Source: Leucoraja erinacea
Lineage: Eukaryota
Length of the DNA: 64,000 nucleotides
Direction of reading: 5' to 3'
Assembly (NCBI RefSeq): GCF_028641065.1
Contig: NC_073390.1
Span: 33,728,001 to 33,792,000 of the forward strand
In this document: positions 1-64,000 of the stretch, piece after piece
Layout: each line of letters starts with the position of its first letter
How positions within the stretch are numbered: the stretch's first letter is position 1
The notes under the pieces: generated by a model
The model's database searches: none
What the model saw: the letters and a program-made list of their open reading frames with translations, nothing else
What the model was told of the DNA's origin: nothing
Made by a program: the position numbers and the translations under genes

Positions 1-1644
1 ATATTCATAGGCATTCCCTTACTTACTACCAATGTTACCTCCCCAGCAAATTCAAGCAGATTTAATAAACATTCCTACCCTCACTTGTCCCCAATTTTAA
101 ACACTTTTCTGAAATCTTGTTTATGATTGTAAATGATACAGGCATTAGTATCTCTGCTTCCTTTCCCTGTCAGCTTGGATCAGTTGATAACACTCTCCTT
201 GAGCCAAGCAGTTGTGAATTATTTATCATATGCGACGCCAATCTAATATTGGTGCTAAAATTGTCTTGATGCAGCAATATGGAAATGCTACAGTTTTGAG
301 GTCCGGGTGTGATCAGGAGCTTCCTTGTGCAAGGCTCTCTCATCAAAAATCTGAAATTCAATGCATCTCTGACGTTTAAGTTGTTCATTAAAACCTATCT
401 TTTTCATCAATGCTTTAATTGTCTGGAATCTCTTTCTTTTGCTCAATGTCAGTCGTTGTTGTTTGAGAACAATTCTTCATAACCCCGAGGTTTTACAATA
501 TTTTAGTTACCATGTGTGGAAAGTATTCTTACATTATAATTACAATAAAAATGTGGAAGAAAGGAATTCATCAGCAAAAAAAGGAATTCATCATTTATAA
601 GCGAAAAGGAATAATGGAGTGGGGAATTATGTTCAGATGCTTCTTTAAATTGAATGTAAAAACCCACCTGCTTCGGACTGATTGTAGAAGCAAAATAATG
701 TCAATGTTTGTAAATCAATATACAATCCACATGATTTATGGAATTTATGCATAATTCTCCCAGATCTTGCTCTCAGTACAGTACTCAAATCTCTTTGTAA
801 TACATAGAAAATGTCAATATCTTCTCCAACTCTCCTTCTGGTAAGATCAAACATTATGAACTCTGAGCCATCTTTTGTTAACACACACTTTCACTGATAG
901 TTTTCTCACAGATCAGCAGATCAGCTCCCCCCATCACGCCATCTGAGCTGCATTTAGACAAACAATTGTCATGATTCATTTGCTGGTAACACCTCCTATC
1001 ACCCATGCTGTCCTTCCCCAGCCTACCCTTAATCCTGAAGGGATTCGGAAGATAAATATTTCATATTATGACTTTGGGGGAAATTGTTTGTTTCAAACTG
1101 GCAGAAAATTCAGTTTACGGACAATTCTCTAGAATGAATTGGAGGACGTACAGACTTTTTATGTGAAGTCAATGTAGTATTGTTTTAGTACAGGGCTTTA
1201 GAATTTACCGATAGTTTAAAAATAATGTATGTTTTATCCAGATTATTCTAGTACAACTAATATTAATTTATAATAGTAATTTGTTGTATATAAAAAAACA
1301 AATGTTATGTGTCTGCATGCTGTTTTTGATAATGGGGGTATCATTGTGCATTTTGTACACAATCTAAAATCCATGAATACATCTTTCAGAGCTCTTTGTG
1401 TTTCCCCTGTGTTTTGTTATGTCACTATGGAATAGGAACCCATAGGGGCATGTGAATTACATTGGCAATGAGTACAGAATGAAAAATAAATCATGCTGGT
1501 CAAAGTCAGGAATTTGTCACATTTTTGAGTGTCCGTACATTCTTGGTGGTAGGATGAGTTTGAAGTTTAGTGTCAGTAATTTCAACATGCAGGATTGAAT
1601 GTGAGGGGAAAAAATGAAGGTTAATGCATACTGATCAATAAGAT

Positions 1645-1836
1645 GCGTAGGAAAGAACTGCAGATGCTGGTTTAAACCGAAGATATGCACATAAAGCTGG
1701 AGTAACTCAGCGGGACAGGCAACATCTCTGGAGAGAAAGAATGGGTGACGTTTCGAGTCGACACAAAATGGCACCCATTTCTTCTCAGAGATGCTGCCTG
1801 TCCCGCTGAGTTACTGTAGCTTTTTGTGTCTATCTT
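1645..1836. mobile_element. Palindromic Penelope-end (pLTR)-derived mini-element
   Basis: Inverted arms (AGCTGGAGTAACTCAGCGGGACAGGCAACATCTCT ... AGAGATGCTGCCTGTCCCGCTGAGTTACTGTAGCT) resemble the Penelope 3' ends at 10665-10753 and 33461-33548. Flanked by a perfect 14-bp direct repeat CTGATCAATAAGAT (1631-1644, 1837-1850). Confidence 0.8.
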
Positions 1837-1984
1837 CTGATCAATAAGATTATTTGCCCAACCAGGAATGTATAGCTCAGACCTAGGTGGAGAAACAGGA
1901 TTGATGAGATATCTCTGAGAGCCAGGGTAGACTTTATGGGCCAAATGGTCTCCCTCCCTCTCCCCACAAGGAAATATGAGAAAT

Positions 1985-2173
1985 TCCCCTTCTCCTCCCC
2001 TTCCTATCTCTCCCTCAGCCCTCGGGCTTCTCCTCCTCCTTTTTCCTTTTTTCTCCCCGCCCCCCCCACCCCCCGTCAGTCTGAAGAAGGGTTTCGGCCT
2101 GAAACGTTGCCTATTTCCTTCGCTCCATAGATGCTGCTGCACCCACTGAGTTTCTCCAGCTTTTTTGTGTACC
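1985..2173 (+). mobile_element. 5'-truncated Penelope 3' UTR/pLTR fragment with hammerhead-like core
   Basis: Pyrimidine tract followed by CTGAAGAAGGGTTTCGGCCTGAAACGTT, near-identical to 33465-33547. 10-bp TSD TATGAGAAAT (1975-1984, 2174-2183). Confidence 0.85.
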
Positions 2174-2893
2174 TATGAGAAATACAAGAAATCTGTTATA
2201 TCAGGAATCTTGGCATTTGTAAAATAGTGTATGAACCCCTTAGTCCTTATGTAGCATGGATAATAAGGTTCTTTAGAACTGGCGAAATTGTTGAAATTAA
2301 GATTGAGGACAAAAGTTTCCCTGTTCAAATGAAAACCAGACAGGAATATAAAAAAGCAACCTTACTAACATAGATGACTTGTAGAAATGCATCGCTTCGG
2401 CAGCTCTCCTGGCAAATGGAAGATGTTTGTTTTATGAGGTTACAGTGAAATTGCAGAATCATTCTCACCAGCAGTTTTGGCCCTTTGTCAAACTGCAAAC
2501 TTGGATTCAGAAACCAAAGGTAAGGCAAGAATAAATCTGTCTCATTAAATTCCAAACATTGATGTATGAGTTTACATGCGGAACAGTAGATGAGTAAATA
2601 CAATCTAAGAGATTAAATATTTGAGATTTAACACTTAAACGGGTCTGTAAATTTGATGCATTATGCAAAAGTAGTCTGGAATTTCAGTAGGTGTACAGGT
2701 CTGTGCTAATCAATGAACAGCAAAAGCAAAGGCAAAAAGCCTGGGTCGGGTGAGCAGTTTGGCCTAATAGACAAAGAGGGTGGCAAAAACTGCTGCTAAT
2801 ACAACTGAGATCATTCTTTGCATGTATCCTGCTTGTGCTAGCAGTGACATTCTTTAACTACTAAAAGAAAGGCCATGTAGTAGAAGACATATG

Positions 2894-4651
2894 TAGGTCC
2901 CTTGCAATCAGAGACAGGTGAATTTATAATGGGAAACAAAGAAATGGCAGGACAGTTAAACAACTACTTTGGTTCTGTCTTCACTAAGAGAGACACAAAC
3001 AATCTCCCAGAAATACTAGGGGACTGAGGATCTAGTGGGAGTGGGGAACCGAAGGGAATTAATCAGGAAATGGTGTTAGGTAAACTGTTGAGACTGAAGG
3101 CAGATAAATCCCCAGGGCCTGACGGTCTGCATCCCAGAGTACTCAAGGAGGTTGCTCTATAAATCGTGGATGCATTGGTGATAATTTTCCAATGTTCTCT
3201 TCACTCTGGATCAGTTCCTGTGGACTGGAGGGTGGCCAATGTAACCCCACTTTTTAAGAAAGGAAGGAGAGAGAAAACGGGGAATTATAGACCAATTAGC
3301 TTCACATCGGTAGTGGGGAAGGTGCATGAGTTGATTGTTAAAGATGTTTATAGCAGTGCATTTGGAAAGCAATTACAGGATCAGCAAAGTCAGCATGGAT
3401 TTATGAAGAGGAAATCATGTTTTACTAATCTTCTGGAATTTTTTGAGGATGTAACAAGTAGAATGGATAAGGGAGAGCCAGTGAATGTGGTGTATCTGGA
3501 CTTTCATAAAGCCTTTGACAAGATCCCACACAAGAGATTAGTGTGTAAAATGGGAGCACATGGTATTGGGGGTGGGGTATTGACATGGATAGAGAACTGG
3601 ATGGCAGACAGGAAGCAACGAGTAGGAATTAACGAGTCCTTTTTCAAAATGGCAGGTAGTGACTAGTGGGGTACCGCATGTCTCAGTGCTGGGACCCCAG
3701 TTATTTACAATATTTATTAATAATTTATACGAGGGAATTAAATGTGACATCTCTAAGTTTGCGGATGACGCAAAGCTGGTTGGCAGTATGAGCTGCGATG
3801 AGAATGCAATGAGACTGCAGGATGACTTGGATGGGTTGGGTGGGTGCGCAGATTCATGGCAGATGCAGTATAATGTAGATAAAAGTGAGGTTATCCACTT
3901 TGGTGGCAAGAACAGGAAGGCAGACTATTATATGAATGGTGGCAGATTAGGAAAAGGGGAGGTGCAATGAGACCTGGGTGTGCTTGTACATCAGTCACTG
4001 AAAGTAAGCATGCCGGTACAGTAGGCAGTGAAGAAAGCTACATTGCGAGAGGATTTGAGTTTAGGAGCAAGGAGGTCCTACTACAGTTGTACAGGAACCT
4101 GGTGAGACCGCACCTGGAATATTGTGTGCAATTTTGGTGATTTGAGGAAGGATATTATTGCTATTGAGGGAGTGCAACATAGGTTCACCAGGTTAATTCC
4201 TGGGATGGCAGGACTGACATATGATGAAAGAATGGGTCGACTGGGCTTGTATTCACTGGAATTTAGAAGGGTGAGAGGGGATCTTATAGAAACATATAAA
4301 ATTCTTACCTGTCCAATCCTTTAAGATGCTGGAAAAATGCTTGTGATGTTGGGGGAGTCTAGAACCAGGGGTCACAGTTTAAGAATAAGGGGTCGGCCAT
4401 TTATGACTGAGATGAGGAAAAGCGTTTTCACACAGAGAGTTGTGAATCTGTGGAATTCTCTGCCACAGAAGGCAGTGGAGGCCAATTCACTGGATGATTT
4501 CAAGAGAGAGTTAGATTTAACTCTTAGGGCTAAAGGAATCAATGGGATATTGGGAAAAAGCAGGAGCGGGGTACTGATTCTAGATGATCATATTGAACGG
4601 TGGTGCTGACTCAAAGGGCCAAATGGCCTACTTCTGCACCTATTTTTCTAT
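2894..4651 (+). mobile_element. CR1 LINE, 5'-truncated, decayed ORF2 (RT)
   Basis: Frameshifted ORFs carry VPVDWRVANVTPLFKKG, GNYRPIS, YLDFHKAFD, SKFADD and RVVNLWNSLP. CR1-type 3' end GGGCCAAATGGCCTACTTCTGCACC. Confidence 0.93.
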
Positions 4652-7600
4652 CAGAGAAATATACAAAACAGCGAGGCTTGTACAATAGAATCTACATTAT
4701 GGATACTGTGTAAATATGTTTTTTAGTTTGAGCTTACCTATGTTGCTGTGAGGTAATGCAATATTCGAATAGATGGAGTTAGTGTGCTTGGAATGGACAT
4801 GTGCCTTTTTCCAAACTTCCTATTAACATCTGTGTACAGGCAACTGAGGGTTCCTGTAAGGAAGTTAAAGTTTAGTGACTTCAGAAACTATAGGTCAAAT
4901 CACTTGTTTTGAGTCATCTCCTATTACACACATTGCAGAAGATTTGATACTTAAATATGAAATTAATGGAAATTGAGCAAAATCTATGCAAAGTCTATAG
5001 GGTCACTTACCTAGAAAATGATAATGGTGAATAAATACACACCAGTCAGCTGCCACCAGTCCCATCTCTCTGTGGATCTATTTGGCCACCTATGGCAGAT
5101 ATCTCAATGGCTTGAAAGATACAACTGTTGCTGGCTTCACAAAATCATCTACTGAAATGATAAGCAAGCCATCTTCAGTGACCTCTCCTCGGCTAATATC
5201 TCCAGAAAGAGACATTACTTTCCATTGGGTGTACTGAGTGTGCCACATCCTTTGCATGGCAAACACTGGACTCCTAATCTGTTTGTGGTTTGCAGAATCT
5301 GTGTGTAATGTGATTATTAGACAGGGAAAGAAAAAAAAATTCAAGGATGCATTCAAAGTCTCCTTGTAAAAAATGTAAGATTCCCATAGCCTCCTGGGAA
5401 TTTCTAAGCCGCACCAACTACAAATGAGGAGAGACCTTCGGGGAGATGTTGAAATCTTCGAGTCCATGCTTTGGGTACATGCAAAAGCTAGTTAGGGGCA
5501 GAAGGAGAATGAATACACTACCCATTCAGCCCATCTGCCACCTCCACTCCATCCCAATATGAGAATGTTTCCCACATTAGCTTAATCAGTCATCTGAGAG
5601 CCTACAAAACTGGATTGTTGTCATCCTCAATCCCATGGGAAAGAAGACGAAGAAGAAATAGAAGCGGGTTTGAAATATTAGGTAGAACAGCCTTTGTCAA
5701 TCCTCATATTGAATTAGGTGAAGGGTTTTTTGGGCACGGGATCTCTCAGGTATTCAACAATTCATAACTTATTTGTAAACTCCATTTTGCTTGTCATCTA
5801 ATTGTATTCTTGGTGTTGTACTTTATCTCATGTTCAGTTCTTTTTCGGCAATTGACCAGTTTAAGATTTGGTAAGAAATAAGATTTGTACAAATATTATT
5901 GCAAGTTTATGGAACTTGGTAACAGTGAAAGCAGTTAACACCATCCAAATTTACGGACAAGATAAGCTCCAATGTGAAAGTAATTACTTTATGTAGAATG
6001 CATAACATGTAATGTTACGTATAATATGAAAAAGGGAGCAGGTTAAAACTTGAACATTATTTGGAGATATGCTAAATAAGGCAATTGGTTTTGCAATTTG
6101 CGAAACGCAAGGCTGTACAATTGGCATCTATAATTTAGCCAGAGGTCTGGAGTGAACAATACAATTTAGTTTCTTGCATTCATCATAATCACAAGTTAGT
6201 TACATTTTTGTTACTTGCATTCATCGCAATCACAAAAGTTAGTTTCCAATCAAGTCTATTCACCCCACATGATATGAAGAAACACTGCAAAACACTGGAT
6301 TGAGCAAAGTTATGGGATCAGCTAATATCTTGGTTGCATTATTGAAGGTCTTACTTCCAGAACTCTCTATGCTTCTGGTCACATTGCTCCAGTGTGATTA
6401 CAACACTGGTATCAACCGAACAATGTGTCAAATTGTCCAGGTATGTCTTGCCAGATGTTATATCTTCCATCCAGTTTTCTCTGCTCTCAGAGAAGTACCT
6501 GGTGCTCTCCCAAATGCTTCTCTCCAATTTGAATCAAGAATGGGCCAATAAACCAGGGTGCCAACTTACGGGACTCCACACGGAGAAGGAGATCTCGGGT
6601 GGACAGCCATACTCTCTGACCAGGGCGATAGCGAGGAGCAGGGGTCCAGTGATGATCCGCCTGTTATCTGTACCTGGAAGAAGTGCAGAGCAGGCAGAAC
6701 GGACCTCCTTGTGCACAAACTCCAGGGCAGAGGGAACGATGACCTCCTCCTCTTGGTCTGGGAACAGAGGTGGCTGATAACCAAGGAAGCAGTGGCATGG
6801 AGACAGACCGGTGGCGGAACTGGGCAGAGAATTGTGGGCATATTCTATCCATACCAATTTGCTAGACCAGGTGGTAGGTTTGGCAGACACCAGGTAACAT
6901 GGGGTGGTCTCCATGGCCTGGTTGTCCCTCTCCGACTGACCATTAGATTGTGGATGGAACCCAGAAGAGAGGCTGGCGGAGGAGCCAATCAGGGAGCAGA
7001 AAGCCTTCCAAAATTGAGAGGTGAACTGCGGACCCCTGTCAGAGACGATGTCTCGAGGGAAATCATGGAGTCTGATGACCTGGTTAACGATGAGGTGAGC
7101 GAGTTCACAGCAGATGGGAGCTTAGGAAGAGGAAGGAAATGAGCAGCCTTGGAGAAACGGTCCACAATGGTAGGAATATCTATGTTACCCTTGGACGGAG
7201 GCAAGCCAGTGATGAAGTCCAGGGCGATGTGGGATCAGGGACGGCGGGGAACAAACCGGGGATGAAGGAGACCAGAGGGAGGCTGAAGGGACGTCTTATT
7301 CTGTTCACAGGCAGAGACGAAAGACCGGGTGCGGCTTCCATGGTAGGCCACCAGATCCGCTGGCACAGCAGGTAGAGGGTGCAGCCGACACCAGGATGAC
7401 AGGTGAGATTAGAGGAATGGGCCCACTGGAGTACTTCAAAGCAGGTGGAGACCGGGACAAGTAAGTTAATCGTGGGTTCAGAACCAGGATGACGCTGGGC
7501 ATAGCGAACTGTGGTCTTGGTTTCCCAGGTGATGGAGCCCGCTGGCAGGTGGGAGGCAGAATGGGTTTGTGGGAATGGTTGTCCTGGTCGGAACAGAACT

Positions 7601-9069
7601 GGGGGGAGAGGGAGTCAGGCTTGACATCATTGCACCCAGGATGGTATGACAAGGTAAAGTTAAACCGGGTGAAAAACAGAGTCCGCTCAACAGGGGTTGA
7701 GCTGCTTTGCCGAATGCAGGTACTCCAGGTTCTTGTGGTCCGTCCAGACTTGGAATGGCTGCTCAGTGCCCAGTGCCAGCAGTTCTCTGTTTGCCGATGT
7801 CATCATTCCTCTCAGCCGGGGAGAGGCGGCGAGAGAAGAAAGCACAGGGGTCTTCTGGTCTTTGGAGAACCATTGGGAAAGCACCATCCCAACTCCTACA
7901 TCAGAGGTGTCAACCTCCACCACAAACTGACGGGCCGGGTCAGGATGCTCCAGGATGAGGGCGGTAGTGAAGCGTAGAATAAACGTCCTGGAATGCCCCC
8001 TCAGCAGCAGGGGACCAGGCAAACTTGAAGGCGGTAGATGTGAGAGCTGTGAGAGGAACTGCCAGGGTGCTGTAGTTGCAGATAAAGCGGCGGTAAAAAT
8101 TGGCAAAGTCAAGGAAGAGTTGTAGCTCCATCCAACTGGTAGGATCAGGCCAATCTACCACCACCCTCACCTTTCTGGATACATCTCGACATGGCCAGCA
8201 GAGAGGATGTATCCCAGGAAAGTCACCGTGGGCTGGTGGTATACACACTTCACCTTGACGGAGAGCTGGTTCTCCCATTGTCGCTGCAGGACGAGACAGA
8301 CATGGCCGGAATGATCCACTGGAGAGCTAGAGTAGATGAGGATGTCATCCAGGTAAACAAAGCCAAACCGGTTCGGCATGTCCTGGAGCACACTATTGAC
8401 CAGAGCCTGGAAGACAGCCGGGACGTTGGTCAGGCTGAAGGGTACTTGTAATGCCCGCTGGGTGTGTTGAAGGCTGTCTTCCACTCATCTCCTTCCTTGA
8501 TGTGAATCAAATGGTAGGCATTGCGTAGATCCAGTTTGGTAAACATGGTGACATGCTGCAGGCAGTTGAAGACAGAGGAGATGAGGGGCAAGGGGTAACA
8601 GATTTGACAGTGATGTCATCCAGGCCTCGATAGTCAATGCAAGGGTGAAGGTCGCCATCCTTCTTACAAAGAAAAATTCTGCCCCGGCAGGAGAGGAGGA
8701 TGGATGAATTAAACCAGCTGCCAGAGACTACGAAATGTATCTCTCCATGGCGTTGGTCTCAGGAGCAGAGAGCGAGTACAGACGACCGCAGGGTGGAAAA
8801 GTACCAATCAATGGCACAATCATAAGGACGGTGAGGAGGTAAAGAGGTGGCTCAGAACTTGCAGAAGCACTCTTTCAGGTCATGGAACTCAGATGGTACT
8901 TTGGACAGGTCAGGATTGTCACTAGGGGAGGTGAGGGGAAGACAAGCGGAGCGAAGACAATTAACATGACAATTCTCCCCCCAAGTGGAGACCTGGCAGA
9001 AGTCCAGCTCTCTCTCCCAGGCAGTTGTACCCCAGGCTGAAGCACATCCTGACATCAGGGAGATGGCAT

Positions 9070-9191
9070 AGGCTACTTTGGTGTGTGTCTTGGTTCTTTT
9101 CTTATATGACTGCAGAAACCAAATTTCGTTTGAACCTCATGTGAGGTTCAAATGACAAATAAATGGGTATTGTATTGTATTGTATTGTATT
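9070..9191 (+). mobile_element. Rex1/Babar-like LINE 3' tail inserted in the Gypsy element
   Basis: Stem-loop TTTGAACCTCA-tg-TGAGGTTCAAA, then TGACAAATAAA and a (TATTG)n tail, the same layout as other Rex-like tails in the window. Confidence 0.6.
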
Positions 9192-9772
9192 GGAGCATTC
9201 AGTGCAGAAGCGGGACGGTTGTAGCTCAAAAAACAAACAGCACTGGGATAGGAATGACCTGCAGGTAGAAGGATCACCATGGTGGGTAGAACTGGTTCCA
9301 GAATGGGCTGGATACAGCTGGAAGTGGACAGAGGCGGAGAGACATTAGCGGAGGCAGGAGGAATTGACAGCAGTGCGAGGTGTACCAGGAGCTGGTCGAC
9401 ACTGGTTGTTAACTGCTGGACGGTATACGTAAGTCAGTCTATTCGACCAGTAAGTTGGTCTATTCGAAGCTTATGGGTGCAGAACAGCCTTATAAACATG
9501 ATCCAATATCTCCTCAGTCCTGGAACTGGGGGAATCCAAACTCTGGTCGAGCTGACCAGGATTGCCTGCCGAGTCCATACTGGCCAACTAATCTGTCAGA
9601 AGGCTCAGAAATGGAAAGGTCTCGAATGCATGCTCACCGAGAGGTACTGAAAAAAACCCCAAAATCCAAGCTCAAATGGAACCGAAAGATATACAGTAGA
9701 TCTGGAACAAGCAGAACTCAGAACTGCTATCAAATTGACATAATGCAGAACTGATTAGTCAGCACCCAATTG

Positions 9773-10753
9773 GTCTACGCCGCATCTTCGCCCAGGATAG
9801 TGTATGCCGCATCTGCGCCCAGGATGAGGTGTTCCATACTAGGGCATCGGAGATATCCTCATTCTTTAGGAAACAGGGGTGTTCCCTTCTTACATTATAG
9901 ATGAGGCTCTCACAAGGGTCTCCTCAATATCCCGCAGCTCCGCTCTTACTCCCCCTCCCCCCATTCGCAACAAGGACAGAGTCCCCCTTGTCCACACCTT
10001 CCACCCCATCGCATTCAGCATATAATCCTCCAACATTTTCACCACCTGCAACGGGATCGCACTATTGGCCACATCTTCCCATCTCCACCCCTTTCTGCTT
10101 TCCGCAGAGACCGTTCCCTCCAAAACTCCCTGGTCAACTCGTCCCTTTCCACCCAAACTACCTCCTCCCCGGGTACTTTCCCCTGTAGGAGATGCAACAC
10201 CTGTCCCTCGACTCCATCCAAGGACCCAAACAGTCTTTCCAGGTGAGGCAGAGGTTCACTCATCTTTCAACCTCATCTACTGTATCCGCTGTTTCAGGTG
10301 TCAACTTCTCTACATCGGCGAGACCAAGCACAGGCTCAGCAATCATTTCACTGAACACCTCCGCTCAGTCCATCTTAACCTACCTGAACGCCCGGTGGCT
10401 CAGCACTTCAATTCCCCCTCCCATTCCCAATCTGACCTTTCTGTCCTGGTGCTCCTCCATTGTCAGAGTGAGGCCTAGCGCAAATTGGAGGAACAGCACC
10501 TCATATTTTGCTTGGGTAGTTTACAGCCCAACAGTAGGAACATTGACCGCTAACTTCAGATAGGCTTTGCTTTCTCCCTCCATCCCTTTCCCCTTCCCAG
10601 TTCTCCCACTAGTCTTACTGTCTCCGATTACAAACTATCTTTGTCCCGCCCCCTCCCCTGACATCAGTCTGAAGAAGGGTCTTGACCCGAAACGTCACCC
10701 ATTCCATCTCTCCAGAGATGCTGCCTCACCCTCTGAGTTTTTTGGGTCTACCT
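9773..10753 (+). mobile_element. Decayed Penelope-like element (RT C-terminus, GIY-YIG, 3' pLTR)
   Basis: Collinear with 32555-33547. NLIYCIRCFRCQLLYIGETKHRL motif. Hammerhead-like CTGAAGAAGGGTCTTGACCCGAAACGTC at 10669-10696. Confidence 0.92.
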
Positions 10754-13499
10754 CGTGATGATCTCAGGTATTTATACGAAGTGATAGATTAGGGCGGTAG
10801 CGATAGATTAGGGGAGCAGAGTAAATGCAGGTGTAACTCCAAATAGCTCAGTGGAGGAGTGTGGAAAGAGTCTCAAGTCTCTGTAGGTGTGACATGTGTG
10901 ACACAGTAAGACTTTGCAAACATCCTTGAAGTGAGCTGATCGCTGTTATCTGTGCCTTGATGCTGAATATGTTGGCTTAAGAGATGAAGCTAATATTGTC
11001 CAACAGAGCATTTGGAGATTTTTTATTGGTAGTGTTGGGGATAATTTTCTAGTGTTTTAAACACATTGCTGTAAGTTATTCCATGTCTGAGTCATGTAAG
11101 AAGATTAGATAACAACTGCTCAGTAAACCAGGAGATTGGCATTGGGTTTGATGTCTTTGTCATCACATAATCTCCTCCTCAGGTGGGCAGAAATTGAAAA
11201 CAGTACTGAATATCATGGCTCTTCAATGCAGCAAGGGCTTTGGGACGATGCAGTGCTCATATTTCTAATGTTTCTTGGATTATGACTGGGTTATGTGGTA
11301 TCACAGGAGATAGTTGGCAATGGACTTCTGTTTTCTGGACATTTGTTTCACCCATGCTCTTAGGAATTTTGGTGAAGAGTGAGTAAAACTTCAATAATCA
11401 ACTATCAGACTATTCTTAAATACCGATGACATCTGGCTCTCTGAGTGCTGATTCCCGCTTTAAAATACCAGAACCCTGGTTGATGCCCATCCTCCCACTT
11501 ACCAGGGCCCCAAATCCCACCATTTCTTCCACTCACAGGGTGGCCCAAGTTGCTACACTTCCTTCCACTCGCTGGAGTTTCAGTTCTTGCAATCATTTTA
11601 AACTCATCTAATTCTGTCACTGTAAAAATTATGATTCTACAGCATGACAACTTAATAAAATGTATTATAAGTGTGTGGGAGTTACATTTACATGCAATTA
11701 CATCTCCATACAAATCCATTCATCCAGCACCACCAAAGTCCCACCTATGGTGGATTATCAGACCTCTGCTATATCTATGATGATCCAAATGTGTGCACAG
11801 ACAGATTTATTTTGTGTATTGTATTTGATTGATGTTGGAGTGATCTTGGCTTAGAGGTGGAGGTGGTGAACAGTTTCCTTAACTCCACGTTAGTAAGGAA
11901 TTTGTTGAAGATGGGGTCACGTATGGTGGCAAGGAAGATTAGGGAGATAGTTGGCGATGAGCCAATCCGACTTGCTTGGAACAGATGAAACTATTGAAGT
12001 ATGAAAACATGTTTAGGATATTTAGTATGTGAATTCACAGGCACAGTTCTTCATCTGGGAAGAGGAGAGCATACTAGGAGGCCAGGATTATGATAATCTT
12101 CAAATTTGATCATGGTATATACTGTGGAATAATCCCGTTGTCTGCCACAGGAAAAATAACCACAACAAAGACCACCTTGCATTGATAGAAATGCTCTTCC
12201 CAGTCATCACAAGGTCAAATCACAATGGATATGATCATTAATTTATAATAATGCCAGTAAAGGTGTGGAAGGAGCTATAATCATTACACACAAAAACTTT
12301 TAATTCCATTAGCCAGAGAGAGTTATGATTAAAAATTCTCCTCAAATTTGTGCATCCAGAAAAAATATTACAAGCTTTACTTCAGAAGAACATGCATTCT
12401 TACCAATGGATCCATCATGGACCTGGTTCTTTATTAATCACATAGAAAGGGAATGCAATTGAGCTCCACTACAAGGGAATATAATACAAACACTTTGAAG
12501 GGAAGTCATACACACATTACAAATAAAACATTTTGAGCTGTGGGTATTACTGACAACTGAACATGTATTGGCCCTTGAGAAAGTGGGAGTAAGTCACGGT
12601 TTGAGCCGCTGTAGTCATCATGGTGAAGAGGGTCACACAATAGAGCAGGAGTTTCAAGATTTGCACCAAGAAATATTGAAGGGGCAATGAAATATTTCTA
12701 CGTCAGGCTGATGCGTGACATAGAGGGAAACTTATAGATGGCCCCAAATGATCTCTGCACTTAATTCAATAACATCTCCAGACAAAGCAATTCATCCAGC
12801 ACCATAGATTTGGGAGGTTCTATTGGAATAAGCAAGCAAAGTAACTGTAGCGCAATTTGTAAATGGCACACAGTGCAGCTACAGCACTTGGTTGGTGGGG
12901 GGAATCAATGTTTAGGTGGTGGGATGTGTTGCCAATCAAGCAATCCTTGAGGAGAGGAAGGTGCTTCAAATAGATAACAAGTGAATTTCATACAACACAC
13001 CTCCAGAGAATGTAATACGACCACATAGTAAGGAAATACAATAGAAATACATAACCTTGGCATTAAATATCCCCAACAGTTTACAGAGGCGGAATGGTGG
13101 AGTGCAGCACATATATTGTCGCTTGTAGGGCGATTGAGAATCCGATGGCTCACAATGGATTTTGTTAAGGCATTTCTGAAACATCGACCAGTCACATAAC
13201 GGACTACCAGATGAACCATCTGTTTAAATAATCCGGTTGATGTGACAGGCGACATCGGAGTCAATAAATCAAGGTATTATTTTATGCGATTTTCTTTTGT
13301 TGCGACTGTTTAATCAAACACCATGAGCTTCATTCTGGACATGCCTCGTTTCTAAATTGAACCATGCTTAGACATTCACGTGAAATATTTCTCAAAAGGA
13401 AAGCTTTTCTCAAATTCCGCGCTCCAATTATTTTAATAGGTTTCTTCAAAAATGGGTGTTGTTCGTTCGAGACTGTAGACACCTCCATTATTTAAATAT

Positions 13500-15300
13500 C
13501 ATAAATATTAATATAAGAATCGTGACAGCGCAAAATGTGGTGAATTGGGATGTGTATTTATTGTAAAGTATTCCCATTTTGGAAACAAACAAAGATTCTA
13601 AGATCGATAATGTAATGTGTTGCCCGAACTGTGCATGTAGCAGATTTTTCAACATTTATTTGATTTCCTCAAAATGTGGGCGAGCCAGTTGTAGTTTCTG
13701 GCAAAGGCGGGTTACTTGTACACATGGCAACGCTCGGGTAGGTTGTTATTACGGTTTCGGGGTTTATTCCGTTTTTAATTTCACCACTGATCCACTCACT
13801 CACGTTGAATGTATTGATTCATCGCGGGTATTTTTTTTTATTTTCCCTGGCGAAGATTTTCCTCCAAGTGCCAGATACGTTTGTGCCTGTGCGGAGGCGG
13901 CTGCACCGAGTTTGCATATAGACCGGCAATGATTGCAATGAATGGCATAAGCAGACTCACACGTTAAAGTGCCCAGTCCTTCTCTGAGGTTCCCTAGACT
14001 TCGACGCAGCCGACCAACCCGCCGTGTTACAGGTATGATGGCTTCCGACAGATCAGGGCGAATGCCAAGAGCAGCGCAGCGTGTCTGAAGCAAATAGATC
14101 TTAAAATGATTACCATCACCGGGACCTTTGTGCAAGATTTTGAGAGAACGGGCGAACTGTATCCCAAATCGAATCGTCCCGCATCATAAAACGGTAAATG
14201 GCATGGGACAGGATTGCTGAAAGGCGGATGGGATTATTCAGGTATGTATTACCCGAAAAATCACCTCCTGCCGAAAGGTCTCAGTTAAGAAACACGGGCA
14301 GGACAAATGTCACTACCTGGGGCAGGGCATTGACGAACTGGTATGCAGCTGAATAGTGTTCCCCAGAATTAACGAGAGAATGCTCCTGAATAGTTCGTTT
14401 GGACACGATACAAAACGGTTAAAGATTTGGGCGGATTGCTCGCTTCCCCGGGGTTGCTGGTACTCGATTGTTGCTGCTTCGTCCGTGGTCTGAGACACGG
14501 CGTTGGTGAGCAGCTGCTCGGAGCTAGCACTGGCCTTGGTGCTGAAAATGGCCATCATAGCTGCCTCGGGCTACAGTTTGATTTGCAAAAGCGTAGAATC
14601 CATTTTCGTGTGCATATGTTCCTGTCACCAGCAATATACAGCGCTCACGAAAGGACAATTTAATTGCGGAAATGGCCTCATATTCATGTTCACTTTAAAA
14701 CGTACCTGTCAGATCGAAAAAGCATCGAACGTGCTTCTCACCCATCTCAGTCTTATTTGATACAGAGGTTTATTTGATGAATTATCGGCATTTTGAGGGA
14801 TCATTCAAAATATGTTAGTTCAAAATGTACCGCTTGTTCCGATGTTTATTCCCAAAAGGCTGATTTTGTAAAGCAAATTGCGTAACAGAATATTTAAAAC
14901 AAATTAATCCATGCCAATCCATAAACAAATTGTAATGGATGCCGCGCTCATTACAATTTATAACATCAATGTTATGGCGTGAACCACTATATTATGGTGT
15001 ACTGGGCATGTGTAATTTATGGTCCTGTATTTATTGTATAAAATAGCCATTGTTTGAAAACATTTGAAAGTGACAATTTGCTGTCCAATACATTAGAATG
15101 CAACCCCTTCGCTTTACAGACAACGTGCCCCGATACATTCATGTAATGTAATTCCCGTCTGATATCCAGCCTTAAACCTGGTTGCAATGCAATCCGATTG
15201 CGTGCTCATTTTGACCTCACGACCGAGCGAGAAAACCAAGTGTCGATCAAGGGTTAAACGTGAAAATATGTTTCTTTAATGCAGAGCATTCCTTTCCGTT
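13500..15300 (+). promoter_or_regulatory. CpG-rich island, putative AMER3 promoter and non-coding first exon
   Basis: Visibly CpG-dense, non-repetitive segment in an otherwise CpG-poor window, 2-3.5 kb upstream of the AMER3 coding exon. Candidate splice donors CAG|GTATGA (14032/14033) and CAG|GTATGT (14241/14242). Boundaries approximate. Confidence 0.65.
14526..14546 (-). promoter_or_regulatory. REST/NRSF RE1 (NRSE) element
   Basis: Minus strand reads TTCAGCACCAAGGCCAGTGCT, which fits the RE1 consensus NTYAGMRCCNNRGMSAG at all positions and lies within the CpG island. Confidence 0.75.
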
Positions 15301-15359
15301 CGGCAATATTTATTTTTAATATTATTCTGTATAAGAAATTATTCTGTATAATTATTCTG

Positions 15360-15442
15360 TATAAGAAAGGACTGCAGATGCTGGTTTAAATCGAAGGTAG
15401 ACACAAAATGCTGGAGTAACTCAGCGGGTGAGGCAGCATCTA
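15360..15442 (-). mobile_element. Penelope-end fragment (single arm)
   Basis: GACTGCAGATGCTGGTTTAAATCGAAGGTAGACACAAAATGCTGGAGTAACTCAGCGGG matches the left arm at 1650-1730. Preceded by TATTCTGTATAA repeats. Confidence 0.7.
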
Positions 15443-17076
15443 TCTTTATTACTTGGTAATAAAGAGGAAGAATGTAAAGAATTAGAAAATGATAAACAGT
15501 GAAAAAAGACAAACTAAGACAAAAGACAAACTGCTTTTTTTTTGTTCTTTAATTTCAATTGAGCCTAATTTAATCCAATCTTAACAGTTGAAATACTTTT
15601 TCCACCATCTTAGTCAACATTACCACCAGGAAAAAGATGTCATTCCAGTTCCAGTGGACATCCTTCCTTTATGGAAGCAGTAGTTCATTAAAACAAAGCC
15701 CTGCTTTCCCAACCAGTCCCTTTTGCTATATTTTTCCATTTCTAGAATATGCCCATCATCCATGACAATGGTTATCCCTAACTGTCTCTGAATTGAGTAG
15801 CTTGCTGGTATTTCAGGGGGTAGTTAAGGTAGTTAAGAGGATGGTGAATGCCTAGAATGACATGTAGGCAGGACCAAATAAGGATGGTAGATTTCCTCTC
15901 TTGAAGAATTGAAGTGAACTGGATATTTGTTTACTACAAATGATTGCTGTATGATGAGCATAACTGAAAATAGCTAGCTTTAGTTTAAACCATTAGATGG
16001 ATTTAAATTCCCCAACCACCATGAAGGGATTCCAACTGAGGTCAATGGTTCAAGGTTCTAATGCGTCCAGTAAATTAGTCACTATACTACCCAATTTTGA
16101 TCTGTTTCTTTCTACGTTAATTAATATTTGGTTTTGCCAGTTCCATTGCTAGCAAACAGGCAATTATTTGCCAATTATTGTTCATAGTTATGCTTTTCTG
16201 TACACTTCTCTCCTAATAAAAACCCCTATAACCATCACATTGAACATTCTGCTCTTATCCTCTTGATCGCCTTGAGTGATGATGTCTGGGTCTTCATTAT
16301 CCCTGTGCTTCAATATTTTAATCATCCTTTGCATGAAGATTTATTAATTTCTCATCTCCCTTTCAATTTCTTTTGCAATTATTTAAAAATTATATCCTCT
16401 CATTATTATTTTGTGAACTAGTGAAACCAATGCCTTATTATTTATTCATGGCTCTTGATCACACTGAAGACATTATTCTGATTACTCTAAATTCCAAGGG
16501 TCTTTAAATCATAGATCCAGATAATGTTACATATCAACCACTTGCTTGAAATCTAGGCATTCTATATGGTTGATGTATAACAGCAATGATCATTGTACAG
16601 AAAAAAATATTTCTATTCAATCAATGCTAATATTTTTTTTATCTCAGTATTTTGGTGGTTTATTAAAGTTCAAAGTTCAAGTCCTAAATTTATTTTATTC
16701 TCAATTAACAATAACTTTACGTACACATTACAAAAATGCCCTTGACATATGTGCTATACTGTATTAGTCTGCATATGTCTGGGACATGAGTTAAATTTAT
16801 ATTATGAAATAGATTTCTTAATGAACATGCAGGTACAGCAGGCAGAGAAGAAAGCAAATGGCGTGTTGGCCTTTATAACAAGAGGAATCAAGTATAGGAG
16901 CAAATAGGTCCTTTAATTTTAGTGCTGAAGATAGAAATATATTTATTTTCTCACCTCCCTCTCAATTTGCTGATTGCAATGTCTGAATATGATAGGATGC
17001 CTAAATGTATATTTCCTAATGCAAGAGTGATGATTATGTCAGTATGTAAATGGGGATGAAAATGTATAAATAATGC

Positions 17077-17093
17077 TTTCCTCTCCCTTACAG
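17077..17093 (+). other. Splice acceptor of the AMER3 coding exon
   Basis: Polypyrimidine tract CTTTCCTCTCCCTTACAG ending at 17093, 20 nt before an ATG in strong Kozak context (ACAATGG). Confidence 0.7.
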
Positions 17094-17113
17094 AGAACAT
17101 ATAACGTATTACA

Positions 17114-20100
17114 ATGGATGCAAAAAGAACAAAAAACTTTCGGAAGTACAGCCTGCAACAAGCTGTTAAAAATGCAGAGACCTTCATTGATATTGACTTT
17201 GAGAGACGGTCACTCAATAAATATTCATTTACTGGTGGAGGAAGCTGCATTGATGAAAAAGTGAAGAAATTGTTTTTGAGAGCAGGGCAAGCTCGGAGCA
17301 TTACAAGTGCCTCTGCACAAGGAGACAAGGGGGATGATCGGCATGGACTTTGGAATGTGCAGAGGTCTGTACGAAAAAGCAAGACCCATGACTGTTTTCT
17401 ATCCATGGTGCAAGATGGTGATCATACTCAAGTGGATAAACCCCATGAAAGTAAGATGATAACATCAGATGAAAAACATAAAGATAGGATTATTAATGCT
17501 GTAAATTTCTCAGAAATTGCTGTGCCCACTGGGCCTTTTGTTATGAATAGATTGTGTGAAAGCAAGGCAAAAGCCCAATCGAAACATTCAGTAATTGACC
17601 TTCCAAGTCCTTCCTCACAATCACTTCCATCAATCACAAAATGCATAGCAAATAGACGACTTTCACTGAGAAAACCCAAAAGAGGATTCCGAGGCCTATT
17701 TACAATAAGAAGAAACAGGCAGGAAAAAGTACCTTTGAGAACAAAGGACAACAAAGCAGATTCCAAAATTTTCAGCAGTAAAGTGACATTAAGACCCAAC
17801 AAAAGTATATCCAGAAGTTCAAAGATTTTAACTCATGCTGGTGATTCTTTAGCACAATATTTTACTGACAGTGACCCTCCCTCAGACTCATCTTTTGAAT
17901 GTAGTAGCACACTCTGTGAGGATGTTGCTTCTCTGAAGAGCTTTGATTCCCTCACAGGTTGTGGGGAAATCTTTGCTGATGAGGAAACGACTGACCAGCT
18001 GGAGGCAGGTCACAATTTAAAAAATGCAACTGAAAAATGTGAAGACAAACAGGCTCCTTCAGGTGAATCTTTTCAAGGCGGAGGAGAACAACTTGCATCA
18101 CCGGGACAAACGGATGGCTTGGAGCTGAATGTATTTTGGAAAAATATAAGCAACTCTGACGAAGTACGTGAAACAGTTCAGGAACCCACCATCAATGAAG
18201 AACCCAAACACTCCTTGGGACTCAATGCTGAGGTTGAACAGTTAGCTCTTGCACCTTTAGAATTTCAAAACGTCACAGAGAAAGAAGACGTTGAGGAAGC
18301 TGAAAAAAATGTAGTTGCCTACGTGGAACTCGGAACACCACAGAGCGACCATCAGGAATCAACATCAACCAGTGACGAAGGATACTATGATTCATTTTCT
18401 CCAGGGCACGAAGAGGATGAAAGCAAACGTTCACAGAGTCCATGTGTAAATAGACAGTTTCCCAGAGACAGCTACAGTGGTGATGCCCTCTATGAACTTT
18501 TCTGTGATCCAGAGGAGCCCAGGATGAGTCCTATCTTAGATGAAGAAGGCTCCTCATTGCAAAACATTGTGGCTCAACCCCAAACTCCATTGTCTATGTA
18601 TAGTTTTTGTGTAGGAGCTGAAGAAAACATGGCTCCATCTCCTACTGTGGATATAAACTGTCACGAGTTCTTCCAAGGCAGTTGGAAAGGTAAAGAATGC
18701 TTATTAAAGCTGTGCGACACTGAACTTTCTTTGGCAATGGGACTAGTAAACTGGCTTAGGCAAAAGACAGAAGTAAATGAGTTTGGTTTGAACATTCAAA
18801 ATAACACTGAGAATCATGACCAAACAAGAACAGACATAATCAATTTAACAAATAGGTCTGCTGCCCATTCTGTTTCCCACATTGATGGAGTTCCAAAGGA
18901 GAGTGGGGTTAGCAATTTTGCCAAAGCCACATCAGTTATACAGAATGGAAAATTCGAAAATAAAATGAAACTTAATGATCAAAATGCAACATCCTCATTT
19001 GTTATATCAACGAACGATGTTCAATCATCCATTAACTTAATGTCCAGGGGCAATGATTCTGAGCCCTCAGAGAATAACCATCGCTCTGCAAACAAAGTTA
19101 TCCCTGTATTAACGAGAAATGTGCTATTGAAATCTCCCCCTCAAGGAGAGTTGAACGAGACATTGGAAACAGCACTAGAAAACACAACAACATTGGAGCC
19201 CATGATCATTGTGAAAATCAGTAAAACTATTCTTTGCCCAAAGTGTCGAAAATCAGTAGAGTCCAATCTTCCTGAAGTGATGCTGTGTTCTTCTTGCTTT
19301 TCAGTTGTTGGAAAACGCAGCATATCTGATGTATTGAGCACTTATGATAATAAAGATTGCCATTCAGGACCAAATAAGGATGATCAGTACAATTCCAGCA
19401 AACCAAGGCAACAGGATACAGACCATTATGTGTCTCAGCTGCTGGAGGACTGTATTAGAAATGTTGCATCCTTGAAAATCAATACTGGTGAGACTAGGCA
19501 GTTCGGTAAGGAAGCTACCATTGAGGACTGCCTATTTGAACTTGGTTTGCAAGCCGATCAACAACACAAAGAAAGAAAAAATATTGGACGATCTGAAAAC
19601 AATTTGAATCACAACGGAAGAACTCAGAAAACAAATGAAGCCACAAATAATTGTGCACAGGACAGTACCAGGAAGACAAAGGAAAATGTTTCTGCTTTAA
19701 GCCCTGGGTTTAATGGACTGGAATCAATTCAAAAAATTAAGATACCGGCAAGTTCAGATACGCATCAGCCTACATCCTTGATTAGAGAAGCCAAAGAGAA
19801 AGCTGTGTTAAGAAAATCAATGCAGTGCAGCAATAGTATTGTTTTAAACTCTGACGATGCATGGTCTCTCTCTCAGGATGCAGCTGATGAATTACAGTAT
19901 GAAATTATTTGTGATGGAAACACGAAAGCCACATGTCCTAAGAGGAAAGGGTGCAGCTCAAATGTCAGTGAAAGTGCTTTTACATCTTCTCGACCTTCCT
20001 GCTTGCCTCTTTCAAAATCTGTTTGCTCCAGTCTCCAAAGAGGTTCTCTCCAAGTAGAAAACCCCAAACGTTGTAAGAAATCTTTCTCTCATCATGGCGG

Positions 20101-20251
20101 TCTTTGTTTCACCTCATCTCCCAGCTCGTCTTCTCTTCAGCCAACCTCTAGAGACGAGGCACTTGCATCGCAGGGTATATGTGGCCACATCAGCACTCAA
20201 GAAGATGGCAATCACAAAGAAAGAGAGAAATCTGAGAAGATCAAACAATGA
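17114..20251 (+). CDS. AMER3: APC membrane recruitment protein 3 (WTX/AMER family), 1045 aa, single coding exon
   Basis: AMER-family blocks CEDVASLKSFDSLTGCGEIFADE, FQGGGEQLASP, STSDEGYYDSFSPG and PRDSYSGDALYELF. AMER3-type features as recalled from human AMER3: N-terminus MDAKRTKNFRKYSLQ, VRKSKTHD, RRLSLRKPKRGFRGLFTIRRN, VGAEENMAP and SWKGKECLLKLCDTELSLAMGLVNWLR. Confidence 0.95.
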   Translation: MDAKRTKNFRKYSLQQAVKNAETFIDIDFERRSLNKYSFTGGGSCIDEKVKKLFLRAGQARSITSASAQGDKGDDRHGLWNVQRSVRKSKTHDCFLSMVQDGDHTQVDKPHESKMITSDEKHKDRIINAVNFSEIAVPTGPFVMNRLCESKAKAQSKHSVIDLPSPSSQSLPSITKCIANRRLSLRKPKRGFRGLFTIRRNRQEKVPLRTKDNKADSKIFSSKVTLRPNKSISRSSKILTHAGDSLAQYFTDSDPPSDSSFECSSTLCEDVASLKSFDSLTGCGEIFADEETTDQLEAGHNLKNATEKCEDKQAPSGESFQGGGEQLASPGQTDGLELNVFWKNISNSDEVRETVQEPTINEEPKHSLGLNAEVEQLALAPLEFQNVTEKEDVEEAEKNVVAYVELGTPQSDHQESTSTSDEGYYDSFSPGHEEDESKRSQSPCVNRQFPRDSYSGDALYELFCDPEEPRMSPILDEEGSSLQNIVAQPQTPLSMYSFCVGAEENMAPSPTVDINCHEFFQGSWKGKECLLKLCDTELSLAMGLVNWLRQKTEVNEFGLNIQNNTENHDQTRTDIINLTNRSAAHSVSHIDGVPKESGVSNFAKATSVIQNGKFENKMKLNDQNATSSFVISTNDVQSSINLMSRGNDSEPSENNHRSANKVIPVLTRNVLLKSPPQGELNETLETALENTTTLEPMIIVKISKTILCPKCRKSVESNLPEVMLCSSCFSVVGKRSISDVLSTYDNKDCHSGPNKDDQYNSSKPRQQDTDHYVSQLLEDCIRNVASLKINTGETRQFGKEATIEDCLFELGLQADQQHKERKNIGRSENNLNHNGRTQKTNEATNNCAQDSTRKTKENVSALSPGFNGLESIQKIKIPASSDTHQPTSLIREAKEKAVLRKSMQCSNSIVLNSDDAWSLSQDAADELQYEIICDGNTKATCPKRKGCSSNVSESAFTSSRPSCLPLSKSVCSSLQRGSLQVENPKRCKKSFSHHGGLCFTSSPSSSSLQPTSRDEALASQGICGHISTQEDGNHKEREKSEKIKQ

Positions 20252-20920
20252 GTAAGTCATGTTGTATTCACTTGAAATGCTATTGGGAAAGTTATTGCCT
20301 ATACTTAATTCAAGCAAACAGCAATAAGAGCAAATGCAAGGCAGTGAGCAGAATATTAATGAGAGGCAGAATGAATGTAAAAGTAGCTTGTACAAATATG
20401 ATGTGCAATTTGTCTTGCCGTTTGATTCAAATTAATTTAAAAAGAACATGGAGTGTGATAAGAGGTTGACAATTAAGGTGTCAGTGATGTAATCTCAGGT
20501 CAGTGACTTGAGATAAGCAGTATGAAAATAACATAATTAAAATATATTTATTTAATTAAATAATCACCACCACCATTTGATCAGCTGATTTCAAATTCCT
20601 GGAATGAATTGGCGGTTTAAGTATGCATGTCCCACAGCAGGATTCTCCAGGTGCAAGGCTCTATATACTGCACACACATATTGCTTTTTGTGTTTTCTTG
20701 ATGGGCAACTTGCATTGAAGTGGAAGAATGTGCAGGATAACACTCGGGTATTCAGAGTTATTGTTTGCTTTAAATGTTCTCGTTTTTACTGGCCAATCTT
20801 TAGTATTACCCAGGGATAACAAGTGCAGAGAAGGTTGAATCTGCAATCTTCTGCTATGTATGTTTTTTTTTTGTTGTTGGAGGAAATAATTATCAAAATT
20901 AAACTTCAGGGGGAAGTTTA

Positions 20921-20926
20921 AATAAA
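20921..20926 (+). terminator. Candidate polyadenylation signal for AMER3 (another AATAAA at 21103-21108)
   Basis: AATAAA hexamers 0.7-0.9 kb downstream of the stop codon. Use is not shown. Confidence 0.3.
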
Positions 20927-21232
20927 AAGGTTATATTATGAAGACTCACAAATTCTGAGACAACTGGACCCCTATGTATGGAATCCAAGAGGAAACTGCA
21001 GCTTACACATATTTTACAGCACCTAAGCTGGGAAGTTTTTTTCACTGAGCCTTCTGCAGCTATCCCAACCAAGTCTGGTGAACTCCAGTAGAAGCAGCTA
21101 CCAATAAAGATACAGTGTCATTTCCTTTAATTGATTTAAGTGTATTTGGCTTTAGATGTTTCAGAGCAAATAGCAGTCATACTTGTTTGAATTGCTCTCA
21201 ACAATCTTAAAAATATTAAAACTATTTTTAAC

Positions 21233-21528
21233 AGACGGCACAGTGATGCAGCAGTAGAGCTACTGCCTTACAGCGCCAGAAACCCAGGTTCAATCCCGAT
21301 TACGGGTGCTGCCTGTACGGAGTTTGTACGTTCTCCCTGAATCCTCAAGGGATTTTTCCGGGTGCTTCAGTTTCCTCCCACATTCCAAAGACGAGTACGT
21401 TTATAGGTTAATTGGCATCTGTAAATTATCCCTAGTGTGTAAGATGGAACTAGTGCATGGGTGACCATTGTTTGGCATGGACTCAATGGGGCGAGGAGTC
21501 TGTTACCTCTAAAACTAAAACTAAAAAG
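21233..21528 (+). mobile_element. tRNA-derived SINE (HE1/V-SINE-like)
   Basis: A-box-like GTGATGCAGCAGTAG, B box GGTTCAATCC, core GGAGTTTGTACGTTCTCCC...GTTTCCTCCCACA, CR1-like 3' part and (CTAAAA)n tail. Confidence 0.85.
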
Positions 21529-23164
21529 ATATTCAAAAGTATCAATCTCTGTGACAGCTGTCACAACAGGTGAGTCTGAGGATGGACCTTAACCATCTTT
21601 CAAAACAATTAGTGGAGACGGTGTTGATCGGGGAGGCTCTGTGCTCTGCTGACCTTGCCAATCAGCTAGGAGCCACCTCCCCAGCAGAACATTGCATCTG
21701 GTGACATGCTTCAGGTTACAAAGACTCCAAGGGCAGGTGACTGCTGCGGCAAGGTTACTGACATGGTGTGCTGTCTAATGAGGGAAGACATATGCTAGAC
21801 CATGAGATCAGGGTATGTTTGACAAAAATGAAACATAATTACTGTATAAATATGAAAGGGCCAAAAGTCAAGGCAGCTATACATGATTTAAAACAATTCT
21901 AGTGTGGTTAGAAATATATTGTTTTATGCCAATAATATCTAATTACTGAATTTGAACCTGGTTCAGTTATCAATTATTGTTTCATTGTTTAATGATTCTA
22001 GATCACCAGCATTTTTAGATGATTTGTGTCCCAATAGACATTTTTTTCAATTGACATGTTTCAGACAAATGTTGAGAACTGCATGTTTAGTTAGCCACTT
22101 TACTGAAATGTTAAAATGCTTTATCCCCTGGGAAGCAAACTGCTGTACTGTCTAAGCAATAGGCAGGGGGTTACTCAAGAGATACTTAAATAAAGGATAT
22201 GAGGGTACTTTGCATGCTTTTAATCTCTACTGAGAAAATCATATAATCATTTGTTGCAGTAAGCTGTTTATTTTTACTCATTTCCTTTTTTACACTTAGA
22301 GCTAATGAATCACTTGGATTACACGGCTGGTTGTCATTGACAATTCTGCTATTTTTCCATAACTGATTATTGAGAGAAAAGTTGGGGTGTTCGTTTTTAC
22401 TTCGATCTGTTTTATATTGACAAGCTGGAGGGCTTTCACATCACAATTACGCTGCAGCATTGAATTCATTTCACAATATTGCCTTTGGGAAAGGAGCAAA
22501 TAAAGGGAAATTACACTATAGTGCTCGGGGTACGTTGTGCTTCAGTGCACCAGCTGTCATCCATTATCTGCCAAAATTTATGATTATCACTGTGCCACAC
22601 ACGTATATGACACTGATAATCCAAAGAGTGAGCTCTATACTATATCTTCTCAGTCATTCAGACAGCACAACAACAGTTTGAAATAGGGTCAAAGATGATG
22701 GGGATATGGGGGTTGAGGGTACAGTGGCAAACTTATTTTAAAACCCTTGGAGAAAATAACCTGAGAGTTGAACAGAATGACACTCACAGGGGGGAGATTT
22801 AGGGGGGAGGGGGGAGATTGAATATGGACCTCGTTGTCAGAAGGCAGTGAGCCTAAATAAGTGTATCACAACAAGGAGACATTCGCTTCAGAAAAGGTGG
22901 AGATTTGGCAAGGGCTGGCAGCCAGAAAAGGATTGGAAATTGATGGGGTGATGTGGTGAAGTGACTTGGATGCAAAGACAAAGATGTATTTTATTGCTGC
23001 ATTAGATTGGAAATTTATACAACAATAGATGTTAACAATTTCAGTCAAAATCCCATTACAGTTAATTTCTTATTTCATAAATATTGTGACACCTCTCATC
23101 AAACAGAAATGTATATTTTTAGAAATGTGTGCATATTATTATTAATGGTACAACAGTGTCAGTT

Positions 23165-23470
23165 GGATATCACAGTCATAAAATGATACAGCAAAGAAAC
23201 AAATTCTTCTGCCCACAAAATCTGCACAACCATCAAACACCTATCTGTGCTAATGCCTCACTGATCTCATTTTATTCTCCCCATCATGATTCCACCACTC
23301 ACCCACACACTCAGGGCAATTTATATTGGCCACTTAACCTACAAATCTGCACATCTACACGGATGTGGTGGAGTCCAGAGCATCGGGAAGAAACCCTAGT
23401 GATGATAGGGAGAATGTGCACATTCCACACTGACTGGGCAGAATTGAATCCAGGTTACTGGAGTTGCGAA
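23165..23470 (-). mobile_element. Old SINE of the same family
   Basis: Degenerate reverse-complement match (GGGCAATTTA..., GGGAGAATGTGCACATTCCACAC, GAATTGAATCCAGG). Confidence 0.55.
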
Positions 23471-24801
23471 CTATATGTAAGGACAGCCAACAGATACTTC
23501 CTCCTGTACTTTTCCCAACAACCAAGGATGCATCCCATCTGGAACAGGTAATTTGGCCCCTTTAAGTCTGGCTGGTCATTCCAGCACCTTATTTTCAGCT
23601 AATCCAGAATCTCAATTGATCTCAGAGTCCTCATGGAATCTGCCGAAAACCAATGTCTGAACAAATAGTAACAACAACTTGCACTTAATAAGTGCCTCTA
23701 ATGTAATGAAATATTCTCAGGCACTTAAAAAAGAAGTAGCTGCAAACAAATATTTGATGGAGCTTGTTACTGGAATACGAAAACATATGTAAAGGTAGAT
23801 TAAAGAGTGAGTCAAAATGGTTGGTTTTAAGGTGCATCTCACAGATAAAGAGAAAAATATAATGAGATAGAGAGGTATAAGATGAGAATTCCAGAACATG
23901 CATCGTAGTCAGCTGAAAGTCCAGATGGCAATGGCGAAGTGATAAAAACAGCTGAGTGCAGAGCCTATAATTGAGTGCAGAACTTTGTACAGTAGGTGGT
24001 ACGGCACGAGGAAAGAGAGTATTTATTTCTATCTCTTTCGGGAGTCTGAAGCTCAATTGGTCATGAGATGCATGTGCTATGCAGTGTTTCCTGATTACTT
24101 GCAAAAACCCAGCAGCAATATTTAAAAATACTTTTGCACTTATGTTTGTCTGATACAAAAGTATTAAAAGTAGAAAAGCCAAACGTGGCAGAAATGTCAA
24201 ATCTCTATTATTATTCTATAAATTATATAACTGGATGGTGCTTCTTTACATCATTTTTTTTTTTTTTTTTTGTAATCTACTAAAACAGTACTGTTGGTTT
24301 TTGTTTATTATTTTTTGTAATCTACTGAAACTAGTTTTCATTGGAGGTTTTTCACCATAAAATCAGATATTTTGTTTATATTTGTGCCCGAATTTGCCTG
24401 TTTGTTAGGAAAGTAGCAAGAGCCAATCATTATTGGATATAATTTATTGATTATTATTGATCATCACTTGTATTTTCAGGTGAAATGCCATGAAATGACC
24501 TTAAATTAGAAAATTTAAAGTATACTATAATTATTATAAAAATATGCTAAAACTGGACTTTTGTTTTTTTTCAGAGCTTTTATACTACTGAGTTCCTCAG
24601 GCAGTTCAATTTTTTTGCTCCAGATTCCAGCATCTGCAATCTTTATTTTATATTTTGTGTTTGCAATATACAATCACATTTCTGAATTTACCTTGCAAAT
24701 AAAACAGTACAAACCAAAATATAAAATAACGCAATGGAAAGGGACATGCTGTATCATACTCAGGAATACTCTTTCTTTGCAGGATGAAAGTGGCATTGAG
24801 T

Positions 24802-25005
24802 CACAAGAACTGTAGGTGCTGGAATCTTGAGCAAAACGCAAAGTACTAAACTATCTCAGCAGATCAGGCAGCATCTACAGAGAAAATAGGAATGGATAAG
24901 CAATGTTTCAGTCAGGACCCTTCCTAGCCCGAAATGCCATCAATCCATTCTCTCCAGAGATGTTTTCTGACCCACTGAGTTATTCCAGCACTTTGTGTTT
25001 TGCTC
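24802..25005. mobile_element. Palindromic Penelope-end mini-element (older)
   Basis: Inverted arms GAGCAAAACGCAAAGT.../...ACTTTGTGTTTTGCTC. 14-bp TSD AAGTGGCA(T/A)TGAGT (24788-24801, 25006-25019). Confidence 0.72.
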
Positions 25006-26549
25006 AAGTGGCAATGAGTATTCATTCATAGTACCAGGAATACTTGTCATAACTGTACTAATAAGACTTCAGTGCCCTGAGATAACTCATGAATGTGTGA
25101 GATTGTGGTAGACACCACAGCCCCAAAGCAATTGTAGTGGCCATTTGGCTTGTTTTGTGTGTCATTGATTATGCCATGTGTCTTTAAATTTTAGACTGCC
25201 CGTTATATTGTGGGTGGGATTTATGACGTATTTTAGGGAGTTGGGAGCTAAGTTTCTTGCGCAGAAGCTTAGTTTTTAGTTTTAGTTTTGGACCAGCATG
25301 GGGAAGGTTTACCCTTTGACCATGTGAAGCGTAACGGAGACACGAGGAGTTTTCTAACCTTTAAAGCGATATGCTGGAGATTGATCAAGATTATATTGTA
25401 TGAGTCGGAAGAGGTTTGGATGTACCTTATTGTTTTTCATCAGCAATAAAAAATCTATCAATCAAAAGTGTGTTATGAAGATTTATCTGTGAAGAAGCTC
25501 TGAAGATTTCTGACGGAGAGCTCGCATGCGTATAACGACATTCCCCTTAACAATGTAGTCCACTTAGCGGCTAGAGGGAGTAATAATCTTGAATGATATA
25601 CAAATCTGCCGCGACAGCAATGTCTAGTGTAGAATAATAGTACATCTTGATTTAAGCTGGAACACAAAATCCTGTTTCACACAATTAGGTTGTGGTGCAT
25701 GTCGGTTGCATGTTTTAATATACTATAGCATGCTAATCTGTCTTTGCACCAGCCCATAAGTCAACTGCAGTTGGATGAAACATAAAGATTGAAGTGCCTA
25801 TCATAGGACATTTTGAGTTGCTTGACTTCAATTGATGACAGATTCATTACATCAGACTGACAGAGAAGTTGGTTTTCCATTCAAGCCATTTTGGCAATTG
25901 CAAAGAATGACCCAAACCTCAGGTCTTTGGAGGTGTGACATCATTACTCGTGAGGGTGGCTAAATCCTATTGTTCTCAATCAGCAAGGTGGGGAGCTGTG
26001 GGAATAACACAAAGTTCCTCTTAGTGAGACTTAGAGAGAACACGTGAATGGATATAGTTTTGTCCTGCAGATTGACAGTCAAGTTGTTTACATTCATAAA
26101 GATGTCAATAAAGTAAGGCAGCAGATACATAGGTTCAATGTCACACAGAAACTTTACAAATTCTTACAGTCAACTGTGTACACGCATACTGAATCTCATC
26201 AATAAATTCAAAGAATTGTTTTTAATCTCCAGAGAGGCATCAAAATTCAGTGTTGAGTAGCAGAGCACCGTGCCATTCCTATTTTATTGCACAACTGGAG
26301 AAAGAGGCAAGCTTGCAATGACTGAGCCTTGAAGAAATTTACAATGGAAGTGCCATTTTGGAATGCACTCTCCATCACACAGTTCCTACTAATCGCAAAA
26401 GATTTTATTTTCCTTCTGTAGCACATACAGTTTTTTCTTGTATCATTTCGCTTTGTTAAAGGTCAGGCTTCCTCAGGAATTTCCTCAGTAGTACTTCCTC
26501 AGGAATTTCTTCTTCTTGGACTTAATACATTTGGGGCAAAAAATATGCA

Positions 26550-26811
26550 CATAGGTTCAAGGTGAAGGGGAAAAGATTTAATAGGAATCTGAGGGGTAAC
26601 CTTTTCACACAGGCTGCCAGAGGAGGTAGTTGAGGCAGGGACTATCCCAACATTTAAGAAACAGTTAGACAGGTACATGGATAGGACGGGTTTGGAGAGA
26701 TATGGACCAAATGCAGGCAGGAGGTACTAGTGTACCTGGGACATGTTGGCTGGTGTGAGCAAGTTGGGCTAAAAGGCCTGTTTCCATACTGTCTCACTCT
26801 ATGACTCTATG
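26550..26811 (+). mobile_element. CR1 3' fragment
   Basis: GGTGAAGGGGAAAAGATTTAATAGGAATCTGAGGGG ... GGCCTGTTTCC, with a (CTCTATGA)n tail. Confidence 0.85.
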
Positions 26812-29158
26812 CATTCATTCTTTCAGTGCTCATGTTGATCAGAAGGGATGTTGATCAGAAGGGATTTGTGAAACACAATTGCTTCTGCCCCAGATTTCAT
26901 CAAATGTTATTGTTATGTATTTTTTATTTCCCACGATGATAATTCTAGTCATGTAAATTGCAGAAGGCAAGATTAACATTTCTTCACCACTTAAAGGTTT
27001 CTTGATTGAGTAAAAAGTTAAGTCTCCTCAGATTAGATGCTCCATCACTGGAATATATAGACATAGCATTCTGGAATCTTAATTTTGGACATTTCTCTTT
27101 CACATTACTTGTAAAATGACCAAGGTTATTATTCATGCTCCCAATAACATGAACTTAGTTGCCCTTTAAGTTTAAAGTATTTTGTATTCTTTGCAGTCAA
27201 AAGGGATTTGTGCTTTTGGTTTGGCACAAAACACACTGCAGATGTTCTTCCTTGTTTAGTTAAGTGATCATCAAATTAGTGCTTCTGTTTCTTGGACTGT
27301 TTTTGTTGCTAGATCTCAGATTTGTCAAGAGATTTATTGTTATACTGCAATGCAAAGCATTTAGATGTTTCAACATGTCTGTTAGATTTAGCTATCATTT
27401 AAATTTTAATGCAACCAGCCATGACTGTTGATAGTCATTCTATGAATTGGGACCCCTTTCTCTCACGTCACTCTATTAGTATGTGTCTACTCTGGGTCAA
27501 ATCTATGGTGATTGTATGCAGGTCAGGTTAGAATACAGAGATAATAACCTCTGATGTTCTGTGTTTTAATTTCACTCTGTAACATACTCAGTCTTCCAGC
27601 AGAACCCCGTTTATGATTTAAACCATATCAAATTAGCTTGAGCAGAGATATCTTAATGCAAGTGAATATTGATAAGCCTGAATCATTTATTATGAATTTG
27701 AGGACATTGTCAGTCAATGGTTTCAAGTAGTCCTTTGCTTAATTGATGGTTTAACCGTGCTCTTCAGATGATGGATTGGTGCCTTTTTTTTCTTGTGTAG
27801 TTATCACAAGAAATGAGAAATGAGGTAACTGTGCCGTCAGACAAATCAATTTGCATTCAAATTGTGTTAGCAGTTCCTTGAACTGGCTCAGGGGATGCCT
27901 GCCAAAGGTACGAAGCTGTGCTAAATATAGTATCAACTTTTACACGGGATTTAGCATGCAGGGTGACGGGCCGCAGAGAAAATACTGATGTCTTCTTGTT
28001 CAGCCGAGTGTTTACCATGCTGATTATTAAATCAATTAAAAAATGACAATATAAACCATTTCCTTTCTACAAGAGATAAATGATGTTTAAAAGTCCTTGA
28101 AATTAATTTCAATTTCTTTTTCCAAAATTTCTACCTAATCGATGCTTAAATTATTAAAACCCTTTTCTGTTTTCCTTATTTTTCTCATCACTGGTTCCAC
28201 ACTATAATTTTTTTTCTTCACTTGCACTTCCCTGTATTTCTCCCCAGCAGTATTTCTCTACCACTGCTGTTTCTTTTCTCTTTGCTCAGTTTACAGCTTC
28301 TATTGCATTAGCTCCCTGGTCCCCTCATTGCGACCGGCTCTTTTTAAATATTCCTGCAGCTGGTTTTCTTTTTTTTATTATCCACATCTCTCTGGTATTT
28401 CACTATCTTCAGACTCGTTATCAACATTTCTGTTTGCATTTATTAAAGAGAACCGCTTTGTTAAACAGAAAATTGAACATCTGCATTGTCAATGTTTACA
28501 CAGTATAACCATGTGGAGTGTTGTGCATCAGCATATATTTTAAATAGTCACTTCAATAACTAATTGGCAGAAAGGTTATGACAGGCACTAATGACCTGAT
28601 TGCACATCACATCAATCAGGCTTATTCCCAACTGACTGGCTGTCCACAACGGAATGATATTTGATCTTCAACAACCTTCTGTGCAAAGACATGCTCAATG
28701 AACTATCTCCACATGACAGCTTTAAATTACCTATCCATACTTGACAACTTCCAAACTAAAGCTCTCTTCTGCTCTTCAATCAATCTACATTTTAAAACTC
28801 GGCATTCAGCTTCTTTTTAGTGTTCCTTCCTCAAATGTAACTATTGCCAACAGAATGCTAACTGAGTACACAAGCATACAGCTTTCCGTAGCCAAATAGT
28901 GTTATGGAATCTTGCTGCATAACTAATGTCTGTCTTCCTGGTATTTATCAAACAAATTGTAAAACTGAACTCCTTCTCTGACATTACAATCCAAAAAAAG
29001 TATTTGCATGCAACAAAATGAACACAAAATATTGGATAGCTTGGCTCTGGGGTGAACCTTGTCCCTACAGTTTACCATATATCTCCTATCTATCTTTAGC
29101 AATTTCAAGGTTCCCTTTTTGGCTCAGCTTTTTGTCACTTCTCCAATGTAGTCTCCTA

Positions 29159-29598
29159 TAGTAGTAGTAGTAGTAGTAGTAGGCCCCTCTCAGTCATGAC
29201 TGACCATGGGCGATGCATCCTGATCGGATGCAAGCCTGGGCAATGTCATATAGAGGACAGGCTGTTGCCCATGCAGCACGACCCCCTCTCCACGCCGCTG
29301 ATCTATCCAAAGGAACAGCGGGGCCATTACAGTTTGGCACCAGCGCCGTCGCAGGAGCTGCCAGAGCAAGGTTCCAGACCGCGACGAACTGCCTTAAGGG
29401 CTCCGACTCCGGATTTTCTTGAGGTTTACACCAGGAGCCTTTTCCATGACTGGATATGGCCACAAGGCAGAGGAGGTTTTAAATCAGAGTTTTCCCTCAC
29501 CTAGATGGACTGCCTTCCCAGGCTGACGAGCCCCATCTGCCCGAGATTCGTGGGGGCGGGAGCGTCTACCTTCCCATGCAGGTCTATAACACCTGCCC
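29159..29598 (-). mobile_element. Short RTE-like non-autonomous retroelement with (TAC)n tail
   Basis: (GTA)n run at 29159-29181 abuts a GC-rich 420-bp body containing, on the minus strand, GCCTGGGAAGGCAGTCCATCTAGGTGAGGGAAAACTCTGATTTAAAACC, recalled as an RTE 5' UTR-type motif. Confidence 0.55.
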
Positions 29599-31443
29599 TA
29601 TGGATCAATGGTTACTACGTGTCTATCCCATTTCTTTCTCACCTGCTGCTATAAAACAATTAGAGAAAATCTACACTACAGGCACAATAAAAGATATTTA
29701 GAAATAAAATATCTTTCTTGAAAGTCACATAAATTGCCGCTCTCCTGTCGTTAGCAATCAAATTATTGTGCTTTTTCATTACATCCCTTCGTTAAATGTA
29801 GGCTGAGCAGACATTACATGTTACATTTATCATTAACCACCCCAGTGCTCAACACGCCATTTTGAATGGTAGTAAGCAGTTTGCTACGTCCTTGTACAAA
29901 GACCCACTCCGATAATAGAGATGATACCTGAAATGTCACCTATCCATGTTCTTCAGTGATGCTGCCTATTCTGCCCTAACATGGGTTCACTTTTCATACA
30001 GATTTGGAAGGAAAATTACACAAGTAATACTCCTACTGTAGAACTTGTGTGTGCTGTATGAGAAATAGCAGTTCTATATTGGTTTATCTTCACATCTTCT
30101 GTAGCTTGCTACAGTCCACATGACATGTATTTGCAACCTGAACAATGAGATTTGGTCTCCATGCATAAGCAATGTAAAATGCTAAGCGTGTGAGTTATCT
30201 CACGAACCAGACCACTGATCATTGATGAAAAAAAAACCTGATACTATTTCAAAAAAGACGTAATTCCTGGGGTGACAGTAGATGCGATGACAAATCGACA
30301 ATTAAGCAACTTCAACGAAACAAGATAATTTTGAGTTTTTGGTTGTCATAGTAATTATTCTGGTCGAGGAGGACAAGGTAGTATTGATAACCCAGTTCTA
30401 AGATGAACCATGGATTGTCTGATCAAGGGGTCTTATTTACTGGAGGTTGATTACAACATTTAATGCAATGTGAGGGAATTGAAAGTGACATTGTCACAAA
30501 ATAACTGGGGAAAACAGTTGTCATTCAAGCAATTTTAATTCATCCAACTTGAGAGACGCAAATATTGTAGCTCCTTAATTTAACATTCCGTTATTATGTG
30601 AATAATTTCAAAGAATTTGCTTCCATCTAGAGATCTATTTCACATTTATTCTCAGTTGCGTGAATGAACATTTTGAATAACTGTTCTAGTTCGTTTGAAT
30701 TTGTATTCCCATGCTCTATTCTCGGAATTAATTTAAAGTAATACTTTTTTTCCATATCCTTAACTATGTTGTAAGCTTTCTTAGCTAACTCCCAGGTTGA
30801 AAATCTTAGGCATTCTGCTGTTTTTTATTTTTTGCAAAACCCTGGAGAATTGACCCTGTACTTGTTCTCTGCACTGCATCCTGAATGTTCCTGTTTTGCT
30901 TGTGTCTGGAAGAATGGAACTGGATGCAGAATGGTTAAAGAGCAATTAAAATCTGACTCGCTCTTTTAACTCATTTGAGCTTCTGAATTGGTGGCATATT
31001 TTTCTGCTGTTTTGAATGCATTTGGTTTACTAAATAATCTTTATCCGTACCCATTAGTATATTGTTCATGGCACATTTGTAACCTTTATTCATTTCTTCC
31101 TGAGTTGCTTCTTTGATTTCATAGCCCCTCTTTGTTTCATACACTCCTGTGCGTTTAGTGGTAAAAAGAGAATTAGATTTAGCTGTTGGGGATATGGGGA
31201 AAAAGCAGATCATGTTAGATGAGCAGCCATGATCAGGGCCGGATTTAGATGAAGAGAGGCCCTACGCTGTTCCACGTGAGGCCCCCTCCACGTTGGTTTT
31301 CAGCGCTGGCAGCGAGGCAGCGACCGGACAGCCATGGCGGCCAAATCTCCCACAATTCAAAGCGAGGGAGAAAGTGCCCAGCGCCGACCAGTTGCCGTTG
31401 CAGTGCACATGCGCAGGGCGGCCAATGATGTGCTGGCCGTGGT

Positions 31444-33348
31444 CGCCTCAACTTCTCCACTCCCCTGTCTCACTCCAATCTCTCACCACAGGAACGCTCT
31501 GCCATCGACTCTGCCATCGACTCACTCCGCAACAACCCAGATTTGGTTATCAAACCCGCTGACAAGGGAGGTGCCGTGGTAGTCTGGCGCGCCGATCTCT
31601 ACAAAGCTGAGGCCACGCGCCAACTATCGGACACCTCCTCCTACTTACCCCTGGACCATGACCCCACTGACGAGCACCAGGCCACCATCTCCAGCACCAT
31701 CACCAACTTCATCCACTCCAATGCCCTACCCGACCAAGCCTCCAACCTCATCGTTCCCCAGCCCCGCACAGCCCGATTTTACCTTCTCCCTAAAATCCAC
31801 AAACCTGATTGTCCCGGAAGACCCATTGTCTCCGCCTGTTCATGCCCCACCGAACTCATTTCCAAATACCTTGACTCCATCCTATCACCCTTGGTCAAAT
31901 CCCTCCCTACCTATGTCCAAGACACCTCAGACACTCTCCGTCGTCTCCGCGCATTCAATTCTCTAGGCCCTCACCCCCTCATCTTCACCATGGACGTCCA
32001 ATCACTATACACCTCCATCCCCCACCACGATGGTCTCACAGCCCTCCGGTTCTTCCTCGACCAGAGAAGCAACCCATACCCAGCCACTGACACTCTCCTC
32101 CACCTAGCGGAGCTGGTCCTTACCCTCAATAACTTCGAGTTCGACTCCTCCCACTTCCTCCAAATACAAGGCGTAGCTATGGGCACACGCATGGGCCCCA
32201 GCTATGCCTGCCTATTTGTAGGTTACGTCGAGCAATCCTTGTTCAATACATACCAGGGCCCCATCCCCAACCTCTACCTCCGCTACATCGACGACTGCTT
32301 CGGTACTACCTCCTGCACCCACACACAACTGACTGACTTCATCCACTTCACCACTAATTTCCACCCGGCACTGAAATACACCTGGACCATCTCCGACACT
32401 TCCCTACCATTCCTTGACCTCACTATCTCCATTGCAGGTGATAGACTTCTAACCGACATACACTATAAACCCACTGACTCCCATGGCTATCTGGACTACA
32501 CTTCTTCCCACCCTGCTTCCTGTAAGGACTCCATCCCCTACTCCCAATTCCTCCGTCTACGCCGCATCTGCTCCACGGATGAGGCGTTCCACACCAGGAC
32601 ATCTGAAATGTCCTCACTATTCAGGGAACGGGGGTTCCCCTCCTCCACCATAAATGAGGCTCGCACCAGGGTCTCTTCCATACCCCGCAACACTGCTCTC
32701 TCTCCCCATCCCCGCACTCGCAACAAGGGCCGAGTCCCCCTAGTCCTCACCTTTCACCCCACCAGCCATCACATACAAAAAATAATCCTCCGTCAGTTTC
32801 GCCACCTCCAACGTGACCCCACTACTAGCCACATCTTCCCATCTCCCCCCATATCTGCCTTCCGCAAAGACCGCTCCCTCCATAACTCCCTTGTCAATTC
32901 TTCCCTTCCCTCTCGGTCCACCCCCTCCCCGGGCACTTTCCCTTGCGGCCGCAGGAGATGCAACACTTGTCCCTTTACCTCCCCCCTCAACTCCGTTCAG
33001 GGACCCAAGCAATCGTTCCAGGTGCGACAGAGGTTTACCTGCATCTCTTCCAACCTCATCTATTGCGTCCGCTGCTCTAGATGTCAGCAGATCTATATCG
33101 GTGAGACCAAGCGGAGTTTGGGCGATCGTTTCGCCGAACACCTCCGCTCGGTCCGCAATAACCTAGCTGACCTCCCGGTGGCTCAGCACTTCAACTCCCC
33201 CTCCCACTCCGCCTCCGACCTCTCTGTCCTGGGTCTCCTCCATGGCCACAGCGAGCAGCACCGGAAATTGGAGGAACAGCACCTCATATTCCGTTTGGGG
33301 AGTCTGCACCCCGGGGGCATGAACATCGACTTCTCCCAATTCTGTTAG
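31444..33348 (+). CDS. Penelope RT + GIY-YIG endonuclease reading frame (N-terminus missing)
   Basis: KPADKGG, LPKIHK, GRPIVS, MDVQSLYT, QGVAMGT, YLRYIDD, a Cys cluster CGRRRCNTC, then LIYCVRCSRCQQIYIGETKR. The frame is open from the insertion junction at 31444; the TTG start at 31543 in the ORF track is an artefact. Confidence 0.9.
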   Translation, partial: RLNFSTPLSHSNLSPQERSAIDSAIDSLRNNPDLVIKPADKGGAVVVWRADLYKAEATRQLSDTSSYLPLDHDPTDEHQATISSTITNFIHSNALPDQASNLIVPQPRTARFYLLPKIHKPDCPGRPIVSACSCPTELISKYLDSILSPLVKSLPTYVQDTSDTLRRLRAFNSLGPHPLIFTMDVQSLYTSIPHHDGLTALRFFLDQRSNPYPATDTLLHLAELVLTLNNFEFDSSHFLQIQGVAMGTRMGPSYACLFVGYVEQSLFNTYQGPIPNLYLRYIDDCFGTTSCTHTQLTDFIHFTTNFHPALKYTWTISDTSLPFLDLTISIAGDRLLTDIHYKPTDSHGYLDYTSSHPASCKDSIPYSQFLRLRRICSTDEAFHTRTSEMSSLFRERGFPSSTINEARTRVSSIPRNTALSPHPRTRNKGRVPLVLTFHPTSHHIQKIILRQFRHLQRDPTTSHIFPSPPISAFRKDRSLHNSLVNSSLPSRSTPSPGTFPCGRRRCNTCPFTSPLNSVQGPKQSFQVRQRFTCISSNLIYCVRCSRCQQIYIGETKRSLGDRFAEHLRSVRNNLADLPVAQHFNSPSHSASDLSVLGLLHGHSEQHRKLEEQHLIFRLGSLHPGGMNIDFSQFC

Positions 33349-33460
33349 TCCTTGCTGTCTCCTCCCCTTCCTCAGCTCCCCTGCTGTCTCCTCCCACCCT
33401 CCAGCCTTCCGGCTACTCCTCCTTTTCCCTTTCTTGTCCCCACCCACCCCCACCCCTGAT

Positions 33461-33497
33461 CAGTCTGAAGAAGGGTTTCGGCCCGAAACGTTGCCTA
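33461..33497 (+). ncRNA. Minimal type I hammerhead ribozyme motif in the Penelope 3' pLTR
   Basis: CUGAAGA, extra A, stem II GGGU-UUCG-GCCC, GAAAC-GUU. Stem III is reduced to the palindrome ACGU, as described for minimal hammerheads of Penelope-like elements. Confidence 0.7.
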
Positions 33498-33752
33498 TTT
33501 CCTTCGCTCCATAGATGCTGCTGCACCCGCTGAGTTTCTCCAGCTTTTATGTGCTGGCCGTGGTTGTGCGCATGTGCAAGGCGGATGAGGAGCGAGCGGA
33601 GCCCGGCGGCTCAGACACGGATAGTGCAGGGAGATGGAGAGAGAGAGAGATATAGAGAGGGGGGTCCGCCCAGAGTTGAACGGTAGGTGTCCTGTCTTGG
33701 CCGGTGGCCCCCCTAGACCTCGAGGCCCTAAGCTTAAGCTTGTCTAGCTTAT

Positions 33753-34566
33753 AGGGTGATTTCACAAAAGGTCACTGGAGCATAGATCCGCACCCACGTG
33801 ACCGAAAATCTCAAGTGGAGGACATGCTAGACATCCGGTACATGTTAGTGGATGGGAAAACATGCACTTTCCCACCTGTTAAAAACATAGAAAACGGCCA
33901 GGTTTTGATCTGCAATTTATTGTGCCAGTCGGGGTGACCGTGAGGCACAGCTACCTAGATTTACAGTTTAAAAAAAAGATAGAAACTAAGGTAAATTAAA
34001 GAGGGAGCTGAAGGTGCCAATCCAGCGGAAGTGAACAGCGGACATTTGCCGTGGAGATTTAAAGGTCCAAAATATCGGGAATTATCGCGTTTCCTCACTG
34101 AATTTCATCAAAAGTAAGGCATTATTGACTTACTTTTGATGAAATTCAGCGAGCAAACGCGATCATTCCCGATATTTCATCAAAAGTAAGGCATTATTGA
34201 CTTACTTTTGATGAAATTCAGCGAGCAAACGCGATAATTCCCGATATTTTGGACCTTTAAATCTCCACGGCAAATGTCTGCTGTTCACTTCTGCTGGATT
34301 GGCACCTTCAGCTCCCTCTTTAATTTACCTTAGTTTCTATCTTTTTTTTGGACTGTAAATCTAGGTAGCTGTGCCTCACGGTCACCCCGACTGGCATAAT
34401 AAATTGCAGATCAAAACCTGGCTGTTTTCTATGTTTTTAACGGGTGGGAAAGTGCGTGTTTTCCCATCCACTAACATGTACAGGATGTCTAGCATGTCCT
34501 GCACTTGAGATTTTCGGTCACGTGGGTGCGGATCTACGCTCCAGTGACCTTTCGTGAAATCACCCT
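33753..34566. mobile_element. 814-bp fold-back (palindromic) MITE
   Basis: Arms 33753-34118 and 34201-34566 are near-perfect reverse complements (AGGGTGATTTCAC...GTGAAATCACCCT). The target site is readable as AT, TA or TATA. Central 72-bp tandem duplication. Confidence 0.9.
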
Positions 34567-34805
34567 ATAGGTAAATCCGGCCCTGGCAATGATCATATTG
34601 AATGGCGGTGCTGGCTCCAAAGGCCGAATGGCCTACTTCTGCACCTATTTTTCTATGTTACTATGTTTCTAACAAACAGGTTGTGTGTATGATTTCAGAG
34701 CACATTTCCAGCCCTCGATCTCTGAGGGCAGTACTTCTTCCCACTCTGACCAAGCACCTCTGAGGGAACTCAATGTTTTCTAACATGTAATGAGTCACTT
34801 TTACA

Positions 34806-35170
34806 TTCTTGGTATTTTCCCTGGGTAGCTTACAACCCAACAGCATGAACATTGAATGTTTCCATTTTCACAGCACCCACACCCTAGTTGATCTCCTCCC
34901 ACACATACTCACCTGTCCACCCAGGTTTCTTGCCCTTTTGTTCACTTTCCCCATCTCCTCACCCAGATCCGATCTGTATGTCATATACCCCACCCTTCTG
35001 GTTCCACCTATCACCTCCAGCTTCTGTTCCACCCCTCCCTTATACTGCTATTTACCAGCAACCTTTCCTCTTCCCTCTCAGACATGCAGGGTCAGGACCC
35101 AGACCGTCAACATACACCTTTTGTCTCCACAGATACTACTTGATGTATTGTTTTCCTCCAGCAATCATTT
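34806..35170 (+). mobile_element. Old Penelope 3' fragment
   Basis: VFSLGSLQPNSMNIE matches the Penelope C-terminus IFRLGSLHPGGMNID, followed by a pyrimidine-rich UTR. Confidence 0.7.
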
Positions 35171-36049
35171 TTTGAATTGGATAAGTGTATTAGTCCTTAA
35201 AGATGGACTCCCTGTGGCAACCAGCTGGCAGAAACACACACATCTGTTTTCATAGAGGAAGCAGGAAGGAGGGGGGTCTGAGGTAGAGGGAGACAGTTCC
35301 TACATTCACCAAAAGGGATATGGAAATATTACAGATAAGGTTGAAAATGGACTGCATTGTAGCACAAAAAAAAAATGGTCACCACACCATCTGGTTTTCT
35401 TGGCTTTTAAATTATATGCTGCATGATCTGTTGATATTTAAGAATCAAATCAAGAGTCAAGAGTGTTTTATTGTCACATGTTCCAAAAGGGAACAATGAA
35501 ATTCTTGCTTGCAGCAGCACAGCAGATATGTAAACATCAGATAATAAGCATATCTGTTATTTTATAAATAAGTTGTTTGACTACATTTTTCTCACCAGGA
35601 GGTGCTGTTGGTTCCCATCTGTACGACGATTCCTGGGAGGGCTGACATCAGGGCTGTGTGGTTATTTTGTAAAGCTCACAAGTGCTGCACTATAAAACAA
35701 GCCCTCTTTGTTTCCCGAAAATAACACGTGCATTATTTTATTGAACAGCCAGGATTTCCTGGGAGGTTTTACAGCATGACTACAAAATAAAAGTCTGTTT
35801 TGATCATGTAACCCTTCTCTGGATCTTTAAAGAGGAGCACAAAGCTTCTGCCCCCTTTCTACTACCCCACACAGCTCTCCGGCCCAACAAATAGTTGATT
35901 GATTTAAATTTGCAGATTTCTCTTCCTTCACTTCACATCTATACCTTGGATAAATTATTCCCTTTATCTCACACCATCTGTATTTTCATCTCTGGCTTTT
36001 GTCCACCACTGACTTTGGTGCCTTCCCACACAGTGGGGAACTTTGATTC

Positions 36050-36186
36050 TGCTGTGTGGGGATATTTTATGTCAAATCCTTTAGTGTGTCGTGTCCTGTT
36101 TATTTTTATTGTATGGCTGTATGGGAATTCATTTCACTGTGCCATTAGGCACATGTGACAATTAAATCTATCTTGAATCTTGAATC
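36050..36186 (+). mobile_element. Rex1/Babar-like 3' tail
   Basis: TTTCACTGTGCC-atta-GGCACATGTGACAATTAAA followed by (TCTTGAA)n. A similar tail lies on the minus strand at about 35445-35540. Confidence 0.55.
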
Positions 36187-36189
36187 ATT

Positions 36190-36372
36190 AAACTTGCATC
36201 TCACCTATTACCTGCCTTGCCTGCCATGCCCATCCTCTCTTCTGGCTTTCTTCCCACCCCTATAATCAGACTGAAGAAGGGTCCCAACCCGAAGCATCAC
36301 CTATCCATGTTCTCCAGAGATGCTGCCTAATAACCCTTTGAATTACTCCCACACTTTGTGTCTACTTTGCAG
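36190..36372 (+). mobile_element. Penelope 3' pLTR fragment, degenerate hammerhead core
   Basis: CTGAAGAAGGGTCCCAACCCGAAGCATC at 36271, followed by TCTCCAGAGATGCTGCC. Confidence 0.7.
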
Positions 36373-36504
36373 ATATTTAAACAGGAAATCCCATTTGAGC
36401 TTGAAAAACACTTTACAATATGTTCCTGGCAAAGAACACCCTATAAAGGAACACAGTGCAGTACAGGAGGTAAAGCAAATTTCAACAACAGATGAATATG
36501 GTTA

Positions 36505-36870
36505 TGCCCCTGTCCCACTTAGGAAACCTGAACGGAAACCTCTGGAGACTTTGCGCCCCACCCAAGGTTTCCGTGCGGTTCCCGGAGGTTTTTTTCAGTC
36601 TCCCTAATGGTCGAATGTGGTTTCCGCTTCTTCTATATTCCGGCGATTATTTCAAAAAATTCAAAACCGGCCACGACTAAAAATAGGTTGCCGTTTTAAA
36701 AATCGGTAATTTTTTACCTGAAGCCGGTTGCGATGCTAGTTGCAGGTGGTTGCCGGAGGTTGCAGGTGGTTGCCGGAGGTTGCAGGTAGTGGAAGGTCTT
36801 ACCTTCCACCACCTGCAACCTCCGGCAGACACCTTCAACCAGCATCGCAACCGGCTTCGACTAAATAAAT
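36505..36870. mobile_element. PIF/Harbinger-like MITE, right end missing
   Basis: TTA followed by TGCCCCTGTCCCAC, the same terminus type as 55795..56089. Internal hairpin 36720-36858 with GGTTGCCGGAGGTTGCAGGT repeats. No matching right TIR seen. Confidence 0.6.
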
Positions 36871-38237
36871 TCAACTCAGGCAGCAACCCCACCACTATGC
36901 CACGGTGGACTGAAAAAGAGATTGAACATCCCTGAAGAGTTTCAACATTGACACGTACCATTGTGAACAGCAAGTATTAGAGTGTCCTTTTTGCCACATA
37001 TGCTTAACACGGACTCATATGAATATATGAAGCTAGAATAGGGTAAACAAAGAAGAAATGAGAATCTTGAAAATCAAGAACCACTGATACTACAACATCC
37101 CTACAATTCTGTCATCTGTGTGATGGGAACTTTGAACCCCAGATTGATGTAATCACCACCTCCGTGCACATGACAACAGTATCAATTAGCTGATATCAAA
37201 GGATTCACCCTACTCATCGATATGAGTAAAGTACTGCTAAGAGTCAACTGTTTAATTTCTAAATGAATTGCAATGTGTTTGTAATACAACCAATGCATTC
37301 TGCAGGGCCTCATTTAAGTGTTTTATGTTAAGGGTAGAGTTCTTTCCCCTTGTAACAAATGCAATATTTTTTATCTTGCTTCTTTCATTTCAGCTGTTCT
37401 GGTTTGCTATGCATTTTCATTTCAGTATATCCTGTGAAGCTTTCTTACCACTGTCTACATTTGTTAAACAGATTACTTGTGTCGAAATCCAGTGGTTTAG
37501 TCACGTCTAGTTATTCCATAGTGTGCTATCTCATCTGAGTTGCGCAGCCAGTGATATCTAAGAGCACTCCCATGTGTTCCCCCAACATCAGTGTTCAGTT
37601 ATTTAGATTGAAACTGGGAGTTTAAATTTCATTGTCCCAACCTTCCAATGCCATGTTTCGGTATCACTTTGACACCCAGAGAATGCTCATAAATTAAACT
37701 TCCTTGAGGAAAAAATGCTTGCAGAGACATATACATCATTTCTATAAAAATATGCCAACAATATGCAATCATGGAGGCAGTTTCTTCATAGAGCTATTGA
37801 TCTTTCTGTCAGCTTCTTCCTAAACAATAATGCAATGTATACATAGAATAGTTGGTCATATGAGACAATCCTTTAAAGGGTGCACACCCGATATTATGTT
37901 ACAGTAATCTCTGGGGTACTCCCGATATGCTGGGCACAATGGCCAATAATTGGTAATAGGAAAGGAATCAGTGATTTGATTGGAATATAAGGCTTTTCCG
38001 ATGAAGGGTGTACTTACACACTTCAATCAGGCTAAGCTTCATCTTTAGGGGGAGTAATTTTAAGTGTTTAATATAGCTATTCCACAAAGGAGACTAACTA
38101 AGAATGAGCAAATTCTCAATACCGAGAGCAGCGGAGGCAAGGAATGGTCCAGGAGCCATATTATGGTTCTCAATTCTACTTCTAAGTGTGATGCATCACA
38201 CAAAAATGATATTAACAGGAAACAACAGAGATACAAT

Positions 38238-38388
38238 ACACAAACAACTACAGGTGCTGGAATCTGGAGCAAAAAATAAAATAAATTGCTGGGATCTTGA
38301 TTCAGGGGCTTGACCTAAAATATTGACACCCCTATACCTCCACATATGCTGCATGCCCATTGAATTCTTCGAGCAGTTTATTTTTTTA
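38238..38388. mobile_element. Old Penelope-end mini-element
   Basis: AACTACAGGTGCTGGAATCTGGAGCAAAAA arm plus a degenerate return arm (ATGCTGCATGCCCATTGAATTCTTCGAGCAG). Confidence 0.55.
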
Positions 38389-40342
38389 ACAACGAGTTAG
38401 AATTAACTGGCACACTGTGCCAACACTTGATTAGAGAAATATACAAAATTAATCCCCCCTCATCCTCTTCACTTCAATTATGCACCCAGTTTTCCCACAA
38501 AAAAGACCTTGCCTGTATTTTTGTATTTAAATGTTAATACATTTCTTTGAGTAACGTCTCCCAGTCTTTTAAATGATTATCCTGATGCTTGCACTCATAT
38601 CTGATGATCAGCCAGAAATTTGTTTCCCCCCCTATGCCACTTGCCATTAAAAAAAAATCTTATTTTATTTTACCTTGCTAATAAATCACTTCTTAATTTT
38701 GGCTGGTTGATTTGTAAAATTATTTCCATAATCTTCCATCTCTTCACAATTATAGAGATCCTGATCTCTGGTATCACATTAATGAACCCATGCCTTGCAT
38801 TGCAATGGCATTACACTCCTTTCCATGATGCAATGTCCAAAGGGCACTCAGTCTCTAGTTGCAGCCCAAGCTTTGACATTCTGATTCCATGTTACAAACC
38901 AGGATGCTAGTGATTTTATTTATGGGTCTAGATACCCATTCTCGTATTTAGATATTTGATCTTTACTTCTATCACATTGAGCAGAATTGATTTATATTCA
39001 AATTTATTGGTTACTTCCAAAAAATCCATTGCTTTATAATTTCTGTCCTTCAATCTTTATCTATTTGCCCATTCTGCCAATCTATCTGGGTCACCTTGAG
39101 TTTTTAAAATCCTGCCCATTGATTAATACTTCTGTTGTTAAGAAATATTTTGATGATGTTCAGTAAACTATCATTATCAATATCTAGCCAAAATAATAGA
39201 TCTAAAATTAGAACTATTGCATGATTGTGAATGGAATAGAAAAGTCAGGTTTGGATTTTTTTCAGTTCATTCATTTTGGAAATGCTGCTTTTTGCCTGTA
39301 CATGTCAAATAAAGTGAAGCAAATAATATATTTTGTTAGCTAGTCTGGGATCACTTAGAAGGATGTGATTATGGAAATGGAAATTAAACCCTTCTATTGA
39401 TTTGCCTCCGATCCATTGAATGGTTGTTCAATAATAGATTGGATGGGATTAAATTGCCAGCAATGTGCCCTGTTCTAAAAGGATATTGTTGACAAACAAT
39501 AAACTATCATAAATAAATAACTATTAATGAAACATTACCCACTATAAAATATGTACTTGGTCACAATGCAAATTAATTTTGATGAGGTATGTGGTTAATT
39601 TCTACTGCATTATGTGAGGTCTATGATCAATAGAAATTCCTGCAGCAGAATTGTTAGAAGATCAAATCTACTATGGAAAGTGCTATTTTAAAATAATTTA
39701 GGAGCTTTAATGGTTTACAGATGCCTCTGAAAAATTGTTTCCTTTCCAGGAATCCTCCTTGCATTATGAGCTTATGGGATGCTGCAGAGTCAAGCCAACC
39801 TAGTGATGGTTTACAATAACTGGCACTTTGCAACAGCTACAAACAAAGCCACTGAAATTATTGATGTCACAAAATGAATTGCTACCTTTAGCTGAACTAC
39901 AAATCTAAAGTGGTTATTAAGTTACAAAAATTGCAATAAATGATTGTTGAATGATTTAAACAATATTTCAACACTGTTACATTGTTGAATAGATTTATAC
40001 TCAGTAGAAGGTGATTAAGAAATACTCTTTAAGTCACACATTTCTGTATTACTTGCTGAGGCACTTTAGAATATTAAAAATAATCTTTCCTTCATGATTG
40101 AAATATAAATATATTTTGGAATGCAGAGCATGAATACTGTCCTTTCCCAAAGAGTGCTAAAATCTCCTTGTTATTTGTAGTAAGCTCCTGGATAATACTG
40201 GTGAGCCTTGAAGGGAACACCAATGTTTTCACAGGCAATTGAGATGTCCCTGCAGAATGCGCCATTGGAGCCTTTTTGCCTCACCATCCAAAGCACTCAG
40301 GAAATTGTCTTCCTGAATGTATTGCCTGTGCCAGCTCTTTGA

Positions 40343-40960
40343 TATAACCATATAACATATAACCATATAACAATTACAGCTCGGAAACAGGCCATCTCGG
40401 CCCTACAAGTCCGTGCCGAACAACTTTTTTTCCCCTTAGTCCCACCTGCCTGCACTCATACCATAACCCTCCATTCTCTTCTCATCCATATGCCTATCCA
40501 ATTTATTTTTAAATGATACCAACGAACATGCCGCCACCACTTCCACTGGAAGCTCATTCCACACCGCTACCACTCTCTGAGTAAGGAAGTTCCCCCTCAT
40601 GTTACCCTTAAACTTCTGTCCCTTAATTCTGAAGTCATGTCCTCTTGTTTGAATCTCCCCTATTCTCAAAGGGAAAAGCTTGTCCACATCAACTCTGTCT
40701 ATCCCTCTCATCATTTTAAAGACTCTATCAAGTCCCCCCTTAACCTTCTGCGCTCCAGAGAATAAAGACCTAACTTATTCAACCTATCTATGTAACTGTA
40801 ACTTAGTTGTTGAAACCCAGGCAACATTATAATACATCTCCTCTGTACTCTCTCTATTTTGTTGACATCCTTCCTATAATTGGGCGACCAAAATTGTACA
40901 CCATACTCCAGATTTGGTCTCACCAATGCCTTGTACAATTTTAACATTACATCCCAGCTT
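40343..40960 (-). mobile_element. CR1 3' fragment
   Basis: LYKALVRPNLEYGVQFWSP, LERRRLRGDLIE and QRVVAVWNELP on the minus strand, with an (ATAACCAT)n tail. Confidence 0.92.
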
Positions 40961-41109
40961 ATATCATCCCAGCACAGCTTATTACATCCCAGCATAGTTA
41001 CCCATTTCATAACAGTCTCTTATTCATTCAACATGACTCGGCAAATTTCTCTTTTCCAGTATATATATGATATCTCTGACTGATTTCATGGAGAGCTTTG
41101 TAGATAAGT

Positions 41110-43360
41110 AAGAGTCAAAGTCACACAACATGGTAAGAGGCTCTTCGGCCCAACTCATCCATGCCGACCAATATGCCTCGTCTAAAATAATCCTATTTAC
41201 TATGTTGCCTCCTATCCTTTGGTTATCTTAAAACCAAATGCAACTTGTGGATCATTTTATATGTTTCTACTATAATTTGTGTAAAGAATTGTTTCCTAAC
41301 GTCATTCTCACTGTGGTTCTTGATTCCCCAACCAGTAGATCTATATTATCTCTATCAATCCCTCTTAAGAATAAAGAGGTCTTTCTTATGAATATGGTGC
41401 TCAGAACTGCCCTCATTGCTCTGGATGAGAGTTAACCAGTACTTCATATAACATTACTTTGAGACTCATAGATTAGGGTCTTCAATTCATACAGCAGGAA
41501 AGTAAGACCATCAGTCAGCCTGATGACCCAACACCCAATTACACTAATCAAGCACTAATCCATTTATTCCCATTAACATTCCCCTCAACACATAGATTTT
41601 ATGATACACCTACATGCAAGGGGCACTTTGGAGTGGCAAATTAACCTATCAACCAGCATGGGTTTGAAACGTGGAAGGAACATCCACACCCATGAGCCTC
41701 AGGGAGTGCGCACAAGCACAGACAAGATTGGAGTTGAACCTGGCTCATTGGAATTATGAGACAGCAACGCTATTAGCCGTGCCAGTGATATCTATTTTAC
41801 TTAATCACTATTTATTCACACATTTTCTTGATTTTTGTTTTGAACTAAATAAATGTTGTAGCAATCCCAAATCACACAAATTTCCAAATCTCTGGATCTC
41901 CAATGCATTAGGCTTTCATTGCCAATGACATATTCTTTTCCATCCTGTTTAGATTCTAAGTGGCTTCCTTTATATTTGCTGTTGAAACCCATTTTCAAAA
42001 TTGGAAGTCATGCTCAAATATCCTCTGGATCCCATTAGACCTATTCTACCACTTTGAGAACCTGCCCATTATCCTTCCTCTACCGTACTGCTCAGCTAAT
42101 ATTCCAGACAGGATAATTGATTTCAGCTGCAATTTTGTTGACTATTCTTTTTTGAGGGGCTTCATCTAATGGCTACGTCCATGTGCATAACATCCATGGA
42201 CATTCCCTTGTTCACTATTGTTGCAGTCATTTAAAAAAATATCGACTCAACAGGCATAACCCTACCCTTTACAAATCCACGCCAGCTTTTCCCGATTAAT
42301 TGAATTTTTATTTAATGTATTTTGTGAATTTATCCTCGAGCAATTTCCTGAGCACAGATGGTGTATAAATCTCTAGTTTCCTTCTCGTACTTAAAAAAAT
42401 AACACATTAAATTGTTCAAATTTGGGAATGGCTCCCAAATCAAGAAAACTTTAGAAAGTTTTAGTCTGGGAATCTGCAACGTTCTCACTCAATTCCTTTA
42501 AATGCTTGGATGGAAAAAAAAACCCTTGGAATTGGAGCTGGGAATTTATCACTCTTTGGAACCCTTGTTTGTTTTGCCACCATGACTTTATTGCATTAAT
42601 TTTGCTAAGTCCCTGACACATTTTAATATGAAGTCATGTGAAGATGATCATGTTGTTATTCTTCCCCTCCACTCTAAATACGGATGCAGAGGTATTATTC
42701 AACATGTCTGCCATGTATCTGTTTTCAGTAACAATAATACCATTGAATATTTTTAAGGGGCCTTGGATCACACTCCTATTTTCAAATATGATATATTTGA
42801 ATGTAAAATGGTTTTCACATTCTTTGCAGATTTCTTTCCATGCTCCTTTTTCACCATTTGCTGTTATATATCTCTCTCTCTATTACAGTTAGTTTTTCCC
42901 CTCTAACATGCTTACAAAAAGATCTGAGGAAATTTTATGATATTTAATGTCCTATGAAAACATAAATTGTTGTTGTCTCAATTACAAAAACATGCTGGTG
43001 CTAACCATCAAGAGATCACATGTCTACATTTCTAATTTGTGTTTTTTCTGTAAAGTCACAGGATGGAAAGGGGCCTTTCAGGTCAATTAGTCCATGCCCA
43101 TCAAGGTGCCGTCCTGAGATAGTCCCATTTGTCTGTGTCTGGCCCATATCCATTCAAACCTTTTCTATTCATGAACCTGTCTAAATGTATCTCACTGATC
43201 AACAAGACAATACGACCATACGATCAAGGAGCAGAATTAGGCCTATTCAGCCCATCGAGTCTACTTTGCCATTCCATCACGGCTGATCTATTTTTCCCTC
43301 TCAACCCCATTCTTCTGCCTTCTCCCCATAACCTTTGATGCCCCTTCCTAATGAAGAACA
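41110..43360 (-). mobile_element. Patchwork of old CR1 and SINE fragments
   Basis: CR1-like 3' ends at about 41110-41460 and 43050-43360, a SINE-like segment at about 41480-41790, and an RT-like remnant at about 42100-42340. Boundaries approximate. Confidence 0.5.
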
Positions 43361-44104
43361 AGTTCAAATGATGTCAGCAATTTATTTTATTTGCTTATAT
43401 ATGTGGTTACAATCTTTTTGTGCCCAATTGACTTAATCCTTTACAAATGTTAAACGTAAAGCTTTTCCAGCTTCTGATGGTATATTTTCCCCTGCCGATC
43501 AGATTTTTCCTGGCAATGCAATTCAGATGGACTGAGATCAGGAAATACGGTAATGTTCAAACCCGCCTATTCCCTGTTGGAAACCCAAAGCAACAATTTT
43601 CCAGCTGGGCGTGAAACTGGCATTGCTTTTGAATCAAAATTCAGTAACAATAGCATTTGTAATTGCTTTCCCTTTTCTTCCTTGCTGTGTTTCTTAAATA
43701 TTTATGCAAATTGTACTATTTTTTAAATTTTGTTTTGATATTTTGGCAGTAGAATATAATAAAAATGTTTCAGTTGAAATAGAATATTGTTTTCAGGATC
43801 CTCATGCAAGGATACTGCAGTCCCATCATTTATAAAAGATGAAAGAAAAACTGTTAGTGAGCTGACAAGGAGTGAGAAATCATTTAATAATTACAGAATC
43901 CATGCTCTTGAGAACTAATTAAAGTGGAGGATGGGCTGCCTTGAAATGAATCCACACTGCATTATTTATCTTGTAGATGAGATGGTGCCGTGCTATGCAG
44001 TTTACAAAGCTCCAGAGCTGAGCTGCGCTCTCATTATGCCACGGCTTTGATTGAAGTAGCATCTTTCTGTGTGGGATCTTGATCAGTTATACCCTCTTTA
44101 GTGA

Positions 44105-47100
44105 AGAGTCAAGATTGTTTTATTGTCATGTGTATCGCCAATGGAACAATTTTACTTCGGAGTCACGTGAGTGATTCCGTGAAGAACCCAGCAGGTACTG
44201 CGCATGCGGCATTATCGCACAGCTGTGCAACGCGGCCAGTGGGAGTCGGGCTAGCTCCCGCATCCAAGGAACGAGAGGTAAGTACTTACCTTAATCGGGC
44301 CTTGTGGTTTTTGCTCCAGGGGGAGCAAAGTAGAGAGGCATGGTGAGCGGCCCCCGTTTCGACTCCAGCGTGGAGCCGACAGTGGACGGGGAAAAAGCGC
44401 TACCCGGACCGCAAACGCTGCGGACCGCTGCAAGGAGCTGCGCTATACCGGTCCGCTGAACAGCTGTTTGGTAACAGCGGCGGACCGGCGGGAAGTTTAA
44501 AAAACCCGACCAGCAGCCCTGCAGACTCCTGACCAGGAGAATCACCGCCCGGGAACCGCCACAACGCCGCCTGGAAAACGGCAGGCAGCCTCTACATGCA
44601 GGTAAGAGAAAAATCTTCCCAATTTACAGGTTCTACAGGAGCCAACTTCCTCCAAAACTGGAACAGGTTGGAGAAGGCAAAAATAAGTATGTCTGTCTCC
44701 CCAAGCCAGAGGAGGTCATGGAGTTCACCTCCAGGAGAAAAGGGGCACTGGCTGAATGCCAAGGGAGCTGACTCCTACCCCAGTGCTATTGCACTAGCCA
44801 TCTCCCTTGTCAAGGGATTGATGCAACAGCGGAGTTTGAGCTATGCCTCCTCCAATTTAGCACACCCTTTTGCTCCCTCTTTTGAGGCTAGCTAAGGAGG
44901 CCAGGGCTGGGCTGGCTTAAACGCTGGGCAGGCGGACGAGAACAGCAGTATGCCAGGGGAGCAGGATCAGGAAGAGCTACTGGGTGTCGTGGGCCACTAC
45001 ATGGCTCCTCCACGCGACCATCTTCCCAACAAAAGTCCTGCAGGAGCAGGCCTTTCCAGAGGCAAATCCGCAGGCAGCTGGGTCAGCAGACTCGCAGACA
45101 AGCAGCGAATTCTACAGAAGGGTCAAGATGTTACCACCTTTGCTCGCCTTTTCCACGGATTATACTCTCCCAGGATGAGACTATCCCATTGCACTACCAG
45201 GGTGCTGACGACTAAGATGTTCCCAAATTTGGGATACTCGACTACTCGACTGAAATGGTGCATATAGACCTGCCCGCAACCCCAAATATATGGGGCTATG
45301 CAAACCGCTGCTGCGGGAAGAGAGGCAGATAAACCTGTGCGCCTCATGAAGGCAGGCCATGGAACGAGCAGGACATCGCATCCAACACCCAGCTGGCAGC
45401 ACCCCTCGGCATCCACCAGTGAATCAAACAAGGACTGGTGAAAGCCTGGCGACCGCTTCACTTTACCCCCAAAGTTCTTTTTAGACGGGGCCCAGAGCGG
45501 AGCCCGTGGGAGAATACGCCGCCCCAGCGACAGCACCAGCATACCAGCAAACTACGCCTTCATGAAAAAACAACAAACATGGAGGTAGGTAGTCTGGTTC
45601 CTCCCGTTTACACTAAACAAGGGTGTTCTACTAACTGCGTGGGGGGGCATTTACACTTGTGGATAAAGCATGGGATGCTGTCACAAATAACTAAAATATA
45701 CTCAACAGTCTTAGAGGATAAAAACGAATTCAAATTGGGCATATTACCGCCAGTTCAGCAATGCGCCCAAAGGGCATTTTCTCCCTCTAAGAAAAGAGAA
45801 GTGAGAAGGTCAAGCTGAACTAGAAAGGCTCATTACTAAACGGATCATGGGAGTAAACATGAGCCATTGGAATTTGTATCGAATATATTCACCAAAACTA
45901 CAATAGATGGTGAATGTAGCATCATCATTGATCTAATATCACTAAATAAATCTGTTGAGTATATACACTTTAAGATGGAGATGGGTTCTTGTCACTGCCA
46001 GACATCTGATCTCCCTAGGATACCTATGGGGAGCATTGATATGGAAGATGCTAACTATCTTATACCCATACACTAGGATCATTATAGATACCTAAAAAAT
46101 TTTACCTGGATAATGGATATCCCGGTTAGGGCAACCATGGGAGCATATAGCATTCCCTATGGTCTAACCTCAGCCCTAAACTATTATAAATGGCCATGAA
46201 AATATTAAGAAAACAAGCATAATCATGGCATATATTGGATGATATCCTCATATTAGGGGAAACAAAGGAATTAGCTGTGGCAGCAGTTCTAGCTACGAAA
46301 CAGCTCCCTAAAGCTGAGGTTTATCCCACGCCCAGATAAACCAGAATTGAAGCGTTAACTACCAAGGATTATCTGGGCTTCAATAATAATTCCGTCCATA
46401 TGACTGTTACTTTGCCAAGGTACTTGGGTCACTATAATCAAATCATGAATGTACCCACTGAAGCTATATCACAATTAAGGTGGTGGGCAGACATATATTT
46501 GGCATAGTTTTCAGCCCTATTATCATCACCAATCCCAACCTGGTTATTAAAAACCGATGCCAGTACTTTAGGCTGGGGAGCAACTAAACTCCATATCCAG
46601 CACAGGTAACAGATGGACCAATTCACAAACATCGTTACTACACATACCGGGCATCAACTACTTGGGATTGGTGATCGCCTATTGGGCTAAATAGCATATG
46701 CATTTCAAATGCAGCACGTACATATGTGGTTACGGATTGATAATACTATGGTGGTGGCTTATATCAACCATATGGGGAGCATAATAATCATTATTGTGCA
46801 ACAAATTGGTCAAACAAATCTGGCAATGGTGTGTCAAAAGACATTTTAACTATCAGCTGCCTATGTCCTAGGAAGCTAGAACACAGTGGGAGACACCATG
46901 TCACGGGGTAAAATCCATGATTACATTGAATAGATGTCAAACCCAAAATATCTGCTAAATTTATTAAGCAGTTTGAAAGCCAGATATCAATTTGGTTGCA
47001 CAAGACGGAATCACCAGTAACCCATGTATGTGACTTAGGAACCAGATTAGAGGCAGCAGCGATAGATGCCTATACGCTGGAAGGGGGAATTTCTGCTTTG

Positions 47101-49290
47101 CCTTCCTCCCTTCTGCCTCATCAGACGGGCACTTCGCAATACAGAGGGATCTGTCTCCGAGATATTGAACGTGCCCGACCGGCCTACACAGCCATGGTTC
47201 CCAGTTCATCACGACACGGTGGGCGAGTCACCTATGGATTTCCCTAGTGGACCATGGTTGCTGACTCAACCCAGTATCAGGCACAAGCCACCCATGCCAG
47301 GGAAACATCAAACTCCTGGGTGCAGGGTTTGAATAGACCTTACCAGGGACTGGGATTATCCAAAGGAACCATTACCACCATGTCGGCATCCCTGCGAACA
47401 GTCACTAAAAGCTAACATGGGTAAAATACTGCCACGACGCAGGGACAACGAACTATTCAACCACTGACGTATTGGAGTTCCTGGAACATCTACACCATGA
47501 CTAAAAGGTGAGTTACAGTGCCGTAAATACAGCATGGAGCGCCTTATCTGCTTATCTAAAACAGCATGTCAGCAGAGCATGGGATCCCATCCACTGAAGG
47601 TATGAAGGGCAACTATAATATAAGCCCCAAACACCCAGGTATATACCCATGTATGGGATATTGGTGTGACATTGACATGTCTCAGAGATGGCACCAGCCA
47701 GATCCCTCAGCTTGCTTAATCTATGTTTTTAAAAAAACGCTCATGCTTATGGCTCTCGTACACGCTCACAGAGTCCAGTCACTCCATAAACCAGACTGGA
47801 TAACATGGTGATTACCCCAGACGCATCACGTTCATATTTAGGTCTGGTAAAATCTAACTCGCAGGTATATGGGACTAGGCGAGATTATGAGTTCGGCACG
47901 AACTAGTAGGGTCGAGATCGCCTGTGTTTCCCGTGCTGTAGTCTTTATATGGCTATATGGACCAGGAACGCCCAATTCACTGGTGGGATTCCGGGCCTAC
48001 CCACCAGAGTCCAGGTTGAGTGTGGTGACCCATCTACTACTATATATAGACACAACCCACAATCTTAGAGGGAGAGGAAAGCCTATGGGTCAACCACAGT
48101 AACCCAAGACGGGGTACGAGCCAAACCACTCCAAGGTGGCTCAAACAGGTACCGAAAGCTGCCGGAATAGATAATAAAGAGATTTAATCCCATTCCACTA
48201 GGGCAGCATTGGTATCAGCGGCTGAACGAATGGACATCCCGGTTGACCACATTTTCAATACAGCAGAATGGTCAAGGGAACGGCGTTCAGAACATTTTGT
48301 TTTTATTATAAACCGTTGATAAACCTGATTTAATTGCAGGAGAATATTACAAACTGCAATATTAATTTAAGCTCAGAGGAGCTCTTTTATGTTGTTATTG
48401 TTAACAAATACCTTTCTGTTTCTTTTGAAAGCAGATCAACTGGTTGATTACGATAACACTTCCTCCCTCATAAACTTCGGCAGTGAGTGAAATAAAAACT
48501 GTTACACGGTTTGAAATCACAGACCTTTGAAGTCTTCACGGAATCACTCACGTGACTCCGAAGTAAAATAGTTAGATTAAACGAGTACTTACCAGTATGA
48601 AGTTTGATCTGTATTTTATGAGGAGTTACGGTGAGGGATTAAGTGCCCGCCGCTCCCACCCTCATTATATAGATCAAGCTAATAAACTGATGTCTCGTGA
48701 TCTTTACTATCTTACTTCAAATATTGTGTCTATTCTGTGATTCCACACCGCTGCTTCGAAGTATGCCGCATGCGCAGTACCTGCTGGGTTCTTCACTTAA
48801 TCCCTCACCGTAACTCCTCATAAAATACAGATCAAACTTCATACTGGTAAGTACTCGTTTAATCTAACTATTAAATTCTTACCTGCTGCAGCTGATCAGG
48901 CACACCAATGCAATAATACACAAATAAATATACAATAATCAATAATGTAATAAATTCATATTCAGTAATATTGGCTAACCAGATCAGAATAGTCTAAACC
49001 TGAAGCTCATAGTGCAACCAAAAACAGTTCATTGAAGATCATAGTTGCTGAGATAGTGGTTTATGTTGTGTAATGTTCAAGAGCATGATGGTTGTTGGGA
49101 AGAAGGTGTTCTTGATCCAGGTGGTCACGGTTTTTAGGCTCCTGTACCTTCTTCTTAATAGCAGTAGCAAGATGAGAGTATGGCCATAGTCGTCAGGGTC
49201 TTTGACGATATTGGTTGCCTTTTTGAGGCACCTCCTCTTGTAGATCCCTTCGATAGTGAGGAGATCAGCACCCATGATGGACCTCATGTT
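44105..49290 (-). mobile_element. Rex1/Babar LINE 3' fragment split by the DIRS element
   Basis: Tail TCAAGATTGTTTTATTGTCATGTG...GGAACAAT (to 44150) resumes as AAATTCTTACCTGCTGCAGC (from 48873). ORF 49039..49287 has RRYRSLKTVTTWIKNTFFP. Confidence 0.8.
44149..48872 (+). mobile_element. DIRS1-like tyrosine-recombinase retrotransposon, complete termini, decayed ORFs
   Basis: ITR match 44179-44212 / 48763-48796. ICR 48533-48645 is complementary to the left end (44149-44185) and right extension (48794-48872). RT remnant FVSNIFTK..IIDLISLNKSVEYIHFKME, RNase H KTDASTLGWGA and VVAYINHMG, methyltransferase-like PPFCLIRRAL...PTQPWF, recombinase HSTRAA...TAEWS near 48190-48275. Confidence 0.93.
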
Positions 49291-49502
49291 GCCAAATGGA
49301 AGAAAACCTTGCAGACATCAAAGATACAGCACTGCCTGCTTATTGTTTGCATTTGTTTTTCTCTCAGAACAGTTTAGGGATCATCCCAGGTCTCAATCAG
49401 ATAACAAAAGCATTGGTCAGTCCACTCATATTTCATAGGAAGATGATATTGTAGAACAATGTCACAATGAACGCTAGAAGACAAAGGACAAGAATGTAAA
49501 CA

Positions 49503-49825
49503 GGGTAGTATAGTGGTGCAGCGTGTAGAGCTGCTTCCTCTCTGTTACAGGGTTCAAACCCAATCTCTGGTGCGAACAAAATGTAGTTATTTTCTCTCCC
49601 TATGTCTGAATCAGTTTCCCCCAGCTGCTCTGATTTCCTCTCGTGTGATGCTCAATATGTGAATTGGTTGTTCTAACGCACCACTAATGAGGTGCATAGT
49701 GGAATGATCAGGGAGCAGTTGATGGGCATGAGAGAGAGAACAGGTGAATAGATTGATAAGGATTACTCTGGGAGCTGACTGACTGACTGCAAGGCTGAAT
49801 GTTCTCCTTCTACCTTATTCGGAAA
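49503..49825 (+). mobile_element. Old tRNA-derived SINE
   Basis: GTGGTGCAGCGTGTAGAGCTGCTTCCTC...GGGTTCAAACC head and CTCTGATTTCCTC core. Confidence 0.6.
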
Positions 49826-50289
49826 TCTAATATGAGAAGAACTAGAGATAGAAGCTTTCAGTAGCAAACATTAGGATATGTCTAATGGTGTGCTGTAGGT
49901 TAAATATGTCTAATGGTGTACATGAAGGATAAATTGAGGAAAATAATTTACATCATGGTAAAATTATGTATCAAAATGAATTGAGTCAGACCGTTGGGGA
50001 GGATAAAAGATCCTCTAAAAATAATTTTTACAGGTGACAACTTCAAATAGTGAATTGCTACTTTGTTAAGATGTTTGTCAGTACTGTACAAGCTTGTTAA
50101 TGTTGTCATGAGCCTGTTACATAAGGTTGAAGGTAAAGCAAATTTATTAACATACTAAATTATTCTCTAAACATTATTATTAATTATATGCAAATTCAAA
50201 CTGTCAACTATGACTTGGTCAATGGCACAGTTGTCTCTGTTCCAGAAGGTTGTTGTTTCATATCTTAATTTAGAGACAAGTTGAATACA

Positions 50290-51470
50290 TAGCACATGTA
50301 ATTTGGAAAAAAGGCTGATAAATCCGATGGACCCAATAACATGCGTCTTTAAAATGAAGTTTGTGCAGAGATGGTTGATGCATTTCGGTGGTCTTCCAAA
50401 ATTCCTGAGATTTGGAAAGATGACAGTGGATTGGAAAACTGCCACTGCAATGCCCATATTCAAGAATTGAGGAAGACCAATCTAGAAACTATAGCTTGTT
50501 CGTCTAACACTTGTCATTGGAAACACTTGTCATGCTAGAAGCCATCATTGAGGAATTAATTAAATATGGGTTGGGTGATAATGTTTGGAATATTTGCTGA
50601 TAATACTAAAATTAGTGGAGTTACAAATATTGAAGAAGGTTGTTGAATGATACGGAGAGACATAGATCATTTGGAAAGTCGTGTGGTGTAGTGGCAAATG
50701 GAATTTAATCCAGACAAGTGTGAGGTAATGCATTTTGGGACAGCAAATACCACGGGATACATACAATAAATCGCAAACACCATAAAATGTAGAGGGTCCA
50801 AAAGGCTGAGCACCAAATTGGACATGGCCTGCAGTGACACTGTGCAGCGGACCAGTGATGGAAGACATCAACAACATTGCCAAGCTAGGTCAACCGTTGC
50901 AATTCCAACCCAGTGCCGCCACCAGGATAACGGGCCTTTATTGCCAAGTTTAAAAAAACCCCCATCTTTAATAGCTCTGAATTTGAAGGGTAAAAGACAG
51001 CACCAGAAACATGGCGACTCTTTCATACTGCCTCAGTCTAATCTACTATCTCACATTCTTGTACTTAAGTGTGATTATGCCTATGTTTTGTAAGATTTGT
51101 AATTGAAATGCACGCAAAAAAAAGAATTTCACTATATGTCGTCACATATGGCAATAATGAGCCGTTGCATTCAGGGTTGGGCAGTTTGGACGTTGGTTTA
51201 AGATGAGCGGGAAGAAATTTAAAGGAGAGTTGAGGAGCAAGTTTTTCATCAAGACAGTTGTGGTTATATGCGACAAGTTGCCAGAGAAAGTGGTGAGGCA
51301 GATACAATTAGAATATTTGAAAGGCATTTGGGCATATACTGGATAGGAATGGAATATGGGTCATAGGGCTTAATACAGGCAAGTGATATCAGCACAGATC
51401 AGATCAAGGTCAGCAATGGACGATTAGGGCCAAAGGGCCTGTTTCTGTGCTGAATAACTTTAGTTGCAGA
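50290..51470 (+). mobile_element. Old CR1 fragments interrupted by a Rex-like piece (about 50800-51170)
   Basis: DWKTATAMPIFK-like segment, TTTGCTGATAATACTAAAATT, TTTAATCCAGACAAGTGTGAGG, and 3' end GGGCCAAAGGGCCTGTTTCTGTGCTG. The inner piece ends GAATTTCACTATATGTC...ACATATGGCAATAA. Confidence 0.65.
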
Positions 51471-51553
51471 CTTTTTAGAAAATTGCCTTGCAAATTAGCA
51501 CAGTCAACATCGAAATAAAACTGTGCCTGATGAATTCATTGGAGGACTTTAAG

Positions 51554-51684
51554 GATGTAACATGCAGGTTGGGTAAAGGGTTGGAGAATGAAGCGGAGGC
51601 CAAAATAAACTCTCTTGACTTGACTTGTCTTGATGTAACATGTGGGTTGGGTAAAGGATTAGAGAATGAAGCGCAGGCCAAAAT
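51554..51684 (+). repeat. About 53-bp direct repeat separated by a (CTTGA)n tail
   Basis: GATGTAACATG...GGCCAAAAT at 51554-51606 and 51632-51684. Confidence 0.85.
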
Positions 51685-52404
51685 TAGATAAACCATGCTT
51701 TTATAGGATGGCAAACAGACTTGAGGGGCTGAATAGCGTTCCCCTGCTCAAACATGTACCATATGCAATGGTAATTCCAGTAACAGGGTTGGAGGTAAGA
51801 TGTGCCGACATCTGATCTCCAAGTTGTTTTGGACTTGCGTTTTTGGCCAATATATGTGGAAATCCAAGACAATCTGAGCCATGAGTGGCTGAGAGCCAGC
51901 GGTTCCCTATGGAACTGCTGAGTTTCAGTCAACTCAGTTTGGATGAATGGTGATTTCTGATGACTGAACGGAGATTATTTAGCTGCAATTATAGGCAGCC
52001 CTGAGCAGCCTAAACTCATCTTTTATCATTGAGACACATGGGAAACATTCATGGCCCAGAAGACATTTAGAGATGGGCTCTATAATTTAGCTGATATATA
52101 ATTGTTGATTTGGGAACAGCACTTAGGGAAATTTGGACTTCTGACATTTGGAGATATGCATTTGTTTTACTTAAGTATGCAGAATATTAAATATAATCTA
52201 TGGATTCATTCTGACTTACTGTAAAATTGAAGAAGGACCACACACAATCGGAACAATGTTTAAAAATTCTATCCGTGTAGGGCCGAAAATGCTAATTTAT
52301 ATACAGTAATTAGTATCTGGAATGATATTGTGAATAGGATTTTGAGAATAAAACTTCCAGTGTATTTGTGGGTGATTGCTGCAGCTTTGTTACCAGACAA
52401 CAGG

Positions 52405-53240
52405 TTCAAGTCAGATTGAGTTTATTGTCATATGCACAGGTATGGTCAGATACAAGTAGAATGAAAATCTTGCAGTAGTTTCCCAGGCACAGAGATCAGA
52501 CCACACGTAAAAACATAAATCATGAATAAATTATAGATAGATTCTCCAAGACAGTGGAAAAAGACTAGTCATTAGTACTAACACAATTGGCAAACAAGAC
52601 CATCGTAATGCACAAGGTAGACAGTGGTGTTCTGCTGCTGAGTAGTATTAACGTTGTCCAGATCTGTTCAAGAAGCTGATGGTTGCTGGAAAGTAACTGT
52701 TCCTGAACCTGTTGGTGTGGGATTTTAGGCTTTAGTGTCTGCTGCCTGTTGGCTTGGTTTAGTTTGGTTAAGTTTAGAGATACAGCGTGGAATCCGGCGT
52801 TTTGGCCCACCGAGTCCGCACCGACCAACGATCACCTGTACACTAGTTCTATCTTACAGGGACAATTTACAGAGGTCAATTGGCATGTCTTTGGGATGAG
52901 GGAGGACCCAAGGAAACCCACGCAGTCACAGGGAGAACGTAAAATTCTGCACAGACAGCCCCCGTAGTCAGGATCAAACTCAGTCTCTGGTGCCGTGGTG
53001 CTGCCACTATGGTAGCAGGGAGAAGAGAGTCTGGCCTGGAGAGTGGAGCATTGTGATGATAGATGCCACCTTTTTGAGGTAGTACTTCATGTAGCTGCTT
53101 TTGATGGTGGTGAGGGCTGTGCTCGTGATGGATCAGGGTGTCTACCTCTCTCTACAGCATCTTGCCTGTATATTGAGATTGCCATACCTGGCCATGATGT
53201 AACCACTCAGGATGCTTTTTACAGTACCTCTGTAGAAGAT
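52405..53240 (-). mobile_element. Rex1/Babar fragment containing a SINE
   Basis: TTTATTGTCATATGCAC tail and GAAAGTAACTGTTCCTGAACCTGTTGG coding end, resuming after about 53010. Confidence 0.7.
52757..53008 (-). mobile_element. HE1/V-like SINE
   Basis: TTTAGTTT tail, GATACAGCGTGGAA...GGCCCACCGAGTCCG, GGGAGAACGTA, CGTAGTCAGGATCAAAC: reverse complement of the 21233 family. Confidence 0.8.
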
Positions 53241-54151
53241 TAGATTGTTGGAGTATTGGTGCGGGTATGCCTTCATCGTGATTCCTCATTTGTGTTACCA
53301 CTATTTTATTCCTGTTTGACACCATTTGACACCATCCGCTCCTCAGGCTCACTGACCTACATCTGTAGAGTATTCTTCTCTCCAAATGGTATGTTTTGGA
53401 ATATTAATACTAAATTTCTGCTGTGTTCTTTGAATCTCCCATCTTTTGGCACAAGATTGATAGTCGTTGTGTATGTGGCCATCTTTAGCCATTTACAGCT
53501 TATTTCTCTTGAGGTTCTGTTGTTTCATTGCTTGAGAAAGCTACACACTAATCATGTTTTTTCCTGGCTCATGGCAGAGCTGACAGGGTTCAGTTCGAAG
53601 CCCATAATGATCAGAGCAGATGTCTTGGCAGCACTTGGAGACAGTGTGTGTTACTGTGTGCAAGTGTGAAGAGACAGCAGCAGTAAAACCCCGAGTAAAT
53701 CCCAAGGCTGGGCAAGTCCTCATTTTCTCCATATTCTGTACATATCATTGATCAATGTCCAAAGAAAGAAAAAGCCTTTGATTTTTGAGGCCAACTATAG
53801 TTCAAGTATTTCTGCATTGATTGATTGATTGATTGATTGATACTACAAGTGACATGTCATAGAGAAATTCTTCATTTTAATGTATGGATTATCATACACA
53901 AAGTATGCAAAGAGTCGCCACATATAGGGTGTCTTGACTCACATGAAGATAATGAATCTCCTGCTTCCACAACTATTTACCTGGTGGTTTTATTTAACAG
54001 TCACTATTTGTCCTGTTTTGATTATTTTAATGGCTGAAATTATTAGCTTCACTCCTGATAGGTATGACCTCAGCCCACTATATTTTATATTTGACTTGAT
54101 TGATATACCTGTAGATCAAGAATTCACTTTGAATAGATAATTACCGAGGCC

Positions 54152-54370
54152 AGGGCAGCACAGCGGCACAGCTGGTGCTCCTGTTTCCTCCCATATCCCA
54201 AATATGTATGAATTTGTAGGTTACTTGGCCTTTGTAAATTACCTACAGTGTGTACGGAGTGGCTGAGGAATTTGGCTAACAAGGAACTAATGTGAATAAG
54301 TCATCAGTGTTTAGCGTGGACTGGATGGGACAAAGAGCCTGTTTTCATGCTGTATCTCAAAACAAAAATC
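54152..54370 (+). mobile_element. Internally deleted HE1/V-like SINE
   Basis: GGCAGCACAGCGGCACAGC head, GTTTCCTCCCA core, GCCTGTTTTCATGCTGTATCTC end. Confidence 0.7.
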
Positions 54371-54880
54371 TGAACAAACATTATCTAAGGTCACTGACAT
54401 GCAATAACGTCATAATCATTGAAGCGAATCCTGATATTGGGATGTCTTTTTTCAAAATAACAAGCTACTCATCAGAAATATTCAAAGCTCTATAAAGCAT
54501 CGAACAATGTTGATGAAATATGTCAGTCCATTAAAGCAAACCGCTTAGAATTTCAGCTGAAGCTGGTTTCTACTCACTTTTTGATGGCTGGTAAAAGAAA
54601 ATGGCCTAAATGTTACAGGGTAACACAGAGAGTTATTTATTTGTGTGGTCAGCTGCAATAATTGGTGGCGTCATTTGTAGATCATTATGGGAACTAACAC
54701 AATGCACCATATCCCAGGATTTCAGTGTCAGAATATGTTTCTAAAGGTAATATACTCTACTTATTGTTAAAGGTACTTGGCCGGATATTTAGATGCCAAT
54801 ATCTCTATCCACAAGTGAATCATCAACAGCTCTTTATCAACGTTCATATCAAAATGATGATCATTCATTTTAATGTTTAG

Positions 54881-55314
54881 TTTAGGAAAGAACTGCAGAT
54901 GCAGAAAATCGAAGGTATACAAAAAAGCTGGAGAAACTCAGCAGGTGAGGCAGCATCTATGGAGTGGAGGAATAGGCGACGTTTCGTGTTGAGACCCTTC
55001 TTCACACTGATGTCGGGGGGGAGGCGCATGAAAAAGAAAGGAAGAGGCGGAGACAGTAGGGTGTGGGAGAGCTGTGAAGGGGAGGGAAAAGAAGGAGAAA
55101 GCAAGGACTACCTGAAATTGGAGAAGTCAATGTTCATACCGCTGGGGTGTAAACTACCCGAGTGAAATAAGAAGTGTTGTTCCTCCAATTTGCGGTGGAA
55201 CTCACTCTGGCCATGGAGGAGGCCCAGGAGAGAAAGGTCGGATTCGGAATGGGAGGGGGAGTTGAAGTGCTGAGCCACAGGGAGATCAGGTTGGTTATAG
55301 CGAACTGGCGGAGG
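54881..55314 (-). mobile_element. Penelope 3' fragment (GIY-YIG end, pLTR with tail)
   Basis: Reverse complement of 33140-33547 plus the AAGAACTGCAGATGC extension. Hammerhead core mutated to GTGAAGA. Confidence 0.88.
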
Positions 55315-55794
55315 TCAATGATTCAATGTTTAAATCACTGGTGACATTGATACTGTTTTGCTTATTTTTTTCCCCCACTGGTTACCAGCTTCCATATTAT
55401 ATAATAAATAAAAATCAAAAAAACTCCAGATGCTTGGTCAAAAATAAAATACAGAGAATGCTGAAAACATCCAAGAGCTCAGCAGCTTCTGTGGAAACAG
55501 AACCAAGTTAACATTTCAGGTCAAAGCCCCTTTGTTATAACCCTGGCAGGGAGAAAGCAAGTTCACTTGTGTTTCCCTCATTCTCACTTCTGACAAAGAG
55601 TCCTCAACCTGAAACATCAAGGATTTCTCTCTGCACAGATTCTGCCTGACCTGCTGAATGTTCCAGAATTAGACGCATTATCTGAAATTCCTGTGTTGAT
55701 TTCCTTGATCAACCACAGTTTCTCTCTTCCTCTCTCTCTCCTTGCATGCACCACCCTTTATTTCTCTTGTGCTTGACTTTGAACTGTTGCTTAA

Positions 55795-56089
55795 AGGCCC
55801 TGCCCCACGATGCGAGTTTACCCAAGAGTTCCCCCAAGTTTAAAAATAATCAAACTCGTAGTAAGTACGTAGAATGTACGTAGCAGGTACGTCGGAGCTC
55901 GTGAATGTCTTGTAGCGGCTCATAATGCTAACGGCAGGTACTCGGGAAGCGTGGTAACTCGTGAAGTTTTTTTCAACAGTGTGAAAAATTTCCAAGAGTA
56001 AAAAAATACTCGTGATGAAGTAACACGAGTTTGATTTTTTTTTTACTCGGGAGAGCTCTTGGGTAAATTCGCATCGTGGGACAGGGGCT
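55795..56089. mobile_element. PIF/Harbinger-like MITE
   Basis: TIRs AGGCCCTGCCCCACGATGCGA / TCGCATCGTGGGACAGGGGCT with 3-bp TAA TSD (55792-55794, 56090-56092). Confidence 0.85.
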
Positions 56090-56611
56090 TAAGTCTTTGT
56101 GTTAAAGATAGTGGGACTAAGTGGGAGTTTTCAGACTTGACAGACCACCACAAGTGTACAGTCTCTCCATGCATGAGATAGCTTTTACTTACCTATTTTT
56201 TCCATCCCATTATCATGGGCAGGATGATCTGTATGTCCTCTTGGCTTCCTCATCTCTATTGAAGTAATGTTCAGAGTGTGCAGAGAATCATGTGGAAAAT
56301 GCCAAGTGCCAAGGAAAAGTTTATGTTTGCATTATTTGAGGTTTCTCTCAAATTGCTCAACAATGTGTATGATCAAATTCATCATTCGGTGACATCATGT
56401 TTACTTACATGTATTATAGATGATAAAGATGGGTCCTAAATTTTCTAAAATTATATCTCGGGTACAGGTTTAGTAACTTGTAAATTCTTTCAGATACAAC
56501 ATGAATTTCAAAATCTTCCTAAACCCAATTAAATTAAAAAAAACACTAATGTCTTATTAATTTATATTTATAGTGCTTAAAAATGCGTAAAGATGCCTTA
56601 AAGTGTTATAA

Positions 56612-57118
56612 ATCATTCTAAATCCCAGTGAGTACAGGCCCACTGCCGTCAAATGCTCATCATATGTGAACCCAATTATTCCTGGGATCATTCTTGTAAA
56701 CCTCCTCTGGACCCTCTCCAATGCCAGCACATCCTTCCTCAGATATGGGATCCAAAACTGTTTACAATACTCCAAATGTGGCCAGACCAATGCTTTATAA
56801 AGCCTCAGCTTTACATATCTGTTCTTACATTCTAGTTCTTTTGAAATAAATGCATTGCATTGCACTTGTCTTCCTTACTACCGATACTATGTACAAATTA
56901 ACTTTATTGGAATCCTGTGCAAGCACTTACGAATCCCTTTGCACCTCCTATTACTGAATTCTCTCCCCATTTAGAAAATAGTCCACATCTTTATTCCAAC
57001 TACCAAAGTGCATAACTCATCACTTTGATACACTGTATTCCATTTGCCACTTTTTTTGCCCACTCTCCTAACCTGACCTTCAAATCCCTCAGTCAAATCA
57101 TTGATATACAATGTGAAG
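56612..57118 (-). mobile_element. CR1 fragment
   Basis: LYKALVWPHLEYCKQFW...LERVQRRFTRMIPG on the minus strand. Confidence 0.88.
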
Positions 57119-58786
57119 TTGAACTTGTGAATTGCTTGGCTTCAGGCAGGTTATGGGAGAGGTTCTGCTAGATTTGACGTATTTTGCTTTGAGAGAACAG
57201 TTATATGGTAAATTACACAATTCTGTTCTGATCATTTAACATTTGTCTTCCTTGCCAAGGGCAAAGTACAAATAGTGGCTCAATTGCACATGTTTCCCTC
57301 ACTGTCAATAACAAACCTGACCAACCCAAGCATAAAGCGAGCTGTACTAACACTCACACAAGCATTTGACAATGTGATATCAAAATAAGATTTGACTTTC
57401 ATTATATAAAGCCATGTCCATTTCTAAAATAATAAAAAGTAAATATGATATAAAACTTCTAATTTGTGAATACTAATACTTTTAATGTTTTCCTTTATGT
57501 ATCCATTTTTAGGTGTGAACGTGCTAACTTTAAATTAATTAATACTAGAATAAAAATATCTCATACCAATAAACATTGCTATATGATGTTTTAAACCCTT
57601 GTTCAGTTTAAAACATTGAACATATTTTATATAATTTAATTAAAATCACGTTATATGTAATTATTGCAATGAAAGTCTTTGTGAAAAACATTTGGAGGTG
57701 GCTCCAATGGAGTTTTGATTTTGTTTATTATGTGAATCTCCCATCACTTGCACAACTCCGTAGTCAAAATTGGAAATGGGCACCACAAGCCAGATTGATC
57801 TCAATTGCATATTAACTCTAAATGTATTTAATATCTGCTGGTCTCTGCCTGCCCAAGTCTATGTGGGTAAGTGTAGTGGATTTTATAAATGATACCCAAT
57901 GCATGCCAGTGCCAGTGCCAGTGGAGGAGGGAATGAATAACTAGCAAGATGGTTATCTGTATGCCTAAAATGTCTATTTTATGTATGCAGTGATGTACTA
58001 ATTATCCTGACATTTAATGCTGAAGGTATTAATGTGAAAAAATATACACTGAAGGAACTATACCCTGGTACTAACCTAAAGCAAAAATCGGAGAAATGGG
58101 TGTTTCTATTTGTAGAATAAGAAAATGCTTCCTTAAATTGATTTCAACAATTGATTTAATGTCAAAAGATTATTAATGGACAGCATATTAAATGATAATA
58201 AAGTTGTTCCTTAATGTGAATATCAATCTGAATGAGCCTTTCGATGAAAGTGAATTAATGTCTTCTCACCCACTCTCGCCAAGAGCAAGCTGCATGCCTA
58301 TGTGTAAAACAAAGTGTAAGAGACCAATTTGAAATAATGATCCCCAATGATGAGCAAATTAAACAATAAAAAAAACAAATTTGAATGATTGCCTTAAATA
58401 TTGACTGAAATGAATACTTCAACCCACATCTCCTCCTTCCCTGAAGCTGATGCGCTTATATCATTTTTCTCCAGAGATGCGGCCTGACCAGCATTCTGAT
58501 GTCTATCTTTAGTATAATCCAGCATCTTCAGTTTGGTTCTAGATTCTGGAGACTATGAGTTGAGGATTCAAGACATAATTTCTCTAGCTTGATGCTTAGC
58601 CGGAGAAGTTTAGGAAATTGAATCTGCTTTTTCCAACTGTGAGGTTCAGATCGACAAAGGTTTGAATGAATGTTGCCATGCCGTGAGGATGATGCAATTA
58701 TTAGTAATAAGTGGAACGTCTGGAGGCTGGAAGTGAAATAAATATTTGATTCATTTGGCTATCTTGTCCCCTCATATAGTCAGAAA

Positions 58787-59300
58787 TCTATATTACTAAA
58801 AGTCTGTTCTTGACCACTTCATGTTGTTCTGTATATTGATTTTAGAAAAAAAGCTGCCACTTACAGCTGTGATTTCTGGCCATCGTACTCAGAGTCCTCC
58901 TCCGCTGCGCAGGACAAGAGGATTTTTCCCATTGATGAAAAATAAAAGAGTTATTAGTGTTTAAAAAGTGTTGAGATTCTCTCTCCTGAAAGCCACGCCC
59001 CTTCCGGAGGGACTATAAAACCCGGATGTGTTGAGTGCCTCAGTCAGTCTCTGCAAGATGGGGGAGAGAGAGTCACGTCTCTCAGTCTGAGCTGTGAATA
59101 ACACTGAACATATGTCTACTAAACTGTGAGTGGTTTTACTGACCTGTCAGTGCCCGTAATGTGGTTTGAAAATATATTTTTGAAATGCTAAAGCTGTGTT
59201 GCCTTTGGTTTGGAAATGCTAAAGCTGTGTTGCCTTTGGTTTGGAAATGCTAAAACTGTTTTGCCTAATTAAAGTTGCCTTGCCTAATTAAAGTTGCCTT
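58787..59300 (+). mobile_element. Helitron-like non-autonomous element, 3' end not found
   Basis: Begins A|TCTATATTACTAAAA (Helitron-type 5' TC) and has internal 31-bp and 20-bp minisatellites. No CTAG/hairpin 3' end seen. Confidence 0.5.
59181..59299 (+). repeat. Minisatellites (31-bp x about 2.5; 20-bp x 2)
   Basis: GAAATGCTAAAGCTGTGTTGCCTTTGGTTTG and TTGCCTAATTAAAGTTGCCT units. Confidence 0.9.
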
Positions 59301-59849
59301 TTATCCACCTTCAACATCAACAGCAAGAACAATATGCATACCCTCACTTGTTTGTCAACAAAATACATATGTATCCACTAAGTGTGTACTCATTTATTGG
59401 TGATTTATTTGGGGCACAGAGTAAAGGCTTGCCTGATATCCACAGAGTGGGCGGATCAAGATGTTAATTAGTGTCCAAAATGCTTTACTACAGCACTGGC
59501 ATTTTGGAAATCAAAAGACTGCAAATGCTGGGAATCTGAAATAAAACCAGAAAATACTGGAAACACTGGCGACTAAATCAGGCAACATCTGTGGAAAAAG
59601 AAAATTAATTAATATTTAATGTTGAGGATCTTTCATCAGAACTGCAAAGGTTCTAAATTACTGAAGGTGTCATTGAGGTATAGATAGTATAAAGGGATTA
59701 TCTCAAATAGGGTAAGGTCAGGGTTTCCAAAGTTATTTGATGTTTAGGAAATTGCCTAATCTGAAATTCAGATTAATGATGACAACTGGAGAGGAGGAAA
59801 AAGCTATGAAATGCAGTCCATGTATAGTTGAAAACCAAAACCTGGAAGT

Positions 59850-60848
59850 AAAGCTGGAAAAATGTGGATGAGATGTACAAAGCATGATTAGTAAGTTTGC
59901 AGTTGACACTAGAGTGATTGGTATTTATAGAAAGCAAAGATGGTGGTCAAGAATTGAAGCAGGATCTTGATCAGATGGGCTGAGACTTTTGGCACATTGT
60001 TCTTCTTCAATCAGGGAATTGAGTATAGAATGTTTAAGAAGGAACTGCAGATGCTGGAGAATCGAAGGTTACACAAAAAAGCTGGAGACACTCAGCGGGT
60101 GCAGCAGCATCTATGGAGCGAAGGAAATAGGCAACGTTTCGGGCCGAAGCTTTTCGGTCTGTAGAAGGGTTTCGGCCCGAAACGTTGCCTATTTCCTTCG
60201 CTCCATAGATGCTGCTGCACCCGCTGAGTTTCTTCAGCTTTTCAGTGTAACAATTGAGTATAGAAGTTGGGAGGTCATGTTGCAATTGTACAAGACATTG
60301 ATGAAGCCACATTTAGAATATAGTATTCAGTTTGGTTACCCTGTTATAGAAAATATGTTGTTAAGCTGGAAAGGGTGCAGAAAAGAATTACGAGGATGTT
60401 GTCAGGACTCGTGGGCCTGAGCTATAGGGAGAGGTTAAACTGGTTAGGTCTATTCTTTGAAGCGCAGGAGGATGAGGGGTGATCTTGTATACAAGATCAT
60501 GAGAGGAATAGATAAGGTAAATACAAAGTTTTTTGTCCAGAGTAGGGAAATCGAGAAACAGAGAACATTGGTTTAAGGTGAAGAGTGAAAGATTTAATAG
60601 GAACCTGAGGGGCAACTTTTTTACACTGTGTGATAGGTGTATGGAACGAGTCAACGGAGAAGGTAGTTGAGGCAGGTACTATTCCAACATTTAAGAAACA
60701 TTTAGGTACATGGATATGCTAGATTTAGAGGGATATGGGCCAAATGCAGGCAGGTGGTACTAATGTGGATGAGGCATGTTGGCCGGCGTGGACAAGTTGG
60801 ACTGAAGGGCCTGTTTTCATGCTGTATGACTCTATGACCCTATGACTA
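59850..60848 (+). mobile_element. CR1 3' fragment interrupted by a Penelope mini-element
   Basis: AGTAAGTTTGCAGTTGACAC, IEYRSWEVMLQLYKTLMKPHLEY and a (ATGACTCT)n tail. Confidence 0.9.
60031..60251. mobile_element. Young palindromic Penelope-end mini-element
   Basis: Near-perfect inverted arms matching 33478-33547. Perfect 14-bp TSD AATTGAGTATAGAA (60017-60030, 60252-60265). Confidence 0.92.
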
Positions 60849-62989
60849 AATTTTAGATGAATAACTTACTGCATTACTGACCTGGTGTGATTTAAGCAGA
60901 GAAAATGTGTCATCTGACATTGATTACTTTTATATTGAGCTGAAACATGGCTTTTTGGAAGATATCCTATGTTGGATCTCTGTGGAACAGTGCAATGGGC
61001 AACTTGGGCATGGGTTTGTGCCTTTGGCTTATCAACCTGGCAGCTGACCAGGCCATCAAACTGGTCAATGGAAGAAGAAAATAATGTCAGCTTTCCATTA
61101 TAGTTGACTGCCCTATCCCTGGATTCACCATCACTGTTGTCTCCTTTTATGGTTGTATTTAATTATTCTATTGAGCACTGGACTGTGAGTTCCACACTGC
61201 CTGCACTCCAATGAGCTGTAAAGACTAGACTGGATGGCAGATAGTGCTTTCTGCATCCTGTTAGCACATATATTTGAGGTTTCCTTGATAAGTAATATTG
61301 CATACTGTGTAGAAGGCACACTCAGTCCAAAACCAATGTATCCAATTTGCCAAAATTATATACACATGAGATTTAATTTAAAGATACTCATTGTAGAAGT
61401 GATTCTACTGAGTGCAATTTATTACATGATTGATTGCTCGTTGTGAATGGAAAAAGTACATTGTGTGCCTGGATTTGAATTTTCAATTTTAATATGTGGT
61501 AAAGAATTATGTACAAATGTGATGATGTAAACAGCAGATATTTTCCAGAATCATATTTTCACCTTAAATTGTGTTTACAGATAGACATGAGGGTTGCAGA
61601 TTTTACAGTTAAGGTTATTTTTTATTACATTGTTTTTATTTATTTTTTTCTGTTGTAAGTCAATTCACAAAATATAAACTATCCCTCATCACACTTCTCT
61701 GGTTAAACAAAAGGTGGAACAACAGCCTCAACGATCTCTTGGGAAGAGGACCTACTGGTTCCCAGACCCCAGGAGATCACGACAAACAAAGCCTGAACAA
61801 ACCTTCCCTACTTTCTGAATATCTCCAGTTAGTGTATCTTTCTCACTAAGCCTCTTTTCATCAATAGCTGATCCCCATTTTTCTCTCCTGCTTCATTACT
61901 GCTTTTCAAAAATTATTTTTGATTTCCTTTTGCTGAGAAGGGACATGATAGAAGCACAGATTTTGGAACATGCTAGCAATTCATTGTACAATCATATGAT
62001 TTTTTTAGGTTATTTAAAAAAGCCAACTATTAATCATGCACATATTATGAACAAGAGTCATGAGTTAGTCCATTATTAATTATGCAATAGTTTAGAATAT
62101 TTGTAACAGCCAGACACAATCTAGATAATGCCATGAATTTAAACTACAATAATTTAGTTTGGATCTTGAATATTCCTGAATTTGCAGACTTTAATCATGT
62201 CAGTCCATAGAAAATGCATAGTGTGTACAAAACACTAAGGAGAATTGTTGAATGACATGAAAATGGTTCAGCATTTCCTCTGCAAAATATTTAAGGACCC
62301 ATTCATAATTCATATGACTTCTACGAATTATTCAATTAATGGGAGAGGAGAGAAGAAGAATTTGCGGTACTCTTTTCAAAATGATTAAAAGTAAGATGTG
62401 TCGGGGAATTTAGCACCATTTTAAGAATCTAATTAAATCAAAAAATGATTAAGGCTGTGAAATGTAGCAAGGGTTTAAGGTTTAACAGTTTGAGTGATCG
62501 GCAAACTCCCTAAAGACACAAAAGGTGATGCTGAAGGGCAGAGCCAAAAATATTAACAGAGACAGACTCGACCATAGAGAACTGCTGGACAGTATTCATG
62601 AGCAGAGGTCAAGAGGAAGAACAACGAATGAAAATGAAACAGAATAAACAGAAGCGCTATTAACAATGGCATAACATCAATAAGAAATAACATGATCTAA
62701 TTGCAAAATAAAATTAAGAATGAAAGGAAACAAGCAATAATTAATTGGATTAATTTAGGTGAAAAGAGATAAAATAAAGCAGTAAATTGTAAACGCTTCT
62801 GATAATGTTAACAATTTAAAATATTCCCTAATTTTATACAATTATGGTGCAGTTTTGCAGCAATGGTATTGCTCTTTCATTCCTGCTCCAAATGAAGAAG
62901 AAAAACTAGGAAGCAGCTGGAGCCTTGGAATGATTATTGAGGTTTTATTTCACAGAGGGGACTTTGGTATTGGGACTAATAAACCAATT

Positions 62990-63183
62990 ATAGACATAAA
63001 ATGCTGGGGTAATTCAGCAGGTCACGCTGCATCTCTGCAGAAGAGGAAGAGTTTCTGTCTGAAAAAGGGTTCTGACCCAAAACATCACCTATTCCTTTTC
63101 TCCAGAGATGCTGCCTAACCCGACGAGTTACTCCAGCATTTTTTTTTTTGTCTATCTTTGGCATAATCCAGTTCCTTCCTAAC
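62990..63183. mobile_element. Palindromic Penelope-end mini-element
   Basis: TAGACATAAAATGCTGG... / ...CCAGCATTTTTTTTTTTGTCTA arms, degenerate hammerhead core, 9-bp TSD AAACCAATT (62981-62989, 63184-63192). Confidence 0.75.
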
Positions 63184-63667
63184 AAACCAATTGACAGAGA
63201 CAAAGAACATCAAATTCATGTAAGAAACAAAAAAATAAGTTTTTGTCCAGAGTAGGCAAAACCTTTTATCACCAAGCATATGAATTATTAGATATAAATT
63301 GTTCTGAAATTGTGACTGCACTTTTAGTAAGAAAGTAAAGAAATTTTTAGATTAATAAGTTTCCCTGTTATTTTTCTTCTTCGCCACTCGCCTTTGCCGC
63401 ATAACTCACTTTGTCGGAGACAGGACATTCTTCATGCAAGCAATATTACAAGGTATGGTCAGCAGCATGTAAAATGGGATTTTGAGTTTGTCTACTGTCC
63501 ACAAGTATATTTCAAAGAACCAGCCTCGAACATTCAATGAATCTGTGAATAATGTTTTCACTTTCTAATATTTCATAGTATCCTTTGGCTTTTGAGTATT
63601 TTTTCTTCTTTATTTCACACCATTGGAGAGTTAAATGTGAGTTCCTATACCCAAATAGTTTACATAA

Positions 63668-64000
63668 GAGATTCAAGAGAGTTTATTGTCATGTGTCCCT
63701 GATAGGACAATGAAATTCTTGCTTTAATTCAGCACAACAGAACAAAGTAGGCATGACTACAGAACAGATCAGTGTGTCCATATACCATTATATAAATATA
63801 TATACACATGAATAAATAAACTGATAAAGTGCAAATAAACAGATAATGGGCTATTAATGTTCAGAGTTTTGTCCGAACCAAGTTTAATAGCCTGATGGCT
63901 GTGGGGAAGTAGCTATTCCTGAACCTGGTCGTTGCAGTCTTCAGGCTCCTGTACCTTCTATCTGAAGATAGCAGGGAGATGAGTGTGTGGCCAGGTTGGT
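63668..64000 (-). mobile_element. Rex1/Babar LINE 3' end (runs off the window)
   Basis: TCAAGAGAGTTTATTGTCATGTGTCC...GGACAATGAAATTC tail. The minus strand encodes LLSSDRRYRSLKTATTRFRNSYFP. Confidence 0.8.

What the first reader, a model, noticed from the sequence alone, without database searches (positions are those of the whole stretch)
60017..60265. Dispersed family of about 200-bp hairpin retro-insertions built only from Penelope ends
Seen: at least four insertions (1645-1836, 24802-25005, 60031-60251, 62990-63183) consist only of two inverted copies of the Penelope 3' end. One arm carries a 30-40 nt extension (e.g. AAGGAACTGCAGATGCTGG...), and each has its own 9-14 bp TSD. The 60031 copy interrupts a CR1 cleanly and its arms match the young Penelope at 33478-33547. 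Known: Penelope-like elements can form inverted pLTRs with a tail extension. Inference: these are either a MITE-looking but RNA-mobilised non-autonomous family, or recurrent abortive Penelope integrations. The arms turn around at or near the hammerhead motif, which may link the ribozyme to how the hairpin forms. Copies of different ages suggest repeated generation.
Basis: partly seen in the sequence, partly recalled or inferred. Interest (0 to 1): 0.75.

Follow-up and report, generated by a model that had tools for sequence, protein, structure and literature searches.

The report
Fold-back stubs of Penelope retrotransposon insertions
Four ~200-base hairpin-shaped inserts in this likely shark or ray genome are head-to-head pairs of the very end of a Penelope jumping gene, each likely left by a separate failed insertion rather than spread as a family, so the pattern is mostly ordinary, though its fixed "one tail per hairpin" layout hints at how these elements likely insert.

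Summary
All four hairpins (1645-1836, 24802-25005, 60031-60251, 62990-63178) are two head-to-head 3' ends of a Penelope-like element (PLE). One arm carries a 23-37 nt tail, and each insert has a 14-bp target-site duplication (TSD), not 9-14. This is the published PLE anatomy (inverted 5' copy, tail at one end, TSD) cut down to its minimum. A self-spreading family is not supported: the four share 54-74% identity and have four different junctions, and 60031 is 97% identical to the young ORF-bearing PLE. Junctions also vary within families in metagenome loci. Ribozyme cleavage does not set the turn: all four tailed arms run through the cleavage site, and solo copies are truncated in the same zone (p=0.92). 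One new point: 12 of 12 TSD-bounded fold-backs carry exactly one tail, and arm ends match solo-copy ends, which fits both arms being primed separately at the element's two start sites. A symmetric fold-back class at one palindrome may recur at high copy in relatives; this was not resolved. The scan reported the same pattern earlier in two other shark-type genomes.

The parts
60017..60030 (.). left TSD (14 bp) of the main hairpin
   Evidence: exact repeat of 60252-60265
60031..60067 (-). 37-nt tail, on this arm only
   Evidence: matches the tails at 54880 and 15358
60068..60148 (-). tailed arm: PLE 3' end, equals 33477-33553 (97%)
60149..60153 (.). junction; fits an asymmetric switch (score 105) or a symmetric fold-back on 33464 with a 3-nt loss (score 102)
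60154..60251 (+). tail-less arm: PLE 3' end, equals 33460-33548 (97%); hammerhead core changed at one conserved base
60252..60265 (.). right TSD (14 bp)
59940..60850 (+). older LINE copy interrupted by the hairpin (CR1-like; label recalled)
1645..1836 (.). hairpin, tail 35 nt on the left, symmetric turn on a 4-nt palindrome (ref. 33478-33481); TSD 1631-1644 / 1837-1850
24802..25005 (.). old hairpin, tail 27 nt on the left; TSD 24788-24801 / 25006-25019 (1 mismatch)
62990..63178 (.). old hairpin, tail 23 nt on the right; TSD 62976-62989 / 63179-63192 (1 mismatch)
31444..33548 (+). young 5'-truncated PLE with open RT + GIY-YIG frame (to 33348), CX4CX2C linker (Neptune/Nematis-type), no tail, no inverted arm; 16-bp TSD 31428-31443 / 33549-33564
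33465..33492 (+). minimal hammerhead-like motif (core, bulged A, 4-bp helix II, palindromic helix III; helix I only 2 bp); palindromes at 33456-33463 and 33460-33468 beside it
1985..2173 (+). solo truncated PLE end of the young subfamily, no tail, 10-bp TSD
9800..10756 (+). older solo truncated PLE, no tail
15358..15443 (-). solo PLE end with tail, about 85 nt
36253..36361 (+). older solo PLE end, no tail
54880..55315 (-). solo truncated PLE with tail; possible 11-bp TSD (1 mismatch)
55448..55679 (.). fifth, much older PLE-end fold-back; no TSD found
   Evidence: (score 66, best of 200 shuffles 43.5)

Best explanation
Each hairpin is two head-to-head copies of the last 60-130 bases of a Penelope-like retrotransposon between 14-bp target duplications, and each was likely left by its own abortive insertion, in which both cut target strands likely primed short cDNAs that were then joined. 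Inferred steps: the element's GIY-YIG endonuclease nicks both strands about 14 bp apart. One nick primes at the distal start site (arm with tail) and the other at the proximal start site (arm without tail). Both cDNAs stop early, as most solo copies do. Being the same strand, they can pair only at self-complementary words, which are dense around the hammerhead, and join there; repair fills the TSD. The product is likely dead on arrival. I put independent origin at about 0.8 and, given that, two primings over single-cDNA fold-back at about 55:45.
For: Shown: anatomy and TSDs. Four different junctions. Hairpin-to-hairpin identity 54-74%; in the tree the arms of 60031 group with the solo young copies, though only 1 of 13 inner branches is strongly supported. 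Junctions differ within metagenome families, e.g. L067 -97/-110, L120 -21/-35, L036 -106/-251; L012 -196/-94, L112 -35/-20. The 3 opposite-strand joints among the 15 listed in the read lay have depth 34-68.5, like the other low-depth joints, against 1600-1716 for two repeated joints. Two end classes are shared by hairpin arms and solos: 44-47 nt (one solo 35) and 72-82 nt from the GATG box. Exactly one tail in 4 of 4 window and 8 of 8 TSD-bounded metagenome fold-backs, while solos are 8 tailed of 12; 8 of 8 has p=0.0015 if each arm chose independently. The tail-less arm reaches further 5' than the tailed arm in L048, L067 and L089, so neither arm contains the other. From papers: the anole PLE protein cuts and extends both strands, starts at two sites that bound the tail, needs RNA beyond them, does not need ribozyme cleavage, and is predicted to be a dimer (PMC11167929); palindromes at inverted junctions (PMC3846280).
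Against: No whole genome was held, so n=4 in this organism. One arm reaches the same palindrome (33460-33468) in 3 of 4 hairpins. In run X1, the loose-end consensus before 33460 (208 contigs, agreement 0.37) ends in the reverse complement of 33469-33478, the mark of a recurring symmetric fold-back, and 33475-33524 is about tenfold deeper than the ORF. The joint table hid 161 rows and under-counted X1. Losses at the hairpin tip after insertion could also make arms non-nested; 60031 fits both models. The anole data are for the Poseidon clade, and this element has a Neptune/Nematis-type linker. The metagenome set required an intact core on one arm. PMC11167929 saw no strand difference in start sites, which does not predict a one-tail rule.
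Confidence: 0.72

Rival explanations
1. Independent by-products, but made by fold-back: one cDNA (or an antisense template) self-primes at a palindrome, copies itself back, and the endonuclease resolves it at the proximal site.
For: Symmetric turns on palindromes at 1645 and L043 and the symmetric signal at 33464. It gives one tail per unit directly. Self-priming is proposed in PMC3846280 and endonuclease resolution in PMC8557442.
Against: The tail-less arm holds 5' sequence missing from the tailed arm in L048 (by 62 nt), L067 and L089, which needs a later deletion. Tail-less solos end at the same place as tail-less arms, as expected of a true start site.
Confidence: 0.35
2. The hairpins are a self-propagating, RNA-mobilised non-autonomous family (a retro-MITE), possibly one per PLE subfamily, with the turn fixed at the palindrome upstream of the hammerhead.
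For: Three of four have an arm reaching 33460-33470. Sharp depth step and symmetric loose end at 33459-33463 in relatives. Tandem non-autonomous PLE derivatives are reported (bioRxiv 10.64898/2026.07.22.740005).
Against: Different junctions and 54-74% identity. No shared junction pair among the resolved metagenome fold-backs. Low agreement (0.33-0.47) of sequence upstream of 33459-33463. The sense arm would be locked in a long stem. By analogy with the anole element, the insert lacks the RNA beyond the tail that the protein needs.
Confidence: 0.15
3. Hammerhead self-cleavage makes the RNA end at which reverse transcription runs off and turns.
For: All eight inner ends lie within 33 nt of the cleavage site; one (62990, tail-less arm) is within about 2 nt.
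Against: All 4 tailed arms and 3 of 4 tail-less arms cross the site. Solo and fold-back starts do not differ (11 of 15 vs 10 of 12 within 30 nt upstream of the core). Ribozyme mutants do not change insertion in vitro.
Confidence: 0.05
4. They are DNA-transposon MITEs that happen to resemble Penelope ends.
For: Long inverted repeats, short length, no coding, uniform TSD length in the window.
Against: A 23-37 nt tail separates one arm from the TSD, so the ends are not inverted repeats. Arms are 97% identical to a PLE 3' end. TSDs in relatives vary from 12 to 16 bp. A 14-bp TSD fits no DDE superfamily I recall.
Confidence: 0.02

Closest known systems
Complex insertions of endonuclease-positive PLEs: inverted pLTR or inverted 5'-truncated copy, tail at one end, TSD (PMC3846280; PMC8557442 Fig. 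2 legend; PMC8969392)
   Same: Head-to-head inverted copy, one tail, TSD, overlap or palindrome at the junction.
   Different: No ORF or internal sequence at all; about 200 bp; TSD 14 bp against 8-10 bp in the rotifer examples.
Dispersed minimal hammerheads of PLEs, including pairs 100-700 bp apart on opposite strands (PMC4209133)
   Same: Same minimal motif; opposite-strand pairs tied to truncated PLEs; seen here in L037 and L043.
   Different: In the four window hairpins at most one arm carries the core, and it is mutated.
Poseidon element of Anolis (PAc), in vitro (PMC11167929)
   Same: Two 3' end classes about 35 nt apart; both-strand priming would explain two arms.
   Different: Different clade; the parts read do not address inverted products.
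Non-LTR retrozymes (bioRxiv 10.64898/2026.07.22.740005)
   Same: Short non-coding PLE-end derivatives with a hammerhead.
   Different: Those are head-to-tail tandems with intact cores; these are single head-to-head units with broken cores.
L1 twin priming (recalled, no call)
   Same: Two primings at a staggered cut give an inversion with microhomology at the junction.
   Different: In L1 the inverted parts are different segments; here both arms copy the same 3' end.

Membership tests
EN+ Penelope-like element insertion | Source element with PLE-type RT and C-terminal GIY-YIG | tested here: met
   RVT_1 E 6e-7; GIY-YIG E 4e-4, 21.1 bits, just under the 22.6 cutoff; 2387 homologues, 16 or more of the 120 listed with PF01541
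EN+ Penelope-like element insertion | Inverted copy at the 5' side, head-to-head | tested here: met
   4 of 4
EN+ Penelope-like element insertion | 30-40 nt tail at one end | tested here: met
   35, 27, 37, 23 nt; older copies shortened
EN+ Penelope-like element insertion | Variable-sequence TSD | tested here: met
   14 bp in 4 of 4; 0 of 600 by chance
EN+ Penelope-like element insertion | Minimal hammerhead motif in the terminal repeat | tested here: met
   Strict core in 3 solo copies, matching the description; helix I only 2 bp; activity untested; not detected by Rfam
Neptune/Nematis PLE clades | CX2-5CxxC linker upstream of GIY-YIG | tested here: met
   CX4CX2C in the frame; definition
Neptune/Nematis PLE clades | RT phylogenetic placement | not tested
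   no labelled reference set fetched
MITE (DNA transposon) | Inverted repeats at both termini, next to the TSD | tested here: not met
   tail between arm and TSD on one side, 4 of 4
MITE (DNA transposon) | Cognate transposase element with the same ends | not testable with these tools
   no genome held
Non-LTR retrozyme | Head-to-tail tandem units, each with a complete hammerhead | tested here: not met
   head-to-head; no intact core in 4 of 4
Non-LTR retrozyme | Circular RNA | not testable with these tools
   no suitable library; one search used oligo-dT and single-cell reads
Self-propagating non-autonomous family | Many copies with one junction and shared private substitutions | tested here: inconclusive
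   not met in the window or in metagenome families; symmetric class unresolved

The most novel reading that the evidence does not exclude
The symmetric fold-back centred on the palindrome at 33460-33468 is a self-propagating retro-MITE: a non-coding palindromic RNA that the Penelope enzyme copies in trans, amplified about tenfold over its parent in cartilaginous fish, with 60031 as a decayed member.
Probability: 0.15. Interest if true: 0.6.

Novelty: new member of a known kind. Interest (0 to 1): 0.27.

Why it matters
As elements they are ordinary debris, though they can be misfiled as MITEs or microRNA hairpins (sub-threshold mir-559 hit). Their value is as footprints. How PLEs make inverted ends and one-sided tails is stated as open in PMC8557442. 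These stubs are short and numerous, and they give three simple rules to test in a genome or in the in vitro system of PMC11167929: one tail per hairpin, arm ends equal to solo ends, junctions at palindromes and not at the cleavage site.

Tried and rejected
No own genome was held, so the genome-wide junction table could not be made. The exact family pattern found 0 loci in metagenome contigs. Rfam found no hammerhead; the 17 hits were all below gathering score, mostly generic hairpin models. Monomer folds of the motif did not give a hammerhead and were no better than shuffles, as expected for a minimal dimer-type motif. No RNA holder was listed for the 60031 locus; this says nothing on expression. 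No pile-up of read ends was listed in the RNA runs (table 6); these libraries are poorly suited to show cleavage. RNA reads on the PLE end come from many copies in another or unconfirmed organism and do not show that the hairpins are transcribed. Solos at 15358, 24613, 29926 and 36253 have no inverted partner (p 0.17-1.0); 38275 and 58382 are borderline. Earlier-finding look-ups by sequence and place were empty. Eight paper searches listed no paper whose title or opening abstract names ORF-free PLE hairpins as a class or proposes twin priming for PLEs; Repbase, Dfam and subscription journals were not searchable and supplements were not read.

Full report
Setting. The window is 41% G+C vertebrate DNA with an AMER-family gene (17105-20251; PF09422). 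The highest-identity named homologues of the retroelement frame come from sharks and rays (65-73%), so the host is likely a cartilaginous fish. No genome was held.

Observation. The four inserts are real inverted repeats. Each lies between a 14-bp direct repeat with 0, 1, 0 and 1 mismatches. None of 600 random pairs gave such a repeat. Each is two head-to-head copies of the 3' end of the element at 31444-33548, with 23-37 unpaired bases on one outer end only. The 60031 arms are 97% identical to that element. Its empty site reads as a continuous frame of an older LINE (the name CR1 is recalled). The source element has an open frame with RT, a weak GIY-YIG match and a CX4CX2C linker, which marks the Neptune and Nematis clades. 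It has its own 16-bp TSD, no tail and no inverted arm. Solo truncated ends also occur at 1985, 9800, 15358, 36253 and 54880, and a fifth, older fold-back at 55448-55679.

Family or by-product. In coordinates of the young element the inner arm ends are 33477/33460 (60031), 33460/33495 (62990), about 33470/33481 (24802) and 33478/33478 (1645), tailed arm first. All four differ. Identity between different hairpins is 54-74%; the arms of 60031 group with the solo young copies; the tree is weak, with 1 of 13 inner branches strongly supported. For an outside test I scanned metagenome contigs for the hammerhead core and got 123 loci of host DNA, organisms not determined. 35 of 123 had some inverted repeat; I inspected 20 and 16, of which 11 were resolved or nearly so and 5 (L064, L073, L113, L122, L018) were not. 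Within one family the turn varied widely: L067 -97/-110, L120 -21/-35, L036 -106/-251; L012 -196/-94, L112 -35/-20; L037 -16/-10, L048 -17/+45 (sense/antisense arm, relative to the core). No pair of resolved loci shared both ends; L043 and L062 came close. Laying two contig sets and two RNA runs on 32900-33620 listed 15 joints and hid 161. The three opposite-strand joints had depth 34-68.5 in 1-3 contigs, against 1600-1716 for two repeated 'goes back' joints. Against my reading: 33475-33524 is about ten times deeper than the ORF, with a sharp step at 33459-33463; and in run X1 the loose-end consensus before 33460 (208 contigs, agreement 0.37) ends in the reverse complement of 33469-33478. That is the mark of a symmetric fold-back on 33464, and 60031 fits it with a 3-nt loss almost as well as an asymmetric switch (102 vs 105). 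The step may partly reflect a variable C/T-rich spacer upstream. These runs hold 0.55 and 0.44 of the sampled words and may be other species. So a junction hot spot is likely, and a self-copying class is unlikely but open.

Role of the hammerhead. The motif at 33465-33492 matches the minimal type described in PMC4209133, with a strict core in three solo copies and in none of the hairpins. If cleavage set the turn, arms would stop at 33493. Seven of eight arms cross that point, including all four tailed arms. In the metagenome set, TSD calls were made for 24 of 100 eligible loci against 24 of 1373 mismatched pairs. Of the 25 TSD rows printed I kept 7 fold-backs and 12 solos and dropped 6 (L109 duplicate; L026 and L122 microsatellite; L093, L113, L123 uncertain); L112 was added. 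Starts of 15 fold-back sense arms and 12 solos did not differ (p=0.92; 11 of 15 and 10 of 12 within 30 nt of the core). The pattern required an intact core, so starts inside it could not be seen. The simplest reading is that most cDNAs die after 60-140 nt, which is where the motif lies, and that its palindromes (33456-33463, 33460-33468, 33478-33486, 33487-33492) supply pairing sites.

Mechanism. Two things are shown. First, outer ends fall in two classes shared by arms and solos: 44-47 nt from the GATG box without tail (one solo 35) and 72-82 nt with tail. Second, all 12 TSD-bounded fold-backs have exactly one tail (4 window, 8 metagenome), although solos are mixed, 8 tailed of 12; independent choice gives p=0.0015 for the 8. 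The arms are therefore coupled. Inferred: the enzyme nicks both strands about 14 bp apart and primes one cDNA at each of two start sites; both stop early and join at a self-complementary word. This leans on the anole element, which cuts and extends both strands, starts at two sites bounding the tail, needs RNA beyond them and ignores ribozyme mutations, but which belongs to another clade. The rival is fold-back of one cDNA with endonuclease resolution. Non-nested arms (L048, L067, L089) favour two primings, but later loss at the hairpin tip can mimic them, and in L012, L112, L037, 24802 and 62990 the tailed arm is the longer, as fold-back expects.

Comparison. An inverted 5' copy, a tail at one end and a TSD are the published anatomy of these elements, and opposite-strand hammerhead pairs 100-700 bp apart were noted in 2014. 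The stubs fail the MITE test (asymmetric ends) and the retrozyme test (not tandem, cores broken). Two earlier notes of this scan reached a similar verdict on other genomes; they are unchecked AI notes and are not counted as support.

Papers seen. PMC11167929: parts 1-2 of 4. PMC4209133: abstract and Results. bioRxiv 10.64898/2026.07.22.740005: part 1 of 5, passages, Discussion. PMC8557442, PMC3846280, PMC8969392, PMC5753468, PMC7599744: passages only; the last two added nothing. No supplements were read; those of PMC11167929 and PMC3846280, and repeat databases, may already list such stubs. L1 twin priming and DNA-transposon TSD lengths are recalled.

Verdict. Real, of a known kind, most likely independent abortive insertions. 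Interest 0.27, for the testable one-tail rule and the unresolved symmetric class.

Noticed in passing
lay, 33502->33469 and 33505->33473: High-depth joints (1600-1716 in X1; the first also in both RNA runs) go back 33-34 nt, pointing to a PLE subfamily in relatives with a tandem duplication of helix II and the cleavage box, which could allow an intramolecular dimer ribozyme.
   Followed up: no
window 31234-34563: GC-rich element with short terminal inverted repeats that hosts both the young Penelope and the 33750-34569-area MITE (nested insertions).
   Followed up: partly
window 33750-34569: Long fold-back with 396-nt arms (95%), TA at its ends and an inner 72-nt duplication; unrelated to Penelope; looks like a DNA MITE.
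   Followed up: no
window 48567-48872, 55794-56090, 36710-36868: Three other short inverted-repeat elements; 55794-56090 is flanked by TTAA (piggyBac/Kolobok-like, recalled).
   Followed up: no
window 55448-55679, 38275-38387, 58382-58530: Older decayed PLE-end fold-backs or candidates; the first is significant, the others borderline; no TSD found.
   Followed up: partly
window 17105-20251: Single-frame 1048-aa AMER-family gene (PF09422).
   Followed up: no
window 60252-60256 and 62985-62989: In two of four hairpins the tail-less arm abuts the same 5-mer AATTG in the TSD, echoing the ATT cut preference reported for the anole enzyme; n too small.
   Followed up: no
window 15332-15361: The tailed solo at 15358 sits beside a short tandem triplication of flank sequence instead of a normal TSD.
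   Followed up: no
window 6534-8154: Decayed frames resembling a Gypsy-type integrase and RNase H on the minus strand (label recalled).
   Followed up: no
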